Of a DNA stretch of 64,000 nt, positions 1 to 64,000 are shown one piece after another (positions within the stretch are counted from its first letter, which is position 1; every line of letters starts with the position of its first letter). The stretch is from assembly GCF_963921235.1 (NCBI RefSeq), contig NC_086097.1, forward strand, positions 12,090,001 to 12,154,000. The letters are read 5' to 3'. Origin of the DNA: Mobula hypostoma (taxonomy: Eukaryota). The position numbers were made by a program, and so were the translations under genes. The notes under the pieces are model-generated. The model had not been told where the DNA came from, did no database searches, and worked only from the letters and a program-made list of their open reading frames with translations.

Positions 1-867
1 TGGCCCCATTTGTCGACAGCGTTGAGGGTGAGAGACATTACTCAAAATCAAGGACCTTCTGTAGGGAGCACCGAGCGCGAGGCCATCACACCCAAACACC
101 GTCTCCGTCAGCAGCAAAGGAGAGGCCGGTAGATGGTGCTGAACACTCGCTTGCCCCTGCATCGGCCTCGATAATTTACAGACATAGATCAAGTCTTGGT
201 GAATAACATTGTAAGGATAGAAACTTAACGGTCGGTCAGCATTGACATAGAGAGGCAAAGGGTCTGTATAGCTGACAACAAGATGTATAGATGAAAACAA
301 GATGGTGTACTATTCCCCTAGAGTGCAGGAGCAAAGAACTCATGGTGAGCCTTTATTATGCATTTTTTTCTATCACCCTTGGAGAACTGTATCCAGTACT
401 AAGAACCAAAGTTTAGAAATAAATGAATATTTTAGAGCGGGTGCTGTAGAGAGTTATTAGAATGACTTCACTGTGTTTCTTTGCAGTTACTGTGAATGCC
501 CACAAGTAAATGAATCTCAAGGTTGTATATGGTGATATAGATGTACTTTGATATTAAACGTACTTTGAACTTTTAACTTTAGAGTTATATTTCGAATTCT
601 GGTACTGCTTTTCATTTTGTACTATGTCGATGTACTTATGCTTGGAATGATCTGATTGGATTGTTCGCATAAACATATCTTTTCACTTTATGTCAGTTCA
701 TGTGATAATAATACACCAATTACCAACTACTAGATCTTAAAGTACACCCAATAAATAAAATAACTTTTCCCAACACCTCACATGTTTTATCCTTTAGCAT
801 ATTTTCTTTCCATGTTAAACATTTAGTGCTTAATTTATTATGTTTATTATGTGTCTTCAACTTACAG

Positions 868-905
868 CTGCTTCAACGATGACTGTTGGAACTGAGGAAA
901 ACTGA
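868..905 (+). CDS. possible terminal coding exon of an upstream plus-strand gene ((x)ASTMTVGTEEN*)
   Basis: Acceptor-like tgtcttcaacttacag| at 867, short open frame to TGA 903-905, AT-rich non-repeat sequence downstream with AATAAA at ~1031; no homology recognised. Confidence 0.2.
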
Positions 906-1369
906 ACCTCATGGAAGCATTAAATGGGAAATGTAAAAGGTTTTTATTTTCAGCAAACTTTCAGATGAGCAAGAGTCCAAGAAAATCACACAACCTAGTC
1001 ACAATGTTTTATACTTCAACACAAAGATAAAATAAATGATTAGCTAGTTTTGTTTGCTATAGTCTCCTATTTAATTTTAACATTTGGAAAAGAAGTAATT
1101 TTATAAAAGTGCATATTTGCAATGGTAGCAATGAACTTCTTTTGCACAAAGACTGAATGCCAATTATTCATTGACTCCTTCACCAAAACTTATGAGAGGA
1201 TGAGATTTAACATCTGGGGAGCAGAAGTTCTTGATGCAAAGCACACACAAAATGCTGGATCAAAAGATCATAAGGACCATAAGACATAGATCTGATGGTC
1301 TTTCATAACAAGAGGAACTCGGCAAATCAGGAAATAAACAGGCCAAGACTCCGGAGGCCCAGTCACCAG

Positions 1370-4005
1370 CGGGAGGAGAGCACTTTGGGGTGGTTACTCG
1401 CAGGTTGGCAAAACTTGTAGAAAAGGAGAGTTTCGCGGGCATTCAAACGTTCCAGAGGACCAATCAGCAGCGGGAGCAGAACACTGCAAATTAAATAGGA
1501 ATACAGGATGGACAAGCGGGGTGGTCATGGTTGGGAGTAGGCCAGTGGTGGGAGTAGGAGCGTCAGGCTTTGTCTCAAGAGGCTTCGGTGAGAAGAAGCT
1601 GAGGCCAAAGAAACAGGTTAGAAGATTTGGCCTTGGTTACCCATTGTACAATGCAGGCAAGACGGCAGATATGGCAGTGGAATGCTCCTCATGTGGGAAT
1701 TCCTGGAACCTGATAGTCTTCCTGATGACCACACCTGCAGGAAGTGCAGCCAGCTCCAGCTCATGAAAGACCACATTAGGGAGCTGGAGCTGGAGCTGGA
1801 TGAACTTAGGATCATCAGGGAGGCAGAGCAATCGCTAGATATGACCTTTGAGCAGATGGTTACACCCAGAGTTCAGAATTTGGGGAGTAGATGAGTGAAC
1901 ACCAAGAAAGATAAAAGGAGAAGGAAGTCAGTGCAGGGTCCCCCTATAGCTATTCCCCTCAGCTACACCTATACCCCTTTGGATACTGCTGTGGGGGATG
2001 ACCTATCTGGGCAAGGCAGCAGCAGCCAGGCCAATAGCACTGTGGTCGGCTCTGAGCCTCAGAAGGGTAGGGTGAAGTCAAGTGGAGCAATAGTCATAGG
2101 GGACTCGATAGTTAGGAGGACCAATAGGAGATTCTGCAACAGCAAAAAGAAACGCCAGGATAGTGTGTTGCCTGCCGGGTGCTAGGGTCCAAGATGTCTG
2201 TAAATGGTTACAGAGATTATTCTTGATGGGGAGTGTGAGCAGCCAGAGGTCATGGTACATGTTGGTACCAATAAATAGGCTGGAGAGGGGTAGAGGTCCT
2301 GCGCTGTAAGTTTGGGGAGTTAGGAAGGAGACTGAAGAGCAGGATCTCCAAGGTGGTCATCTCTGGATTACTCCTGGTGCCATGAGCTAGGAAAGGTTAA
2401 AACAGGAAGATAGCACAGATGAATGAGTGGCTGAGGAGATGGTGTAGGGGGCAGGGTTTCAAGTTCTTGGATCATTGGAATCTTTTCTGGGGAAGGGGTG
2501 ACCAGTACAAGTGGGATGTGTTGCACTTGAATTGGAAGGGAACCAATATCCTGGGTGGGAGGTCCGCTAATGCTATTGGGGATGGTTTAAACTAGGTTTG
2601 CAGGGGTGGGAACCGAAGTAAAGGGGCAGAGGATGGAGCGGTTGGTGCACAAGTAGAGACAGGTTGTAGGGAGTTTGTGAGGAAAGATAGGCAGATGTTA
2701 GAGCAAAGATACACTCAGCCAGATGGTTTGAGATGTGTCTCTTTTAATGCAAGGTGTATCATAAACAAGGTGGATGAACTTAGAGTGTGAATCAATACTT
2801 GGGACTATGATGTTGTGGCCATTACAGAGACTTGGATGGCTCAGGCGTAGGAATGGCTGCTGAGTGGGCCGGGCTTTAGATGTTTCAAAAAGAACAGGGA
2901 GGGAGGCAAAAGAGGTGGGAGAGTGGCACTGTTAATCAGGGATAGTATCATGGCTGCAGTAAAGGAGAGGGATAGGAGCAGACAATTTGGGAAAACATTT
3001 AATTGGGGTGGGGGAGATATGACACTGTTAGGCAGGAACTTGGGAGATGTTCTCAGGGAAATGCATGGTAGAAACACGGCAAATGTTCAGGGAACACTTG
3101 TATGGCGTTCTGCAAGGGTATGTTCCATTGAGGCAGGAAAAGGATGGTAAGATAAAAGAACCATGGTGTACAAGGGTTGTAGAAAATCTTGTTAAGAAGA
3201 AAAGAAAGCTTATGAAAGGTTCAAGAAAATAGGTACTGTTAGAACTCTAGAAAATTACAAGGGTGCCAGGAAGGAGATCAAAAATGAAATTAGGAAAGCT
3301 AGAAGGGACCATGAGAAGGCCTTCTCAAGCAGAACCTGAAGGCATTCTACAAGAATGTAGAATGAAAAACCTGAAGGCACTCTACAAGTATGTGAAGAGC
3401 AATAGGATGAGCCATGTGAGAATAAAACCAATCAGGAGCGATAGAGGAAACATGTGCATGGAACCGGAGGAGGTAGCGGAGTTAATTAATGAATACTTTG
3501 CTTCAGTATTCACCAATGAAAAGGTCTTTCATTATGGGGATGACTCACAGCGGACTGAAACGCTTGAGTGTATAGTCATTAAGAAAGAGGATGTACTGGA
3601 GCTTTTGAAAGGTATTAAGTTAGTTAGGTCGCTGAGGCTGGGTGAGATATATCCCAGACTACTGAGGGAGGTGAGGGAGGAGATTGCTGAGGCACTGGCA
3701 ATGATCTTTGCATCATCAATAGAGATGGGAGAAGTACCAGAGGATTGGAAGTTTGCAAATGTTGTTCCCTTGTTCAAAAAAGGAAGTTGAGATAATCCAG
3801 GAAATTATAGACCTGTGAGTCTTATTTCAGTGGTGGGCAAGTTGTTGGAGAAGATCCTGAGAGGCAGGATTTATATGCATTTGGAGAGACATAATCTTAT
3901 TAGGGATAGTCAGCATGGCTTTGTCAAGGGTAGGTTGTGTCTTATGAGACTGATTGAATTCTTTGAGGATGTAACAAAACACATTGATGAAGGTAGAGCA
4001 GTGGA
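1370..4005 (+). mobile_element. CR1 LINE, 5' portion (ORF1 zinc finger/coiled coil/SGNH esterase, ORF2 endonuclease to start of RT), decayed
   Basis: AVECSSC..CRKC, IRELELELDELRIIRE, IVIGDSIVR, then EYFASVFT, VPEDWKFANVVPLFKKG, SQHGFVKGR in broken frames. Confidence 0.9.
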
Positions 4006-5437
4006 TTCACTCCACGATCAAGGTCACAGAGCCGTGGCAGCAGGTGGTGGGTGGTCGTATGAGCAACCGATGCATAGCACGAATCTAGGCTATGAGACTA
4101 CTGCCACCAGGCAGTCAGTCACTGAAGAGTATTGATAATGGCTGGGGTCACCTGTCTTGTAAAGACACTGCCCAGAAGAAGACAACGGATAAATAGGTGG
4201 GTTTTTGGGCAACATAGCTCATTTGGCCAGAAGGGCCTTTCCTATGCAGTGTCTATTAATCAGTCAATCAATCAATCAATCGATCAATCAGTAAATACAT
4301 ATAAATAAATAGACAGATAAATAAATAGAAGTAATTAAAAATAAATTCTTCAAATCTGGCACAAAAACAACAGTACATCATGCCGCAGGACCCATTACTT
4401 TCCCATATGCTTTTGAGGCCTGGACTGCAGGTACAGTTGCACCAACACTGTACTCACAGAATTCTCCAAGTTCTCCAGCAGGATAAGCAAACTAAAGTCA
4501 GCATCCTCCATCAGACTGATATCCCCAGTACTGAGGCCTTAATTATACTGTTCACTCCATTGGGCAGAGCAGCAGAGCACTCCAGTCGCAAGCCTAACTC
4601 CCAAACTATTCATTCTGCCTTGGGAAGAAATTACAAAGTGACAAGGAAAAGGATGCAAGGAGTCATGGTGGAGTAGGCAGATTAATAGTTCGGCAAGAAC
4701 TAGATGGGCTGAAGAGCCTGTTTCTGTGCTGTAGTGTTCTATAACTCTATGACTGAGTCCCTAATATCTCCTTAAAAAAAACGAAATGGAAAGCCCCCCC
4801 CCCAACCTTTTTATTCTGGTTTCTGCCCCTTTCCTTTCCTCGGCCCAAAATGTTGACTGTTTATTTCCCACCATAGATGCTGCCTGACCTGCTGAGTCCT
4901 TCCAGCATCTTGTGTGTATTGAAAACGTGAAACCTCCCCACTGACCCACGTCTGGTGCCTATAGTGGAGAACTAAGGTAGCAGACATTTAGCAGTGGTAA
5001 TGTGATGCTTTTAAAGCTGGAGACTCGATGCCCAGTAACCCCCGACAACCGTGATTAATGCTAACCTAATCATATGACAATTTACAATGACTATTAATCT
5101 ACACGGTGCATTGTTGGACTGTGGGAAGAAACTGGAGCACCTGGGGGGAACCCAAGCATTCCACGGGGAGGAGATATAAAGACTCTTTATAGAAAGGTGG
5201 TGGACTTGAACTCCAAATTCCGGAATAACCAGAGTTGTAATTGTGTCATATTAATCGTTACACTTTCTTTCCCCCATCAGGACTCCTTAATTCTTCTGTC
5301 GCTCACTTGTGTTCTAAATGCTATTTGCTTACTTTTATTGTTTGTATATTTTTTTCTCTGCACATTGCGTGATTGTCGGTTTCTTTGTTTTGTGGCTATC
5401 TGCAAGGAGATGAATCTCACGGTTGGGTAATGTATAC

Positions 5438-5722
5438 TGTTACGTACCCCGTAACTGGCTTGCCAATCCAGCAGAAACTCATTGAAGTCTGGATTACTAG
5501 GAACTAGTAAAGTTTTATTAAAGAACTAAGTAATACAGTACTCTAATCATAAGGATATAAATGTGACAGTTTAGCAATGATAATGCACACATATACACAG
5601 AACTAGGGTAATAGGAATCAACCAAGCTCTATCGCAGTCTAGGGGTAAAATGATCAGTCTTAAGTGACGCAGAGTTCAGTTCAGTTTAGTGCAGTTCGCA
5701 GTAATCACTGTTGTGGTACCAT

Positions 5723-5779
<57 letters not shown>

Positions 5780-6309
5780 TTTGGATCAGGCAGACATTTG
5801 ATGTCTTCGCAGTTGGTTTCGGGTTGACCCTTTTATGTCTTCTATCCCGCTGTGGTCACCGACTGTGACCCCTCCGTTCCGGATACGATCGTTCTTCCAC
5901 AGTGAACCTGGCACCCAGGCAAGGTCGGACACACACCCCAGGTTCCCACTGATCGTACCTTTACACCCTATGAGCCTCTGGTTGATTCCCGCGAACCGGA
6001 CCTCTAAACTCCCACCACTTGTGGGGGCACACCGCTCTTTCCAGGGACTTGTTGTCTCGTGGTGTCGTGGTGTCGTGGTGTGTCGTGCCTTAGCGAACCT
6101 GCTCTTTTTATCCCCCTGCTGGAGTATCACCTGTCCATCAAACTTCAATCAGTTCAGGTTCAAAGTAACCGGTCTGTCAATATTTTGAATTGTGTTTCTT
6201 TTCCGTTAATCCCTCTCTTCTCTCTTATTAGCATTTTGAATGTTTCTCTATTGTCTCTCTTATCTCTCTCATTAGCATCAATCGTCCAATAGCTTTGTTT
6301 GGCGTCACA
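5438..6309 (-). mobile_element. solo LTR (Gypsy-like), 872 bp, containing (GA)n at ~5724-5774
   Basis: Termini TGTTACG...CGTCACA (TG..CA, imperfect inverted ends); flanks atac/atgc (4-bp TSD, 1 mismatch); interrupts a LINE-tail repeat (gaatctcacggttg...tactttgataataaa); AATAAA on the minus strand near 5514. Confidence 0.7.
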
Positions 6310-7549
6310 ATGCATACTTTGATAATAAATGTACTTTGTGCTCATCTATATTGGGATCAATTTACAGTTGCTAATTAATCTGCCAGCACACTTTTGAGAG
6401 GGAATCAGAGCACCCAGGGAATATCTATAAAGTCACAGACAGCACCAGAGGTCATGACCTAACCCTGGGTCAGCAGAATTGTGAGAAGGCAGCACTAACT
6501 GCTCCGTTGTGCTAGTCTTAAACAGTGAGGGAAAGCTGCAATGGTTGTGATACAGCAAAGATGCAGTCAACTTTAATACCATCTGTCAGATTATGAGTAC
6601 ATTGTTTGTGTGAACTGTATTTCTTTTCAGTGATAAACCTCTTCAAACTTGCAGTGGTTACAATTGCCAGTTGATATTTCATGCCTCCAAACAGTAGACC
6701 ATAAAAATTGACTGTTCATTAGCTGTCATCATAGTGCCCATGGCACGAGGAAACAAGAATTCTCCCTACAAACTCTTCTGTGTATGCTTAACAGGGACTC
6801 GAGACTGATCAGCTTGGGAAGGGGAGATTTAACAGGACCTTTAAGACTGGGGGGATTCATTATGTGAAACTGCTTCTACTGATAGGAGAGTTGGTAAGCA
6901 CAATACAAATGATTTAAGATAACAAGCAAAGGAAAACAGGACGGTATGAAGAGATTTTTTTTTCCCCCAACCAGTGAAGTATGATCTGGAACACAACCTC
7001 TGATAAGGCGTTGGGAGCAGACACAAGAATAAGTTTCAAAAGAGAGTCTGACATGCACTTGCAGCTTGAAAAGGAATGAAGAGCTAAAAGGGGAGCTCAG
7101 GGAAACTCAACTAATTAGATAGATCTTTCAGAGAGTCATTGAATCACAGGAAAGTATAGCACAGAAACAGGCCCTTCACCAATCTAGTCCATGCTGAAAC
7201 GCTTCAACAGCCGAGTCCTGCAGGCGGACCATAGCCACCCATACCCCAACTAGCCATGTACCTATGAAAACTTCTCTTAAATGTTGAAATCACGCACAAT
7301 GTTTCATCTGAATATCAAAGTACAGCACAGAAACAGTCCCTTTGGCCCATCGGTTCCATGTTGAAGGATTTAAACAACCTAATCCCATTGACCTGCACTG
7401 AACCACAGTCCTCCATACCCCTACCATCCATGTACCTATCCAAACTTCTCTTCAACATTGAAATCAAGCTCACATGCACCTCTGTTTCACCTGAACAGGC
7501 AAGGCACAATGAGCTGAATGACCATATTTGTTGTCAGAGAGTCATAAGG

Positions 7550-8000
7550 TTGGCGGGGTGGAGATATGTCTCTACCAAAGGAGGTGTAAGGTGCTCCTTC
7601 CCTCTGCTCCCTGCAGGTGACTCTTGGGCAAGGTGTAGCACCTGCTTAGCCCCATGATCAAGGTCACGGAAGCCATGGGGGCAGGTGGTGGATGGTTGTA
7701 TGAGCAGCTGATGCATAGCACAAATCCTGGTTATGAAACCACTGACGCCAGGCAGCCAATCTCTGAAGAGTATTGATAATGGCTGGGGTCACCTGTCTTG
7801 TAAAGATACTGACCAGAAGAAGACAAGGGCAAACCAATTCTGTCAAAAATTTTCCATAGAAAAATTGCCAAGAACAATCATGGTCATGGAAAGCAAGGTG
7901 TGGCTTTGGATTTCTGGCATCTGCTGACTTTCTTGTGTTTATGGTCATGGAAAGACCATGATTGCTCATGCCATATGATGTGGCACTTAACAAATGAATG
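7550..8000 (+). mobile_element. RTE-related non-autonomous retroposon (family also at ~4015-4190, 9535-9900, 53696-53919+54585-54890, 56505-56590)
   Basis: Multi-copy ggagatatgtctctaccaaaggagg...ctctgaagagtattgataatggctgg; the 3' part of the best copy, gaaggcaatggtaaaccacttctg, resembles the BovB/RTE 3' motif. Confidence 0.7.
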
Positions 8001-8171
8001 AGAGTCATACGCTACAGAACCCTGTCTTTTAGGCCTAATGATCCATGCCAACCATATAAGCTAGTTCCACTTGCCTACATTTGACATATATCCCATTAAA
8101 CCTTTTCTGTTCATGTACCTGTCCAAGTGTCTCATACAATGCGATATTTTTCTTCAATGTGTTTGCAAATT

Positions 8172-8844
8172 GGGGGAAGGAGAAGATGGTGGCGCGCCGC
8201 AGCTCGCGTGGCCTCTCCAGTGAATGATATCTGTATTTGTTAAGTAGAGTACTATGCACAATCCTGATTTGATGGAGACAGACGTGAGAATCATGGAGGA
8301 ACATCTGGAGAAACTTCTGAAATGCCTGCTTTGCTGCCGCTGCTACAGTGCGATCAAGAATCTCCAGAGGGGAAGGCCCCAAATCCACGGCTTTGCCTGT
8401 TGTTTGGCGGCCAGGGCCGGCGTCAAAGCGCTCGGCAGAGATGGTGCTTGGTGTCGGAGGGCTGGTCGCAGGCTCGAAGTTTTCGGACGGACTCGAGCGT
8501 CGGCTATGGTCGGGTGCTTCCAGGGTGCTGCATCGGCAAGTTTGCGGCGCAGGAGGTTCATGGCAGGGAGAGTTTTCTTCCTGCTACCGTCTGCGTGAGA
8601 TGATGGGACTTTCGAGAGACTTTGAGACTTTTTTTTACCGTGCCCATGGTCTGTTCTTTATCAAATTATGGTATTGCTTTGCATTGTTGTAACTATATGT
8701 TATAATTATGTGGTTTTTGTCAGTTTTTCAGTCTTGGTCTGTCTTGTGTTTCTGTGATATCACACTGGAGGAACATTGTATCATTTCTTAATGCATGCAT
8801 TACTAAATGACAATAAAAGAGGACTGCGTGTCCTCATAATCTAA
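8172..8844 (+). mobile_element. CpG-rich ~650-bp non-coding retroposon, copy A
   Basis: 5' ggagaagatggtggcgcg; 3' aatgacaataaaagaggactgcgtgtcctcataatctaa; 7 homologous copies in the window. Confidence 0.85.
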
Positions 8845-8989
8845 AAAAACTAAACATGGAACAATCTCCAGACATCTCCAACCCCATTTCCTGATTCTCC
8901 ATCTCTAACCATCACTCTTGGATCTCTATTGTAGACATATCAGTATAATTTTTAAAACGTGTCCCCATCAATGTTCAACTAATGTTTGC

Positions 8990-9265
8990 TTCTTATTTTA
9001 TTTAGAGATTCATTGCGGGATGGCCCTTTCCAGTCCAACAAGCCTCACTGCCCAGCAACCCACTGATAACCCCAACCTAATCACAGGAATATTTACAATG
9101 ACCAATTAACCCACTAACTGGTACATCTTCGGACTGTAGGAGGAAACCCATGTACATATGGGAAGAATATACAAATTTTCTTACAGAGGACACTGGAATT
9201 GAACTCTGAACTTCACCGCCCAAAGCTGCAACCACTCTGCGCTAGCCGCTATGGTACTGTGACAC
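8990..9265 (-). mobile_element. tRNA-derived SINE (HE1/V-SINE-like); further copies ~5030-5260, 30980-31470, 33180-33435, 46865-47130, 62845-63120 (-), 37910-38240 (+)
   Basis: Reverse complement has a B-box-like gttcaattcc and a gggtttcctcc..cagtcc core, and ends in a CR1-like tail ..ctctaaataa. Confidence 0.75.
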
Positions 9266-10439
9266 TCCAAATGTTTTGAATTTTTTTTCCCTCATTACAA
9301 TGAACACAGCTTTCCATGAATTGTCCATTAAAATCTCCCCAGAAAGTTTCTGACCTCCTGATATTTTTTTCCTGAATTCAACACCTTCTGAATCAAGCTG
9401 TATTTCAGATCACTTTCGCTGCTCGTCATTACTTTTGTAATGGGATTCGCCTCCTAGAAAGGCTAGACTTCCATTTTAATCACTGTTTATAATGTAATAT
9501 TAGCTTTGCGTCTTTTACACACTTATGAGGTGTTTGGGTGGCAGGGTGGAGCTGTGCCTCTACCAAAGGAAGTACAAGGTGTTCCTCGCTCTGTTATCCT
9601 GCAGGTCACCCTTGGGCAAGAGGTAACACTTGCTTAGCCCCCCACCTCACCCCTGACCAGGGTCACCTGAAGCTATGAGAGCAGGTAGTGGATGATCGTT
9701 TGAGCAGCTGGTACATGTCACAAGCCCTGGTTATGTGACCACTGAAGCCAGGCAGACAATCTCTGAAGAGTATTGATAATGACTGGTGTCTCCTGTCTTG
9801 TAACGACACTGCCCAGAAGCAAATCCTTTCTGTAGAAATACTTGCCAAGAATAATCATGGTCATGGAAAGACTATGATCGCCCATATCATATAGCATGAC
9901 ACAAGAGATACTGCAGATGCTGGAAATCCAAAGCAACACACACAAAATGCTGAAGGAACTCAGCAGGTCGAGCAGCATCTTTGGAAATGAATAAACAACT
10001 GATGTTTTGGGCCAACGCTGTTCTTCACTTTATATCATTCTTGTCTTTGATAAAGAATGGAGTCCATATCTCATTGTGCGTTGATTAAGAATTGCATTTC
10101 AGTGCAGTACAGAGGGAGTGTACTGCTGTCCTTCACATAAGATATTAAAATGATGTCGCGTTTGTTTATTCAGGTGGATGAGAAATATCCAGTAGCAGTT
10201 TTTGAGAGATAGACATCCTAATAATATCATAGAATGCCAGAGAAATTAGAGCACAGAAAATGGCTCTTCAGCTTATCAAATCCATGCCAGCGAGCAACCA
10301 TCTAAGAAAATATTAACCCTCTTGTTTATTCACTTCCTATTATATTTCTTAAATTTACTGTGAATGCCTGCAACAAAAGGAATCTCAGGGTTGTATATGG
10401 CGTCATATATGACGTTGATTCCTTAAGATTGTGATAGCC

Positions 10440-11005
10440 GGAGTGGTAATGGGGATCAGCTCTCACTATCTATTAAATGCTCCCGATGGTGTGTATCTCG
10501 AATAGCCTCTCACAATCAAGTCCAGCTCCTGGCTTCATGTATGGCTTAGCTACCAAGCCTGGCAGAACCGCTTTTACTGACAGATGAAGTTGGCAAAGAT
10601 GGCTTACTGGTGCCTTAAAATGAGTCACTTCAGGCAGATGTCAGCCATGGTTGGCAGCTTATCTAGGAGAAGGAAAACTCTGATCTCAGAGACCACTGCC
10701 TTGTGGATATACCCACTCATGGGGAAGGCTTCGAGACTAAGCCCCAAGGAAAAATCCAGAGTCGGAACCCCTAAGACAGTCCTACATTGAGTTCAATAGT
10801 GATTGATGCTGTTAGCGCCAAATTGTTCCTCCTGCTTTTTGGGTTCCTCCGGCATTTCTACCATTGTTTTGGGTTCATCAGATGCATGGAGAGGGTGAGC
10901 TTGCTACAAGGGCAACAGCTTGCTCTCCATGTTGTACTGCCCTGGCCTGTGTATCTAGACAGCTAGAACAAAACATCTTTGGTCGACTGAGCAAAAGAGG
11001 CCTCA
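10440..11005 (+). mobile_element. RTE-like non-autonomous element (second copy ~42672-43185)
   Basis: Two homologous copies sharing tctaggagaaggaaaactctgatctc and cctaagacagtcctacattgagttcaat; RTE assignment is inference. Confidence 0.6.
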
Positions 11006-11059
11006 CTCATATGTACTTTGATAATACATTTACTTTGAACTTTGAAGTTTCCATATTCT

Positions 11060-12770
11060 CATCATTTCCTCCAGCTAGAGCTTTAACCAGCGGCCAATCC
11101 AGACATCGGAAGTTTGGAGAGGAGAGGAATTGGAGCAGGTCCACTGCTCGATTATAAAACACATGAGTGTGTTGCAACGGCGTAATCGAGCTTTGACTAG
11201 TGACCAATCGCTGTTTGGGATTGATGAGTAAGAGCAAGTTAAACGGAGGTAGTGGAAAGTGCAGCAGCTGTCATCTGAGTGGACAGTCAGAGTAGTGATC
11301 TTAAGGTTTTAGCTTTTCGAGGATTCAATCAAGAGAGACTTCACAGAGAAAGCAAAAGACAGAAAAGCTCAAGTTTTTTTCTTTCTTGTCTTTATATCTG
11401 CTCAGCTAGGACAGTAGCGATGACAGGCAGGATAGTGAAATGCTTCTCTCGTGGATGTGGGAAGGCAGGGAGAATTCCAGTATCCTTGATGACTACAGCA
11501 GTGAGAGATGCGTCCAGCTACAGCTTCTAATAAACCGTGTTAAGGGGCTGGAACTGGGTGATCTCCGGATCATTCGGGAGGCTGAGGGGGTGATAGAGAG
11601 GACATACAGAGAGGTAGTTATACCCAAGGTGCAGGTCGCAGGAAACTGGGTGACCGTCAGGAAGTGGAAAGGAGTTAAGGAGCCAGTGCAGAGTACCCCC
11701 GTGGCTATCCCCTCAACAACATGTATATAACTTTGGATAAAGTCGAGGGGATGACTTAACAGAGGAACTCTACAGTGGTCAGGTCTCTGGCCCTGAGTCT
11801 GCATCTGTGACTCAGACAGGAAGGGGAAAGAAGAAGCAAGCTGTGGTGATAGGGCATTCGTTAGTTGTTAAGGGAATGGACAGGAAGTTCTGTGTGCGAG
11901 AACAAGATTCCCGATGGTATGTTGCTTGCCGGATGCCAGGGTATCTCGGATCATGTCCTCTGCATTCTTAAGTGGGAGAGTGAAAAACCAGAACTCATGG
12001 TTCATGTAGGTACCAATAACATGGAAAGGACATTGAAAGCTACATAGGGAGTTCAGGGAATAAGGTACTAAATTAAAGGGCAGGACCTTAATTTATTGAG
12101 GGATTGGACATGCTAGAGGCAGGAAACATGTTCCCGACGTTGGGGGAGTCCAGAACCAAAGGCCACAGTTTAAGAATAAGGAGTAGACCATTTAGAATGG
12201 AGCTGAGGAAAAACTTTTTCACACAGAAGGTTGTGGATCTATGGAATGCTCTGCCTCAGAAGGTAGTGGCAGCCAATTCCCTGGATTCTTTCAAGAAAGA
12301 GTTAGATAGAGCTCTTGAAGATAGTGGAGTCAAGGGATATGGGGATAAGGCAGGAACAGGGTACAGATTGTGGATGATCAGCCATGATCACAGTGAATGG
12401 TGGTGCTGGCTCGAAGGGCCGAATGGCCTATTCCTGCACCAATTGTCTATTGTCTATTGTCTATTGACCTCCAAGGTTGTGATCTCATAATTGCTATTCA
12501 TGCCGTGTGCTGGAGAGGCCAGAACTAGGAAGATTAGTCCTGCTGAAGGGTTTTAACCCGAAACACAGACTGTACTCTTTTCCTAGATGCTGCCCGGCCT
12601 GCTGAGTTCCTGCAGCATTTTGGGTGTGTTGCTCGGATTTCAGCATCTGCAGATTTTCTCTTGTTCGTACCAGGAAGATTATACAGTTTAACACATGGCT
12701 AAGGAGTTGGTGCAGGAGGGAGGGCATAAGATTTTTGGATCATTGGGCTCTCTTCCAGGGAAGGTGGGAC
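11060..12770 (+). mobile_element. CR1 5' region/ORF1 with two nested insertions
   Basis: RCVQLQLL..LELGDLRIIREAE, VHVGTNN; nested CR1 3' fragment ~12089-12466 ((ctattgt)n tail, gacct TSD) and nested Penelope-type short repeat ~12537-12670 (TSD aggaagatta). Confidence 0.85.
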
Positions 12771-13270
12771 ATTATTATTATTATTATTATTATTTAAATG
12801 GTATAAAATTGCAGCATGCAGCTGTGCAAAGGGACTTGGGAGTGCTTGTGCATAAATCACAAAAGGTTGGTTTGCAGGTGCAGCAGGCTATCAAGAAGGC
12901 AAATGGAATGCTGGCCCTCATTGCGAGAGGAATTGAATTTAAGAGCAGGGAGGTTATGCTGCAACTGTATAGAGTAATGGTGAGGCAGCACCTGGAGTGC
13001 TGCGTGTAGTTCTGGTCTCCTTACTTGAAGAAGGATATACTGGCTTTGCAGGTGGTGCGGAGGAGGTTCACCAGGTTGGTTCCAGAGATGAGGGGTTAAG
13101 CTATGAGAAGAGATTGAATCGCCTGGGACTGTACTCGCTGGAATTCAGAAGAATGAGAGGAGATCTTATAGAAACATATAAAATTATGAAAGAGACAGAT
13201 AAGATAGAGGCAGGAAAGAGGTTTCCACTGGTAGGTGAGACTAGAACTAGGGGATATAGCTTCATTTGCA
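12771..13270 (+). mobile_element. CR1 ORF2 3' fragment preceded by an (ATT)n run
   Basis: YYLNGIKLQ..QRDLGVLV..LGLYSLEFRRMRGDLIETYKI. Confidence 0.9.
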
Positions 13271-13299
13271 GATTGGCAGATATGATGTTATAGGCATTA

Positions 13300-15755
13300 T
13301 TGAATGAGATCATAGCTGGTTAAAAGAGATCATAGCTGGGAGCCTAATGTCCAAAGATCCACATTGTATCAAAAGGACAGGCAGGAAGGCAGAGGGGGTG
13401 GCATTGCTCTGTTGGTAAAAGCTGAAATCTAATTATTAGAAAGAGGTGGCATAGGGTTGAAAGGTGTTGAATCAGTGTGGATAGAGTGAAGGAACTACAA
13501 GGGTCAGAAGATCCTGATGGGCATTGGATACAGTTCCCCAAACTGTCGTAAGGGTGTGTCCTACAAATTACAACAGAAGATAGAAAATGCATGCCAAGAG
13601 GGCAATGTCACAATAGTCATGGAGGATTCAATATACAGGTGGATTGAGAATTCAGGTTGGTGCTGGATCACAGGAGGGGAAATTTCTAGAATGCCTGTCA
13701 GATGGCTTTTTAGAGCAGCTCAACATTGAGCCCTTTAGGAGACAGCTAATCTGGATTGGGTATTGTGCAATGATTAGAGACCATAAGGTAGAATAACATT
13801 TAGGGACAAGGGATCAGAATACGATCAAATTCACCTTGAAATTTAAGAATGAAAAGCTAAAGTCAGATGTGGAGTAAAGGTATTTACTTTACAATGGAGT
13901 AAAGGGATTAGAGAAACATGAGAGAGGAGTTGGACATAATTGATTGGAAAAGAACACTTGTAGGGATGATGCCAGAGTTGCAATGATTGGAATTTTAGGA
14001 AGTAATTTGGAAGGCATAGGATATATACATTCTAAAGTTGAAGAAGTATTCTAAAGGAAAGATGACACAACCATGGCTAACAAGAGAAGTCGAAGCCAAC
14101 ATAAAAGCCAAAAAGAGTGCATAAAATAGAGAAAAAAAAATAGAGGAAAGTTAGAGGATTGGGAAGCTTAAAAAAAAGGCAACCAATAAATTCATTAAGA
14201 AGGTAAAGATAGAGTATAAAGGTAAGCTAGCCAATAATATTAAAGAGGATAGCAAAAGTCTCTTCAGACACATAAAGTGTAAAAGAGAGGCGGAAGCGTT
14301 TATTGGATCACTGGAAAATGATACTGCAGAGGTAGTATTGGGGGAAAATGAAATAGCGGATGAACTGAATAAGTATTTTGCATCAGTCTTCACTGTAGAA
14401 GACACTAGCAGTATGGTGGAAATTCCATGTGTCAGGGGACATGAAGTGAGTGAAGTTACCGTAACTAGAGAGAAGGTTCTTGGGAAAATGAAAGGTCTGA
14501 AGGTGGATAACTTACCTGGACCAGATGGTGTACAGTCCAAAGTTCTGAAAGAGGTGGCTGAAGAGGTTGTGGTGCATTAGCAATGATCTTTCAAGAATCA
14601 CTAGATTCTGCAATAGTTCCGGAAGACTGGAAAATTGCTGATGTCACGCCACTCTTCAAGAAGGGAGAGAAGCAGAAGAAAGGAAACTATAGGCCAGCTA
14701 GTCTGACCTCAGTGTTTGGGAAGATTTGGAGTCGATTATTAAGGATGAGGTCTCAGGGAACTTGGAGGCACATGATAAAATAGGTCGTAGTCAGCATGGT
14801 TTCCTCAAGAGAAGATTTTGCCTGAAAAATATGTTGGAATTCTTTGAAGAATAACAAGCAGGATTGACTAAGGAGAATCAGTTGATGTTGTGTATTTGGG
14901 TTTTCAGAAGGCCTTTGACAAAATGCCACACATGAAGCTGCTTAACAAGCTACGAGCCGATGGAATTACAGGAAAGAATCTAACATGGATAACGCAGTGG
15001 TTGTTTGGCAGGAGGCAAAGATTGGGAATAAAGGGAGCCTTTTCTGATTGGCTGCTGGTGACTAGTAGTATTCCATGGGGGTTTGTATAGGGACCGATTC
15101 TTTTTACATTATATACGTCCATGATTTGAAAGAGAGAATTGATGGCTTTGTTGCAAAGTTTGCAGATGATACGAAGATAGGTGAAGGTAGTTTTGAGGAA
15201 GCAGAGAGGCTACATGAGGACTTACACAGATTAGGAGAATAAGCAAACAAATGGCAGATGGGAAGTGTTTGGGAAGTGTATCATCATGCACTTTAGTAGA
15301 AGAAATGAAAGGGTTAATTATTTTCTAAATGAAGAGAAAATATAAAAAACGGAGACGCAAAGGGACTTCTAAGTCCTTGTGCAGAATTTGCTAAAGGTTA
15401 ATTTTCAGGTTGAGTCTGTGGTGAGGAAGTCAAATACAATGTTTGCACTCATTTCAAGAGGACTAGAATATAAAAGCAAGGATATAATGTTTAAATATAG
15501 CACTGGTAAGGCCTCTTTTGGAATATTGTGAGCAGGTTTAGGCACTTTATCTTAGAAAGGATGTACTGATACTGGGGATGGTTCAAAGGAGGTTCATGAA
15601 AATGATCCAGGATTGAATGGCTTTTTGTATGAAGAGCATTTGATGGCTCTGGGCCTGTATTTACGAGTGTTCAGAAGAATGAGATGTGACCTAATTGAAA
15701 CCTATCGAATAGTGAAAGGCCTTGATAGAGAGGACGTGGAGAAGATGTTTCCTAC
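13300..15755 (+). mobile_element. CR1 ORF2 (endonuclease to RT C-terminus), decayed
   Basis: NKYFASVFT, PGPDG, VPEDWKIADVTPLFKKG, YLGFQKAFDK, FADD-encoding tttgcagatgat, RRMRCDLIETY. Confidence 0.92.
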
Positions 15756-16399
15756 TGTTTTTTTATTAAGTGCAATCGTGAACAATAGCCAGATCAGAAA
15801 TGCTGATCAAGTCAACTAGTTCTCAAATAGAACTCTGATAGGCAAATCAGATGGTTCACTGCTGCTCAGTGATAGAACATAAAAAAAATCATGTCTACAA
15901 TTAAGAAATATTAAAGAATAGTAGAAATACTGGAGTCATGATGATCATAATGAGGTCTGCTGGAGAGAGACATTTATACGCATGCTGTCCTCCATAATTC
16001 AAAGAGATTGAAGGATAAGGTTGCAGGGTGACAAAACGTGGCAGGAGCACTTGAAACTAAAAAACTAATCCCTACCAGGAGAAAATAGCACCTGTTCTTT
16101 CCACACTGTTCTCCAGCAGTTTAAGGACTAAGTCCAGCAGGAACATAACTCACAAGTGCTCTTGAAAGTCAGGTGAAGAAGACATCTTCTCCACGTCCTC
16201 TCTCTCAAGGCCTTTCACTATTCGATAGGTTTCAATTAGGTCACATCTCATTCTTCTTATGAAGAAGCATATGACTTCCCTCCCAGAGATGATAGGTGTT
16301 TGTGCACTGGACTCTTGAAGGCTTGGACCCCATCATCATAGATGTTTCCAACCACAGCATCTGGAAGGCTGTTCCAAATTCTGGTAGCACAGAGGAGAG

Positions 16400-16715
16400 T
16401 TAAGATGAGAGGAGAGTTTAAGACCTGAGGACACAGCCTCAGAATAGAGGGGCATCCTTCTAGAACTGAGATGAGGAGGAATTTCTTTGGCCAGAGAATG
16501 GTGAATCTGTGGAATTCTTTGCCACAGGCAGCTGTGGAGGCCAAGTTTTTATGTATATTTAAGGCAGAGGTTGATAGATTCTTGATTGGTCAGGGCATGA
16601 AGGGGTAGGGGGAAAAGGCAGGAAATTGGGACCGTGAGGATCAGCCATGATGAAATTGCGGAGCAGACTCGATGAGCCACTGGCCTAATTCTGCTCCTGT
16701 GTCTTATGGTCTTAT
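16400..16715 (+). mobile_element. CR1 3' end
   Basis: gagatgaggaggaatttcttt..gtgaatctgtggaattc..ggcctaattctgctcct..tcttatggtctta tail. Confidence 0.85.
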
Positions 16716-17044
16716 TTTCCTTTCAGCCAAAGTTAGCAATTAATTGTGGTTTCTATTTGCTACATGGTTATAACTGAACCATTCTGATGAACAGACAACT
16801 TCAGTAACATCATAAACAGCTATTTTTCCCTCACTACGAGTTTGGTTGTACTGCCATTTCTAATATGTTGTTAATGTTCTTGACACGACAGCAGAAACTA
16901 GGTGGATGGTAACTTCACCCACACTGGTTCATGGTTCCCTCTGGTGGCCTAATGATTAACGGCAATGTTTGGTGTTCCTCCAAGACAATGTCATGTGGAG
17001 CAAATGGGTTCTAGATTTCATAAAGACAGCCTGGAGCATTGCAT

Positions 17045-17680
17045 AAATACAAGAGGTTTTGCTGATGCTGGAATCCAGTGTGAAAAACATAAAATGCTGG
17101 AGGAGCTCAGCAGGTAGGCAGCATCTATAGAGAGGATTAAAGAGTCAACATTTTGGGCCAAGACCCTTTTTCAGGACTGGAAAAGAAAGGGAAAGAAGCC
17201 AAACCAAAAAGGTTGGGCGGGGGGGGGGGGTGTGCAAAGAAGTACAAGCTGGAAGGTGCTAGGTTAAGCCAGGTGAGGGGGATGATAGGTGGATGGGAGA
17301 GGGGTGGATGTAGTAAGAAGCTAGGAGGTGGAAAAGGTAAAGAAGGAATCTGATGGGAGTAGAGAGTGCACAGTGGGGAAAGGAAGAGAGGCACCAGAAG
17401 GAAATGATAGGCAGTGGGGAGAAGAGAAGGGGTAAGAGGTAAGATGGAAAAGAGAATTGAAGGTGGGGGGGATAAATGATCAGAAGTTCGCGAAATTGAT
17501 ATTTATGCCATCAGGTTGGAGGCTATCAAATGGAATATGAGGTCCTAAGAGTGGCCTCATTGTGGCAGTAGAGGATGCTATGGACTGGCATGTCAGAGTG
17601 GGAATGGGGATTGAAATTAAAATGGTTGGTCACCGGGAATTCCTACTTGTTGTGGACAGTGTGAAGGTGCTCAACAAAGT
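17045..17680 (-). mobile_element. Penelope-like element 3' remnant: GIY-YIG endonuclease C-terminus plus terminal repeat with a degenerate hammerhead core
   Basis: Minus strand reads, across frameshifts, FVEHLHTV..PVTNHFN..HSHSDM..ILYCHNEATLR..LIFHL/SLQPDGININFANF*; then a pyrimidine-rich UTR and ccagtcctgaaaaagggtcttggcccaaaatgttgac. Confidence 0.8.
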
Positions 17681-17903
17681 ACACTTTGATTAGGTTTTCA
17701 AGGAGGGTCTGGAAGTTATCCTGGATCCTGCTCTGAATCATTATCCACTGACTCATTTTCAAGGTGTACACACATGGTTGTGTGAAATATCAATACTGGA
17801 GTAGGCCATTCTGCCCGTTAGTCCTGCTCCACCAAGGAATCACATAATTTGGAAGACGTGTAGCTTGGGTGGTTGATGGTTGGGTTGAGTTGTTCTCCAA
17901 TGT

Positions 17904-18014
17904 TGACAATTTACTGACAAACATTTCATCACCATGCAAGGGGACATCACCTGTGTGCTGTTAATTGATGATGTCTCCTCGCAGGGTGACGAAATGTTTG
18001 TAAGTAAATTGCCA
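17904..18014. repeat. imperfect palindrome (~45-bp arms), probably Penelope-derived
   Basis: tgacaatttactgacaaacatttcatcacc...ggtgacgaaatgtttgtaagtaaattgcca. Confidence 0.75.
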
Positions 18015-18029
18015 AAATCAGACAGCATC

Positions 18030-20710
18030 GCTTCTTTCTTTATTAATCTTTTTATTGATTTAAAAAAAAACATAGATACAATCAAATACAATCAAGAGGA
18101 GAATTTGTTCAAATATATATATCAGTAATCAAGATTAAAATAGACACTGTCTATTTTAATTAAAATATAATTAAAAAAAGAAAATAACAATTCTCCTCTT
18201 ACCAGTTAAAAAGAGAAAGGAAAAAAAAACACTGGGTTTTAAATAGAGAGAGAAAAAACCACTACACTATATATAAAAAAAACAGAACAAACAAAACAAA
18301 AAAAAAGGGACTGGGCAGTCCATTTTGAGGATACAACCAAAAAAAGAGGAGAGAAAAACTTTCTGATCAAATCTAAAACCTCGAAAAAAAAACTTGAAAG
18401 AGTAATCAATCAAATTAAATGAAAATATTGGATAAAAGGTCGCTATATTTGTTCAAATTTAAAGGATGTATCAAATGTCCAACTTCTTATTTTCTCTAAA
18501 CTTAAAGAGAACATGATGGAGGAGAGCAAAAAAAAGACCATAGGTGGATTAGAATCCTTCCACTTCAATAAAATGGCTCTCCTAGCCAGTAAGGTTGAAA
18601 AGGCTATCATAAATTGAGCGGGAACAGGAATATTTCCTGCTTCCGATGGGATAATCCCAAAAATTGCCGTAAGCAAGTGAGGTTGTTGATCCAGATCCAA
18701 AACTCTTGACAGTGTTTTAAAAACATCTCTCCCAAAGTTACCTAGCTTTATACAAGACCAATACATATGAGTTAAAGTGGCCAACTCAGTATTACATCTG
18801 TCAAGATTAATATTGGAGAAAATACGCGCTAGTTTATCCTTTGACATATGGGCCTGATGCACTACCTTGAACTGTATCAAGGAATGACGGGCACAAATAT
18901 ATGAGTTGTTAACCAAATAAAAAATTTTACTCCATTGATTATCGGAAAATGACTCTTGAAGTTCCAATTCTCAAGCGCGTTTAATTTTATTGTTAGATAT
19001 CATTCGTAAACTCAATAACCGTTTATAGATTATAGCTATCAACCCTTTTTGAAATGGTTTAAACTGAAAGAGAACATCTATCATATTAGGTGGAAAAGCA
19101 GAAGGGTAATTTGGTAACAAACCACGTAAAAAGTTCGTAATTTGCAAATATCTAAAGAAATGTACATTAGATAAATCATATTTATCCGCTAACTGAGAAA
19201 AAGACATTAAACAGTCCCTTAAAAACAAATCTGAAAAAGTTATTATTCCCTTGGTTTTCCAAATTAAAATGCGTTATCCAAAATTGATGGTTTAAAAAAA
19301 TAATTAAGATATTACTAGAAAGAATGAAATTATTAAACTCAAAAAATCTACAAAACTGGAACCAAATTCTTAATGTATGTTTAATAACGGGATTAAATTC
19401 TTGTCTGCTAATCTTAGAAAACAAAAAGGGAAGAGGAACTCTCAGTAAAGAGGCCAAAGAGAAACCTTTCACCGAGTTTACCTCTAGATCCAACCATGAA
19501 GGACATTCATGTGTATCTGAATAGTGAATCCAAAAAGTAATGTATCGAATAGTGATTGCACGATAGTACATTCAAAATTAGGCAAAGCCATACCACCATC
19601 CTTTTTTAATTTCTGCAATAAGGGTTTACTCAATCTAGGATTTTTATTGTTGCAAATATAAGATGAAATTATAAAATATAACCTGTCAAAGAACTTCATA
19701 GGAACAAAAGAGGGAACTGCCTGAAATATATATAAAAATTTCAGTACAATTATCATTTTAATAGCATTAATTTGACCTACTAATGATAATGTCATAGGAG
19801 ACCATTTAGAGAGCATTTGTTAGATGTAGCCATCTAATGAAAAAAAATTATATGTATATAGATCCTTAAAAGTTTTAGTAATTTTAATACCAAGATAGGT
19901 AAAGTAATTTTTCGCAATAGTAAAATGTACTTGCTGATTTGGATCCGAGTAATTATTAATAGGAAATACTCACTTTTATGTAAATTTAATTTATATCCAG
20001 AAAAACTACTAAATTCAGAAAGTTTAGATAACATAGAAGGAATAGATTTCTTAGGATCTGAAATATAAACTAACAGGTCATCTGCATATAACGAAACCTT
20101 GTGTACTTTGTCCCCTCTCTTAATACCCTGAACAGTGTTAGAATCTCTAAGAGCAATAGCAAGGGGTTCTAAGACCAAATTAAGTAATAAAGGGCTAAGA
20201 GGGCATCCCAGTCAAGCACCCCTATGTAATCTAAAATAGGGAGATTTTTGATTGTTAGTTATAACAGCAGCCATGGGAGCATGATAGATCAGTTTGATCC
20301 AGGAAATAAATCCCGGGCCAAGATTAAATCTTTCCAAAACCTCCAATAAGTAAGACCACTCCACCCTATCAAAAGCCTTCTCTGTGTCAAGAGAAACAAC
20401 ACATTCAGATTCTTTAGATGGTGAAGAGTGAATAATATTTAATAATCTTTGAATATTAAAATGTGAATATCTGTTTTTAATAAATCCAGTTTGATCATTG
20501 GAAATAACAGTAGGTAAAATATTCTCAAGTCTATTAGCCAAAATCTTAGAGAGAATTTTAAAATCCACATTCAATAGAGAAATTGGTCTATAAGAGGCGC
20601 ACTCAGATAAAACTTTATCTTTTTTCAGAATTAAAGATATTGAAGCTTCATAGAAAGTTTTTGGGAGAGTCCCAGAGGATATAGAGTCAGTGAAAATTGA
20701 CATAAATAAG
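18030..20710 (-). mobile_element. 5'-truncated L1-clade LINE (fish-type L1), RT to 3' UTR, frameshifted
   Basis: YRPISLLNVDFKILSK, DQTGFIKNR, SLDTEKAFDRVEW, SLYADDLL, SGYKLN, GGMALPN, HMYWSC; 9-bp TSD gacagcatc at 18021-18029 and 20711-20719. Confidence 0.95.
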
Positions 20711-21427
20711 GACAGCATCTCCACCCAGCCATCACAATGTTGCTGATCTGTACCTCAACTCTATTTTATCTTTTATTTTGAAATACAATATGGAACAGAC
20801 CCTTCTAGCCCAACAAGATGCACCACCAGCAACATACCTAATGATCAATTAACCTACTAATTGTATTTTCCTTTGTTTACACCAGAATGAACTCCAGTAG
20901 TTATGGTTTGATCTGACCCAGGCAGATTGGGCTGTACCAGAGAAAAACATAAAGTGACTACAGAGGGAGATAACAAAGTTAATGTTGTTCAGGACTTTGT
21001 AACTCAAGTGTTGGATGCAATATTGAGTTGACCCTCTTTAAAGAATTATATCATGCAACATAGTAGTCTCTATATATAATGGTTGGAAATGGGGCCAGTG
21101 GGGATGAGTACCTGATAACAGGCATGGACATGGTAGACCAAACATGACTCTATGAGTGTGCAAAGAAACAATACTGAGGTTAGATGCAGACAAAATGCTG
21201 GAAGAAAATCTACCAATCCTCCATCAGGACTGAAAAAGGTCTCAGTCTGGTACATTGATTGATCATTTCCTTCCATAGATGCTGCTTGATCTGCTGAGTT
21301 CCTTCAGCATTTGTGTGTGTTGATCCAGAATTCCAGCATCTGCAGTCTCCAGGTTTAGGATAGAATTTTCCAGGAGGATTTATTTATTTGTTTGTTTGTT
21401 TGTTTATTTATCTATCTATCTATTTGA

Positions 21428-21750
21428 CTTGAATTGAATTGACTTTATTACTTACATCCTTCACACACTGTACATGAGTAAAAATCTTTACATTACGTTT
21501 CCATCAAAATGTGCAATGTGCAATTTATAATAATTTATAATAAATATTATGTACAACAGGATAGTCAGTATAACATAGAAATACAGTTGCATCAGCATGA
21601 ATTAAGCAGTCTGATGGCCTAGTGGAAGCAGCTGTCCCGGAGCCTGTTGGTCCTGGCTTTTATGCTGCGGTACTGTTTCCAGGACAGTAGCAGCTGGAAC
21701 AGTTTGTGGTCTGAGTGACTCAGGTCTCCAGTGATCCTTTGGGCCCTTTA
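21428..21750 (-). mobile_element. Rex1/Babar-type LINE 3' end, same family as 51862-53089
   Basis: (ttgaa)n tail and 3' UTR match the 52840-53089 end in reverse. Confidence 0.8.
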
Positions 21751-23252
21751 GGTTCTGGAATCAGTTCACTGTTGAGATGAGTGAAGTTATCTCCATTGGT
21801 TCTGGAGTCTGATCGTTGAAGGGCAATTGTTTCTAAACCTGGAGGTGTGGAATCTAAGGCTCCTCTACTTCTTTTCTAATGGCAGCAGCACGAAGAGAGC
21901 ATAGTCTAAATTTTGCAAAGAACCCCACACTTCAGCAAAGAGCTGCCCGTCAGGTTTTCTCTGTAACAGCCATTGCTGCCATTGGAGATGAGGAGGAAAT
22001 TAGAGGGAAAAAGCTCGGGTACTGACTCTCATAAACTTTCTGACATTTTATCTCTTGCAGACATGCTCACTGGCTGATTGTATTTCTAATTAAGACGGAA
22101 CTCTTACAAAGGCTGAAAGGAATGTGACATGGGAACTTAATATTAATTAAGCTTAGGTTCTCGTCAGATTTTCAACTTCTGTCCTTGATTTTCTCATGCC
22201 TTGTGAATCAGAGGAACAGTAATTACTCACTTACAAGGAAAGTGAACTCGACTCTTCTATCTGAAGTAGGACCTAATCATTCGTCTGACAGTAGCGGTGA
22301 GTCCGATCAAAACATACATCTGCTCTGCAAGTACAGAGGGAGAAAGGAAGCGAAGGGGAGGGGGAGGGAGAGGTTGGAAAAGAAGAAAAATTCATCCATT
22401 TCTCTTAACTCATTCACTGCAACAACTTTACAATGAAAACAGTGAATCTCTTCCTCGATTATTCAGCCAACCAACCTCCTTTAGCAGAACAGTTGTTTTT
22501 AAATATGCACAATGCTAAAAGAATGCCGTGCATCAGTGCAAATATTCATTTAGGCCTTGGGCTGAAGGGGAAAACATTCCTACAAGGATAAACCATGGAC
22601 GTGTGATCAACGTCAAGATACAGACCAAAAACATGACCTCGAATTAGCACATTTTTCAACATGAGATTTACTGTGGCTACAACAATTAGCGTGCAGCAAA
22701 AAATGTGCAAAATACGGTTTTGAAGCACTAATAAAACCATAAAATACTGGACATATACTGAGAATGCCAGAAAATAATAGCTTGGTCATAACTTTAAATA
22801 AAAGAATCATCTTTCTTAATGGTGTGGATGCTGGAGAGGACTTTATTTATTATTTATAAGTATTGTTTGTTTATTTATTTATTTATTTTTATTTATTTGC
22901 ACAGCTTGTCTTCATTTTCATATTAATGTTTCTCGTCAGTCTTTGTGTAGTTTTTCTATTGATTTTATTGTATTTTTATGTTCTACTGTGAATGCCTGCA
23001 AGAAAGTGAATCACAGGGCATTAGATGGTGACATATAAGTACTTTGATACGTACTTTGTTTCAATTTTTGACTTCCATTGTTAACTCTTTAGAAGCATTA
23101 GCATTAGCAATAGAGTGTAAGTAGTTCTGAAAGTTAAAACTGACCCTTCAGTCTTCAGTCTTCTCCTCTCTCCCGCACCATGTTCTCTGTTGAAAGCTAA
23201 CTTGTTTTCTCTCTTACCAAGTTTTGACAAAAGGTCTTTCAGATAAGGCTAT

Positions 23253-24870
23253 AAGACCATAAGACATAGGAGCAGAATCAGGCCATTCAGCCCATTGAGG
23301 CCACTCGCCATTTCATCATGGCTGATGCCAGATCCCATTCAACCCCATACACCTACTCTCTCACCATATCCCTTGATGCCCCAACCAATCAGGAATCTAT
23401 CAATTTCTGCTTTAAATATAGTCATAGTCATAGTCATACTTTATTGATCCCGAGGGAAATTGGTTTTCATTACAGTTGCACCTTAAATAATTAAATAGTG
23501 ATAAAACCATAAATAATTAAATAGTAATATGTAAATTATGCCAGGAAATAAGTCCAAGACCAGCCTATTGGCTCAGGGTGTCTGACCCTCCAAGGGAGGA
23601 GTGGTAAAGTTTGATGGTCACAGGCGGGAATGCCTTCCTATGACGCTCTGTGTTGCATCTCGGTGGAATGAGTCTCTGGCTGAATGTACTCCTGTGCCCA
23701 ACCAGTCCATTATGTAGTGGATGGGAGACATTGTCCAAGATGGCATGCAACTTCGACAGCATCCTCTTTTCAGACACCACCGTGAGAGAGTCCAGTTCCA
23801 TCCCCACAACATCACTGGCCTTACGAATGAGTTTGTTGATTCTGTTGGTGTCTGCCACCCTCAGCCTGCTGCCCCAGCACACAACAGCAAACATGATAGC
23901 ACTGGCCACTACAGACTCGTAGAACATCCTCAGCATCGTCCGGTAGATGTTAAAGGACCTCAGTCTCCTCAGGAAATAGAGATGGCTCTGACCTCCACAG
24001 ACTTGGCCTCCACTACAGTTTTTTGGCAGACTATTCCGCAGATTAAGCACTCTTTGGCTAAAAAAATTCTTCCTTAATTCTGTTCTATAACAGAACCCCC
24101 ATGATACCCCCACCAGAGGAAACATCCTGTCCGCAGTCACCTTATCTAGTCTCTCCAACATTCGGTGGGTTTCAATGTGATCTCCAAATATTCTTCTAAG
24201 TTCCGGTGAGTACAGGCCCAAAAGCTGCAAACGCTCCTCATATTTTAACCCCTTCATTCTCGGAATCATCCCCTGGACTCTCTCCAATGTCAGTACATCT
24301 TTTCTGAGATAAAGGGCCCAAAACTGTTGACAATACTCCAAGTGCAGCCTGACCAGTGTCTTGTAAAGCCTCAGCATTATCTACTTGTTTTTATATTTTA
24401 TACCCCTTGAAATAAATGCCAACATTGCATTTGCCATCTTTACCACAGACTCAACCCGTAAATTAACCTTCTGGAAGTCTTGCACGAGGACTCCTAAATC
24501 TCTTTGCACCTCTGATATTTGAATTTTCTCCCCGTTTAAATAATAGTCTGCACTATTGTTCCTTTTACCAAAATGCATTATCATATATTTCCCATCACTG
24601 TATCCATCTGCCACTTGTTTGCCCATTCTTTCAATTTGTCTAAGTCCAGCTGCAATCACATTGCTTCCTCAGTGCTAAATACCCCTCCATCTAGCTTCAT
24701 ATCATCCGCAAACTTTGCCACAAAGCCATCAATTCCACTATCTAAATCACTGACAACTGACGTGAAAAATAATGGTCCCAATACTGACCCTTGAGGAACA
24801 CAACTAGTCACTGGCAGCCAACCAGAAAAGGCCCCCTTTTATTCCCAGTCGCTGCATCCTGCCTGTCAGC
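23253..24870 (-). mobile_element. CR1 3' half interrupted by a Rex1 fragment
   Basis: QRDLGVLVQD, LYKTLVRLHLEYC, KFADD-encoding tcatccgcaaacttt; tail ataagaccataagac at ~23251. Confidence 0.9.
23421..23988 (-). mobile_element. Rex1/Babar LINE 3' fragment nested in CR1
   Basis: QSHLYFLRRLRSF..FYESVVASAIMFAVVCW..LDNVSHPLH..PRCNTERHRKAF; (gactat)n tail; open frame suggests a young insertion. Confidence 0.9.
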
Positions 24871-25727
24871 CATTCCTCTCTCTACTGCTCTTTCTAGACT
24901 CGTCATCTGCAACCTATTTAACCCCAGTTCTCATCCACGGTTCTTGTTTATTTATCATACCAACCGGCCTCAAACCAGTAGCTCCTAGTTTTCCCTCTCC
25001 CTGCCTTGTTGTATGTTGTGCTTAGCCTCTGTTCTCTTGTGTTTTGTGGCCCCTCCTGGCTTGTTATTTTGTGGTCTATTATTAAAGATATCATTTGCTG
25101 CTGCATCATCTCTACTGCTCTGGTTTTGGCCTCCTCTGTATTTCCTAATGTTTCTCTTTTCACAGACATGCTGTGTTTTTTCTAGAAATTTTATTATTTT
25201 ATTTCAGATTTTCGGCACCTACATTTGTCTTTTTGATTTTCAACCTTCAATATCATTTTATTTCCAACAGTCTCTGATTCTGCGTATTTCTCACCTGTAT
25301 AATTCTTTTTATGTTGGCTGTTACAAAGTAGAAAAAAATGTTTGCATAAGTTAATGCTGCATCCGGTTTCTAGTTTTTGCACTTGACTGATACGTGTTTA
25401 CTTCATTCTGCCAAATATAATGAGATTGTTTTTTAATTGCATAGTTTGCATATTTTAAGAAAATTAAACTTTGATCTAAGCCATGATAGGTGTTGATGGA
25501 GTAAATAGGGAAGAACTGTTTCCAGTGTCAGGGGGAAAACACTAGAATACACAAATTTCAAAATTGTTTAAGATTCAAGTAATTGCTTAAAAAATTATTC
25601 ATCTTTAATCAGGTTTAATATCATAGGCATATACATGTAATTTACTATTTTATGGCTACAGTACATTGCAATACATAGTAATAAAATTTCCCAATTACAA
25701 TGAGAAATATATATAACAAATTAAATT

Positions 25728-26343
25728 CATGCACAATTCTGATTTGATGGAGACGGACGTGAGAGTACGGAGGAACATCTGGAAAACTTCTGAAATGCCC
25801 ACTTCACTGCCGCTGCTACTGTGTGGTAACCGGAATCTCCGGAGCAGTAGGCCCCGAAATCCTCGGCTTTGCGTGTTTCAGCGGCCGGGGCTAGGTTGAA
25901 GGCGCTCGGCAGAGGATGGCGCTCGGGAGGCTGTATCGGAGGGGCTGGACGGAGGCTCGAAGTTTTCGGACGGATGGACTCAGTGTCGGCTGTGGTCGGC
26001 TGCTTCCAAGGCATCGACAAGTTGACGGTGCCTGGAGGTTTATGGCAGGGAGTTTCTCCCTTTTGCCACCTGCTATCGGGGACTCGGGAGTCAATCGACT
26101 TGGGGACTTTGAGACTTCATTTACCGTGCCCATGGTTTGTTCTTCATCAAATTATGGTATTGTTTTGCACTACTGTATCTATATGTTATAATTACAAACG
26201 TTTGTATGTGGTTCTGTCAGTGTTAGTCTTTGGTTTGTCCTGTTTTCTGTGATATCACCCCGGAGAAACATTGTATCATTTCTTAATGCATGTATGCATT
26301 TCTAAATGACAATAAACGAGGACTGAGTGTTCTCATAATCTAA
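25728..26343 (+). mobile_element. CpG-rich retroposon copy B (5'-truncated), nested in a Rex-type LINE tail
   Basis: Homology to copy A; flanking direct repeat aaattaaat. Confidence 0.85.
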
Positions 26344-27169
26344 AAAAAATTAAATAAGTAGTGCAAAAAGAGAGAAAAATATTGAGGTAGTGTTCATGGG
26401 TCCATTGTCCATTTAGAACTCTGATGGCAGAGGGAAGAAGCTGTTCCTAAAAGAACTGCGTGTGTGCCTTCCGGCTCTTGTATTTCCTCCTAGGTGGTAG
26501 TAATGAGAAGAGGGCAGGTTCTGGGTGTTGGGGGTCCTTTATGATTGATGCAGCCTTTTTGAGGCATCTCCATTTGAAGGTGCCCTTGATGCTGGGGAGG
26601 TAAATATGATTTCTTTTACCTGCAACAAGTTGCTCTGATCTTGTATTCATTGAAGGGACAATGATCATTTCCAGTAAAACAATCCCAGGACATTGCTTCC
26701 TCTCCTGATTTGTGGGCTCTGTACCGGGCCGATGCAGGAACTGCAGTGCAGAATTCAGGTTGGCCACTATTATCCATGTGGATCTTAACAATTGAGGTAT
26801 GGAATTTATAACCTTAGAATGGGAATGTTTGTGCATAGTTTCCTTTAAAATTTCAAAAGTTCGAAGGTTCAAAGTTTAATTCATTATCAAAATATGCAAC
26901 TCTGAAATTCTTCTTCTCCAGATAGCCATGAAACCAAGAAAGAAAAGAATGGCATCACAATCATCAACCCCAAATCCCTCCTCCACACACAAAAAGTGAA
27001 CAAAAATGGAACAGGCACATCAACCTCCTCTCAAATCCTTTCCCACACACAAAAAAAGAGGGAAAGATTGGGTGAAAGGAACAGGATATTAAAAAAACAT
27101 AAGTCTGAGTCCAAGTCCATATCCAAAATGCAGAAAACCTGGGTAACGTTCTCCGAGCAAGTGGCAGGT

Positions 27170-27340
27170 CTTTCCCTTTTTGTAGCAAAGCGATCCCACT
27201 AGTGATCAAAAGGCAGTCTCCCTTCTCCGTAGCAAAGCGATTCCCCAGCAATCAAAAGCTTTCTCCCCATTTCATAGCAGTGATCAAAAGGCAGTCTCTC
27301 CTCTCCATAGCAGAGCAATCCAACCAGTGATCAAAAGGCA
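27170..27340. repeat. degenerate tandem repeat (~45-60 bp unit, 3-4 copies)
   Basis: Recurring tagcaaagcgat..agtgatcaaaaggcagtctc. Confidence 0.7.
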
Positions 27341-27588
27341 GATATCCAATGCTCAACTTTCACATTCGCCTCAATGTTTCAGTCTCCTTCGTCACATTGT
27401 TCAGTGAACATGGAGGCTTCATTTGGTGAAATGGAGTCAAACACCAGCTCACAGCCTTCTTGCCATGAAGTTCATGCACGCTGCCTCTGCCTCCCGGAAT
27501 CTTCTCGGAGACTGGTGAGCACTGGAACACTCAGACAATCTCCAGATGGCAAATCACAGGCTCCAACAGTTCCCGAATCACATTCAAG

Positions 27589-28180
27589 GGTGCTGTGCAC
27601 AATCTGGATTTGATGGAGGCAGACTTGAGAGCTCGGAGGAACATCTGGTGAAACTTCTGAAATGCCTGTTTCGCTGCTGCTGCTACTGTGCGATCCAGAA
27701 TCTCCGGAGGGGAAGGTCCCGAGTCCTCAGCTTTGCCTGTTGCTTGGCAGCCAGGGCGGGGTTGGCAGAGATGGTGCTCAGTGCTCGGTGTCGGAGGTCT
27801 GGTCGGAGGCTCGAAGTCTTCGGACAGACTCAAAGTCGGCTGTGTTTGGGTGCTTCCAGGGTGCTGCACCAGCAAGGTTGCAGTGCTGGAAGCTCATGGC
27901 AGGGAGAGTTTCTCCCTTCTACCGTCTGCGTGAGATGATGGACTATCGGGACTTTAAGACTTTATTTTACAAGACCCATGGTCTGCTCTTTATCAAATTA
28001 TGGTATTGCTTTGCACTGTTGTAACTCTATGTTATAATTATGTGTTTTTTGTCAGTTTTAGTCTTGGTCTGTCCTGTGTTTCTGTGATATCATACTGGAG
28101 GAACATTGTACCATTTCTTAATGCATGCATTTCTAAATGACAATAAACGAGGACTGAGTGTCCTCATGATCAAATCTAAA
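27589..28180 (+). mobile_element. CpG-rich retroposon copy C
   Basis: Homology to copy A including the aatgacaataaacgaggactgagtgtcctcat end. Confidence 0.85.
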
Positions 28181-28729
28181 GAAGTTACCATTTTAACATC
28201 TGATGGTTGTTGTGTTTTACAACTGCAAAATATAAACCTAATTGAAATAAAAAGATGGAGTCAGGAAAAACGCATCTAACTTCAGTTTTACTTTAAGCGA
28301 GGCACTCCTGTATGACCTGGTGGTCTGGTGACATATGCGCAAATTTCAACACTCACTTACACACTTGGTGTGATTTCCAAGTGTCCATTTCACCTACCAA
28401 CACATGCATCTTTGGAATGTGAGAAAAGCCAGAGGAAACCCATGTGGTCAAAGGGAAAACATGAAAACTCCACACAGACAACAGCAGAGGTTAGAACTAT
28501 ACACAGGTCACTGCAGCTCTGAAATATCTACTGTAAGACCATAAGACATAGGAGCAGAATTAGACTATTTGACCCATCAAGTCTGCTTTGCTATCCAGTC
28601 ATGGCTGATGTATTTTCCCTCTGAACCCCATTCTCTCAACAGTTAACTTTGACACCCTTACTAATCAAGAAACAGACAACCTTCACTTTAAGTATATCTA
28701 ATGCCTTGGCATCCACAGCCTTCTGTGGC

Positions 28730-29220
28730 TGTATACTGACCAGCTGCATCACCCAAGACCCTCCAGGGAATTGCGAGGACTGTTGAGAGGATTATTGTGA
28801 TGCCTCTTTCACCCATCTGAGGTATATATCAGCAGCACTGCATACGCAGGGCCTTTAACATGGTCAATGATCCCTCCCACCCTTCCAGCAATCTCCCTGA
28901 GATCCTACCATCAGGTAGGAGGTACCATAGCATTCAAACAAGGACTATTAGGATGGGAACCAGCTTCGTCCCCGGGCCATAAAGCTACTGAACTCACTGC
29001 CACCACCCAGGTCTCATCAGCAATGAAGTACTAGTAGCATTATACTGTTTACTTCTTAATTTGTGTTGTAAATGCACCTTGCTATTTGTTAATTTATTTA
29101 TGGTAATATTACTTTATGTGCAGAGTGTGTGAATGATACATACTGTGTTGTGAACCTTGTTCCAGAGGAACATGTTTCGTTTGGTCGTATACATATATAC
29201 AGTGGAATTTTAACTTGAAC
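28730..29220 (+). mobile_element. Rex1-type LINE 3' fragment
   Basis: gatccctcccacccttcc..ctaccatcaggtaggaggtac (DPSHP..LPSGRRY) with a (ttgaac) tail. Confidence 0.7.
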
Positions 29221-29699
29221 TTCACAAGATCACAAGATCACAAGACAAAGGAGCAGAAGTAGGCCATTCAGCCCATCGAGTCTGCTCCGCAGCTCCCCCA
29301 TGAGCTAAACTATTCACCCATCTAGTTCCAATTTCCGGCTTTTTCCCCATATCCCTTGATACCCTGACAAATTAGCTACCTGTCAATCTCCTCCTCAAAC
29401 ACCCTCAGTGATCAGGCCTCCACAGCCATAACTTGAACCTGAATTCCCCAGGTGCCCCACTCTCTGGCTGAAGAACGGGAAGCATGTGCCAGCAGACATG
29501 GAAGGCATACTGCTCTGCTACTTGTCACTCTCTGATGCTCCAATCCACCTTTCAGTAATGTGCCAGTGCTTCAACTTAGACTTTGGTAGCTGAACCAGGA
29601 CTTGAAGTCTGAACGTACTGATTCTGGAATGCTACCAACTAAACCAAATTCACATTTAATGGCCGCTTTATTAGGTAGCCTCCAAGAGGACCACAATCT

Positions 29700-30090
29700 T
29701 ACCGAAGTGTTTGGTGGTTTGCGTGCCGCAATGACCAGAGAGCTATGTTGGCTGGAGTCAGGGTTTTATGCTTTGGTAGTTGCAGGGGTCACCTACGCTG
29801 AATAGGTCAAAGCGCAGAGGCCAGACTGAGCGGGGTCTACCGGTCGGTCCTCCCGGTTTGGAGGTTCAGCTCAGGGCTAACAATTCTCTCCGGTCAAACA
29901 AAATCATTACGGAAACAGCAATGAGGAATCCTTCTACATCTGAGTGTGATATTATTCCTGAGTCTCCGCCCAGGACTTGTGTAACTGACAGTAGTGAAAG
30001 CCAAGAGGAAGCTACTGATATGATGAAGAAAGCCCCGAGCACCACCAGAGTTGAAGGATCTTCATTGCTGTCCTAAACACCAGTGGAATA
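29700..30090 (+). mobile_element. RTE-clade LINE 5' UTR-like fragment
   Basis: ggtggtttgcgtgccgcaatgacc..agagctatg..cagggctaacaa..ggtcaaacaaaatcattacggaaac resembles RTE 5' ends (recognition by eye). Confidence 0.5.
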
Positions 30091-31753
30091 AAGGGCTGTA
30101 TGGGGGTTATTATGGAAGTATGACAGGAGGTACACGATAACGTGGCCATTGGGTATCTGCTAAAGTTGAAATGTGTATGTTAAATGGAACCTGAACGGAA
30201 CCATTCTTTTTTCTGTAGAGTGCAGCATGGAATTCCATGTTTTCTTTCACATGTGTATATTTTCTATATCTTCATTAAAAAAAATTACTATATTTTCTGG
30301 CAAGGAATTCATGTCACTTTATTCAGCAATTGATCTTTGGTCATTTTCATGACAGTGCACCCAGTAGAACTTGACAAAAATATTGACAAATAATTTATGT
30401 TAATCAATTTGAAAGAGTTGATACCAAAAGCTTTGCAGTTACAGCTGGGTTCAGTGAATTTGCTAGATGAAGGTTCAATAATTTCTTTCAAAATATTCTA
30501 AATCTTTTAATTATTTTAGTACCCAAATGAGCCAACTTAATCATTAGAGCCTTGAAGGTCTGTAAATGAGTGCAATTAATGAAGGTCTGTAAATGAATGC
30601 AATTAATGTAAACTCCCAATGGTGATTAATTTTTCCTTGGGCTCTGGCTAGTTTTTTGGATGAGGCCAGTTTCCAATAAAATAGTTTGCATACCAGTACT
30701 AAATAACACTGAATCCTGAATTCTGTTGAATGTAATTTGCTTTTAAATAAATGATGTTTATTTGAATGAATTCCCTAAAAACAACCTAAATTTTCATCTA
30801 GAAATACAATCATGGGGTCTCTGTTGCAATTTTTCTTTTTTCAGGAAAACTCCAGTAAGCAATAATTATCTACTTGTCTAAAGAATTGCTTGGTAAGTTG
30901 CCCTTTCAAACTACTATATGGTTTGCTAGGCCACAGAGCAGACAAATATTGATTGATTGAGTGATTGAATTTATTAATTTTGCAATACAGCACTGAACAG
31001 GCCTTTCCAGATCAATAAGCTCCAATGCCCAGAAACCCACCTTTTTAACCCTAGACTAATAACAGGACAATGTGCAATGACCAATTAACCTATTAACTGG
31101 CAACACATACAAAATGCCAGAGGAACTCAGCAGGCCAGGCAGCATCTAAAGAAAAGAGTAAACAGTTGACGTTTCAGGCCAAGACTGAAACATTGACTGT
31201 TTTCCATAGGTACTGCCCAGTCTACTGAGTTCCTCCAACATTGTGTACATGCTGCTTGGATTTCCAGCACCTTCAGATTTTCTCTTGTTTAACTTACTGA
31301 CTGGTACATTTTTGGAGTGTGTGAGGAAACCGGAAGACCCGGAGGAACCCCATGCCTTCAGGGCAAGGATGTACAATCTCCTTGCAGACCATGCTGGAAA
31401 GGAACTCAGAACTACAATGCCCCAAGCTGTAATTATGTCATTCTAGCCGCAACACTACCATGGCAACCACGGTGTGTCATGTGGGACTAGGGTCACTAGA
31501 AGGAGAGATAAATTATCTAACCTAAGCTATAGTAGATTCTCACATTGATTAGCTTTTGATGTCTAACTTATGGTTGCCTTTACTGTTGCCAGATTTTTAT
31601 TCAGATTGGATTTAATTCCTCCAACTATTATAGCATGATTTGAACTTGTGTCCGATGAAATATAAATCCAGGATGCGTATCTAGCAATGTGATCACTACT
31701 CTGATGGTGCAATCTGTAAAATTCCCATTAGCATCCTGTCCAGTATCCTTCCC

Positions 31754-32265
31754 ATTAGGTACCTACTGTACCTAATAAAGTGGCCACTGACTGCATGTCC
31801 GTGTCTTTTGAGGCCTATCTACCTCAAGGTTCGACATGTTGCATGTTTAGAGATGCTCTTCTGCATAACATTGTTTTAACACATGGTTACTTGAGTTGCT
31901 CTCATCTTCCTGTTAGCTTGAACTGGTCAGCCCCTTCTCCTTTGACCTCACTAACAAGGCATTTTCACCCACAGAACTGATGCTCACCGGATTTTTTTTG
32001 ATGTTGTAGCACCATTTTGTATCCCAGAAGATCAGCAGTTTCTGGGGTTTGTAAACCAGCCATCAGGCACCAGCAATCATTCCACAGTCAAAGTAATTAA
32101 GATCACATTTCTTCCCCATTGTAATGTTTGGTCTGAACAACAACTGAACATTTGACTGCGCTTGCATGCTGTCATGCATTGGGTTGCAGCCACACGATTG
32201 GTTGATGAGATTTTTGCATTAACGAGCACGTTCACAGGTGTACCTAATAAAGTGACCACTGAGCG
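31754..32265 (-). mobile_element. non-autonomous Tc1-like DNA transposon (transposase N-terminal remnant)
   Basis: TIR (ta)cgctcagtggtcactttattaggtacac; MG..CDL..FDCGMIAGA-like start; extra TIR copy at the distal end. Confidence 0.8.
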
Positions 32266-32501
32266 TACGAAAGCCGGCTGAGTGAGCTGAAGGTTACTTC
32301 TTGGTTGTGTGTTGCTGGATTCAATTCACACCTGTCTTGTCTGATGCCCTGGTGACATGCTGAGGGATGCAGCACAGTTGGAGATGTTTATGCATTTCAA
32401 GGTTCTGTCCATCTTCAGATTTTCTTGTGATATTTACAAAAGAAACAGGGGACATCACTGCAGTGTACTGCCCAATTTCTCTGTTAGCAGAAGGCAGTAT
32501 A

Positions 32502-33150
32502 TTAGATCAGATTAGATTAGATTATGAGGACAGGCAGTACTCTTTTATTGTCATTTAGTAATGCATGCATTAAAAAATGATACAATATTTTTCCAGAATG
32601 ACATCACAGAAGCACATGACAAACCAAGACTGAAAAACTGACAAAAACCACGTAATTAGAACATGTAGTTACAACAGTGCAAAGCAATACCGTAATTTGA
32701 TAAGGACAGACCATGGGCACGGTACAGTCTCAAAGTCTCTCGAAAGTCCCATCATCTCACGCAGACGGGAAACCTCCAGTGCAGCAAACTTGCCGATGCA
32801 GCATCCTGGAAGCATCTGACCATAGTCCGACTCCGAGTCCGTCCGAAAACTCCGAGCCTCTGACCAGCTCCCTGACACCGATGCACCGAGCACCATCTCT
32901 GCCGAGCGCTTTGACCCCGGCCCCGGCAACAGGCAAGGCCGAGGATTTGGGGCCTTCCCTCCGGAGATTCTCGATCGCACAGTAGCAGCGGCAGTGAAGC
33001 AGGCATTTCAGAAGTTTCTCCGGATGTTCCTCCGTGCTTCTCACGTCCGTCTCCATCAAATCAGGGTTGTGCGCAGCATCCTATTTCACAGATACGATAT
33101 CAATTCGGAACAGCCGTGCACACTCCGTCGCGTCGCCATCTTCTCCTCCC
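32502..33150 (-). mobile_element. CpG-rich retroposon copy D (full length)
   Basis: (attag)n tail at left, cgccatcttctcctccc head at right. Confidence 0.88.
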
Positions 33151-33948
33151 TCCTTTTTACAGAGTATATTTTATATGTATTTATTTATTTAGAGATACAG
33201 CACATTATGAGTCCTTGCAGCCCAACGAGTCCGCGCCGCCCAATTACACACATGAGATTAATTAATCCTACTAACCTGTCGGTACGTCTTTAAACGTAGG
33301 AGTAAACCAGAGCATCCAGAGGGAATCCACGTGGTCATGGAGTGAACACATAAACTCCTCACAGGCAGTGGCGCCAGTGGGAATTGAACCCTGGTTGCTA
33401 GCGCTGTAAGGCATTGTGCTAACCACTACACAACCTAGTTTCATATTCAATTAACAGCTTAATTAGTTTGGTATAACATCATGGGCCAAAGAGCCCGTTC
33501 CTGAGCAGTTCTGATCTACATTCTATGCCCTGTGTACATGTGTTCCAGTGTGAAGGATGATCATTTGACTGGGAACATGATGACACCATTGACCAAAAAA
33601 CAACCTCCAGCAAATAAGAGAAATAAAGGAATGCAAAAGGAAAATTATCTGGGTTAATCAGGAACTTTTCTTGATGTACAGCAAAAATTTGGCTGGCACA
33701 TTTAGGCACAGCCATCCTCTTCAAGTATTGTCAGGTAACTATTTGCCAAACAAAATATTTATATAAGACTCTGCTTGAGAGTGAACATGAAATCCCTCTC
33801 TTGCTTCCTACTCGTTTCCTGTTTAATTGTCACACTGACTGCCATTCTCAATTAGACTGACTAAAGTACAGTTATGTAAAATACCAAAGGTTATCAGGAG
33901 TGTGACATCCCTGGCTGATAAAACTGTACTACAAAAAAAATAGAAGTT

Positions 33949-33954
33949 TTTATT
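33949..33954 (-). promoter_or_regulatory. candidate polyadenylation signal (AATAAA) for the minus-strand gene
   Basis: tttatt on +, ~310 nt downstream of the stop at 34266, in non-repeat sequence. Confidence 0.35.
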
Positions 33955-34265
33955 CTGAAACCACGTTGTTTCTGTTAATTCGGAAATGGTCCACAAAGCT
34001 ATTTAGAACATATGCTTGTCAGCTGATGCAACAACTGATACAGACTCTAGATGCAACAGACAGCCTGTACAGCCCAGATGGTTATGTGTAGTGTTTTGCA
34101 GGCAAGTCACTTTGATTTACTTTTGTCCTGTGGCCTCCCATTCATACCCATTTTGTGCTTGACTGCTCAACTTTCCTAAGCGTGGGCCCAATTTGCCCCA
34201 CTTTGGTCGGTCTTGTGGGTGCCGAGGTGAGCCCACCTGTTCTGGTTCGGTCCAACACTCTGCCA

Positions 34266-34428
34266 TCAAACGGAAGTCTGGGCTGCAGTAACCCCCTCGA
34301 TGAGCTTACATACACTGTTCGCAGAAGGCATCAACCTGTTGCTGACTTTATTTAAAGCGACAGCATCAGTTTTATTGTTCTCAGTATCCTGGAGTGGTTG
34401 AAGAATATCATATTCTGATCTCTGTTTC
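34266..34428 (-). CDS. probable last coding exon of an unidentified gene: KQRSEYDILQPLQDTENNKTDAVALNKVSNRLMPSANSVCKLIEGVTAAQTSV*
   Basis: Acceptor tcttttgtgcag|G; phase 2 matches the previous exon (CT+G=Leu); 123-nt intron. Confidence 0.7.
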
Positions 34429-34551
34429 CTGCACAAAAGACTTCTTATATTTTTTATGCCGATCATTTGCTGTGCACAGATGTCACTACATTTGCAGTTT
34501 CTTCAAAGGTTAAAGATTGTTCACCACTAGAATGGGCTTTGTTGAATTTAC

Positions 34552-34600
34552 AGCTGAGTCTGAATAGTCTGGTCTGAACAAATAACATCTCCTAAATTCC
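34552..34600 (-). CDS. internal coding exon (49 nt): (W)NLGDVICSDQTIQTQ(L)
   Basis: Acceptor ctttctttccccag|GG, donor CT|gtaaat; phase 1 to 2 fits both neighbours. Confidence 0.75.
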
Positions 34601-34879
34601 CTGGGGAAAGAAAGGCCTCTGTACTAATACAAGCTCTCTTGTCAGTGCTTGGGATAAATACTTTCCCAAATGTAATAATTTGTAGGTATTTAATTAAGAA
34701 GATGTTATAAAAGCTCCCACTGTTAACCACAGTAAGTGGTGCTAAAAGGATGTCCAGGGTTTTATATTATTGCTTTTTATAATAAATAATAATTGATATA
34801 TTCAATAGTTACTTTAAAGAATTTGGAAGTTCTACTAACTGGAAAAGCACGATGTGGTAGTCAAGTTCTTCATGAAGGG

Positions 34880-35165
34880 TAGTATGGTAGTGTAGCAGTT
34901 AGCATAACAGTTTATAGTGCCAGCAGCTGGGTTCAATTCCTGCAAAGCTGTAAGATCGGGGTTCGTTTGCCATGACTCTCTGTAAGGAGCTCGTACGTTC
35001 TCCACATGACCATGTGGGTTTCCTCCAAGTGTACTGGTTTCCTCCCACATCCCAAAGACAAATGGGATAGTCGGATAATTGGGCACATGGGTATAATTGG
35101 GAAGGGCAGGCTTGTCAGGCTGGAAGAGCCTGTTACTTTGCTTTATCTCTAAATAACTAAATAAT
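34880..35165 (+). mobile_element. tRNA-derived HE1/V-type SINE
   Basis: ggtagtgtagcagttagc A-box, gggttcaattcc B-box, gggtttcctcc..ttcctcccacatcccaaagac core, tctctaaataa tail. Confidence 0.8.
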
Positions 35166-35660
35166 AAACTTAAAACAAGGTAAGACCAGAACTAGAGGTC
35201 ATGGGTTAAGGGTGAAAGGTGAAATGTTTAAGGAGAACATAAGAAGGAACTTCTTCACTCAGAGGGTAGTGAGGGTGTAGAATTTCAACATGTAAGAGAA
35301 ATTTGGATAAGTACCTGAATGGGAGGGGTAAGAAGGGCTTTGGTCCAGGTACAGGTCGATGGGACAAGTCAGAATAATAGTTCAGCACAGACTAGGCATT
35401 CTGAAGGGCCTGATTCTGCACTGCAGCATTCTATGACTCTAAGAAAAACTCTCAGCTTGTTGCATTACGCAGTTACTGTGCTTAAGAAAACTACTTCCTT
35501 TTTAAATAAATTGGCTCCTTTATAGATCATACATTTTACTAATAATTGTGTGTCATTTGAATTACATTGTCAATGATGATAATTAAGTGACATCATAACA
35601 TAAACTTACCGAGTGATCTAATTATAGCAAATCAAAATAAAAATGAAAGAATGCACTTAC

Positions 35661-35792
35661 ACTGCATCCACAGTAAGTCAAAATATTGATACGTGAATAA
35701 TCTTAACACTAAATTTGCTTTACTATGCTCTGTCATATACTCGCGTCTGCTTATGCCACAAGTGCTAATGCACCATAACGAAGCAACTAGAT
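35661..35792 (-). CDS. internal coding exon (132 nt): (D)LVASLWCISTCGISRREYMTEHSKANLVLRLFTYQYFDLLWMQ(W)
   Basis: Acceptor ttctgcttttaaag|AT, canonical donor CAGT|gtaagt, open frame, phase 1 to 1. Confidence 0.75.
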
Positions 35793-35905
35793 CTTTAAAA
35801 GCAGAATTTCTTTTCAGATTATGGGGACATTCAGTCCTCATTTATTGTCATTTAGAAATGCATGCTGTTATGGGAAGAAGTTAGTTTTAAGAACATACAG
35901 TAATA

Positions 35906-37380
35906 CCATAAGATATAGGAGCAGAATTAGACTCATCAAATCAGCTTTGCCATTTCATCATGGCTGATTCAATTTTCCTTTCAGCCCCAGTCTCGTGCCT
36001 TCTTCCCTTTCATACCCTGACTAATCAAGAATCTATCAACCTCTTCCTTAAATATACCCAAAGACTTAGCCTCCACAGCCACATGTGGATATGAATTCCA
36101 CAGATTCAGTACTCCCTAGTGAAAGAAATTCCTCCTCATCTCCACTCTAAAAGGACACCCCGCTATTCTGAGGCTGAGTCGTCAGGTCTTAGACTCACTC
36201 ATCCTAGGAAACATCCTCTCCACATCCACGCTATTGAGGTCCTTCAATATTCAACAGGTTTCAATGAGATCACCCTTCATTTTTCCTAAATTCCAGTGAG
36301 TAGAAGCCCAAAGCCATCAAATGCTCCTCATATTATAAACTATCAATCCGAGAATCATTTTCATAAACTTCCTTTGAACCCTCTCCATGTCACCACATAT
36401 TTTTATGGATAAGGAGCCCAAAACTGCTCACCAGTACCTTATAAAGCATTAGCATTACATCCTTGCTTTTATATTCTAGTCCTCGTGAAATAAACACTAA
36501 CATTGCATTTTCCTCCCTCACAACTGATTCAACCTGCAAATTAACCTTTAAGGAATCCTGTCTGCTTTGCAACTAGGATTTTTGAACTTTCTCTCCATTT
36601 AGAAAGTAGTCTATGCTTTTATTCCTTCTACCAAAGTGCATGACCAAACACATCCTGACTTTGCATTCCATCTGCCACTTCTTTGCCCATTCTCCTAATC
36701 TGTTTAAGTCCTTCTGTAGCCTCTCTGCATCCTCAACACTACCTGCCCCTCCATCTAGCTTCATATCCTCCGCAAGGATGGCCACATCAATTTCATCATC
36801 AAATCATTGACATACAAAGTAAAAGGAAGCGATCCCAACACAGACCCCTGTGGATCACCACTAGTCAATGGCAGCCAACCAAAAAAGGCTCCCTTTATTG
36901 CCACTCTTTGCCTCCTGCCCATCAGCCAATGCTCTATCCATGCTTGTAACTCTCCTGTAATACCACGGGTTCTTCGCTTGTTAAGCAACGTCATGTGTGG
37001 CACGTTGTCAAAGGCCTTCTGAAAATCTAAGTACACAACATCAACCAATTCTACTTTGTCTATCCTGTTTGTTACTTCTTCAAAGAATTCCGTCTCAATT
37101 GCTAGGTAAGACTTTTCCTTGAGGAAACCGTGCTGACTATTGCCTATTTTATCATGTGCCTTCAAGTACCGCAAACCACATTCTTAACAGTCGACTCTAA
37201 CATCGTCCCAACCACTGAGGTCAGACCAATTGGCCTATTATTTCCATCTTTCTGCTTCCCTCCCTTCTTGAAGAGTGGAGTAATATTTACAATTTTCCAG
37301 TCTTTTGGAACCATTGCAGAATGTAGTGATTCTTGAAAGATCATTACTAATGCCTCCACAATCTCTTCAGCCAATCTCTT
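35906..37380 (-). mobile_element. CR1 3' half, decayed
   Basis: VPKDWKIVNITPLFKKG, SQHGFLK, VYLDFQKAFD, PQGSVLG; tail at left. Confidence 0.92.
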
Positions 37381-40119
37381 CTGATTTTATTAGACACACT
37401 ATTTTTCTTCAATGCTTCAAATGAACAAATGAATTTAAACTAAAAATAAGTGAGAAATTTTGACAGCACCTTTAATAGAATCATAGAGCACTACAGCACA
37501 GAAACAGGCCCTTTGGCCCATTTAGGTCATGCGGAACTATTAGTTTCCTAATCTTATTGATCTGTACCTGGACTGTAGTCCTCTATACTTCTCCCATCCA
37601 TGTACTTATCTAAATGTCTCTTCAATGTTGATATTGAACCTGCATCCACCACCTCCACTGGCAGCTCGTTCCAAATTCTCGCCTCTCGAAGCGAAGAAAT
37701 TCCCCATCATGTTCACCTTAAACATTTCATCTTTCTCCCTTAACCCATGCCCCCTAGTTCTAGTCTTATCCAAATCCATGTAGAAGGAGAAGAGCCACCT
37801 GTGGATTTCTCTTTAAGACCCACACCATCCTGGCTTGCTTTGGAAATACACGGGTCATTCTTCATCACTCTTGTGTCAAAAATTTGGTATATGATCTGAG
37901 GAGAAGCATGGAGAGCTGCTGCATCTCAGCTTCAGTGACCCAGGTCCAATCCTGACCTCCATTGCTGTCTGGGCGGAGTTTGCAAGTTCTCTCTATCACT
38001 GTCCAGCATTCCTCCTCAGTGCTCAGTTGTTCTCCAAAATCCCGAAGCTGAGCGGATTAGCAGCCTAATCAGTCATGGTAAATTGCCCCTGGTCTGTATG
38101 TGAGTGAGAGATTGAGAAGAAGTGTTCTCCCAAATCCCAAAAGCATGTGGATTAGCAGGCTAATCAGTGTGTAGGTGAGTGGTGGAACTAAGAAGGAGAA
38201 TTAATTGTTGGTAAAATTATTTGGTGATTTGTCATAGACTCCGTGGAGCAAAATGACCTCCTTTGTTACTGTAAGGAAATAAGAACTGTTACTGTGTGAG
38301 TACCTTCACTCGAAGGACCATGGCAGTTCAAGAAGGCGGCTCATTACCAAACTCTTAAAGGATTAGGTTTGGGCAATAAACTACTCTTCTGACTGCTGCC
38401 ATCAAGTAGAAGGTACAAGAACCTCAGGAATCGCACCACCAGGTTCAAGAACAGTTACTACCTCTCAACCATCAAGCTCTTGAATAAAAGGGGACAACTA
38501 CACTCAACTTCACTTGCCACATCATTGAAATGTTCCCATAACCAATGATCTCTCTTTCGAGGACCCTTTATCTCATTATCTCATGGTCTTGTTATTCAAA
38601 TGCATTGCATTCGAAATGTCACTGGTTAATCTGTTCTGTACCTTACAATATTTAATTTATGCAGTTTGCTTTGTCTATTCATGCATAATTCATCTGTAGA
38701 TTTTATCCTTACATTCATAACTTATATGTGTCTTATGTGTACTACTGTGCATTGGACCTTAATTCCGAGAAACGTTGTCTCATTTGACAGTATACATGTA
38801 TATAATTAAATGACAATAAATTTGACTTAGCTTGACTTCTTTTTATTTATATTTGTAGTTGCACAGTATGTTATCTTCTGCACCCTGCTTGATCTTTCAT
38901 TGATCCTGTTATAGTTACTATTCTATAGATTTGTCAAATATGCCCGCAAAAAGGTGAATCTCAGGGTTGTATATGGTGACATATATGTACTTGGATTATA
39001 AAATTTACTTTGAGCTTTGAACTTTAAGTACGTTCCTTCCACAAAAAACAATTTAAAATAATCAAGTGAATGTTTATATCTGTCTGTGTGTGTGTATGCA
39101 CAAACTGAAACCCATTCTTGGAGCCCTGCAGACACAGTTGGTATTTTAAGAGAAAAACTCTCTGAAATAAATCTGTTACATATGTTATTCATTTAGAGTT
39201 GCTCACAGCTTGGAAATGTTACTGTCTGCATTGAAATAGAAGCAACAAACCAAAATCTGGACATTTTATTTAATCCTATTAGAGTATATAGATTTAAGAT
39301 GGACTTGAGATTCATTAGCAATAGAGATAATGAAAGCATGTGTAGCAGACTCAGTGATATCAATGCTCAATATGTGAAAGTACTTCACTTTGAAGCAATA
39401 TGTCATAACATTAAAGTTATTTCAGAGTAACCCAGTGGACGAGCTAGTGACGCTGTTTTGAACTAGGTTTAGGATTGTGGATATAAAGAACAGATGGTAT
39501 TGCTGACGAGTTTGAGTTCTATTTGTTCTTATCTCAATCAAATCTGAAGAATTATCCAGTTGGCTCCATGCTCCTGTGCTTTTTCAACTTTGTTTCTTTT
39601 AAATGTTTAGATATTTTACTTTTAAATACCGCTCTTGCTTCTGTTTCCACCTGTTTTCTGTTGGGACTTTTTTAGATCTGAACAACTTCCTGCATTCGAA
39701 ACAAAAATTCCCCTAATCTCTCCCTTTTGGTGATAATCTTCAGTTCATGTCTTGCAGTCATAGGGTGTAAGGTATAAATTTAAGATCAAATTTGGATTTT
39801 GATTTTCCCAGTTTTTTTTTCCCTTAAATTCTTTGTGACTTTGGCCATCTTTGTCTGACCATCACCTGAGTATTCAAACAAAGTGCTCTGCAGATACTTG
39901 CAGAAAAATGTGTCCACCCTTTACAAGCTAATGGGGAAATTGTAATGTATAGATCTATTTCCTTTACAGCAATGTCACCCCCCACCCCGCTTGGCACTAC
40001 ATATTGATCTGTTGCCAGTGCAGGTACTGTTGACTATGCTTGTGCATTGTTGTCTCTCTCCCTCGTCTCTCACTACATTGTGAATACACCAGTTAAAGCC
40101 ACCTCCCGCGTTTAACTGA

Positions 40120-40860
40120 GGCCACGTCTAGGCTACACCAAATAATTTTGAAAACGAAGCTTTTTCTCTTCGTTTTGACCCTCTGTCCACACTAAAACGA
40201 CGTTTTCATCCCCCGAAAACTGAGATTTTTAGAAACGGTCTGCAGTGAATAAATCTGAAAACGCCGAATATCCGTTGTAGTGCGTATGGGGTAAACAGAG
40301 AGATTTAAAAATGCTGTCATGACAACACCACAACAACAATGCTTTTTCTGCTTCTGCTTGGTACCACGCAAGCACTGCCGGACGGCTGTTATAACGCGCA
40401 GTCGGTGTGAACGGCGTGAGAGTTAAATTGTAACGTGAGCTTTTTTGACTATTTTTAAAATGTTTTATACATTTAACAAGGTGCTTTATTAATGCAACAG
40501 AGTTAGTCAGTATTTCAATGTTCATCATCAGCCGGGTCATACTGTCCGTGAACTCCCTGTCGGTTGCCTCCATACGCTCCAGTATTTGTTTTTTTTTCAG
40601 TTTTAAGTCCTCCTGCGCGAGAGCCAAGAGCAATTCCTTTAAAGTTTTTCTACTCTGTAACTGGACAAATGCGCACCAAGTATACCGTTTCCTCTTCGCT
40701 TATTTTCTGTGTGTCCTGCGCATGCCCAGTAGGAGGAGATTCGCCCAAATATCCACCTAATGTGGACAGAGATATTTTGAAAAACACTTAGTGAGGACGC
40801 CTGTCGTTTTTAATCGAAACCGGGGTTTTCAAAGTTATCCGGCGTAGTGTAGACGTAGCC
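40120..40860. mobile_element. non-autonomous PIF/Harbinger-like DNA transposon with ~36-bp TIRs
   Basis: Left ggccacgtctaggctacaccaaataattttgaaaac versus right (reverse complement) ggctacgtctacactacgccggataactttgaaaac; CpG-rich interior; minus-strand coiled-coil remnant LLALAQEDLKLKK..ERMEATDREFTDSMTRL; flanks tga/tcg (TSD not clean). Confidence 0.8.
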
Positions 40861-40902
40861 TCGTATGTAGTTGTGCACAGACAGAACAAAAATGAATAAA
40901 AT

Positions 40903-41110
40903 TAAGACCATAAGACAAAGAAGCAGAAGTTGGCCATTTGGCCCATCGAGTCTGCTCCGCCGTTTTATCATGAGCTGATCCATTCTCCCATTTAGTCCCA
41001 CTCCCCCGCCTTCTCACCATAACCTTTGATGCCCTGGGTATCAATCTCTGCCTTAAATACTCCCAATGACTTGGCCTCCACTGCCGCCCGTGGCAACAAA
41101 TTCCACAGAT
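40903..41110 (-). mobile_element. CR1 3' tail
   Basis: taagaccataagac..ggccatttggcccatcgagtctgctcc. Confidence 0.8.
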
Positions 41111-43574
41111 CTTGAAGTTTCTTAAGGAAGAAACTTTTAAGATGGCACAAAGTTTTGGTTTCAATATGGAGCAAACTGCTGTATCTGTTGAGGTTGTGGC
41201 TCAAACATTGTATTTTTTTTAGTTTTGTAGAAATTTTTTAGTATGTAGAAATTGTTCTGAGGATAGTGAAGGAAGTCAGTGGTCATGTTAGGGTTTAGGG
41301 GTAGAGATGTGAGGAAGCTTGAGCACAGGCCAGACAGGCCAGAATCTAAGCCTCTACTCCACATTTGAAAGCCAGTGGAAGGGTGTTGTCAGATGGAGGC
41401 TGAGGCAGACCTGCAAAAGCATTCAAAATACAGGAGGAACTTAGCGGGTCGGGCAGCATAACTGGCCGAGTTCCTCCGGCAATTTGTGTATGCTTCTCTG
41501 GCTTGCCAGCATCTGCAGAATCTCTTGTGTCTGCGAAAACTTTCAGGCTCCCATCATCAGGGTCTAGCTTTGGGGTCACATCATCAGCTAGTCTGGCGTC
41601 TGAGACCTGGAGTTCAATCCTTTACCGAGGATTCACATTCATCGTGATCCACGACTGCTGGATCAACACAGAAGATTGAAGCCCGAAGGTCAACTTGAGG
41701 CTGTATCGAAGCTAAAGGATCAATCGGAGGTCTGGATTGAAACCCAAACATCGACTGGGGGTCCAGAAGTTGAGGCCCAAAGACTGGAGCCCAGGCCTAT
41801 GAATCCCTGCGAGCCAACGAAGGCAGCCTGTCCTGGGGTTACAGTGTATGTGTGGGTAGGAGGGCAGGGCGAACGGGGCTTGTTCCACTGTTGTTGTTTT
41901 GCTGCCTGGCATGTTGTGATTTGCTGTGTTCTGCCAAGCATTGTGGGCATGCTACGTTGGTGCCGGAATGTGTGGCGATCTTGGGGGCTACCCCCTGCAC
42001 ATCACTGATTGTTAACGCAATGACACATTCCACCGAATATTTCGAAGTACATGTGATAAACTTGAATCTGAGTCTGAACAAAACCAGGTAAACCAACATT
42101 AAACTAATTAATAGCATACACAATAAGATAGACTACAACTGTAGCACCAATACACTGATGCTCAAAAAGTTAACCTAATGTATTTATAAAAGCTGTGAAA
42201 CCTATCAGATCAAAGCACTATTGTTTTGCAATAATTTTATGGCCCTATAGTCAGTTTTATTCTTTTTCCTCAAACAATAATTGTTATGAAAAGTCATCTA
42301 TTAATTGTTCAAGATTGTTTAATCTTATTTCCAGAACAGAAGTGCAAATGAAAATAAAATAATTGTTACTCTGGATCTGATACAGCACAAAAAACACAGT
42401 AAGATAAAGAATACAATAATTTAAATACACACTAAGTATAAATGCATAGGCTCCTGATTAGAGAAGCCATCAAAGGTTATGGGGAGAAGGCAGGAGCATG
42501 GGATTGAGAAGGATAATAAATCAGCCATGACGGAATGACTGAGCAGACTCGATGGGCTGAATGGCCTAATTCAGCTCCTATGAGTTAAGGTCTTATGATT
42601 TTATCAGAGAGCTTGTATACTGTACACGGATTGATTGTATGTGTATAAAGTTTCTTAAGGTTGTTATAACTGTGGATTGTAATGGGGATAAGATTCCACT
42701 ACCTAGTAAATGCTTCCAACAGCGTGCGCCTCAAATAGCCTCTGACATCCAGGTCCAGAACCTGCCATAACAGACAAGGGCAGGTTATTGGTGCCTTAAA
42801 ACCAGTCGCTTCAGGCAGATGGGGCTCATCAGCTGTGATTAGCAGCTCATCTAGGAGAAGGAAAACTCTGATCTCTAACCACCGCTGTTGTGAGGCAATA
42901 CCCACTCATGGGGAAGGCTTCAGGAGTAAACCCAGTTGAAACATGCAGAGCTGGTGTCCCTAAGACAGTCCTACATTGAGTTCAATGATGATAGGCAACT
43001 CATGCGACACTGTTGGTACCAAACTGTATCGGTCTCTGCCATTCTTTAGGGTTGATTCAGATGCAGGGGAAGGGGGAGCTTGCTACATGGGTAACAGCTT
43101 GATCTCCACATTGTACTGCCCAGGCTTGTGTATCTAGACAGCCACGATGCAATATCCATGGTCTCTCTGACTGATGGAGGCCTCAAAAGTGACAGTAGTG
43201 ACAGGAGTGTTTAATCCATATTGGATATTTATGAACAGGTCAAATTAGGGACTGCTACTTTATTGGAAAAGGATATTATCAATACTTCTCTTGTGCAATG
43301 ATCCTTTTTTTTGCTTCAAGTATAACAAACAGAACTGTCCAAGCAGCTAACATAGCAGAACATTATTGTGTGTGGCATTAGATTTCTAGGAAACCAAAGG
43401 AGCCACTTCGGAAAAATTTCTTTTGTTGTCTCCTCTACTTCTCATCCATCTCATTAATTGCCCTCCCCTTCCCGCATTTTGATGAATTTGCCTCTTTCCC
43501 TCGGAGCCCTCCTTACCAAATTAACCATAGATTCATTCACATCCAAACTGATAATATTCCAAGGTCAAAATCTT

Positions 43575-44965
43575 CCAGAAATTCCAGCCAGTGGTTGGGA
43601 AGTAGTTGGAATTGATTGTTAGGGATGAGATTAAGGAGTACCTGGAGGCACATGACAAGATGGGCCAAAACCAGCATGGTTTCCTGAAGGGTAAATCCTG
43701 TCTGGCTAACCTACTGCAGTTTTTTGAGGAAATTACAAGCATGGTAGGCAAAGGACATACAGTAGATGTGGTGTACTTGGATTTTCGGAGGCCTCTGACA
43801 AGGTGCCGCAGATGAGGCTACTTAGCAAGATACGAACCCGCGGAACTGCAGGGAAGTTACTAGCATGGGTGGAGCATTGGCTGATCAACAGAAAACAGAG
43901 AGTGGGAATAAAGGGATCCTATTCTGGCTGGCTGCTGGTTACGAGTGGAGTTCCACAGGGGTTGGTGTTGGGACTGTTGCTTTTTTTGATGTATGTCAAC
44001 GATATGGTCTATGGGATTAATGGATATGAGGTTAAATTTGCTGATGATACAAAGATGGGTGGAGGAGCGGGTAGTGTTGAGGAAACAGAGAGCCTGCAGA
44101 GAGACTTAGATAGTTTAGGGGAATGAGCAAAGAAGTGGCAAATGAAATACAATGTTGGAAAGTGTATGGTCATGCACTTTGATGGAAGAAATAAACGGGC
44201 AGACTATTACTTAGATGGGGAGAGAATTCAAAATGCAGAGATGCAAGGGGCTTGGGAGTCCTTGTGCAGGATACCCTACAGGTTAATCTCCAGGTTGAGT
44301 CAGTGGTGAAGAAGGTTAATGTAATGTTGGCATTCATTTCTAGAGGCATAGAATACAAGAGCAGGGGTGTGATGGTGAGGCTCTATAAAGCACTCGTGAG
44401 ATCACACTTGGAGTATTGTGTGTAGTTTTGGGCTCCTTATTTTAGAGAGGATATACTGACATTGGAGAGGATTCAAAGAAGATTCACGAGAATGATTCCA
44501 GGAATGAAAGGCTTACCCTACAAGGAACGTCTGGCAGCTCTTGGGCTGTATTCCCTGGAGTTCAGGAGAATGACGGGGGGGATCTCATAGAAACATTCCA
44601 AATGTTAGAAGGCCTAAACAGATTAGTTATGGCAAAGTTATTTCCCATGATAGTGGAGTCTAGGACAAGAGGGCACGACTTCAGATTTGAAGGACGTCCA
44701 TTTAGAACAGAGATGCAGAGAAATTACTTTAGTCAGAGGGTGGTAAATCTATGAAATTTGTTGCCATGAGCAGCTGTGAAGGCCAAGTCATTGGGTGAAT
44801 TTAAAGCAGAGGTAGATAGGTTCTTGATTAGCTAGGGCATCAAAGGGTATGGGGAAAAGGCAGGGGAGTTGAGACGACTGGAAGAATTGGATCAGCCATG
44901 ATTGAATAGCGGAGCAGACTTGATGGGCTGAATGACCTACTTCTGCTCCAATATGTTATGGTCTT
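43575..44965 (+). mobile_element. 5'-truncated CR1, RT to tail
   Basis: NQHGFLKGKSCL, SGVPQG, KFADDTK; TSD aatctt at 43569-43574 and 44966-44971. Confidence 0.93.
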
Positions 44966-47900
44966 AATCTTTTGCATTGAGTTTGATAGTGAGAAACTTC
45001 ACTCAGAAACAATTGTGTTTAACGTAAGAGAATTACAATGGAATGCAAATAAAATAACGTAACGGAAATCCTAGAATATGGAACAATACAGCACAGGAAC
45101 AGGCCCTTCAGTGCACAATGTTTTGCTGAATCAATTCCGCCTACACAATGTCCATATCCCTCCATTTTCTCAACATTCAAGTGTCTATCTAAGTGTCTCT
45201 TAAAAGTTCCTAATGCATCTGCCTCTACCACCATCCAGCAGTGCATTCATAGAGCATAGCCTGGGTGGTGGGGATCTCAGATGAAGGATGCTGCTTTTCT
45301 ATGACAGTGTTAGGGTTTTGGCTCTTAATGTCTGCTGTACTTTTTTTCCGTAGATTCTGTCTGGCCTGCTGTGTTCCTCCAGCATTTTGTGTGTGTTGCT
45401 CGGATTTCCAGCATCTTCAGATTTTCTCCTGTTTGTAATCTTAATTCTTGGTCAGTTAGCAAAGTCCTATGACTTAGTAATTTTGGGTTACCCTTATTTC
45501 ACAATATTGAGTTTATCATCTAATTCTTTTTATTTAGTAGGTAATTTATTAAACATTGCAAGCGCAGTGTGATTTGAAAGCACTTATATATTTGTATGGT
45601 TCATCTTGTCAAATAAACTCATCGAGTTTCAAACTTTTAATTAGCATTTTTGGATTCCTTAAATCTGGAAATATGTTGAGCTATCATTGATCACAACCAT
45701 GTACTCAAAGGATATGCTTATAATATGCAAACAATGACAATTTAAAGAGAATTATTTACAATGGATCTGCTGGGATGTCATACAGATTCTGTCATCCTTT
45801 TCAAAGATGAACATATGGTGCATATTTTGCCTGTTTCTTTTAAGGGGCAAGTCTTTGAGGTTCAGTTACTATTTTGTGCTATTCATCTGTATCATTAAAC
45901 TGGAAGGAGGAGACTCTCGTCGTGTTGGTTTTCATTTAAAGTTAACCCAGAACAGCTCTGATTTGGCTGTGGGGCAAAGGTCCCGAGGAATATCCAGGAG
46001 ACAATAACAGAGCTCCCTTCCATGGGAAATGAGTCACTTTGCGTTCATTAAACATTTACAAATTTATTTTTAATGGACCATTACTGCGGATAATTGAATG
46101 ACTTTCTTTAGATTGTTGGTTACGGTTCTGAATCCCTGGGCTGTCAATTCAATCCACCTGCAGCTGATGAAAATACATTTCAGGCAGGCTGTGCATTCTT
46201 TTGGTGGCATCTATTCTGGCCTGCTAGAGGGAAATGGACGCTACCTCTACCAGTAAACAGGTGCAGTCAGTTAGAAACTTCAACATATTGGTGGAATAAA
46301 GCAAATTTCATGATTTAAAGTTTACATAGGGCAACTCCCATGTCCACAGAGTACCAGTGGTTGGGCTCAAATCCAAGAAAATCAGTTGAATCTGGTGAAT
46401 TTATTTTTCAGGAGTTCTGTGGTTCAAGATTGCTTAATGTCATTTCCATTACATGACTGTAAAGGAGAACAAAATAATTGTTACTCTGCAGCACAAAAAA
46501 GCACAATAAGATCTGTGAAATTCTTTGCCACAGGCAGCTGTGGAGGCCAAGTCTTCATGCATATGTAAGGTAGAGTTTGATAGATTCTTGATCGATCAGA
46601 GCATGAAGGGATATGGGAAGAAGACAGGAGGTTGGGGCTGAGAGGAATATTCAATCAGCCATAATGAAATAGCTGAGCAGACTCGATGGGCCAAATGGCC
46701 TAATTCTGCTTCCATTTCTATGGTCTTATGGTCTGAGATGAAAAATTCAATAAGAAAAAATACATAAAATAAAAACAAGTCTGTCCTAATTAGCTATTGC
46801 TCATAATATATACAACAGATTAATAGTAATTCACCTTATAAATCTCTATTTATTTGTTTGTTTATTTATTTATTTAGATACAGGGCAGAATAGGCCCTTC
46901 TGGCCCTTTGAACCATGCTGCCCAGCAATCCCCCAATTTATTCTGAGTTTAATCACTGGGCAATTACAATTAACCTACCAAACGACACGTCTTTGGTCTG
47001 TGGGAGGAAACTGCAGCACCAGGAGTAAACCCATGCAATCACGGGGGAATCCTTACAGGCAGCTTCCGGAATTGAACCCAGGCCACCTGCACTGTTAATC
47101 ATTGTGCTAACCGCTACACTACCGTGCCACCTGATTATGCTGATTACTGCAAATAATCTGTTACTTACTTCAAAACTCTGTTTTTTTAATTCAACGTTTA
47201 CTCTAGTCAGTTTTATCAGAAAGATTTCCATTTTCATTCCAGGGGTGAGAAGGTTTTTGCACAAGAGGCTAGGAAATTTGGGCCGTATTCTGTTTGGAAG
47301 CAGGGGAGACCATAAGGCTGAAAGAAATAGGAATAGCTTAACCTTGTTTTGTCATTCAGCTGGATTAAGGCTGATTTGACAATCCTCATCAAACTATCAA
47401 TACCTCTGTAAACTGTCACAAAGTACAAAGTAAATCTATTGTCAAAGTATGCATACATATACAATCTTGAGATTCATTTTCTAGCAGGCAGCCACAAAGC
47501 AAAGAAACACAATAGAAACCACAGGACACAAAGACCGACAAGCATCCAATGTTTGAAATAAGAACAAGTTGTTCACACAATTAAAACAAGTTAACAACAT
47601 ACTGTAATAAATAGAACGTGAACCACAGAGGTCACAGCTTCCGTGCCAGTTCAGCACTGAGTGGAGTGAAGCCAGACCAGGAGTCCGATGGCAGCAAGCC
47701 AGAGCTTCAGATTTAGCTCAACGTTGAAGTGGATGAAGCTGAGAGAGAACTGCTTGCCTCTTCTTCACAACTTGCCTTCCCAACTAATTTTATGTTGTCC
47801 CCAAATATGACCGAAAGTATTACACTAGTTCCTCCATTCCCTAGTATACATTGTAAATCTGCCACTGATCTTTGGTGTACCGCTTTGGTCTCAGGTATAC

Positions 47901-50182
47901 TTACCTTCATTTGCTGTGTCCTGTCTATTAGTCAATCCTCTACTGATGCCAGCATGGCAGCTCCAATATCAAGAGCTTGAATTATGTGGCTTAACTTGAT
48001 GCAAGGGTTCTTGTCGAGTGTCTTCTGGAAGTCCAAATGTAAAATATCTACTGCTTAGAACTTACTCAGAGAAAAATCAGAAGACTTTTCCTTTAATGAA
48101 GCCATGCTGACTCTACTGTCAGATTACAATATTCCAAATATGCTGCTAGTACTTTGTAAATAATTGTGTTCAGTTCTGGTTGCCTCGTTATAGGAAGGAT
48201 GTGGAAGCTTCAGAGAGGATGCAGAGGAGATTTACCTGGATGCTACCTGTCTTATGAGGGAATGTTGAGAGAGCTAGGGATTGGTTGGTTAATTGGTCAT
48301 TGCAAATTGTCTCTTAATTAGGCTAGGATTAAATCAGAAGGCCGCTGGGCAGGGTGGTTTGAAGGGCCAGAAGGGTCTATTCTGTGTCGTATCTCAATAA
48401 ATCGATAAATAAATAAATTTTCTTTGGAGCAAAGGAGGATGAGAGGAGACTTGACAGAAGAGTACAAGATGAAAAGAGGTATAGAGAGAGTCGGTTCATT
48501 CCCAAAGCCCCTCTACATCAAGAAACTTTTGTCTTAATTGGGATGGACTTTTACTCAGTGTCATGACTTAGTTATTAAACATTCAACACAGTTTTCCACA
48601 ACTAACAAATTTCATGACATATGCTGGTGATATTAAACATGATTGTGTGGAAAGGGTGCAGAAGAAGTTTACCAGGATGCTGTCTGGATTAGAGGATATG
48701 TGACATTTAACAAGAGGTTGGACAAACTTGGGGTTGTTTTCTCTGGAGCGGCAGAGGCTAAGGGGAGATCTGGGAGAGGTTTATAAGATTATGAGAGGCA
48801 TAGGTAGTATCTTTTTTCCTGAGTTGAAATATCTAATACCAGAGGGCATGCATTTAAGGTGAGAGGGGGTAATTTCGAAGGAGATGTGAGGGCAATGTTT
48901 TTTTACACAGAGAGTTGTGGGTATCAGGAATGCACTGCTGGATGGTGGTAGAGGCAGTTGCATTAGGGACTTCTAAGTGACATTTAGATGGACACTGAAT
49001 GTTGAGAAAATGGAGGGATATGGACATTGTGTAGGCAGTACTGATTCAGCAAAACATTGTGGGTTGAAGGGCCTGTTCCCGTGTTGTATTATTCAATATA
49101 CTAGGTTTTCTGTTAAGTTATTTTATTTACATTCTATTGTAATTTTCTTAAGTTAAACACAGTTGTTTCTGAGTCAAATTGCTCACTCTCAAACTCAATG
49201 CAAAAGATCATGTTGCAATATTGCTTTCTCAGCGATATTTTATTCTGAGGTCATTTATTAAGCCTGCTTAATACCCATTACCAGATCCAAGAGGGCCTGT
49301 TCCCTCATTAGCTTCCTAACGTATTGACCTAGGAACTATCCCAAATATTCTCTGTGAATTTGTTCTTATCCCGACCCATTTCAACCTAATGAATCCAAAC
49401 TTCATGAAGAATAGCCTCCTATAATTTTTGCATTGCTTTTTACATGACCCCTTTGTTATCTTGTCCTACATTTTGGAGACAGGAGACTGCACTGCTGGAA
49501 TCTAGAGTAAAATAACAAATGCAAGAGGAACTCGGAAAGTTGGGCAGCATCTGTAGAAGAAGACGGACAAGAAATCTTTTTGGTCTCAGATGAAGTGTAT
49601 AGTCACTAAACATTATCTGTCTATCTTGCCTCATATATATTGCCTGACCCATTGAGTTCCTCCAGCATTTTGCTACTTGCTCCTACAATATTTGGGAGTC
49701 TAGGGGATAACCTCACTCAACTTTACTTGCCTCCTCATTGAAATGTTCCCACAACCGATGGATGAACATGATTCTTCATCTCATGTTATCAATATTCATT
49801 GCGTATTTGTTTATTATTATTGTTTCTTCTTTTTGTATTTGCACAGTTTGTTGCCTTCTCTACACTGAATACACTAATTGGGCCGTCTTTCATTGATTCT
49901 GTTATAATTATTGTTCTATAGATGTGTTAAGTATTCCTGCAAGATAATGAATCTTATTGTTGTATACAGTGACATATATGTAATTTGTTAATAAATATGC
50001 TTTGAACTTTGAACTGTACAACTTCTGAGTGTAAATTGTCTCTTACAACTTTAACTAATGGTATGACTTCACCACCCTTACCTTCCCATGTGTCCTTCCT
50101 AAACGTCACCCCTGAAAATTAAACTCCTTACTTTAATTTAGTTCCAAATATGTCTCTATTATGTCTGTCAGATTACACATTT

Positions 50183-50788
50183 TTAGATTAGATTAGATTA
50201 GATTATGAGGACACGCAGTCCTCGTTTATTGTCATTTAGTAATGCATGCATTAAGAAATGATACAATATTCCTCCGGTGTGATATCTCAGAAACACAGGA
50301 CAGACCAAGACTGAAAAACTGACAAAAACCACAAAATTATAACATATAGTTACAACAGTGCAAGCAATACCGTAACTTGATGAAGAACAGGCCATGAGCA
50401 CAGTACAAAAAAGTTCAAAGTCTCTCGAAGGTCCCACATCTCACGCAGACGGGAGAAGGAAAAAAACTCTCCCTGCCATGCCCAACCAGGGTCCAACTTT
50501 GAGTTGTCCGAAAACTTCGAGCTCTGATCAGCCCTCCGACACTGAGCACCGAGCACCATCTCTGCCGAGCACTTCGACCCCAGCCCTGACCGCCAGCAGC
50601 AGGCAAAGCTGAGGATTTTAGGGCCTTTCCTCTGGAGATTCTGGATCACACAGTAGCAGCGGCAGCGAACCGGGAATTTCAAATGTTCCTCCGTGCTTCG
50701 CATGGCTGTCTCCATCAAATCAGAATTATGCACGGTACCTTATTTAACAAATACGATATCAGTTCACCAGAGAGGCAGTGCGCGCTCT
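50183..50788 (-). mobile_element. CpG-rich retroposon copy E
   Basis: (ttaga)n tail, body homologous to copy G. Confidence 0.85.
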
Positions 50789-51553
50789 CTGTTTTTTACC
50801 TCTGTTTGTCTTGTTAGCTCATCAACGAGACTACAAATGCCATGTGAATTAAGATACAATTTCTTTGGGATAGTATCTTTGTCATTTTTAATCACCTTAC
50901 ATTTTGTTGGTACTGTGGCCCTATTTACTTCTCACCTTTGATTTCCCTGTATTGTGTTTTTTGGATTTAACTACTTAACTGACCTTGACTCTCCTATCGT
51001 GCATCATTTTCCAACCCCCTGGGATTGAAATGGTAAATTTTGAATGGCCCCTTTCCCTTGTTGGAAAGTGTGTAGCCGGGGGTTGGGGGGTGGCAGAGGT
51101 GGTTATAACCTGAAGATAAAAAGTTCATCCACACTCCAGCTTCCTTTACTGTCAGAAACCATCACCTTCAGCCCTTTGACATTTCCAGCGATCACCTTGC
51201 AGTTCGAGGTTATCTCCACTCTGCTCTCTCCCACCTGCCTATCAACCCTCCTTAAGTGGAGAGAACTGTTGCCTGTCTGCTCCAGCCTCCCTGCACTCTT
51301 TTATACTGGCCATCTCCCTGCAAGACGTTGACAACTGAGAAAGATATCACAGGGTCACCAGATGCTGCAGGGATCCACATAAGTATAGTTTTATCCTCTC
51401 TTTCAAAGTGTGTTTTAAAGGCAATCAGCTAATTGGGAAGTGAAGCATCACAACATTTATGATGTTAGGTTTCACCTTGCAGGAAGTGACGGCCTGCAAA
51501 CTCTGTCATAGCTGATGTGCATCCGATTCTGTTTAAGTCCTCTTCCTTCAGTT

Positions 51554-51589
51554 AGTCCTGACGAAGGGTCTCGGCCTGAAACGTCGACT
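51554..51589 (+). ncRNA. minimal hammerhead ribozyme motif within a Penelope-type terminal repeat (repeat ~51545-51690)
   Basis: agtc-CTGACGA-agggtctcggcct-GAAA-cGTC-gact: helix I agtc/gact, intact catalytic core, palindromic ACGT helix III, GUC cleavage triplet. Confidence 0.7.
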
Positions 51590-51738
51590 GCACCTCTTCC
51601 TAGAGATGCTGCCTGGCCTGCTGCGTTCACCAGCAACTTTTATGTGTGTTGCTTGAATTTCCAGCATCTGCAGAATTCCTGTTGTTTGCTGTTTAAGTTC
51701 TCTTGGAATTGCAAGGAAAAATTTTATGACGTACTGTA

Positions 51739-53538
51739 CACTCAGTGTCTACTTTATTAGGTACATCTGCTCATTAAAGCAATTATCTAATCAGCCAATT
51801 GTGGGGCAGCAACTCAATGCATAAAAGCATGCAGATATGATAGAGGGGTTCTGTTGTTGTTACATCTGCAGCTAGTTGCCGCCCAGACTGGATCCCTTAC
51901 AATTCACTTACCAACACAACCAATAGCCACCGCTCTACATACCATGCTTACTCATCTGGAGAAGAAGGATGCTTATTTGAGAATGCTGTTCTTGGACTAC
52001 AGTTCAGCACTCAACACCATAATTCCATCCAGGCTCGACAGGAAGCTCAGAGACCTTGGCCTTGACCCTGCCTTGTGCAGTTGGATCCTGGACTTCCTGT
52101 CAGATCACCAGCAGGTGGTAAGAATGGGCTCCCTCACCTCCATCCCTCTGACTCTCAACATAGGAGCCCCTCAGGGCTGTGTACTAAGTCCCCTCCTTTA
52201 CTCCCTGTATACCCATGACTGTGTTGTCACCCACAGCTCCATTCTGCTAATTAAATTTGCCGACAACACTACATTGATTGGCCTAATCTCAAACAATAAT
52301 GAGGTGACCTACAGGGAAGAAGTCATCTCTCTGACACAGTGGTGTCAAGAGAACAACCTCTCCCCCAATGTCGCAAAAACAAAGGAGCTGATTATTGATT
52401 ACAGGAGGAATGGAGACGGGCTAACCCCTATTGACATCAATGGATCTGAAGTTAAGAGGGTCAACAGCTTTAAGTTCCTTGGCATAAATATCACCTAGAA
52501 TCCCACGTGATCTGTACATATCGGCTGTGTAGTGAAAAAGGCACAACAGCACCTCTTTCACCTCAGACAGTTGAGAGAGTTAGGTATGGGCCCCCAAATC
52601 CCCAGAACTTTCTACAGCGGCACAGTTGAGAGCATCCTGACTGGCTGCATCACTACCTAGTATGGGAACTGTACATCCCTGTATTGCAGGACTCTGCAGA
52701 GAATGGTACGGACAGCCCAGCACATCTGTAGTTATGAACTTCTCATGATTCAGGACATTTACAAAGACAGGTGTGTAAAAAGGGCCTGAAGGATCATTGG
52801 GGACCCGAGTCACCCCAGTCACAATCTATTCCAGCTGCTACCATCTGGGAAACAGTACCGCAGCATAAAAGCCAGGACCAACATGCTCCAGGATAGCTTC
52901 TTCCATTAGGCCATCAGACTGATGAACTCACGCTGATTTGAGTGTATTTCTATGTTACATTGACTGTTCTATTTATTATAAATGATTATAAATTACTGTG
53001 ATTGCACATTGCACATTTAGACGGAGACGTATCATAAAGATTTTTACTCCTCACGTATGTGAAGGGTGTAAGAAATAAAGTCAATTCAACCAAACATCAG
53101 AACAGGGAAAAAGTTGTGACCTAAGTGACCTTGACCGTGGAATGACGCTGGTGACAAACGGGGTGGTTTGAGTACCTCAGAAGCTGCTGATCTGTTGGGA
53201 TCTTTAGGCATAACAGTCTCTAGAGTTTACAGAGGATGGTGTGAAAAGTGAAAGAAAAACATCCATTGAGCAGTGGTTCTGTGGGTGAAAATGCCTTGTT
53301 AAGGAGAGAGGTCAGGGAGTATGGCTAGACTGGTTCAAGCTGACAGGAAGGCAGCCGTGTACTCAAAGAACCAAGTGTTGCAACAGTGGCGTGCTGAAGA
53401 GCATCTCTGAACAGAGAACAGGTTGAGCTTTATGTAGATGGGTTGCAGCAGCAGAAGGACACAAGCATACTGTACACTCAGTGACCACTTTACTAGGTAC
53501 AGAAACCTGCACTCAGTGGCTACTTTATTGGGTACAGG
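51739..53538 (+). mobile_element. non-autonomous Tc1-like element split by a Rex1 insertion
   Basis: TA|cactcagtgtctactttattaggtaca TIR; CDLSDLDRGM..GGLSTSEAADLLG..TVSRVYRGW at ~53115-53240; two direct TIR copies at ~53474-53538. Confidence 0.8.
51862..53089 (+). mobile_element. Rex1/Babar LINE, 5'-truncated RT to tail
   Basis: RMLFLDYSSALNTI, GAPQGCVLSPLLYSLYTHD, IKFADNT, KTKELIIDYR, FKFLGINI; (ttcaa) tail. Confidence 0.93.
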
Positions 53539-53919
53539 ACGTATATCAGTGATAATAAACCTGATTTTGGGCCATCTACTCTGCTCCTTCCAGCTTTTTG
53601 TGCTGCCCCAGATTCCAGCATCAACAGTATTTAATGTCACTCTAAGTTCCACCTCAGGACTATGGATGTACCATTGACGTACAATCAAGAATGAATTGGC
53701 AGGGTAGAGATACATCTCTACCAAAGGATGTGTAAGGTGCCCCTCCCTTCTGCTAGACCACAGGTCACCTTTGGGCAGAGCGTAACACCTGCTTAGCCCC
53801 CCCAATCAGGGTTACATGAAGTCATGGGAGCAGGTGGTGGATGGTTATACGAGCAGCTCGGCATATCACAAATCCTGGTTACGTGATCAGTGACGCCAGG
53901 CAGACAATCTCTGAAGAGT

Positions 53920-54573
53920 TTAGATTAGATTAGATTATGAGGACAGACAGTCCCCTTTTATTGTCATTTAGTAATGTGTGCATTAAGAAATGATACAATG
54001 TTTCTCCAGAATGATATCACAGAAACACATGACAAACCGACTGAAACACTGACAAAAACCACATAATTATAATATATAGTTACAACAGTGCAAAGCAATA
54101 CCGTAATTTGATAAAGAACAGACCATGGTACGGTAAAAGTCTCAAAGTCTCTCGAAAGTCCCATTACTTCACGCAGACGGTGAACCTCTAGCGCCGCCAA
54201 CTTGCCGATGCAGCATCCTGGAAGCATCCGACCACAGTCCGACTCCGAGTCCGTCCGAAAACTCCGAGCCTCCGACCAGCTCTCCGACACTGAGCACCGA
54301 GCACCGAGCACCATCTCTGCCGAGCACTTTGACCACTGCCCCAGCAACAGGCAATAGGCAAAGCCAAGGATTTGGGGCCTTCACCACTGGAGATTCTCGA
54401 CCACACAGTAGCAGCGGCAGCGAAGCGTGCATTTCAGAAGTTTCTCCAGGTGTTCCTCTGTGCTTCTCAGGGCTGTCTCCATCAAATTAGGATTGTGCAC
54501 GGCCCCTAGCTACACATATGATATCATTCGGAACGGCCGCACACACTGCGTCGCACCGCCATCTTCTCCTCCC
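53920..54573 (-). mobile_element. CpG-rich retroposon copy F, nested in an RTE-related element
   Basis: Splits ctgaagagt|attgataatggctggg of the host element; (ttaga)n tail and ccatcttctcctccc head. Confidence 0.88.
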
Positions 54574-54977
54574 TCTTCATATGCATTGATAATGGCTGGG
54601 TTCACTCGACTTGTAATATTCTCTCTGAATTTTTTCTCATCCCTGCAACACATACAAAATGTTGAAGGAACTCAGCAGGCCAGGCAGCATCTATGGAAAA
54701 AAGCGCAGTTGACGTTTCAGGCCGAAACCCTTGGGCAGGACTCTCGTTCTTATCCTTACCTGTTTTGTCAAGATGCTGCCCAGAAGAAGGCAATGGTAAA
54801 CCACTTCTGCAGAAAAATTTGCCAAGTGCAATCATGATCATGGAAAGATCATGATCATCCACGTCATATGACATGGCACCTAATGAATGACATCTGCGCA
54901 TTAATTCTAGCCATTAACCGAATCAAGGGATATGAAGATATGGTGAAAAGATGGAGACCAGCAACGATTTTGCTGAC

Positions 54978-55106
54978 CTCTGCATTTAATCCCTGTGTGA
55001 AACATTGAGCAAAATATATAGCTGCTTCTTTAAATGTCTTCTCCAGATTGACTTTGGGATCTTCATCAAACACTCTTGCCATAAAAGAGCAATCAGTCAC
55101 CGGATG
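54978..55106 (-). CDS. probable internal coding exon (129 nt): HPVTDCSFMARVFDEDPKVNLEKTFKEAAIYFAQCFTQGLNAE
   Basis: Acceptor gtcttttcaagttcag|CAT (alternative AG 5 nt upstream), donor GAG|gtcagc, protein-like open frame in unique sequence. Confidence 0.6.
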
Positions 55107-55969
55107 CTGAACTTGAAAAGACAGCCGACTTAATGTAACATTTATCCTTTAACAAGCAGGATTACACATTCTGCAATCTTTTTTAACAACTGAGCAAACT
55201 CAAGGTGTCATATGACCTACTCCTTTCGCTCCGTTTTCTCTTCATTTATATCTTTTCTAACCAGAAGCTTTGATACTCTACCTACCACAGTTTAGCAAGT
55301 GGCAGGCTTGCCAAACCTCAGTAGGTGCTCTTTTCAATATAGGTTAAAGAGGCAGCGATACTGGACAAGTTAGCACATTAGCAGGAAGGAAGGAAGTGGT
55401 GCAGCAAAATACAGTTTTCGATCTTGCACCGGCTTTTGCACTGCTGTGCAGGTAATATCTAGCTCCTTTATTCTGATATAAACGCAAGAGATTCTGTAGA
55501 TGCTGGAAATCCAGAGAAACGCATACGAAATGTTGGGAGAACTCAGCAGATTAGGCAGCATTTACAAAAAAGAGTAAACAGTTGATGCTTTGAGACGAGA
55601 CCCTTCATCAGGACTCATTGCAACGTAGTCCAGTCAGGCTTCACTGAAGTCTCTCCAGAACCAGAAGATCAAAACAAGTGTATATTTATCTCCTGGTACT
55701 CTGTTTATAGACTGCATAGTGTAGAAGAAGGCCGTTCAGACTTTTATAAGCAAGCCTGCTTTTTAGAAGAAGCTTTTCGACATGTTTTACTTCCTGGTTC
55801 TTCCTTCACATTCCCACAAATCAGAATCAGGTTTATTTTCAGTGACATACTATAAGTCATAAAATTTATTATTTTTGTGGCAGGAGTACAGGCAGGTATA
55901 ACCAAATTACTATAGTCACAATAAATAAATAAATACACTCATACATAAGTAGTTAGACATATAGATTAG

Positions 55970-57050
55970 ATGATAAGACGCAGAAGCAGAATTAGGCCAT
56001 TTTGGCCCATCAAATCTACTTGTCATTCCATCATGACTGATTTATTATCCTTCCCCACTTCATTCTCCTGCCTTCTCACTGTAACCTTAGAAGCCTTTGC
56101 TAATCAAGAACTTATCAACCTCCACTTAAAAATATACCCAATGACTTGACCTCCACAGCTGTCTATGGCAATTATTTCCACAGATTCACCACCCTCTGGC
56201 TAAAGAAATTCCCCTTCACCTCTGTTCCAAAGGAACATCTTCCCTAATGTTGGGTCTCCACCCGAAACATTGACTGTACTCTTTTCAATTAGATGTGGCC
56301 TGGCGTCTCAAGTTCCTCCAGCATTTTGTTTCTGTTCTGAAGCTGTGCCCTCTGGTCCTGGATTTCCCCACTATCGGAAACGTCCTCTCTACATCCACTC
56401 TTTCAAAGCCTTTTTATATTCAATAGGCTTCAAGAAGGTCCTCCCCATTCTTCTAAATTCCAGTGAGTACAGACTTAGAGCCTTCAAATGCTCCTCCTGC
56501 ATTTGTTTGTCTGTTCATTATGCACTGTGTTGTATGACAAAGGCGATCATGGTCTTTCCATGACCATGAGTGTTCTTGGCAATTTTTTCTACGTTAACAC
56601 TTTCATTTTTCCCAGGAGCATTCTTGTGAACCTCCTCTGGGCCTTCTCCAATGCCAATCCTTTCTTTGATATGGGGCCTAAAACTGCTCACAATACTCCA
56701 AGTGCAACCTGTCCAACATCTTATAACACTTCAGCATCACATCCTTGCTGTCATACTCTAGTGCTCTCCAAATGAATCCTAACATTGCTTTTGCCTTTCT
56801 TACCACCTACTCAACCAGCAGGTTAACTTTTAGGGCATCCTGGACAAAACTCTGCTCCTCTGAATTTTGAATTTTCTCCCTGTTTCAAAAATGGTCTGCA
56901 CCATTATTCCTTCTACCAAAGAGTATGATGGTACACTTCACTACAATGTCACTTTGTTGCCCACTTTCCTAACCTGTCTAAATTCTTCTGCAGACTCCCT
57001 GCTCCCTCAGAACTACCTGTTCCCCCACCCCCTGCCTACTTTTGTATTGT
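55970..57050 (-). mobile_element. old CR1 3' fragment with nested short repeats
   Basis: Tail at ~55975; ttccacagattcaccaccctctggctaaagaaatt; aaactgctcacaatactcc. Confidence 0.8.
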
Positions 57051-57490
57051 CCACTAGCCAGATAGATAGAGCAAAAGAGGAACAACAATGTAGTTTTCCA
57101 TGACTTCCTGGACCATTCAGAGATCTGATGAGGGCACACCCCAGATGGTGATGATCCTCCATGATGGATGCCAACTTCTTGATTTGCCTTCGTTTGAAGA
57201 TGTCCTCGAGGGAGGCGAGGATTTATTGTGACAGAGCCGCCTGATTCCCTCTGAAGTCTCTTATAATCCTCTGCATTGATGCCTCCCTACCAGACGGTGA
57301 TGCAACCCATCAGATTGTTCTCCATGGTACACTGTTAGTAATCTACTAGAGTTCTTTGGTGACACACCAAATGGCTTTGACAGTTTGATTGCAAAATGCT
57401 AGCAATCAATTTGTAGAGCATTTATGTTGAGGCAAGTAAAAGTGACTAGTGTTAAGGCGGTCGAAATAATAGAATAAGAGTAAACATATA

Positions 57491-58103
57491 GGGAGGAGAA
57501 GATGGCGGCGCGCCGCGTGTGCGCAGCTCTCCGGTGAAAATGATATCGTATCTGTTAAATAGAGGCCGTGAACAATTCTGATTTGATGGAGAATGGACGT
57601 AAAAACACAGAGGAACATCTGGAGAAATTTCTGAAACGCCCGTTCACTGCTGTCGTTACTGCATGGTCGGGAATCTTTTGGAGGTAGGCCTCAAAATCCC
57701 CGGCCTTGCCTGCTTTTGGCAATCGAGAAGGAGGTCGAATCGTTCGGACAGAGATGGCGCTCAGTACTCGGTGTCGGAGAGCTGATCAGAGCTCGAAGTT
57801 TTCGGATGACTCAGAGTCGGATTGTGGTCGGCGTGGCAGGGAGAGTTTTTCTCCCTTCTCCCGTCTGTGTGAGATGTGGGACATTTGAGAAACTTTGAAC
57901 TTTACTGTGCTCACGGACTTCTTCATCAAGTTATGGTATTGTTACACTGTTTGTAACTATATGTTATAATTATGTGGTTTTGTCGTTTTTTCAGTCTTGG
58001 TTTGTCCTGTGTTTTGTGATATCACACCGGAGGAAATAATGTATCATTTCTTAATGCATGCTTTACTAAATGACAATAAAAGCGGACTACGTGTGTTCAT
58101 AAT
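57491..58103 (+). mobile_element. CpG-rich retroposon copy G (full length)
   Basis: Head gggaggagaagatggcggcgcg; 8-bp TSD catatagg at 57485-57492 and 58104-58111. Confidence 0.9.
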
Positions 58104-58266
58104 CATATAGGTAAAATTAAATCGTTGCTGAGCATGGTTTGTAACGACACTTGGTGCACACATTTTTTTGCAGAGGGGTCAGATTAACAATCTAAAACAA
58201 TTCCGAGGACAGAAAGATTTTGTTCTTCATTGTTCCAGGGTATATCTTCCAAACAACACTGCAATA

Positions 58267-59050
58267 TTATTCTCAACAAATACAGCAGGACCTGGACAAT
58301 ATCCAGGCTTGGGCTGACAAGTGGCACGTAACATTCGGGCCACGCAAGTGCCAGTAAGAGAGGCTCTAACTGTCATCCCTTCAGTGGTATCACCATCACT
58401 GAATCCCCTAATATCAACATCCATTGACAGGAAACTGAACTGAAACACCGTGGCTACCAGAGCAGGTCATAGGCTAGGAATCCTGTGGCATGTAACTCAC
58501 CTCTTGACTCCCCAAAGCCTGTCCACTATCTACAAGGCTCAGGTCAGGAGTGTATTGGAACACTTGCCACTCGCCTGGATGAGGGCAGCTCCATCAACAC
58601 TCAAGAAACTAGACACCATCCACTACAAAGTAGCCCACTTGATTGGTACCCCTTCCACAAGCATCCAATCCCTCCACTATTGACGAACAGTTGCAGCAGT
58701 GAGTATTATCTACAAGATGCACTGCAACAACACACCAAAGTTCCTAAGACAACACCTTCCAGACCCACGACCACGACCATCTAGAAGGACGTGAACAGCA
58801 GATACCTGGGAACACCATCACTTGGAAATCACCCTCCAAGTCACTCGGCATCATGACTTGAAGATATATCACCGTTCCTTCATTGTCAAAATCATGGAAT
58901 TCCCTCTCTAACAGCACTGTGAGTGTACCTAAACATGGAAATGCAGCAGTTCAAGAAGGCAGCTCATCACCAATATCTCAAGGGTAACTAGGGCTACGGA
59001 ATAAATGCTGGATTAGCTGGCAACACCCACATCTCCTAAATTAATAAATT
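58267..59050 (+). mobile_element. older CR1/L2-group LINE 3' end (fragments also ~59581-59655 and 63255-63540)
   Basis: TIYKAQVRSVLEH..AW..LKKLDTIH..LIG; ends aataaatgctgg..cccacatc..aataaa. Confidence 0.75.
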
Positions 59051-59835
59051 AAAAAATATATACTCTTGCTTCCCCTCTTTTCTTACCTTGCATGTCTTCC
59101 CTGAGCATTTTGTATCCCAAAGTATTTGGAATCCACAGCAATTGTAAGGCTCTTGAAACTTTTGATGCTTGCTTACAACTCATCAAACGTTTTCAAGAAA
59201 ATATTTTTAGAGAACAGATGGTTAACGTTGGGAATGTATTGTCAGTAGTGGTACTGAAGGCAGATTAAACTGTAATGTTCATGGGAGAGATGGATAAATA
59301 TCTGAAAGGAAAAACCTACAGAGCTACAGGCAAAATTGTTTTCTTTTAAAGTTCTAACATCAAATGCAAATCCCACAGTAGAGCAGCATGTACAATTGCA
59401 GCCTCACATTTGCAGTGACCCATAGTCGATCCTAACCTCTGTTGTCTGTGCGAAGTTTCTGACTTTCTCATGTGGTCATGTGCACTTCCATCATGTGTTC
59501 CATTTTCCTCCCACATCCCAAGGACGTCTTAATTGGATCAGGATCAGAACCACAGAACTCAGTATGTGTGTATACATACATAGGCTAGGAATCCTTCAGC
59601 GAGTAACTCACCTCTTGACTCCCCAAAGCCTGTCCACCATCCACAAGGCTCAGGTATGTATGTATACATCTACAGACATACTCTCTTGATTAAGGGTCTT
59701 GACCGAAAATGTCAACTGTTCATTTCCCTCCATTGATGCTGCCTGACTTCCTGAGTTCCACCAACTTTTTATTTATGTGGTTTTAGTAAGTCCAGTGGGT
59801 GAAGGAGGCAGATAAATGCACCTGTGGAGAATACA

Positions 59836-61381
59836 TAGAAACATAAACATAGAAACATAGAAAATAGGTGCAGGAGTAGGCCATTTGGCCCTTCGAGCCT
59901 GCACCGCCATTTATTATGATCATGGCTGATCATCCACCTCAGAACCCTGCCCCAGCCTTCCCTCCATACCCCCTGATCCCCATAGCCACAAGGGCCATAT
60001 CTAACTCCCTCTTAAATATAGCCAATGAACTGGCCTCAACTGTTTCCTGTGGCAGAGAATTCCACAGATTCACCACTCTCTGTGTGAAGAAGTTTTTCCT
60101 AATCTCGGTCCTAAAAGGCTTTCCCTTTATCCTCAAACTGTGACCCCTCGTTCTGGACTTCCCCAACATCCGGAACAATCTTCCTGCATCTAGCCTGTCC
60201 AATCCCTTTAGGATTTTATACGTTTCAATCAGATCCCCCCTCAATCTTCTAAATTCCAACGAGTACAAGCCTAGTTCATCCAGTCTTTCTTCATATGAAA
60301 GTCCTGCCATCCCAGGAATCAATCTGGTGAACCTTCTTTGTACTCCCTCTATGGCAAGGATGTCTTTCCTCAGATTAGGGGACCAAAACTGCACACAATA
60401 CTCCAGGTGTGGTCTCACCAAGGCCTTGTACAACTGCAGTAGTACCTCCCTGCTCCTGTACTCGAATCCTCTTGCTATAAATGCCAGCATACCATTCGCC
60501 TTTTTCACTGCCTGCTGTACCTGCATGCCCACTTTCAATGACTGGTGTATAATGACACCCAGGTCTTGTTGCACATCCCCTTTTCCTAATCGGCCACCAT
60601 TCAGATAATAATCTGTTTTCCTATTTTTGCCACCAAAGTGGATAACTTCACATTTACCCACATTAAATTGCATCTGCCATGAATTTGCCCACTCACCCAA
60701 CCTATCCAAGTCACTCTGCATCCTCTTAGCATCCTCCTCACAGCTAACACCGCCACCCAGCTTCGTGTCATCTGCAAACTTGGAGATGCTGCATTTAATT
60801 CCCTCATCCAAGTCATTAATATATATTGTAAACAACTGGGGTCCCAGCACTGAACCTTGCGGTACCCCACTAGTCACCGCCTGCCATTCTGAAAAGGTCC
60901 CGTTTATTCCCACTCTTTGCTTCCTGTCTGCTAACCAATTCTCTATCCACATCAATACCTTACCCCCAATACCATGTGCTTTAAGTTTGCACACTAATCT
61001 CCTGTGTGGGACCTTGTCAAAAGCCTTTTGAAAATCCAAATATACCACATCCACTGGTTCTCCCCTATCCACTCTACTAGTTACATCCTCAAAAAATTCT
61101 ATGAGATTCGTCAGACATGATTTTCCTTTCACAAATCCATGCTGACTTTGTCCGATGATTTCACCGCTTTTCAAATGTGCTGTTATCACATCTTTGATAA
61201 CTGACTCCAGCAGTTTCCCCACCACCGACGTTAGGCTAACCGGTCTATAATTCCCCGGTTTCTCTCTCCCTCCTTTTTTAAAAAGTGGGGTTACATTAGC
61301 CACCCTCCAATCCTCAGGAACTAGTCCAGAATCTAACGAGTTTTGAAAAATTATCACTAATGCATCCACTATGCATTATGT
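59836..61381 (-). mobile_element. young 5'-truncated CR1 with an uninterrupted RT ORF (59939-61369, 476 aa)
   Basis: YRPVSLTS, SQHGF, YLDFQKAFD, SGVPQGSVLGP, KFADDTK, RPHLEY; (ctatgttt)n tail; TSD aataca at 59830-59835 and 61382-61387. Confidence 0.97.
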
Positions 61382-61446
61382 AATACAAAACTAAGTTGTA
61401 TCTACCTTCATGCAAGGAACCTTACTACGAATGCAGATATCTGAGG

Positions 61447-61625
61447 GTTGCTAGTTCGAGCCTCAGCTGAGGCAACATGTTCTGTCCTTGTGCAAGGCAC
61501 TTAACCACACATTGCTCTGCGATGACACTGGTGCCAAGCTGTATCAGCCCTAGTGCCCTTCCCTTGGACAACATTGATGGCGTGGAGAGGGGAGACTTGC
61601 TGCATGGGCAACTGCCGGTCTTCAA
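61447..61625 (+). mobile_element. SINE fragment (tRNA-like head)
   Basis: B-box-like agttcgagcc followed by tgtccttgtgcaaggcacttaacc. Confidence 0.55.
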
Positions 61626-61921
61626 CAATCACCTGAATGTAACAAGGAAAATGAAGATTTGGGGGATGCAATCATTGACAGCATTGTATGAAGGAAGTCC
61701 ATTATCTGCACAAGGAGTTTGGTCTGATTTTTGTTCATTTACAATCAAAATGAATTCTTCTGTCATTAAATATTACGAATTAACACACAGTTTTATAGAA
61801 CTGTCATAGTATTAGTTGTACTGTTGCCTCAGAACAACACATTTCACAACATATGTCAGTTATAATAAACTTGTTTCAGGTTCTGAATCTGATTCAATTA
61901 GGACATCTTTGCATATATGTA

Positions 61922-62050
61922 CACTCAGTGGCTGCTTTGTTATGTACACCTGCTGGTTAATGCAAATATCTAATCAGCCTTATATGTAGCAACAACTCAA
62001 TGTATAAAAGCATGCAGACATGCAAAATGTTCAATTGTTGTTCAGACAAC
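61922..62050 (+). mobile_element. Tc1-like left-end fragment
   Basis: TA|cactcagtggctgctttgttatgtacacctgc, homologous to 51739. Confidence 0.75.
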
Positions 62051-63723
62051 TTCACCATGGTCAGTCAGCATCTATGGAGGGGAACAAACAGTCCATGTTT
62101 CTTGATGATAGAGGGTCTTGACCAAAAATGTCAATTGTTCATTTCCCTCCATTGATGTTGCCTGACTTCCTGAGTCCCACCAACTTTTTACTTGTGTGGC
62201 TTTAGTAAGTCCAGTGGGTGAAAGAGGCTGATAAATGCACCTGTGGGGAATAAAAACTAAGTTGTATCTACCTTCATGCAAGGAGCCTTTCTACGAATGC
62301 AGATAAACTCAAAGCTTTAGTTAGTAAGTGGGACTATAACACTGTTTCCATCACTGACACATAGTTTAAAGTTGGTGGGGACTAGCAACTCAGTATTCTG
62401 GAATGTAGAAATTTCAGGTGAGGCAGAAGGAGGGTGCAAAAGAGGAGATGACATTGTGCTATTAGCCAAGGATTCCATTGCTTCAGTATTAAGGGAAGAT
62501 ATTCTTAGAGGCTTCTCAGTTTGTGGATGACAGTAAGATTAGGACAGCAAGAAAGGCTATCAAAGCTTGCAAACTGATCTGGATCAGCTGAGAAAATGGG
62601 CTGAAAAGTGGCTCATGGAAGTTAATGCAGACATATGAGGTGTTATACTTTCAGATGACAAACCAAGGTTAAACTTACACAGTGAATAACTGGGATGTAT
62701 GGTAAAATAAAGGGATTCGGAATACAGATCCATACTTCCTTGAAAGTAGTACCACAGGTACATAGGGTCGGTCATAAAGAGAGCTTTATAAATCAGGTCA
62801 CTGAGTACAAGAGTTGAGATGTTACGTCGAAGCTGCATAATTGATTTTAGAGATACAGTATGGAAATGGCCCTTCAGGCCCTTCGAACTGCGTGGCCCAG
62901 CAACCCCTAACAATCTTCGATTTAACCCTAACCTAATCACGGTACAATTTATAATGACCAGTTAACCAACTAATTGGTCTTTGGTCTGTGGGAGAAAACC
63001 AGAGCACTTGGAGAAAACCCACCCCAGAGAAAAAGTACAGATTCCTTACAGAGGATGCTGGGATTGATCTCTGAACTCCGAGCTGTAATGCCGTTGTGCC
63101 AACCACTACACTACCCTGGTACCCAATAAGACGTTGGTGAGGCTAAATTTAGAGTATTGTGTGTAGTTCTGGTCACCTACTTAAGGGGAATATATCAATA
63201 AGCTTGAAAGAATGCAGAGAAAATTTATAAGGATGTTGCTAAGAATTGAAGACCCACAGCAACGCACCAAGATTCCTCTGACAATACCTTCCAAACTCAC
63301 AGCATATATGGGGATCTAATAACATAATTTTCTCGGGGTATAGAAGGACAAATGTAACAATAGCAGGGAATACCTCCAGCTGGAAATTGCCCTCTATGCC
63401 ACACACCGTCATGATTTGAAAATACATTGCTGTTCCTTTCCCATCACTGAGCTAAAGCCTTTGAACTTCCTCCCTAACAGCTTTGTAGGCATACCCAAAG
63501 TACAAGGACTACAGTGGTTCAAGAAGACATTTCACCATCGCCTGACAAAATGCTGGAGGAACTCAGCAGGTCAAGCAGCATCTATGGAAAACAATAAACA
63601 ATTTATGTAGCAACTGTTTATTCCTCTCCATAGATGCTGTCTGACCTGCTGAGTTCCTCCAGCATTTTGTATGTGTTACTCTGGATTTACTGCATCTGCA
63701 GAATCTCTGGTGTTCACCATTAC

Positions 63724-63799
63724 CATCTCAACAACACCTAGTGATGGGCAACTAAATGATAGCTCTGTTCTTGAATGGGCCAGATGGCCGCCTTCTGTA
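63724..63799 (-). CDS. candidate internal exon (76 nt): TEGGHLAHSRTELSFSCPSLGVVEM
   Basis: Acceptor ttgtatttctctacag|T, donor ATG|gtaatg; phase 2 to 0, compatible with the 55106 exon. Confidence 0.45.
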
Positions 63800-64000
63800 C
63801 TGTAGAGAAATACAAAGTATTCGCATGAAACAAGGTCCAGGAATGCTTTAATCAGTTGTTTTCTGGCATCAACATAACAATTCAGATCATGCATTTTAAA
63901 CTAACAAAGACTGGTTTATCAAGAACAATGCCGAAGGAGATACAATGATGACCAGAAACTGACGCTGTATGTCTTGATCTGCATTTTGATAACATATAGA

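What the first reader, a model, noticed from the sequence alone, without database searches (positions are those of the whole stretch)
51554..51589. Intact minimal hammerhead ribozyme inside an abundant short interspersed repeat
Seen: agtc CTGACGA agggtctcggcct GAAA c GTC gact. This gives a helix I 5' strand, the CUGANGA core, a short helix II, GAAA, a palindromic ACGU, a GUC triplet and the helix I 3' strand, with cleavage predicted between 51585 and 51586. Established: Penelope-like elements carry minimal type I hammerheads whose palindromic helix III lets two copies cleave as a dimer. Inference: this SINE-looking repeat is a Penelope terminal repeat or retrozyme-like RNA, and this copy is the one in the window most likely to be active. 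It is antisense to the host gene.
Basis: partly seen in the sequence, partly recalled or inferred. Interest (0 to 1): 0.75.

Follow-up and report, generated by a model that had tools for sequence, protein, structure and literature searches.

The report
Penelope stub carrying minimal hammerhead motif
This is a real, intact copy of the tiny hammerhead RNA motif that Penelope-type jumping genes are already known to carry, sitting in a 150-base broken-off end piece that is one of about 48,000 near-identical copies in this genome, and at this spot it is predicted to fold shut and is likely inert.

Summary
The motif is there as described and is a minimal type I hammerhead. It is not a SINE or retrozyme. 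It is the 5'-truncated 3' end (pseudo-LTR plus tail, 51540-51689, 10-bp target duplication) of an autonomous Penelope-like retrotransposon. The 34-nt core has 48,191 exact matches, control 0. Full copies have an open 1043-aa RT/GIY-YIG frame between two hammerhead-bearing repeats. This is the class described in PMC4209133. Corrections: helix II is predicted as extra A plus G.U, not A-U. U11.1 marks the youngest lineage (45,156 vs 8,612). The upstream leader is predicted to sequester the core (P about 0.95). No other intact core lies in the window. No host gene was found, so 'antisense' is unverified. Copy ends give only a weak, microhomology-confounded excess at the cut site. The scan has reported this kind before: 123 notes in at least 19 genomes, including this one. 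Verdict: new member of a known kind, low interest. The one lead is a possibly leader-gated ribozyme.

The parts
51529..51538 (+). Target-site duplication, left copy (10 bp)
   Evidence: Same 10-mer at 51689-51698; rough chance 0.001; 22 of 60 other stubs examined show a TSD of 8 bp or more at the expected place, median 10
51540..51689 (+). 5'-truncated 3' end of a Penelope-like retrotransposon (pLTR remnant plus tail)
   Evidence: 96.6-97.3% identical to the 5' pLTRs of full-length copies L076 and L077; 7 of 30 loci extend over 1 kb upstream into the EN/RT frame
51540..51551 (+). Pyrimidine leader ending in AG; predicted to pair with CUGA and GAAGGG and block the core; resembles a 3' splice site (untested)
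   Evidence: P(leader paired) 0.85-1.0 when the RNA starts at -14 or further upstream, 0 when it starts at -10 or later; 12 of 300 shuffled leaders reach it
51553..51557 (+). Helix I 5' strand (4 Watson-Crick pairs plus one U.G)
   Evidence: Pair probabilities 0.55-0.98 in the 38-nt motif alone
51558..51564 (+). CUGANGA core (N7 = C)
   Evidence: non-CpG positions 97-99% conserved in 89 copies not picked by the pattern
51565..51565 (+). Extra unpaired A between positions 9 and 10.1
   Evidence: a listed trait of PLE min-HHRs in PMC4209133
51566..51577 (+). Helix II, predicted G.U, G-C, G-C, U.G with a 4-nt loop; U11.1 replaces the usual C11.1
   Evidence: genome counts U 45,156 vs C 8,612
51578..51585 (+). 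GAAA core, palindromic ACGU (51581-51584) that can only pair between two copies, and C17 (predicted cut 51585/51586)
   Evidence: sequence; dimer rule from PMC4209133
51586..51590 (+). Helix I 3' strand
51655..51689 (+). PLE 'tail', about 34 nt between the two preferred 3' ends of the family
   Evidence: 3' ends of 128 copies: 60 at +85..+106, 64 at +120..+145, 4 running on towards the ORF; matches the 30-40 bp tail of PMC11167929
51689..51698 (+). Target-site duplication, right copy

Best explanation
This is an intact minimal hammerhead motif inside a 150-bp, 5'-truncated end piece of a very abundant, young Penelope-like retrotransposon, likely inserted by target-primed reverse transcription that began in the element's tail and stopped 18 bases upstream of the core, and likely inert at this locus. 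Shown: the anatomy, the parent element (pLTR-ORF-pLTR with RT, zinc-finger linker and GIY-YIG), the TSD and the copy number. Inferred from published PLE work: the motif can cut only as a dimer or when helped by the element's protein, in the element's own RNA. Predicted here: in read-through RNA the leader pairs with the core and the G.U closing pair weakens helix II, so a lone copy would not cut. Inferred: cutting is not needed for spread, because most copies were made from uncut RNA.
For: 48,191 exact cores, control 0. Full-length L076 and L077 each have an open 1043-aa frame between two same-strand pLTRs (2 of 6 long-frame loci fetched), with RVT_1 E 5e-5 and GIY-YIG E 0.001-0.002. L069 shows pLTR-ORF-pLTR with a 9-bp TSD. 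Two 3' end clusters lie about 34 nt apart, as for the PLE tail (PMC11167929). Inverted partner arms are common: 10 of 60 loci have an intact opposite-strand core, a known PLE trait (PMC8557442). A monomer cannot form helix III; monomeric min-HHR showed no cleavage and dimers low cleavage (PMC4209133). In PAc, hammerhead mutants did not affect insertion and the ribozyme needed the protein. P(helix I) is 0.00-0.08 for this copy whenever 14 or more upstream bases are present. The modelled double hammerhead (-11.5 kcal/mol) lies far above the dimer MFE (-30.3). About 54,000 copies keep the whole core, against 180 young-type copies starting at the cut site under a strict pattern.
Against: No cleavage assay was run, so inertness is predicted only. 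Nearest-neighbour folding ignores tertiary contacts and protein help, and it also scores poorly for min-HHRs that do cut weakly. With 48,000 copies, dimers in trans between transcripts are conceivable. There is a small excess of 5' ends at the cut site: 180 vs 44 at a control 3 nt downstream, and 6 of 30 vs at most 3 at any other offset. So some RNA may be cut in vivo. Both Pfam hits are below their curated cut-offs.
Confidence: 0.8

Rival explanations
1. The hammerhead of the youngest lineage is a gated ribozyme. The leader keeps it shut in read-through RNA (3' pLTR, host introns). It opens only in RNA that starts, or is spliced, at its front edge (-6 to -2), where it cuts with a partner or with the element's protein.
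For: Sharp predicted switch: for 3' end +32, P(helix I) is 0.04-0.08 at starts -18/-14 and 0.95-0.98 at starts -8 to -4. Median P(leader) is 0.95 in 76 U11.1 copies vs 0.33 in 25 C11.1 copies; 12 and 16 of 300 shuffled leaders reach the observed value. 5' ends rise towards the front edge: 174 at -9, 234 at -6, 648 at -2. In D. virilis Penelope an intron ends at helix I (PMC4209133).
Against: In the full 5' pLTR of L077 with the tail (+135), helix I stays at 0.05-0.12 even without the leader. With +60 flank both 11.1 states are mostly shut. 0 of 60 front-edge copies are joined to a distant upstream sense segment, so no spliced genomic copy was seen. A plain loss of function would give the same U11.1 change.
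Confidence: 0.15
2. The hammerhead is decaying: it is dispensable for this family, and the C11.1 to U change was fixed by drift in the master lineage (possibly by CpG deamination).
For: C11.1 sits in a CpG. G10.1-C11.1 is called highly conserved (PMC4209133). The change costs about 5 kcal/mol in the modelled dimer, yet the U lineage is five times more abundant and younger (pairwise divergence 0.059, n=26, vs 0.099, n=27). Naiad PLEs thrive without canonical HHRs (PMC8557442).
Against: All core bases and three other CpGs of the motif are kept as the majority state in the same lineage, and G.U still pairs.
Confidence: 0.3
3. The repeat is a non-autonomous SINE or non-LTR retrozyme that makes circular RNA from tandem units.
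For: Short dispersed stubs dominate. One 145-nt, 3-copy tandem array exists at L175.
Against: 5' ends are variable and run back into the PLE ORF. No tandem array at the site and no tRNA gene. Same-strand partner in 1 of 60 loci. The L175 unit contains an inverted junction and lacks the helix I 5' strand.
Confidence: 0.04

Closest known systems
Minimal hammerheads (min-HHR) in pLTRs of metazoan Penelope-like elements (Cervera and De la Pena 2014, PMC4209133)
   Same: Type I, CUGANGA/GAAA core, extra nucleotide between 9 and 10.1, 4-5 bp helix I, palindromic 15.2-16.2, no monomer helix III, in pLTRs, mostly dispersed single truncated copies
   Different: G10.1.U11.1 instead of the conserved G-C in 84% of exact cores; helix II is 4 bp (7-8 bp in the Schistosoma families); about 50,000 exact cores against about 4,000 and 9,000 reported for coelacanth and Xenopus; no shark or skate name in the 2 supplementary files searched
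PAc, Poseidon element of Anolis carolinensis (Frangieh et al. 2024, PMC11167929)
   Same: pLTR-ORF-pLTR, hammerhead near the ORF start, two 3' ends separated by a 30-40 nt tail
   Different: This ORF has the CX4CxxC linker that Penelope/Poseidon lack; the first Met lies well downstream of the hammerhead rather than in stem II; the 3' ends fall in a UG-rich rather than AC-rich stretch
Neptune clade of EN+ PLEs (as described in Craig et al. 2021, PMC8557442)
   Same: RT, then CX2-5CxxC linker, then C-terminal GIY-YIG; 5' truncation, inverted partner arm, tail, variable TSD
   Different: Clade not tested by phylogeny; insertions examined are not confined to microsatellites
Animal non-LTR retrozymes (bioRxiv 10.64898/2026.07.22.740005)
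   Same: Type I hammerhead of PLE origin; dispersed monomers exist; reported in one chondrichthyan
   Different: Defined there by at least two consecutive tandem units with complete hammerheads; this copy is a lone stub of an autonomous element

Membership tests
PLE minimal hammerhead (PMC4209133) | CUGANGA and GAAA...UH core with type I helix I | tested here: met
PLE minimal hammerhead (PMC4209133) | Unpaired nucleotide between 9 and 10.1 | tested here: met
   A51565 unpaired; that register has P 0.87-0.97 (prediction)
PLE minimal hammerhead (PMC4209133) | Palindromic 15.2-16.2, no monomer helix III | tested here: met
   ACGU 51581-84 with no loop
PLE minimal hammerhead (PMC4209133) | G10.1-C11.1 pair (reported as highly conserved; not part of the search descriptor) | tested here: not met
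   G.U in this copy and in 45,156 of 53,768 exact cores; G-C in 8,612 older-type cores of the same family
PLE minimal hammerhead (PMC4209133) | Located in pLTRs flanking an RT/EN ORF | tested here: met
   L076, L077, L069
PLE minimal hammerhead (PMC4209133) | Self-cleavage as a dimer | not testable with these tools
   needs a bench assay; the genomic footprint test was inconclusive
EN+ Penelope-like element | Single ORF with RT and C-terminal GIY-YIG | tested here: met
   1043-aa open frames; RVT_1 at 534-696, GIY-YIG at 946-1020, both below curated cut-off
EN+ Penelope-like element | pLTRs, 5' truncation, inverted arm, 30-40 bp tail, variable TSD | tested here: met
Neptune clade | CX2-5CxxC zinc-finger linker between RT and EN | tested here: met
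   CX4CxxC read in the translations; criterion from PMC8557442
Neptune clade | RT phylogeny groups with Neptune | not tested
   no reference RT set was fetched
Non-LTR retrozyme | Two or more consecutive tandem units with complete hammerheads | tested here: not met
SINE | Non-autonomous, fixed 5' end with a Pol III (tRNA-type) head | tested here: not met
   variable 5' ends running into the PLE ORF; no tRNA gene in the window

The most novel reading that the evidence does not exclude
The most recent, most successful lineage of this Penelope family carries a gated hammerhead. A C11.1-to-U change lets the upstream pyrimidine leader lock the catalytic core in any read-through RNA, which would spare host transcripts from some 45,000 inserted copies. 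The ribozyme unlocks only in element RNA that starts or is spliced at its front edge.
Probability: 0.15. Interest if true: 0.5.

Novelty: new member of a known kind. Interest (0 to 1): 0.2.

Why it matters
As it stands it adds one more genome, with a very high copy number, to a published class. What hammerheads do for Penelope elements is still open (PMC8557442 says their function in EN+ PLEs is unclear; PMC11167929 found cleavage dispensable in vitro). This family offers a natural pair of variants, older G-C and younger G.U with a locking leader, plus intact young elements. A simple assay could therefore tell whether the ribozyme is regulated or decaying. The single copy flagged is unlikely to matter by itself.

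Tried and rejected
Rfam: no hit at gathering score in the window; three unrelated chance hits at E<=10. DNA search of the own genome returned nothing because common words are skipped. Host gene: 155 of 192 unmasked stop-to-stop frames of 45 aa or more were scanned with Pfam (55% of the window masked as repeat). The best hit was clusterin-like at 34269-34502 (-), E 4.6e-4, below cut-off; a genome search for the family listed 11 matches on other contigs and not this place. PDB searches of three frames and an Atlas search gave nothing. Short exons could be missed. RNA: no RNA holder listed, only contigs guessed to be RNA. Laying 4 runs each on window 37000-56900 and on L077:4900-5700 showed no start/end pile and no GT..AG joint at the leader AG among the rows shown (15 of 3034 and 15 of 66 joints); uninformative. 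Spliced genomic copies: 0 of 60 (one 3' UTR copy with a small deletion). Cut-site footprint: of 30 copies starting at +28, 22 join an inverted arm, 6 host flank, 2 direct. Several inverted junctions share 2-4 nt with the helix I strand. By eye, 15 of the first 100 of 2,510 matches start at +28, 13 at +24 and 12 at +23. Not accepted as proof of cleavage. The first ORF search used a query with a frameshift and favoured copies with the same break; it was repeated with an in-frame query. '48 of 48 young copies have U11.1' is biased, because both ORF queries came from U11.1 loci. The Lunse et al. paper on dimer cleavage was not held; only its title was seen in a reference list.

Full report
Observation. 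The bare core pattern is no more frequent in the window than in shuffles (8 vs 6.9), and Rfam finds no hammerhead. The motif is nonetheless real as a family trait: a 34-nt pattern has 48,191 exact matches in the 3.48-Gb genome and the reversed control none. Of 12 local hits to the repeat in the window, only this one keeps both core boxes. In 20 kb of flank on each side there is one more, about 59 kb upstream (L082).

What the repeat is. Thirty loci share their 3' ends and differ in 5' length; 7 of 30 run more than 1 kb upstream into a frame with RT and GIY-YIG motifs. Of six long-frame loci fetched, two (L076, L077) have an open 1043-aa frame between two same-strand copies of the repeat. Pfam gives RVT_1 (E 5e-5) and GIY-YIG (E 0.001-0.002), both below cut-off. 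A CX4CxxC linker precedes the endonuclease, the mark of Neptune-type elements in PMC8557442 (passages); the clade was not tested by a tree. L069 is pLTR-ORF-pLTR with a 9-bp target duplication. The 3' ends of 128 copies fall in two groups about 34 nt apart (60 and 64 copies, 4 run on), the PLE tail of PMC11167929 (parts 1-2 of 4 read). The window copy is therefore a stub, 51540-51689, 96.6-97.3% identical to the intact 5' pLTRs, with a 10-bp duplication at 51529 and 51689. It is not a SINE and not a retrozyme in the sense of bioRxiv 10.64898/2026.07.22.740005 (parts 1-2 of 5 and passages read): no tandem array here, and a same-strand intact partner in 1 of 60 loci.

The ribozyme fold. The extra nucleotide, short helix I and palindrome are the traits listed for PLE min-HHRs in PMC4209133 (parts 1-2 of 4 read). 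That paper also lists G10.1-C11.1 as highly conserved. Here U11.1 cores number 45,156 and C11.1 cores 8,612. U11.1 goes with the young diagnostic bases (74 copies, with no C among the ten commonest classes covering 138 of 142 copies) and with lower pairwise divergence (0.059 vs 0.099). Some U in older copies is probably CpG decay (inference). Single passages in PMC2837043 and PMC544870 mention the pair but give no rate for G.U, so its kinetic cost is not established here.

Likely working. Published tests found no cleavage by a monomeric min-HHR and low cleavage by dimers. In the anole element the ribozyme needed the protein, its mutants still inserted, and no RNA-seq reads began at the cut. 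In this copy the retained leader (51540-51551) is predicted to pair with the core: P(helix I) 0.00-0.08 for any start at -14 or upstream, against 0.40-0.98 for starts at -9 to -4, depending on the 3' flank. The effect is stronger in U11.1 copies (median 0.95, n=76) than in C11.1 copies (0.33, n=25), and 4-5% of shuffled leaders match it. It comes mainly from position 11.1, and with 60 nt of 3' flank both states are mostly shut. These are nearest-neighbour predictions only. I conclude that the stub was likely copied from uncut element RNA and is likely inert.

Genomic footprints. Counts of copies whose three upstream bases all differ from the element: 174 at -9, 234 at -6, 648 at -2 (the -9 pattern is 3 nt shorter at its 3' end), 180 at the cut site and 44 three bases downstream (young-type anchor). 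The rise towards the front edge agrees with earlier scan notes that the RNA may start there. The cut-site excess runs against full inertness of the family but is weak: 22 of 30 such copies join an inverted arm, often through 2-4 shared bases, and only 6 of 30 join host DNA. In a set not chosen by offset, 6 of 30 start at +28 and at most 3 elsewhere. By eye, 15 of 100 listed matches start at +28, 13 at +24 and 12 at +23. The leader ends like a 3' splice site, as in D. virilis Penelope where an intron ends at helix I, but 0 of 60 front-edge copies look spliced.

Host gene. None was identified, so the claim of antisense orientation is open.

Novelty. The class is published. The scan itself holds 123 notes with these words in at least 19 genomes, two of them in this genome; these are unchecked AI notes and are not counted as support. 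I found no paper on hammerheads in cartilaginous-fish PLEs in three searches (listings only, one hit checked by passages) or in 2 supplementary files of PMC4209133 (file 1 was not searched, and bioRxiv supplements are closed, so either may list such a family). That the genome is from a cartilaginous fish is recalled from the look of the repeats and from note e1-8169432, not shown by a call. PMC6765202 and PMC6155905 were seen as passages. Verdict: new member of a known kind, interest 0.2. The leader-gating idea is the only part that could surprise a specialist (probability 0.15).

Noticed in passing
window 34269-34502 (-): Weak clusterin-like frame (Pfam E 4.6e-4, below cut-off) with a plausible acceptor; not among the 11 genome matches for the family; chance or a decayed exon.
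   Followed up: partly
L175 1339-1774 (G000:C2:12242838-12243273): Three perfect 145-nt tandem units made of inverted pLTR halves; each has the core but lacks the helix I 5' strand.
   Followed up: partly
L204 about 1500: A tail end joined head-to-tail directly to the predicted cut site of a second copy; a single case, compatible with a cut-and-joined RNA or a template jump.
   Followed up: no
L177, L180, L198, L200 about 1500: Inverted copies whose junction uses the 4 helix I bases, as if the cDNA folded back on helix I after reaching the front edge of the hammerhead.
   Followed up: partly
window 51689-51704: The target site resembles the element's own continuation past the tail, and 5 further bases are shared at the 5' junction; in 15 other stubs with clean 3' ends, 8 had 1-4 nt overlap and 7 none.
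   Followed up: partly
L059-L070, end of RT region: Many near-full copies lose frame in the same poly-C run before the linker; partly an effect of the query used.
   Followed up: partly
window 18446-20754 (-): Fragmented L1/Tx1-like RT frames; further LINE fragments near 51950-52400 (names recalled from the translations, not from a family scan).
   Followed up: no
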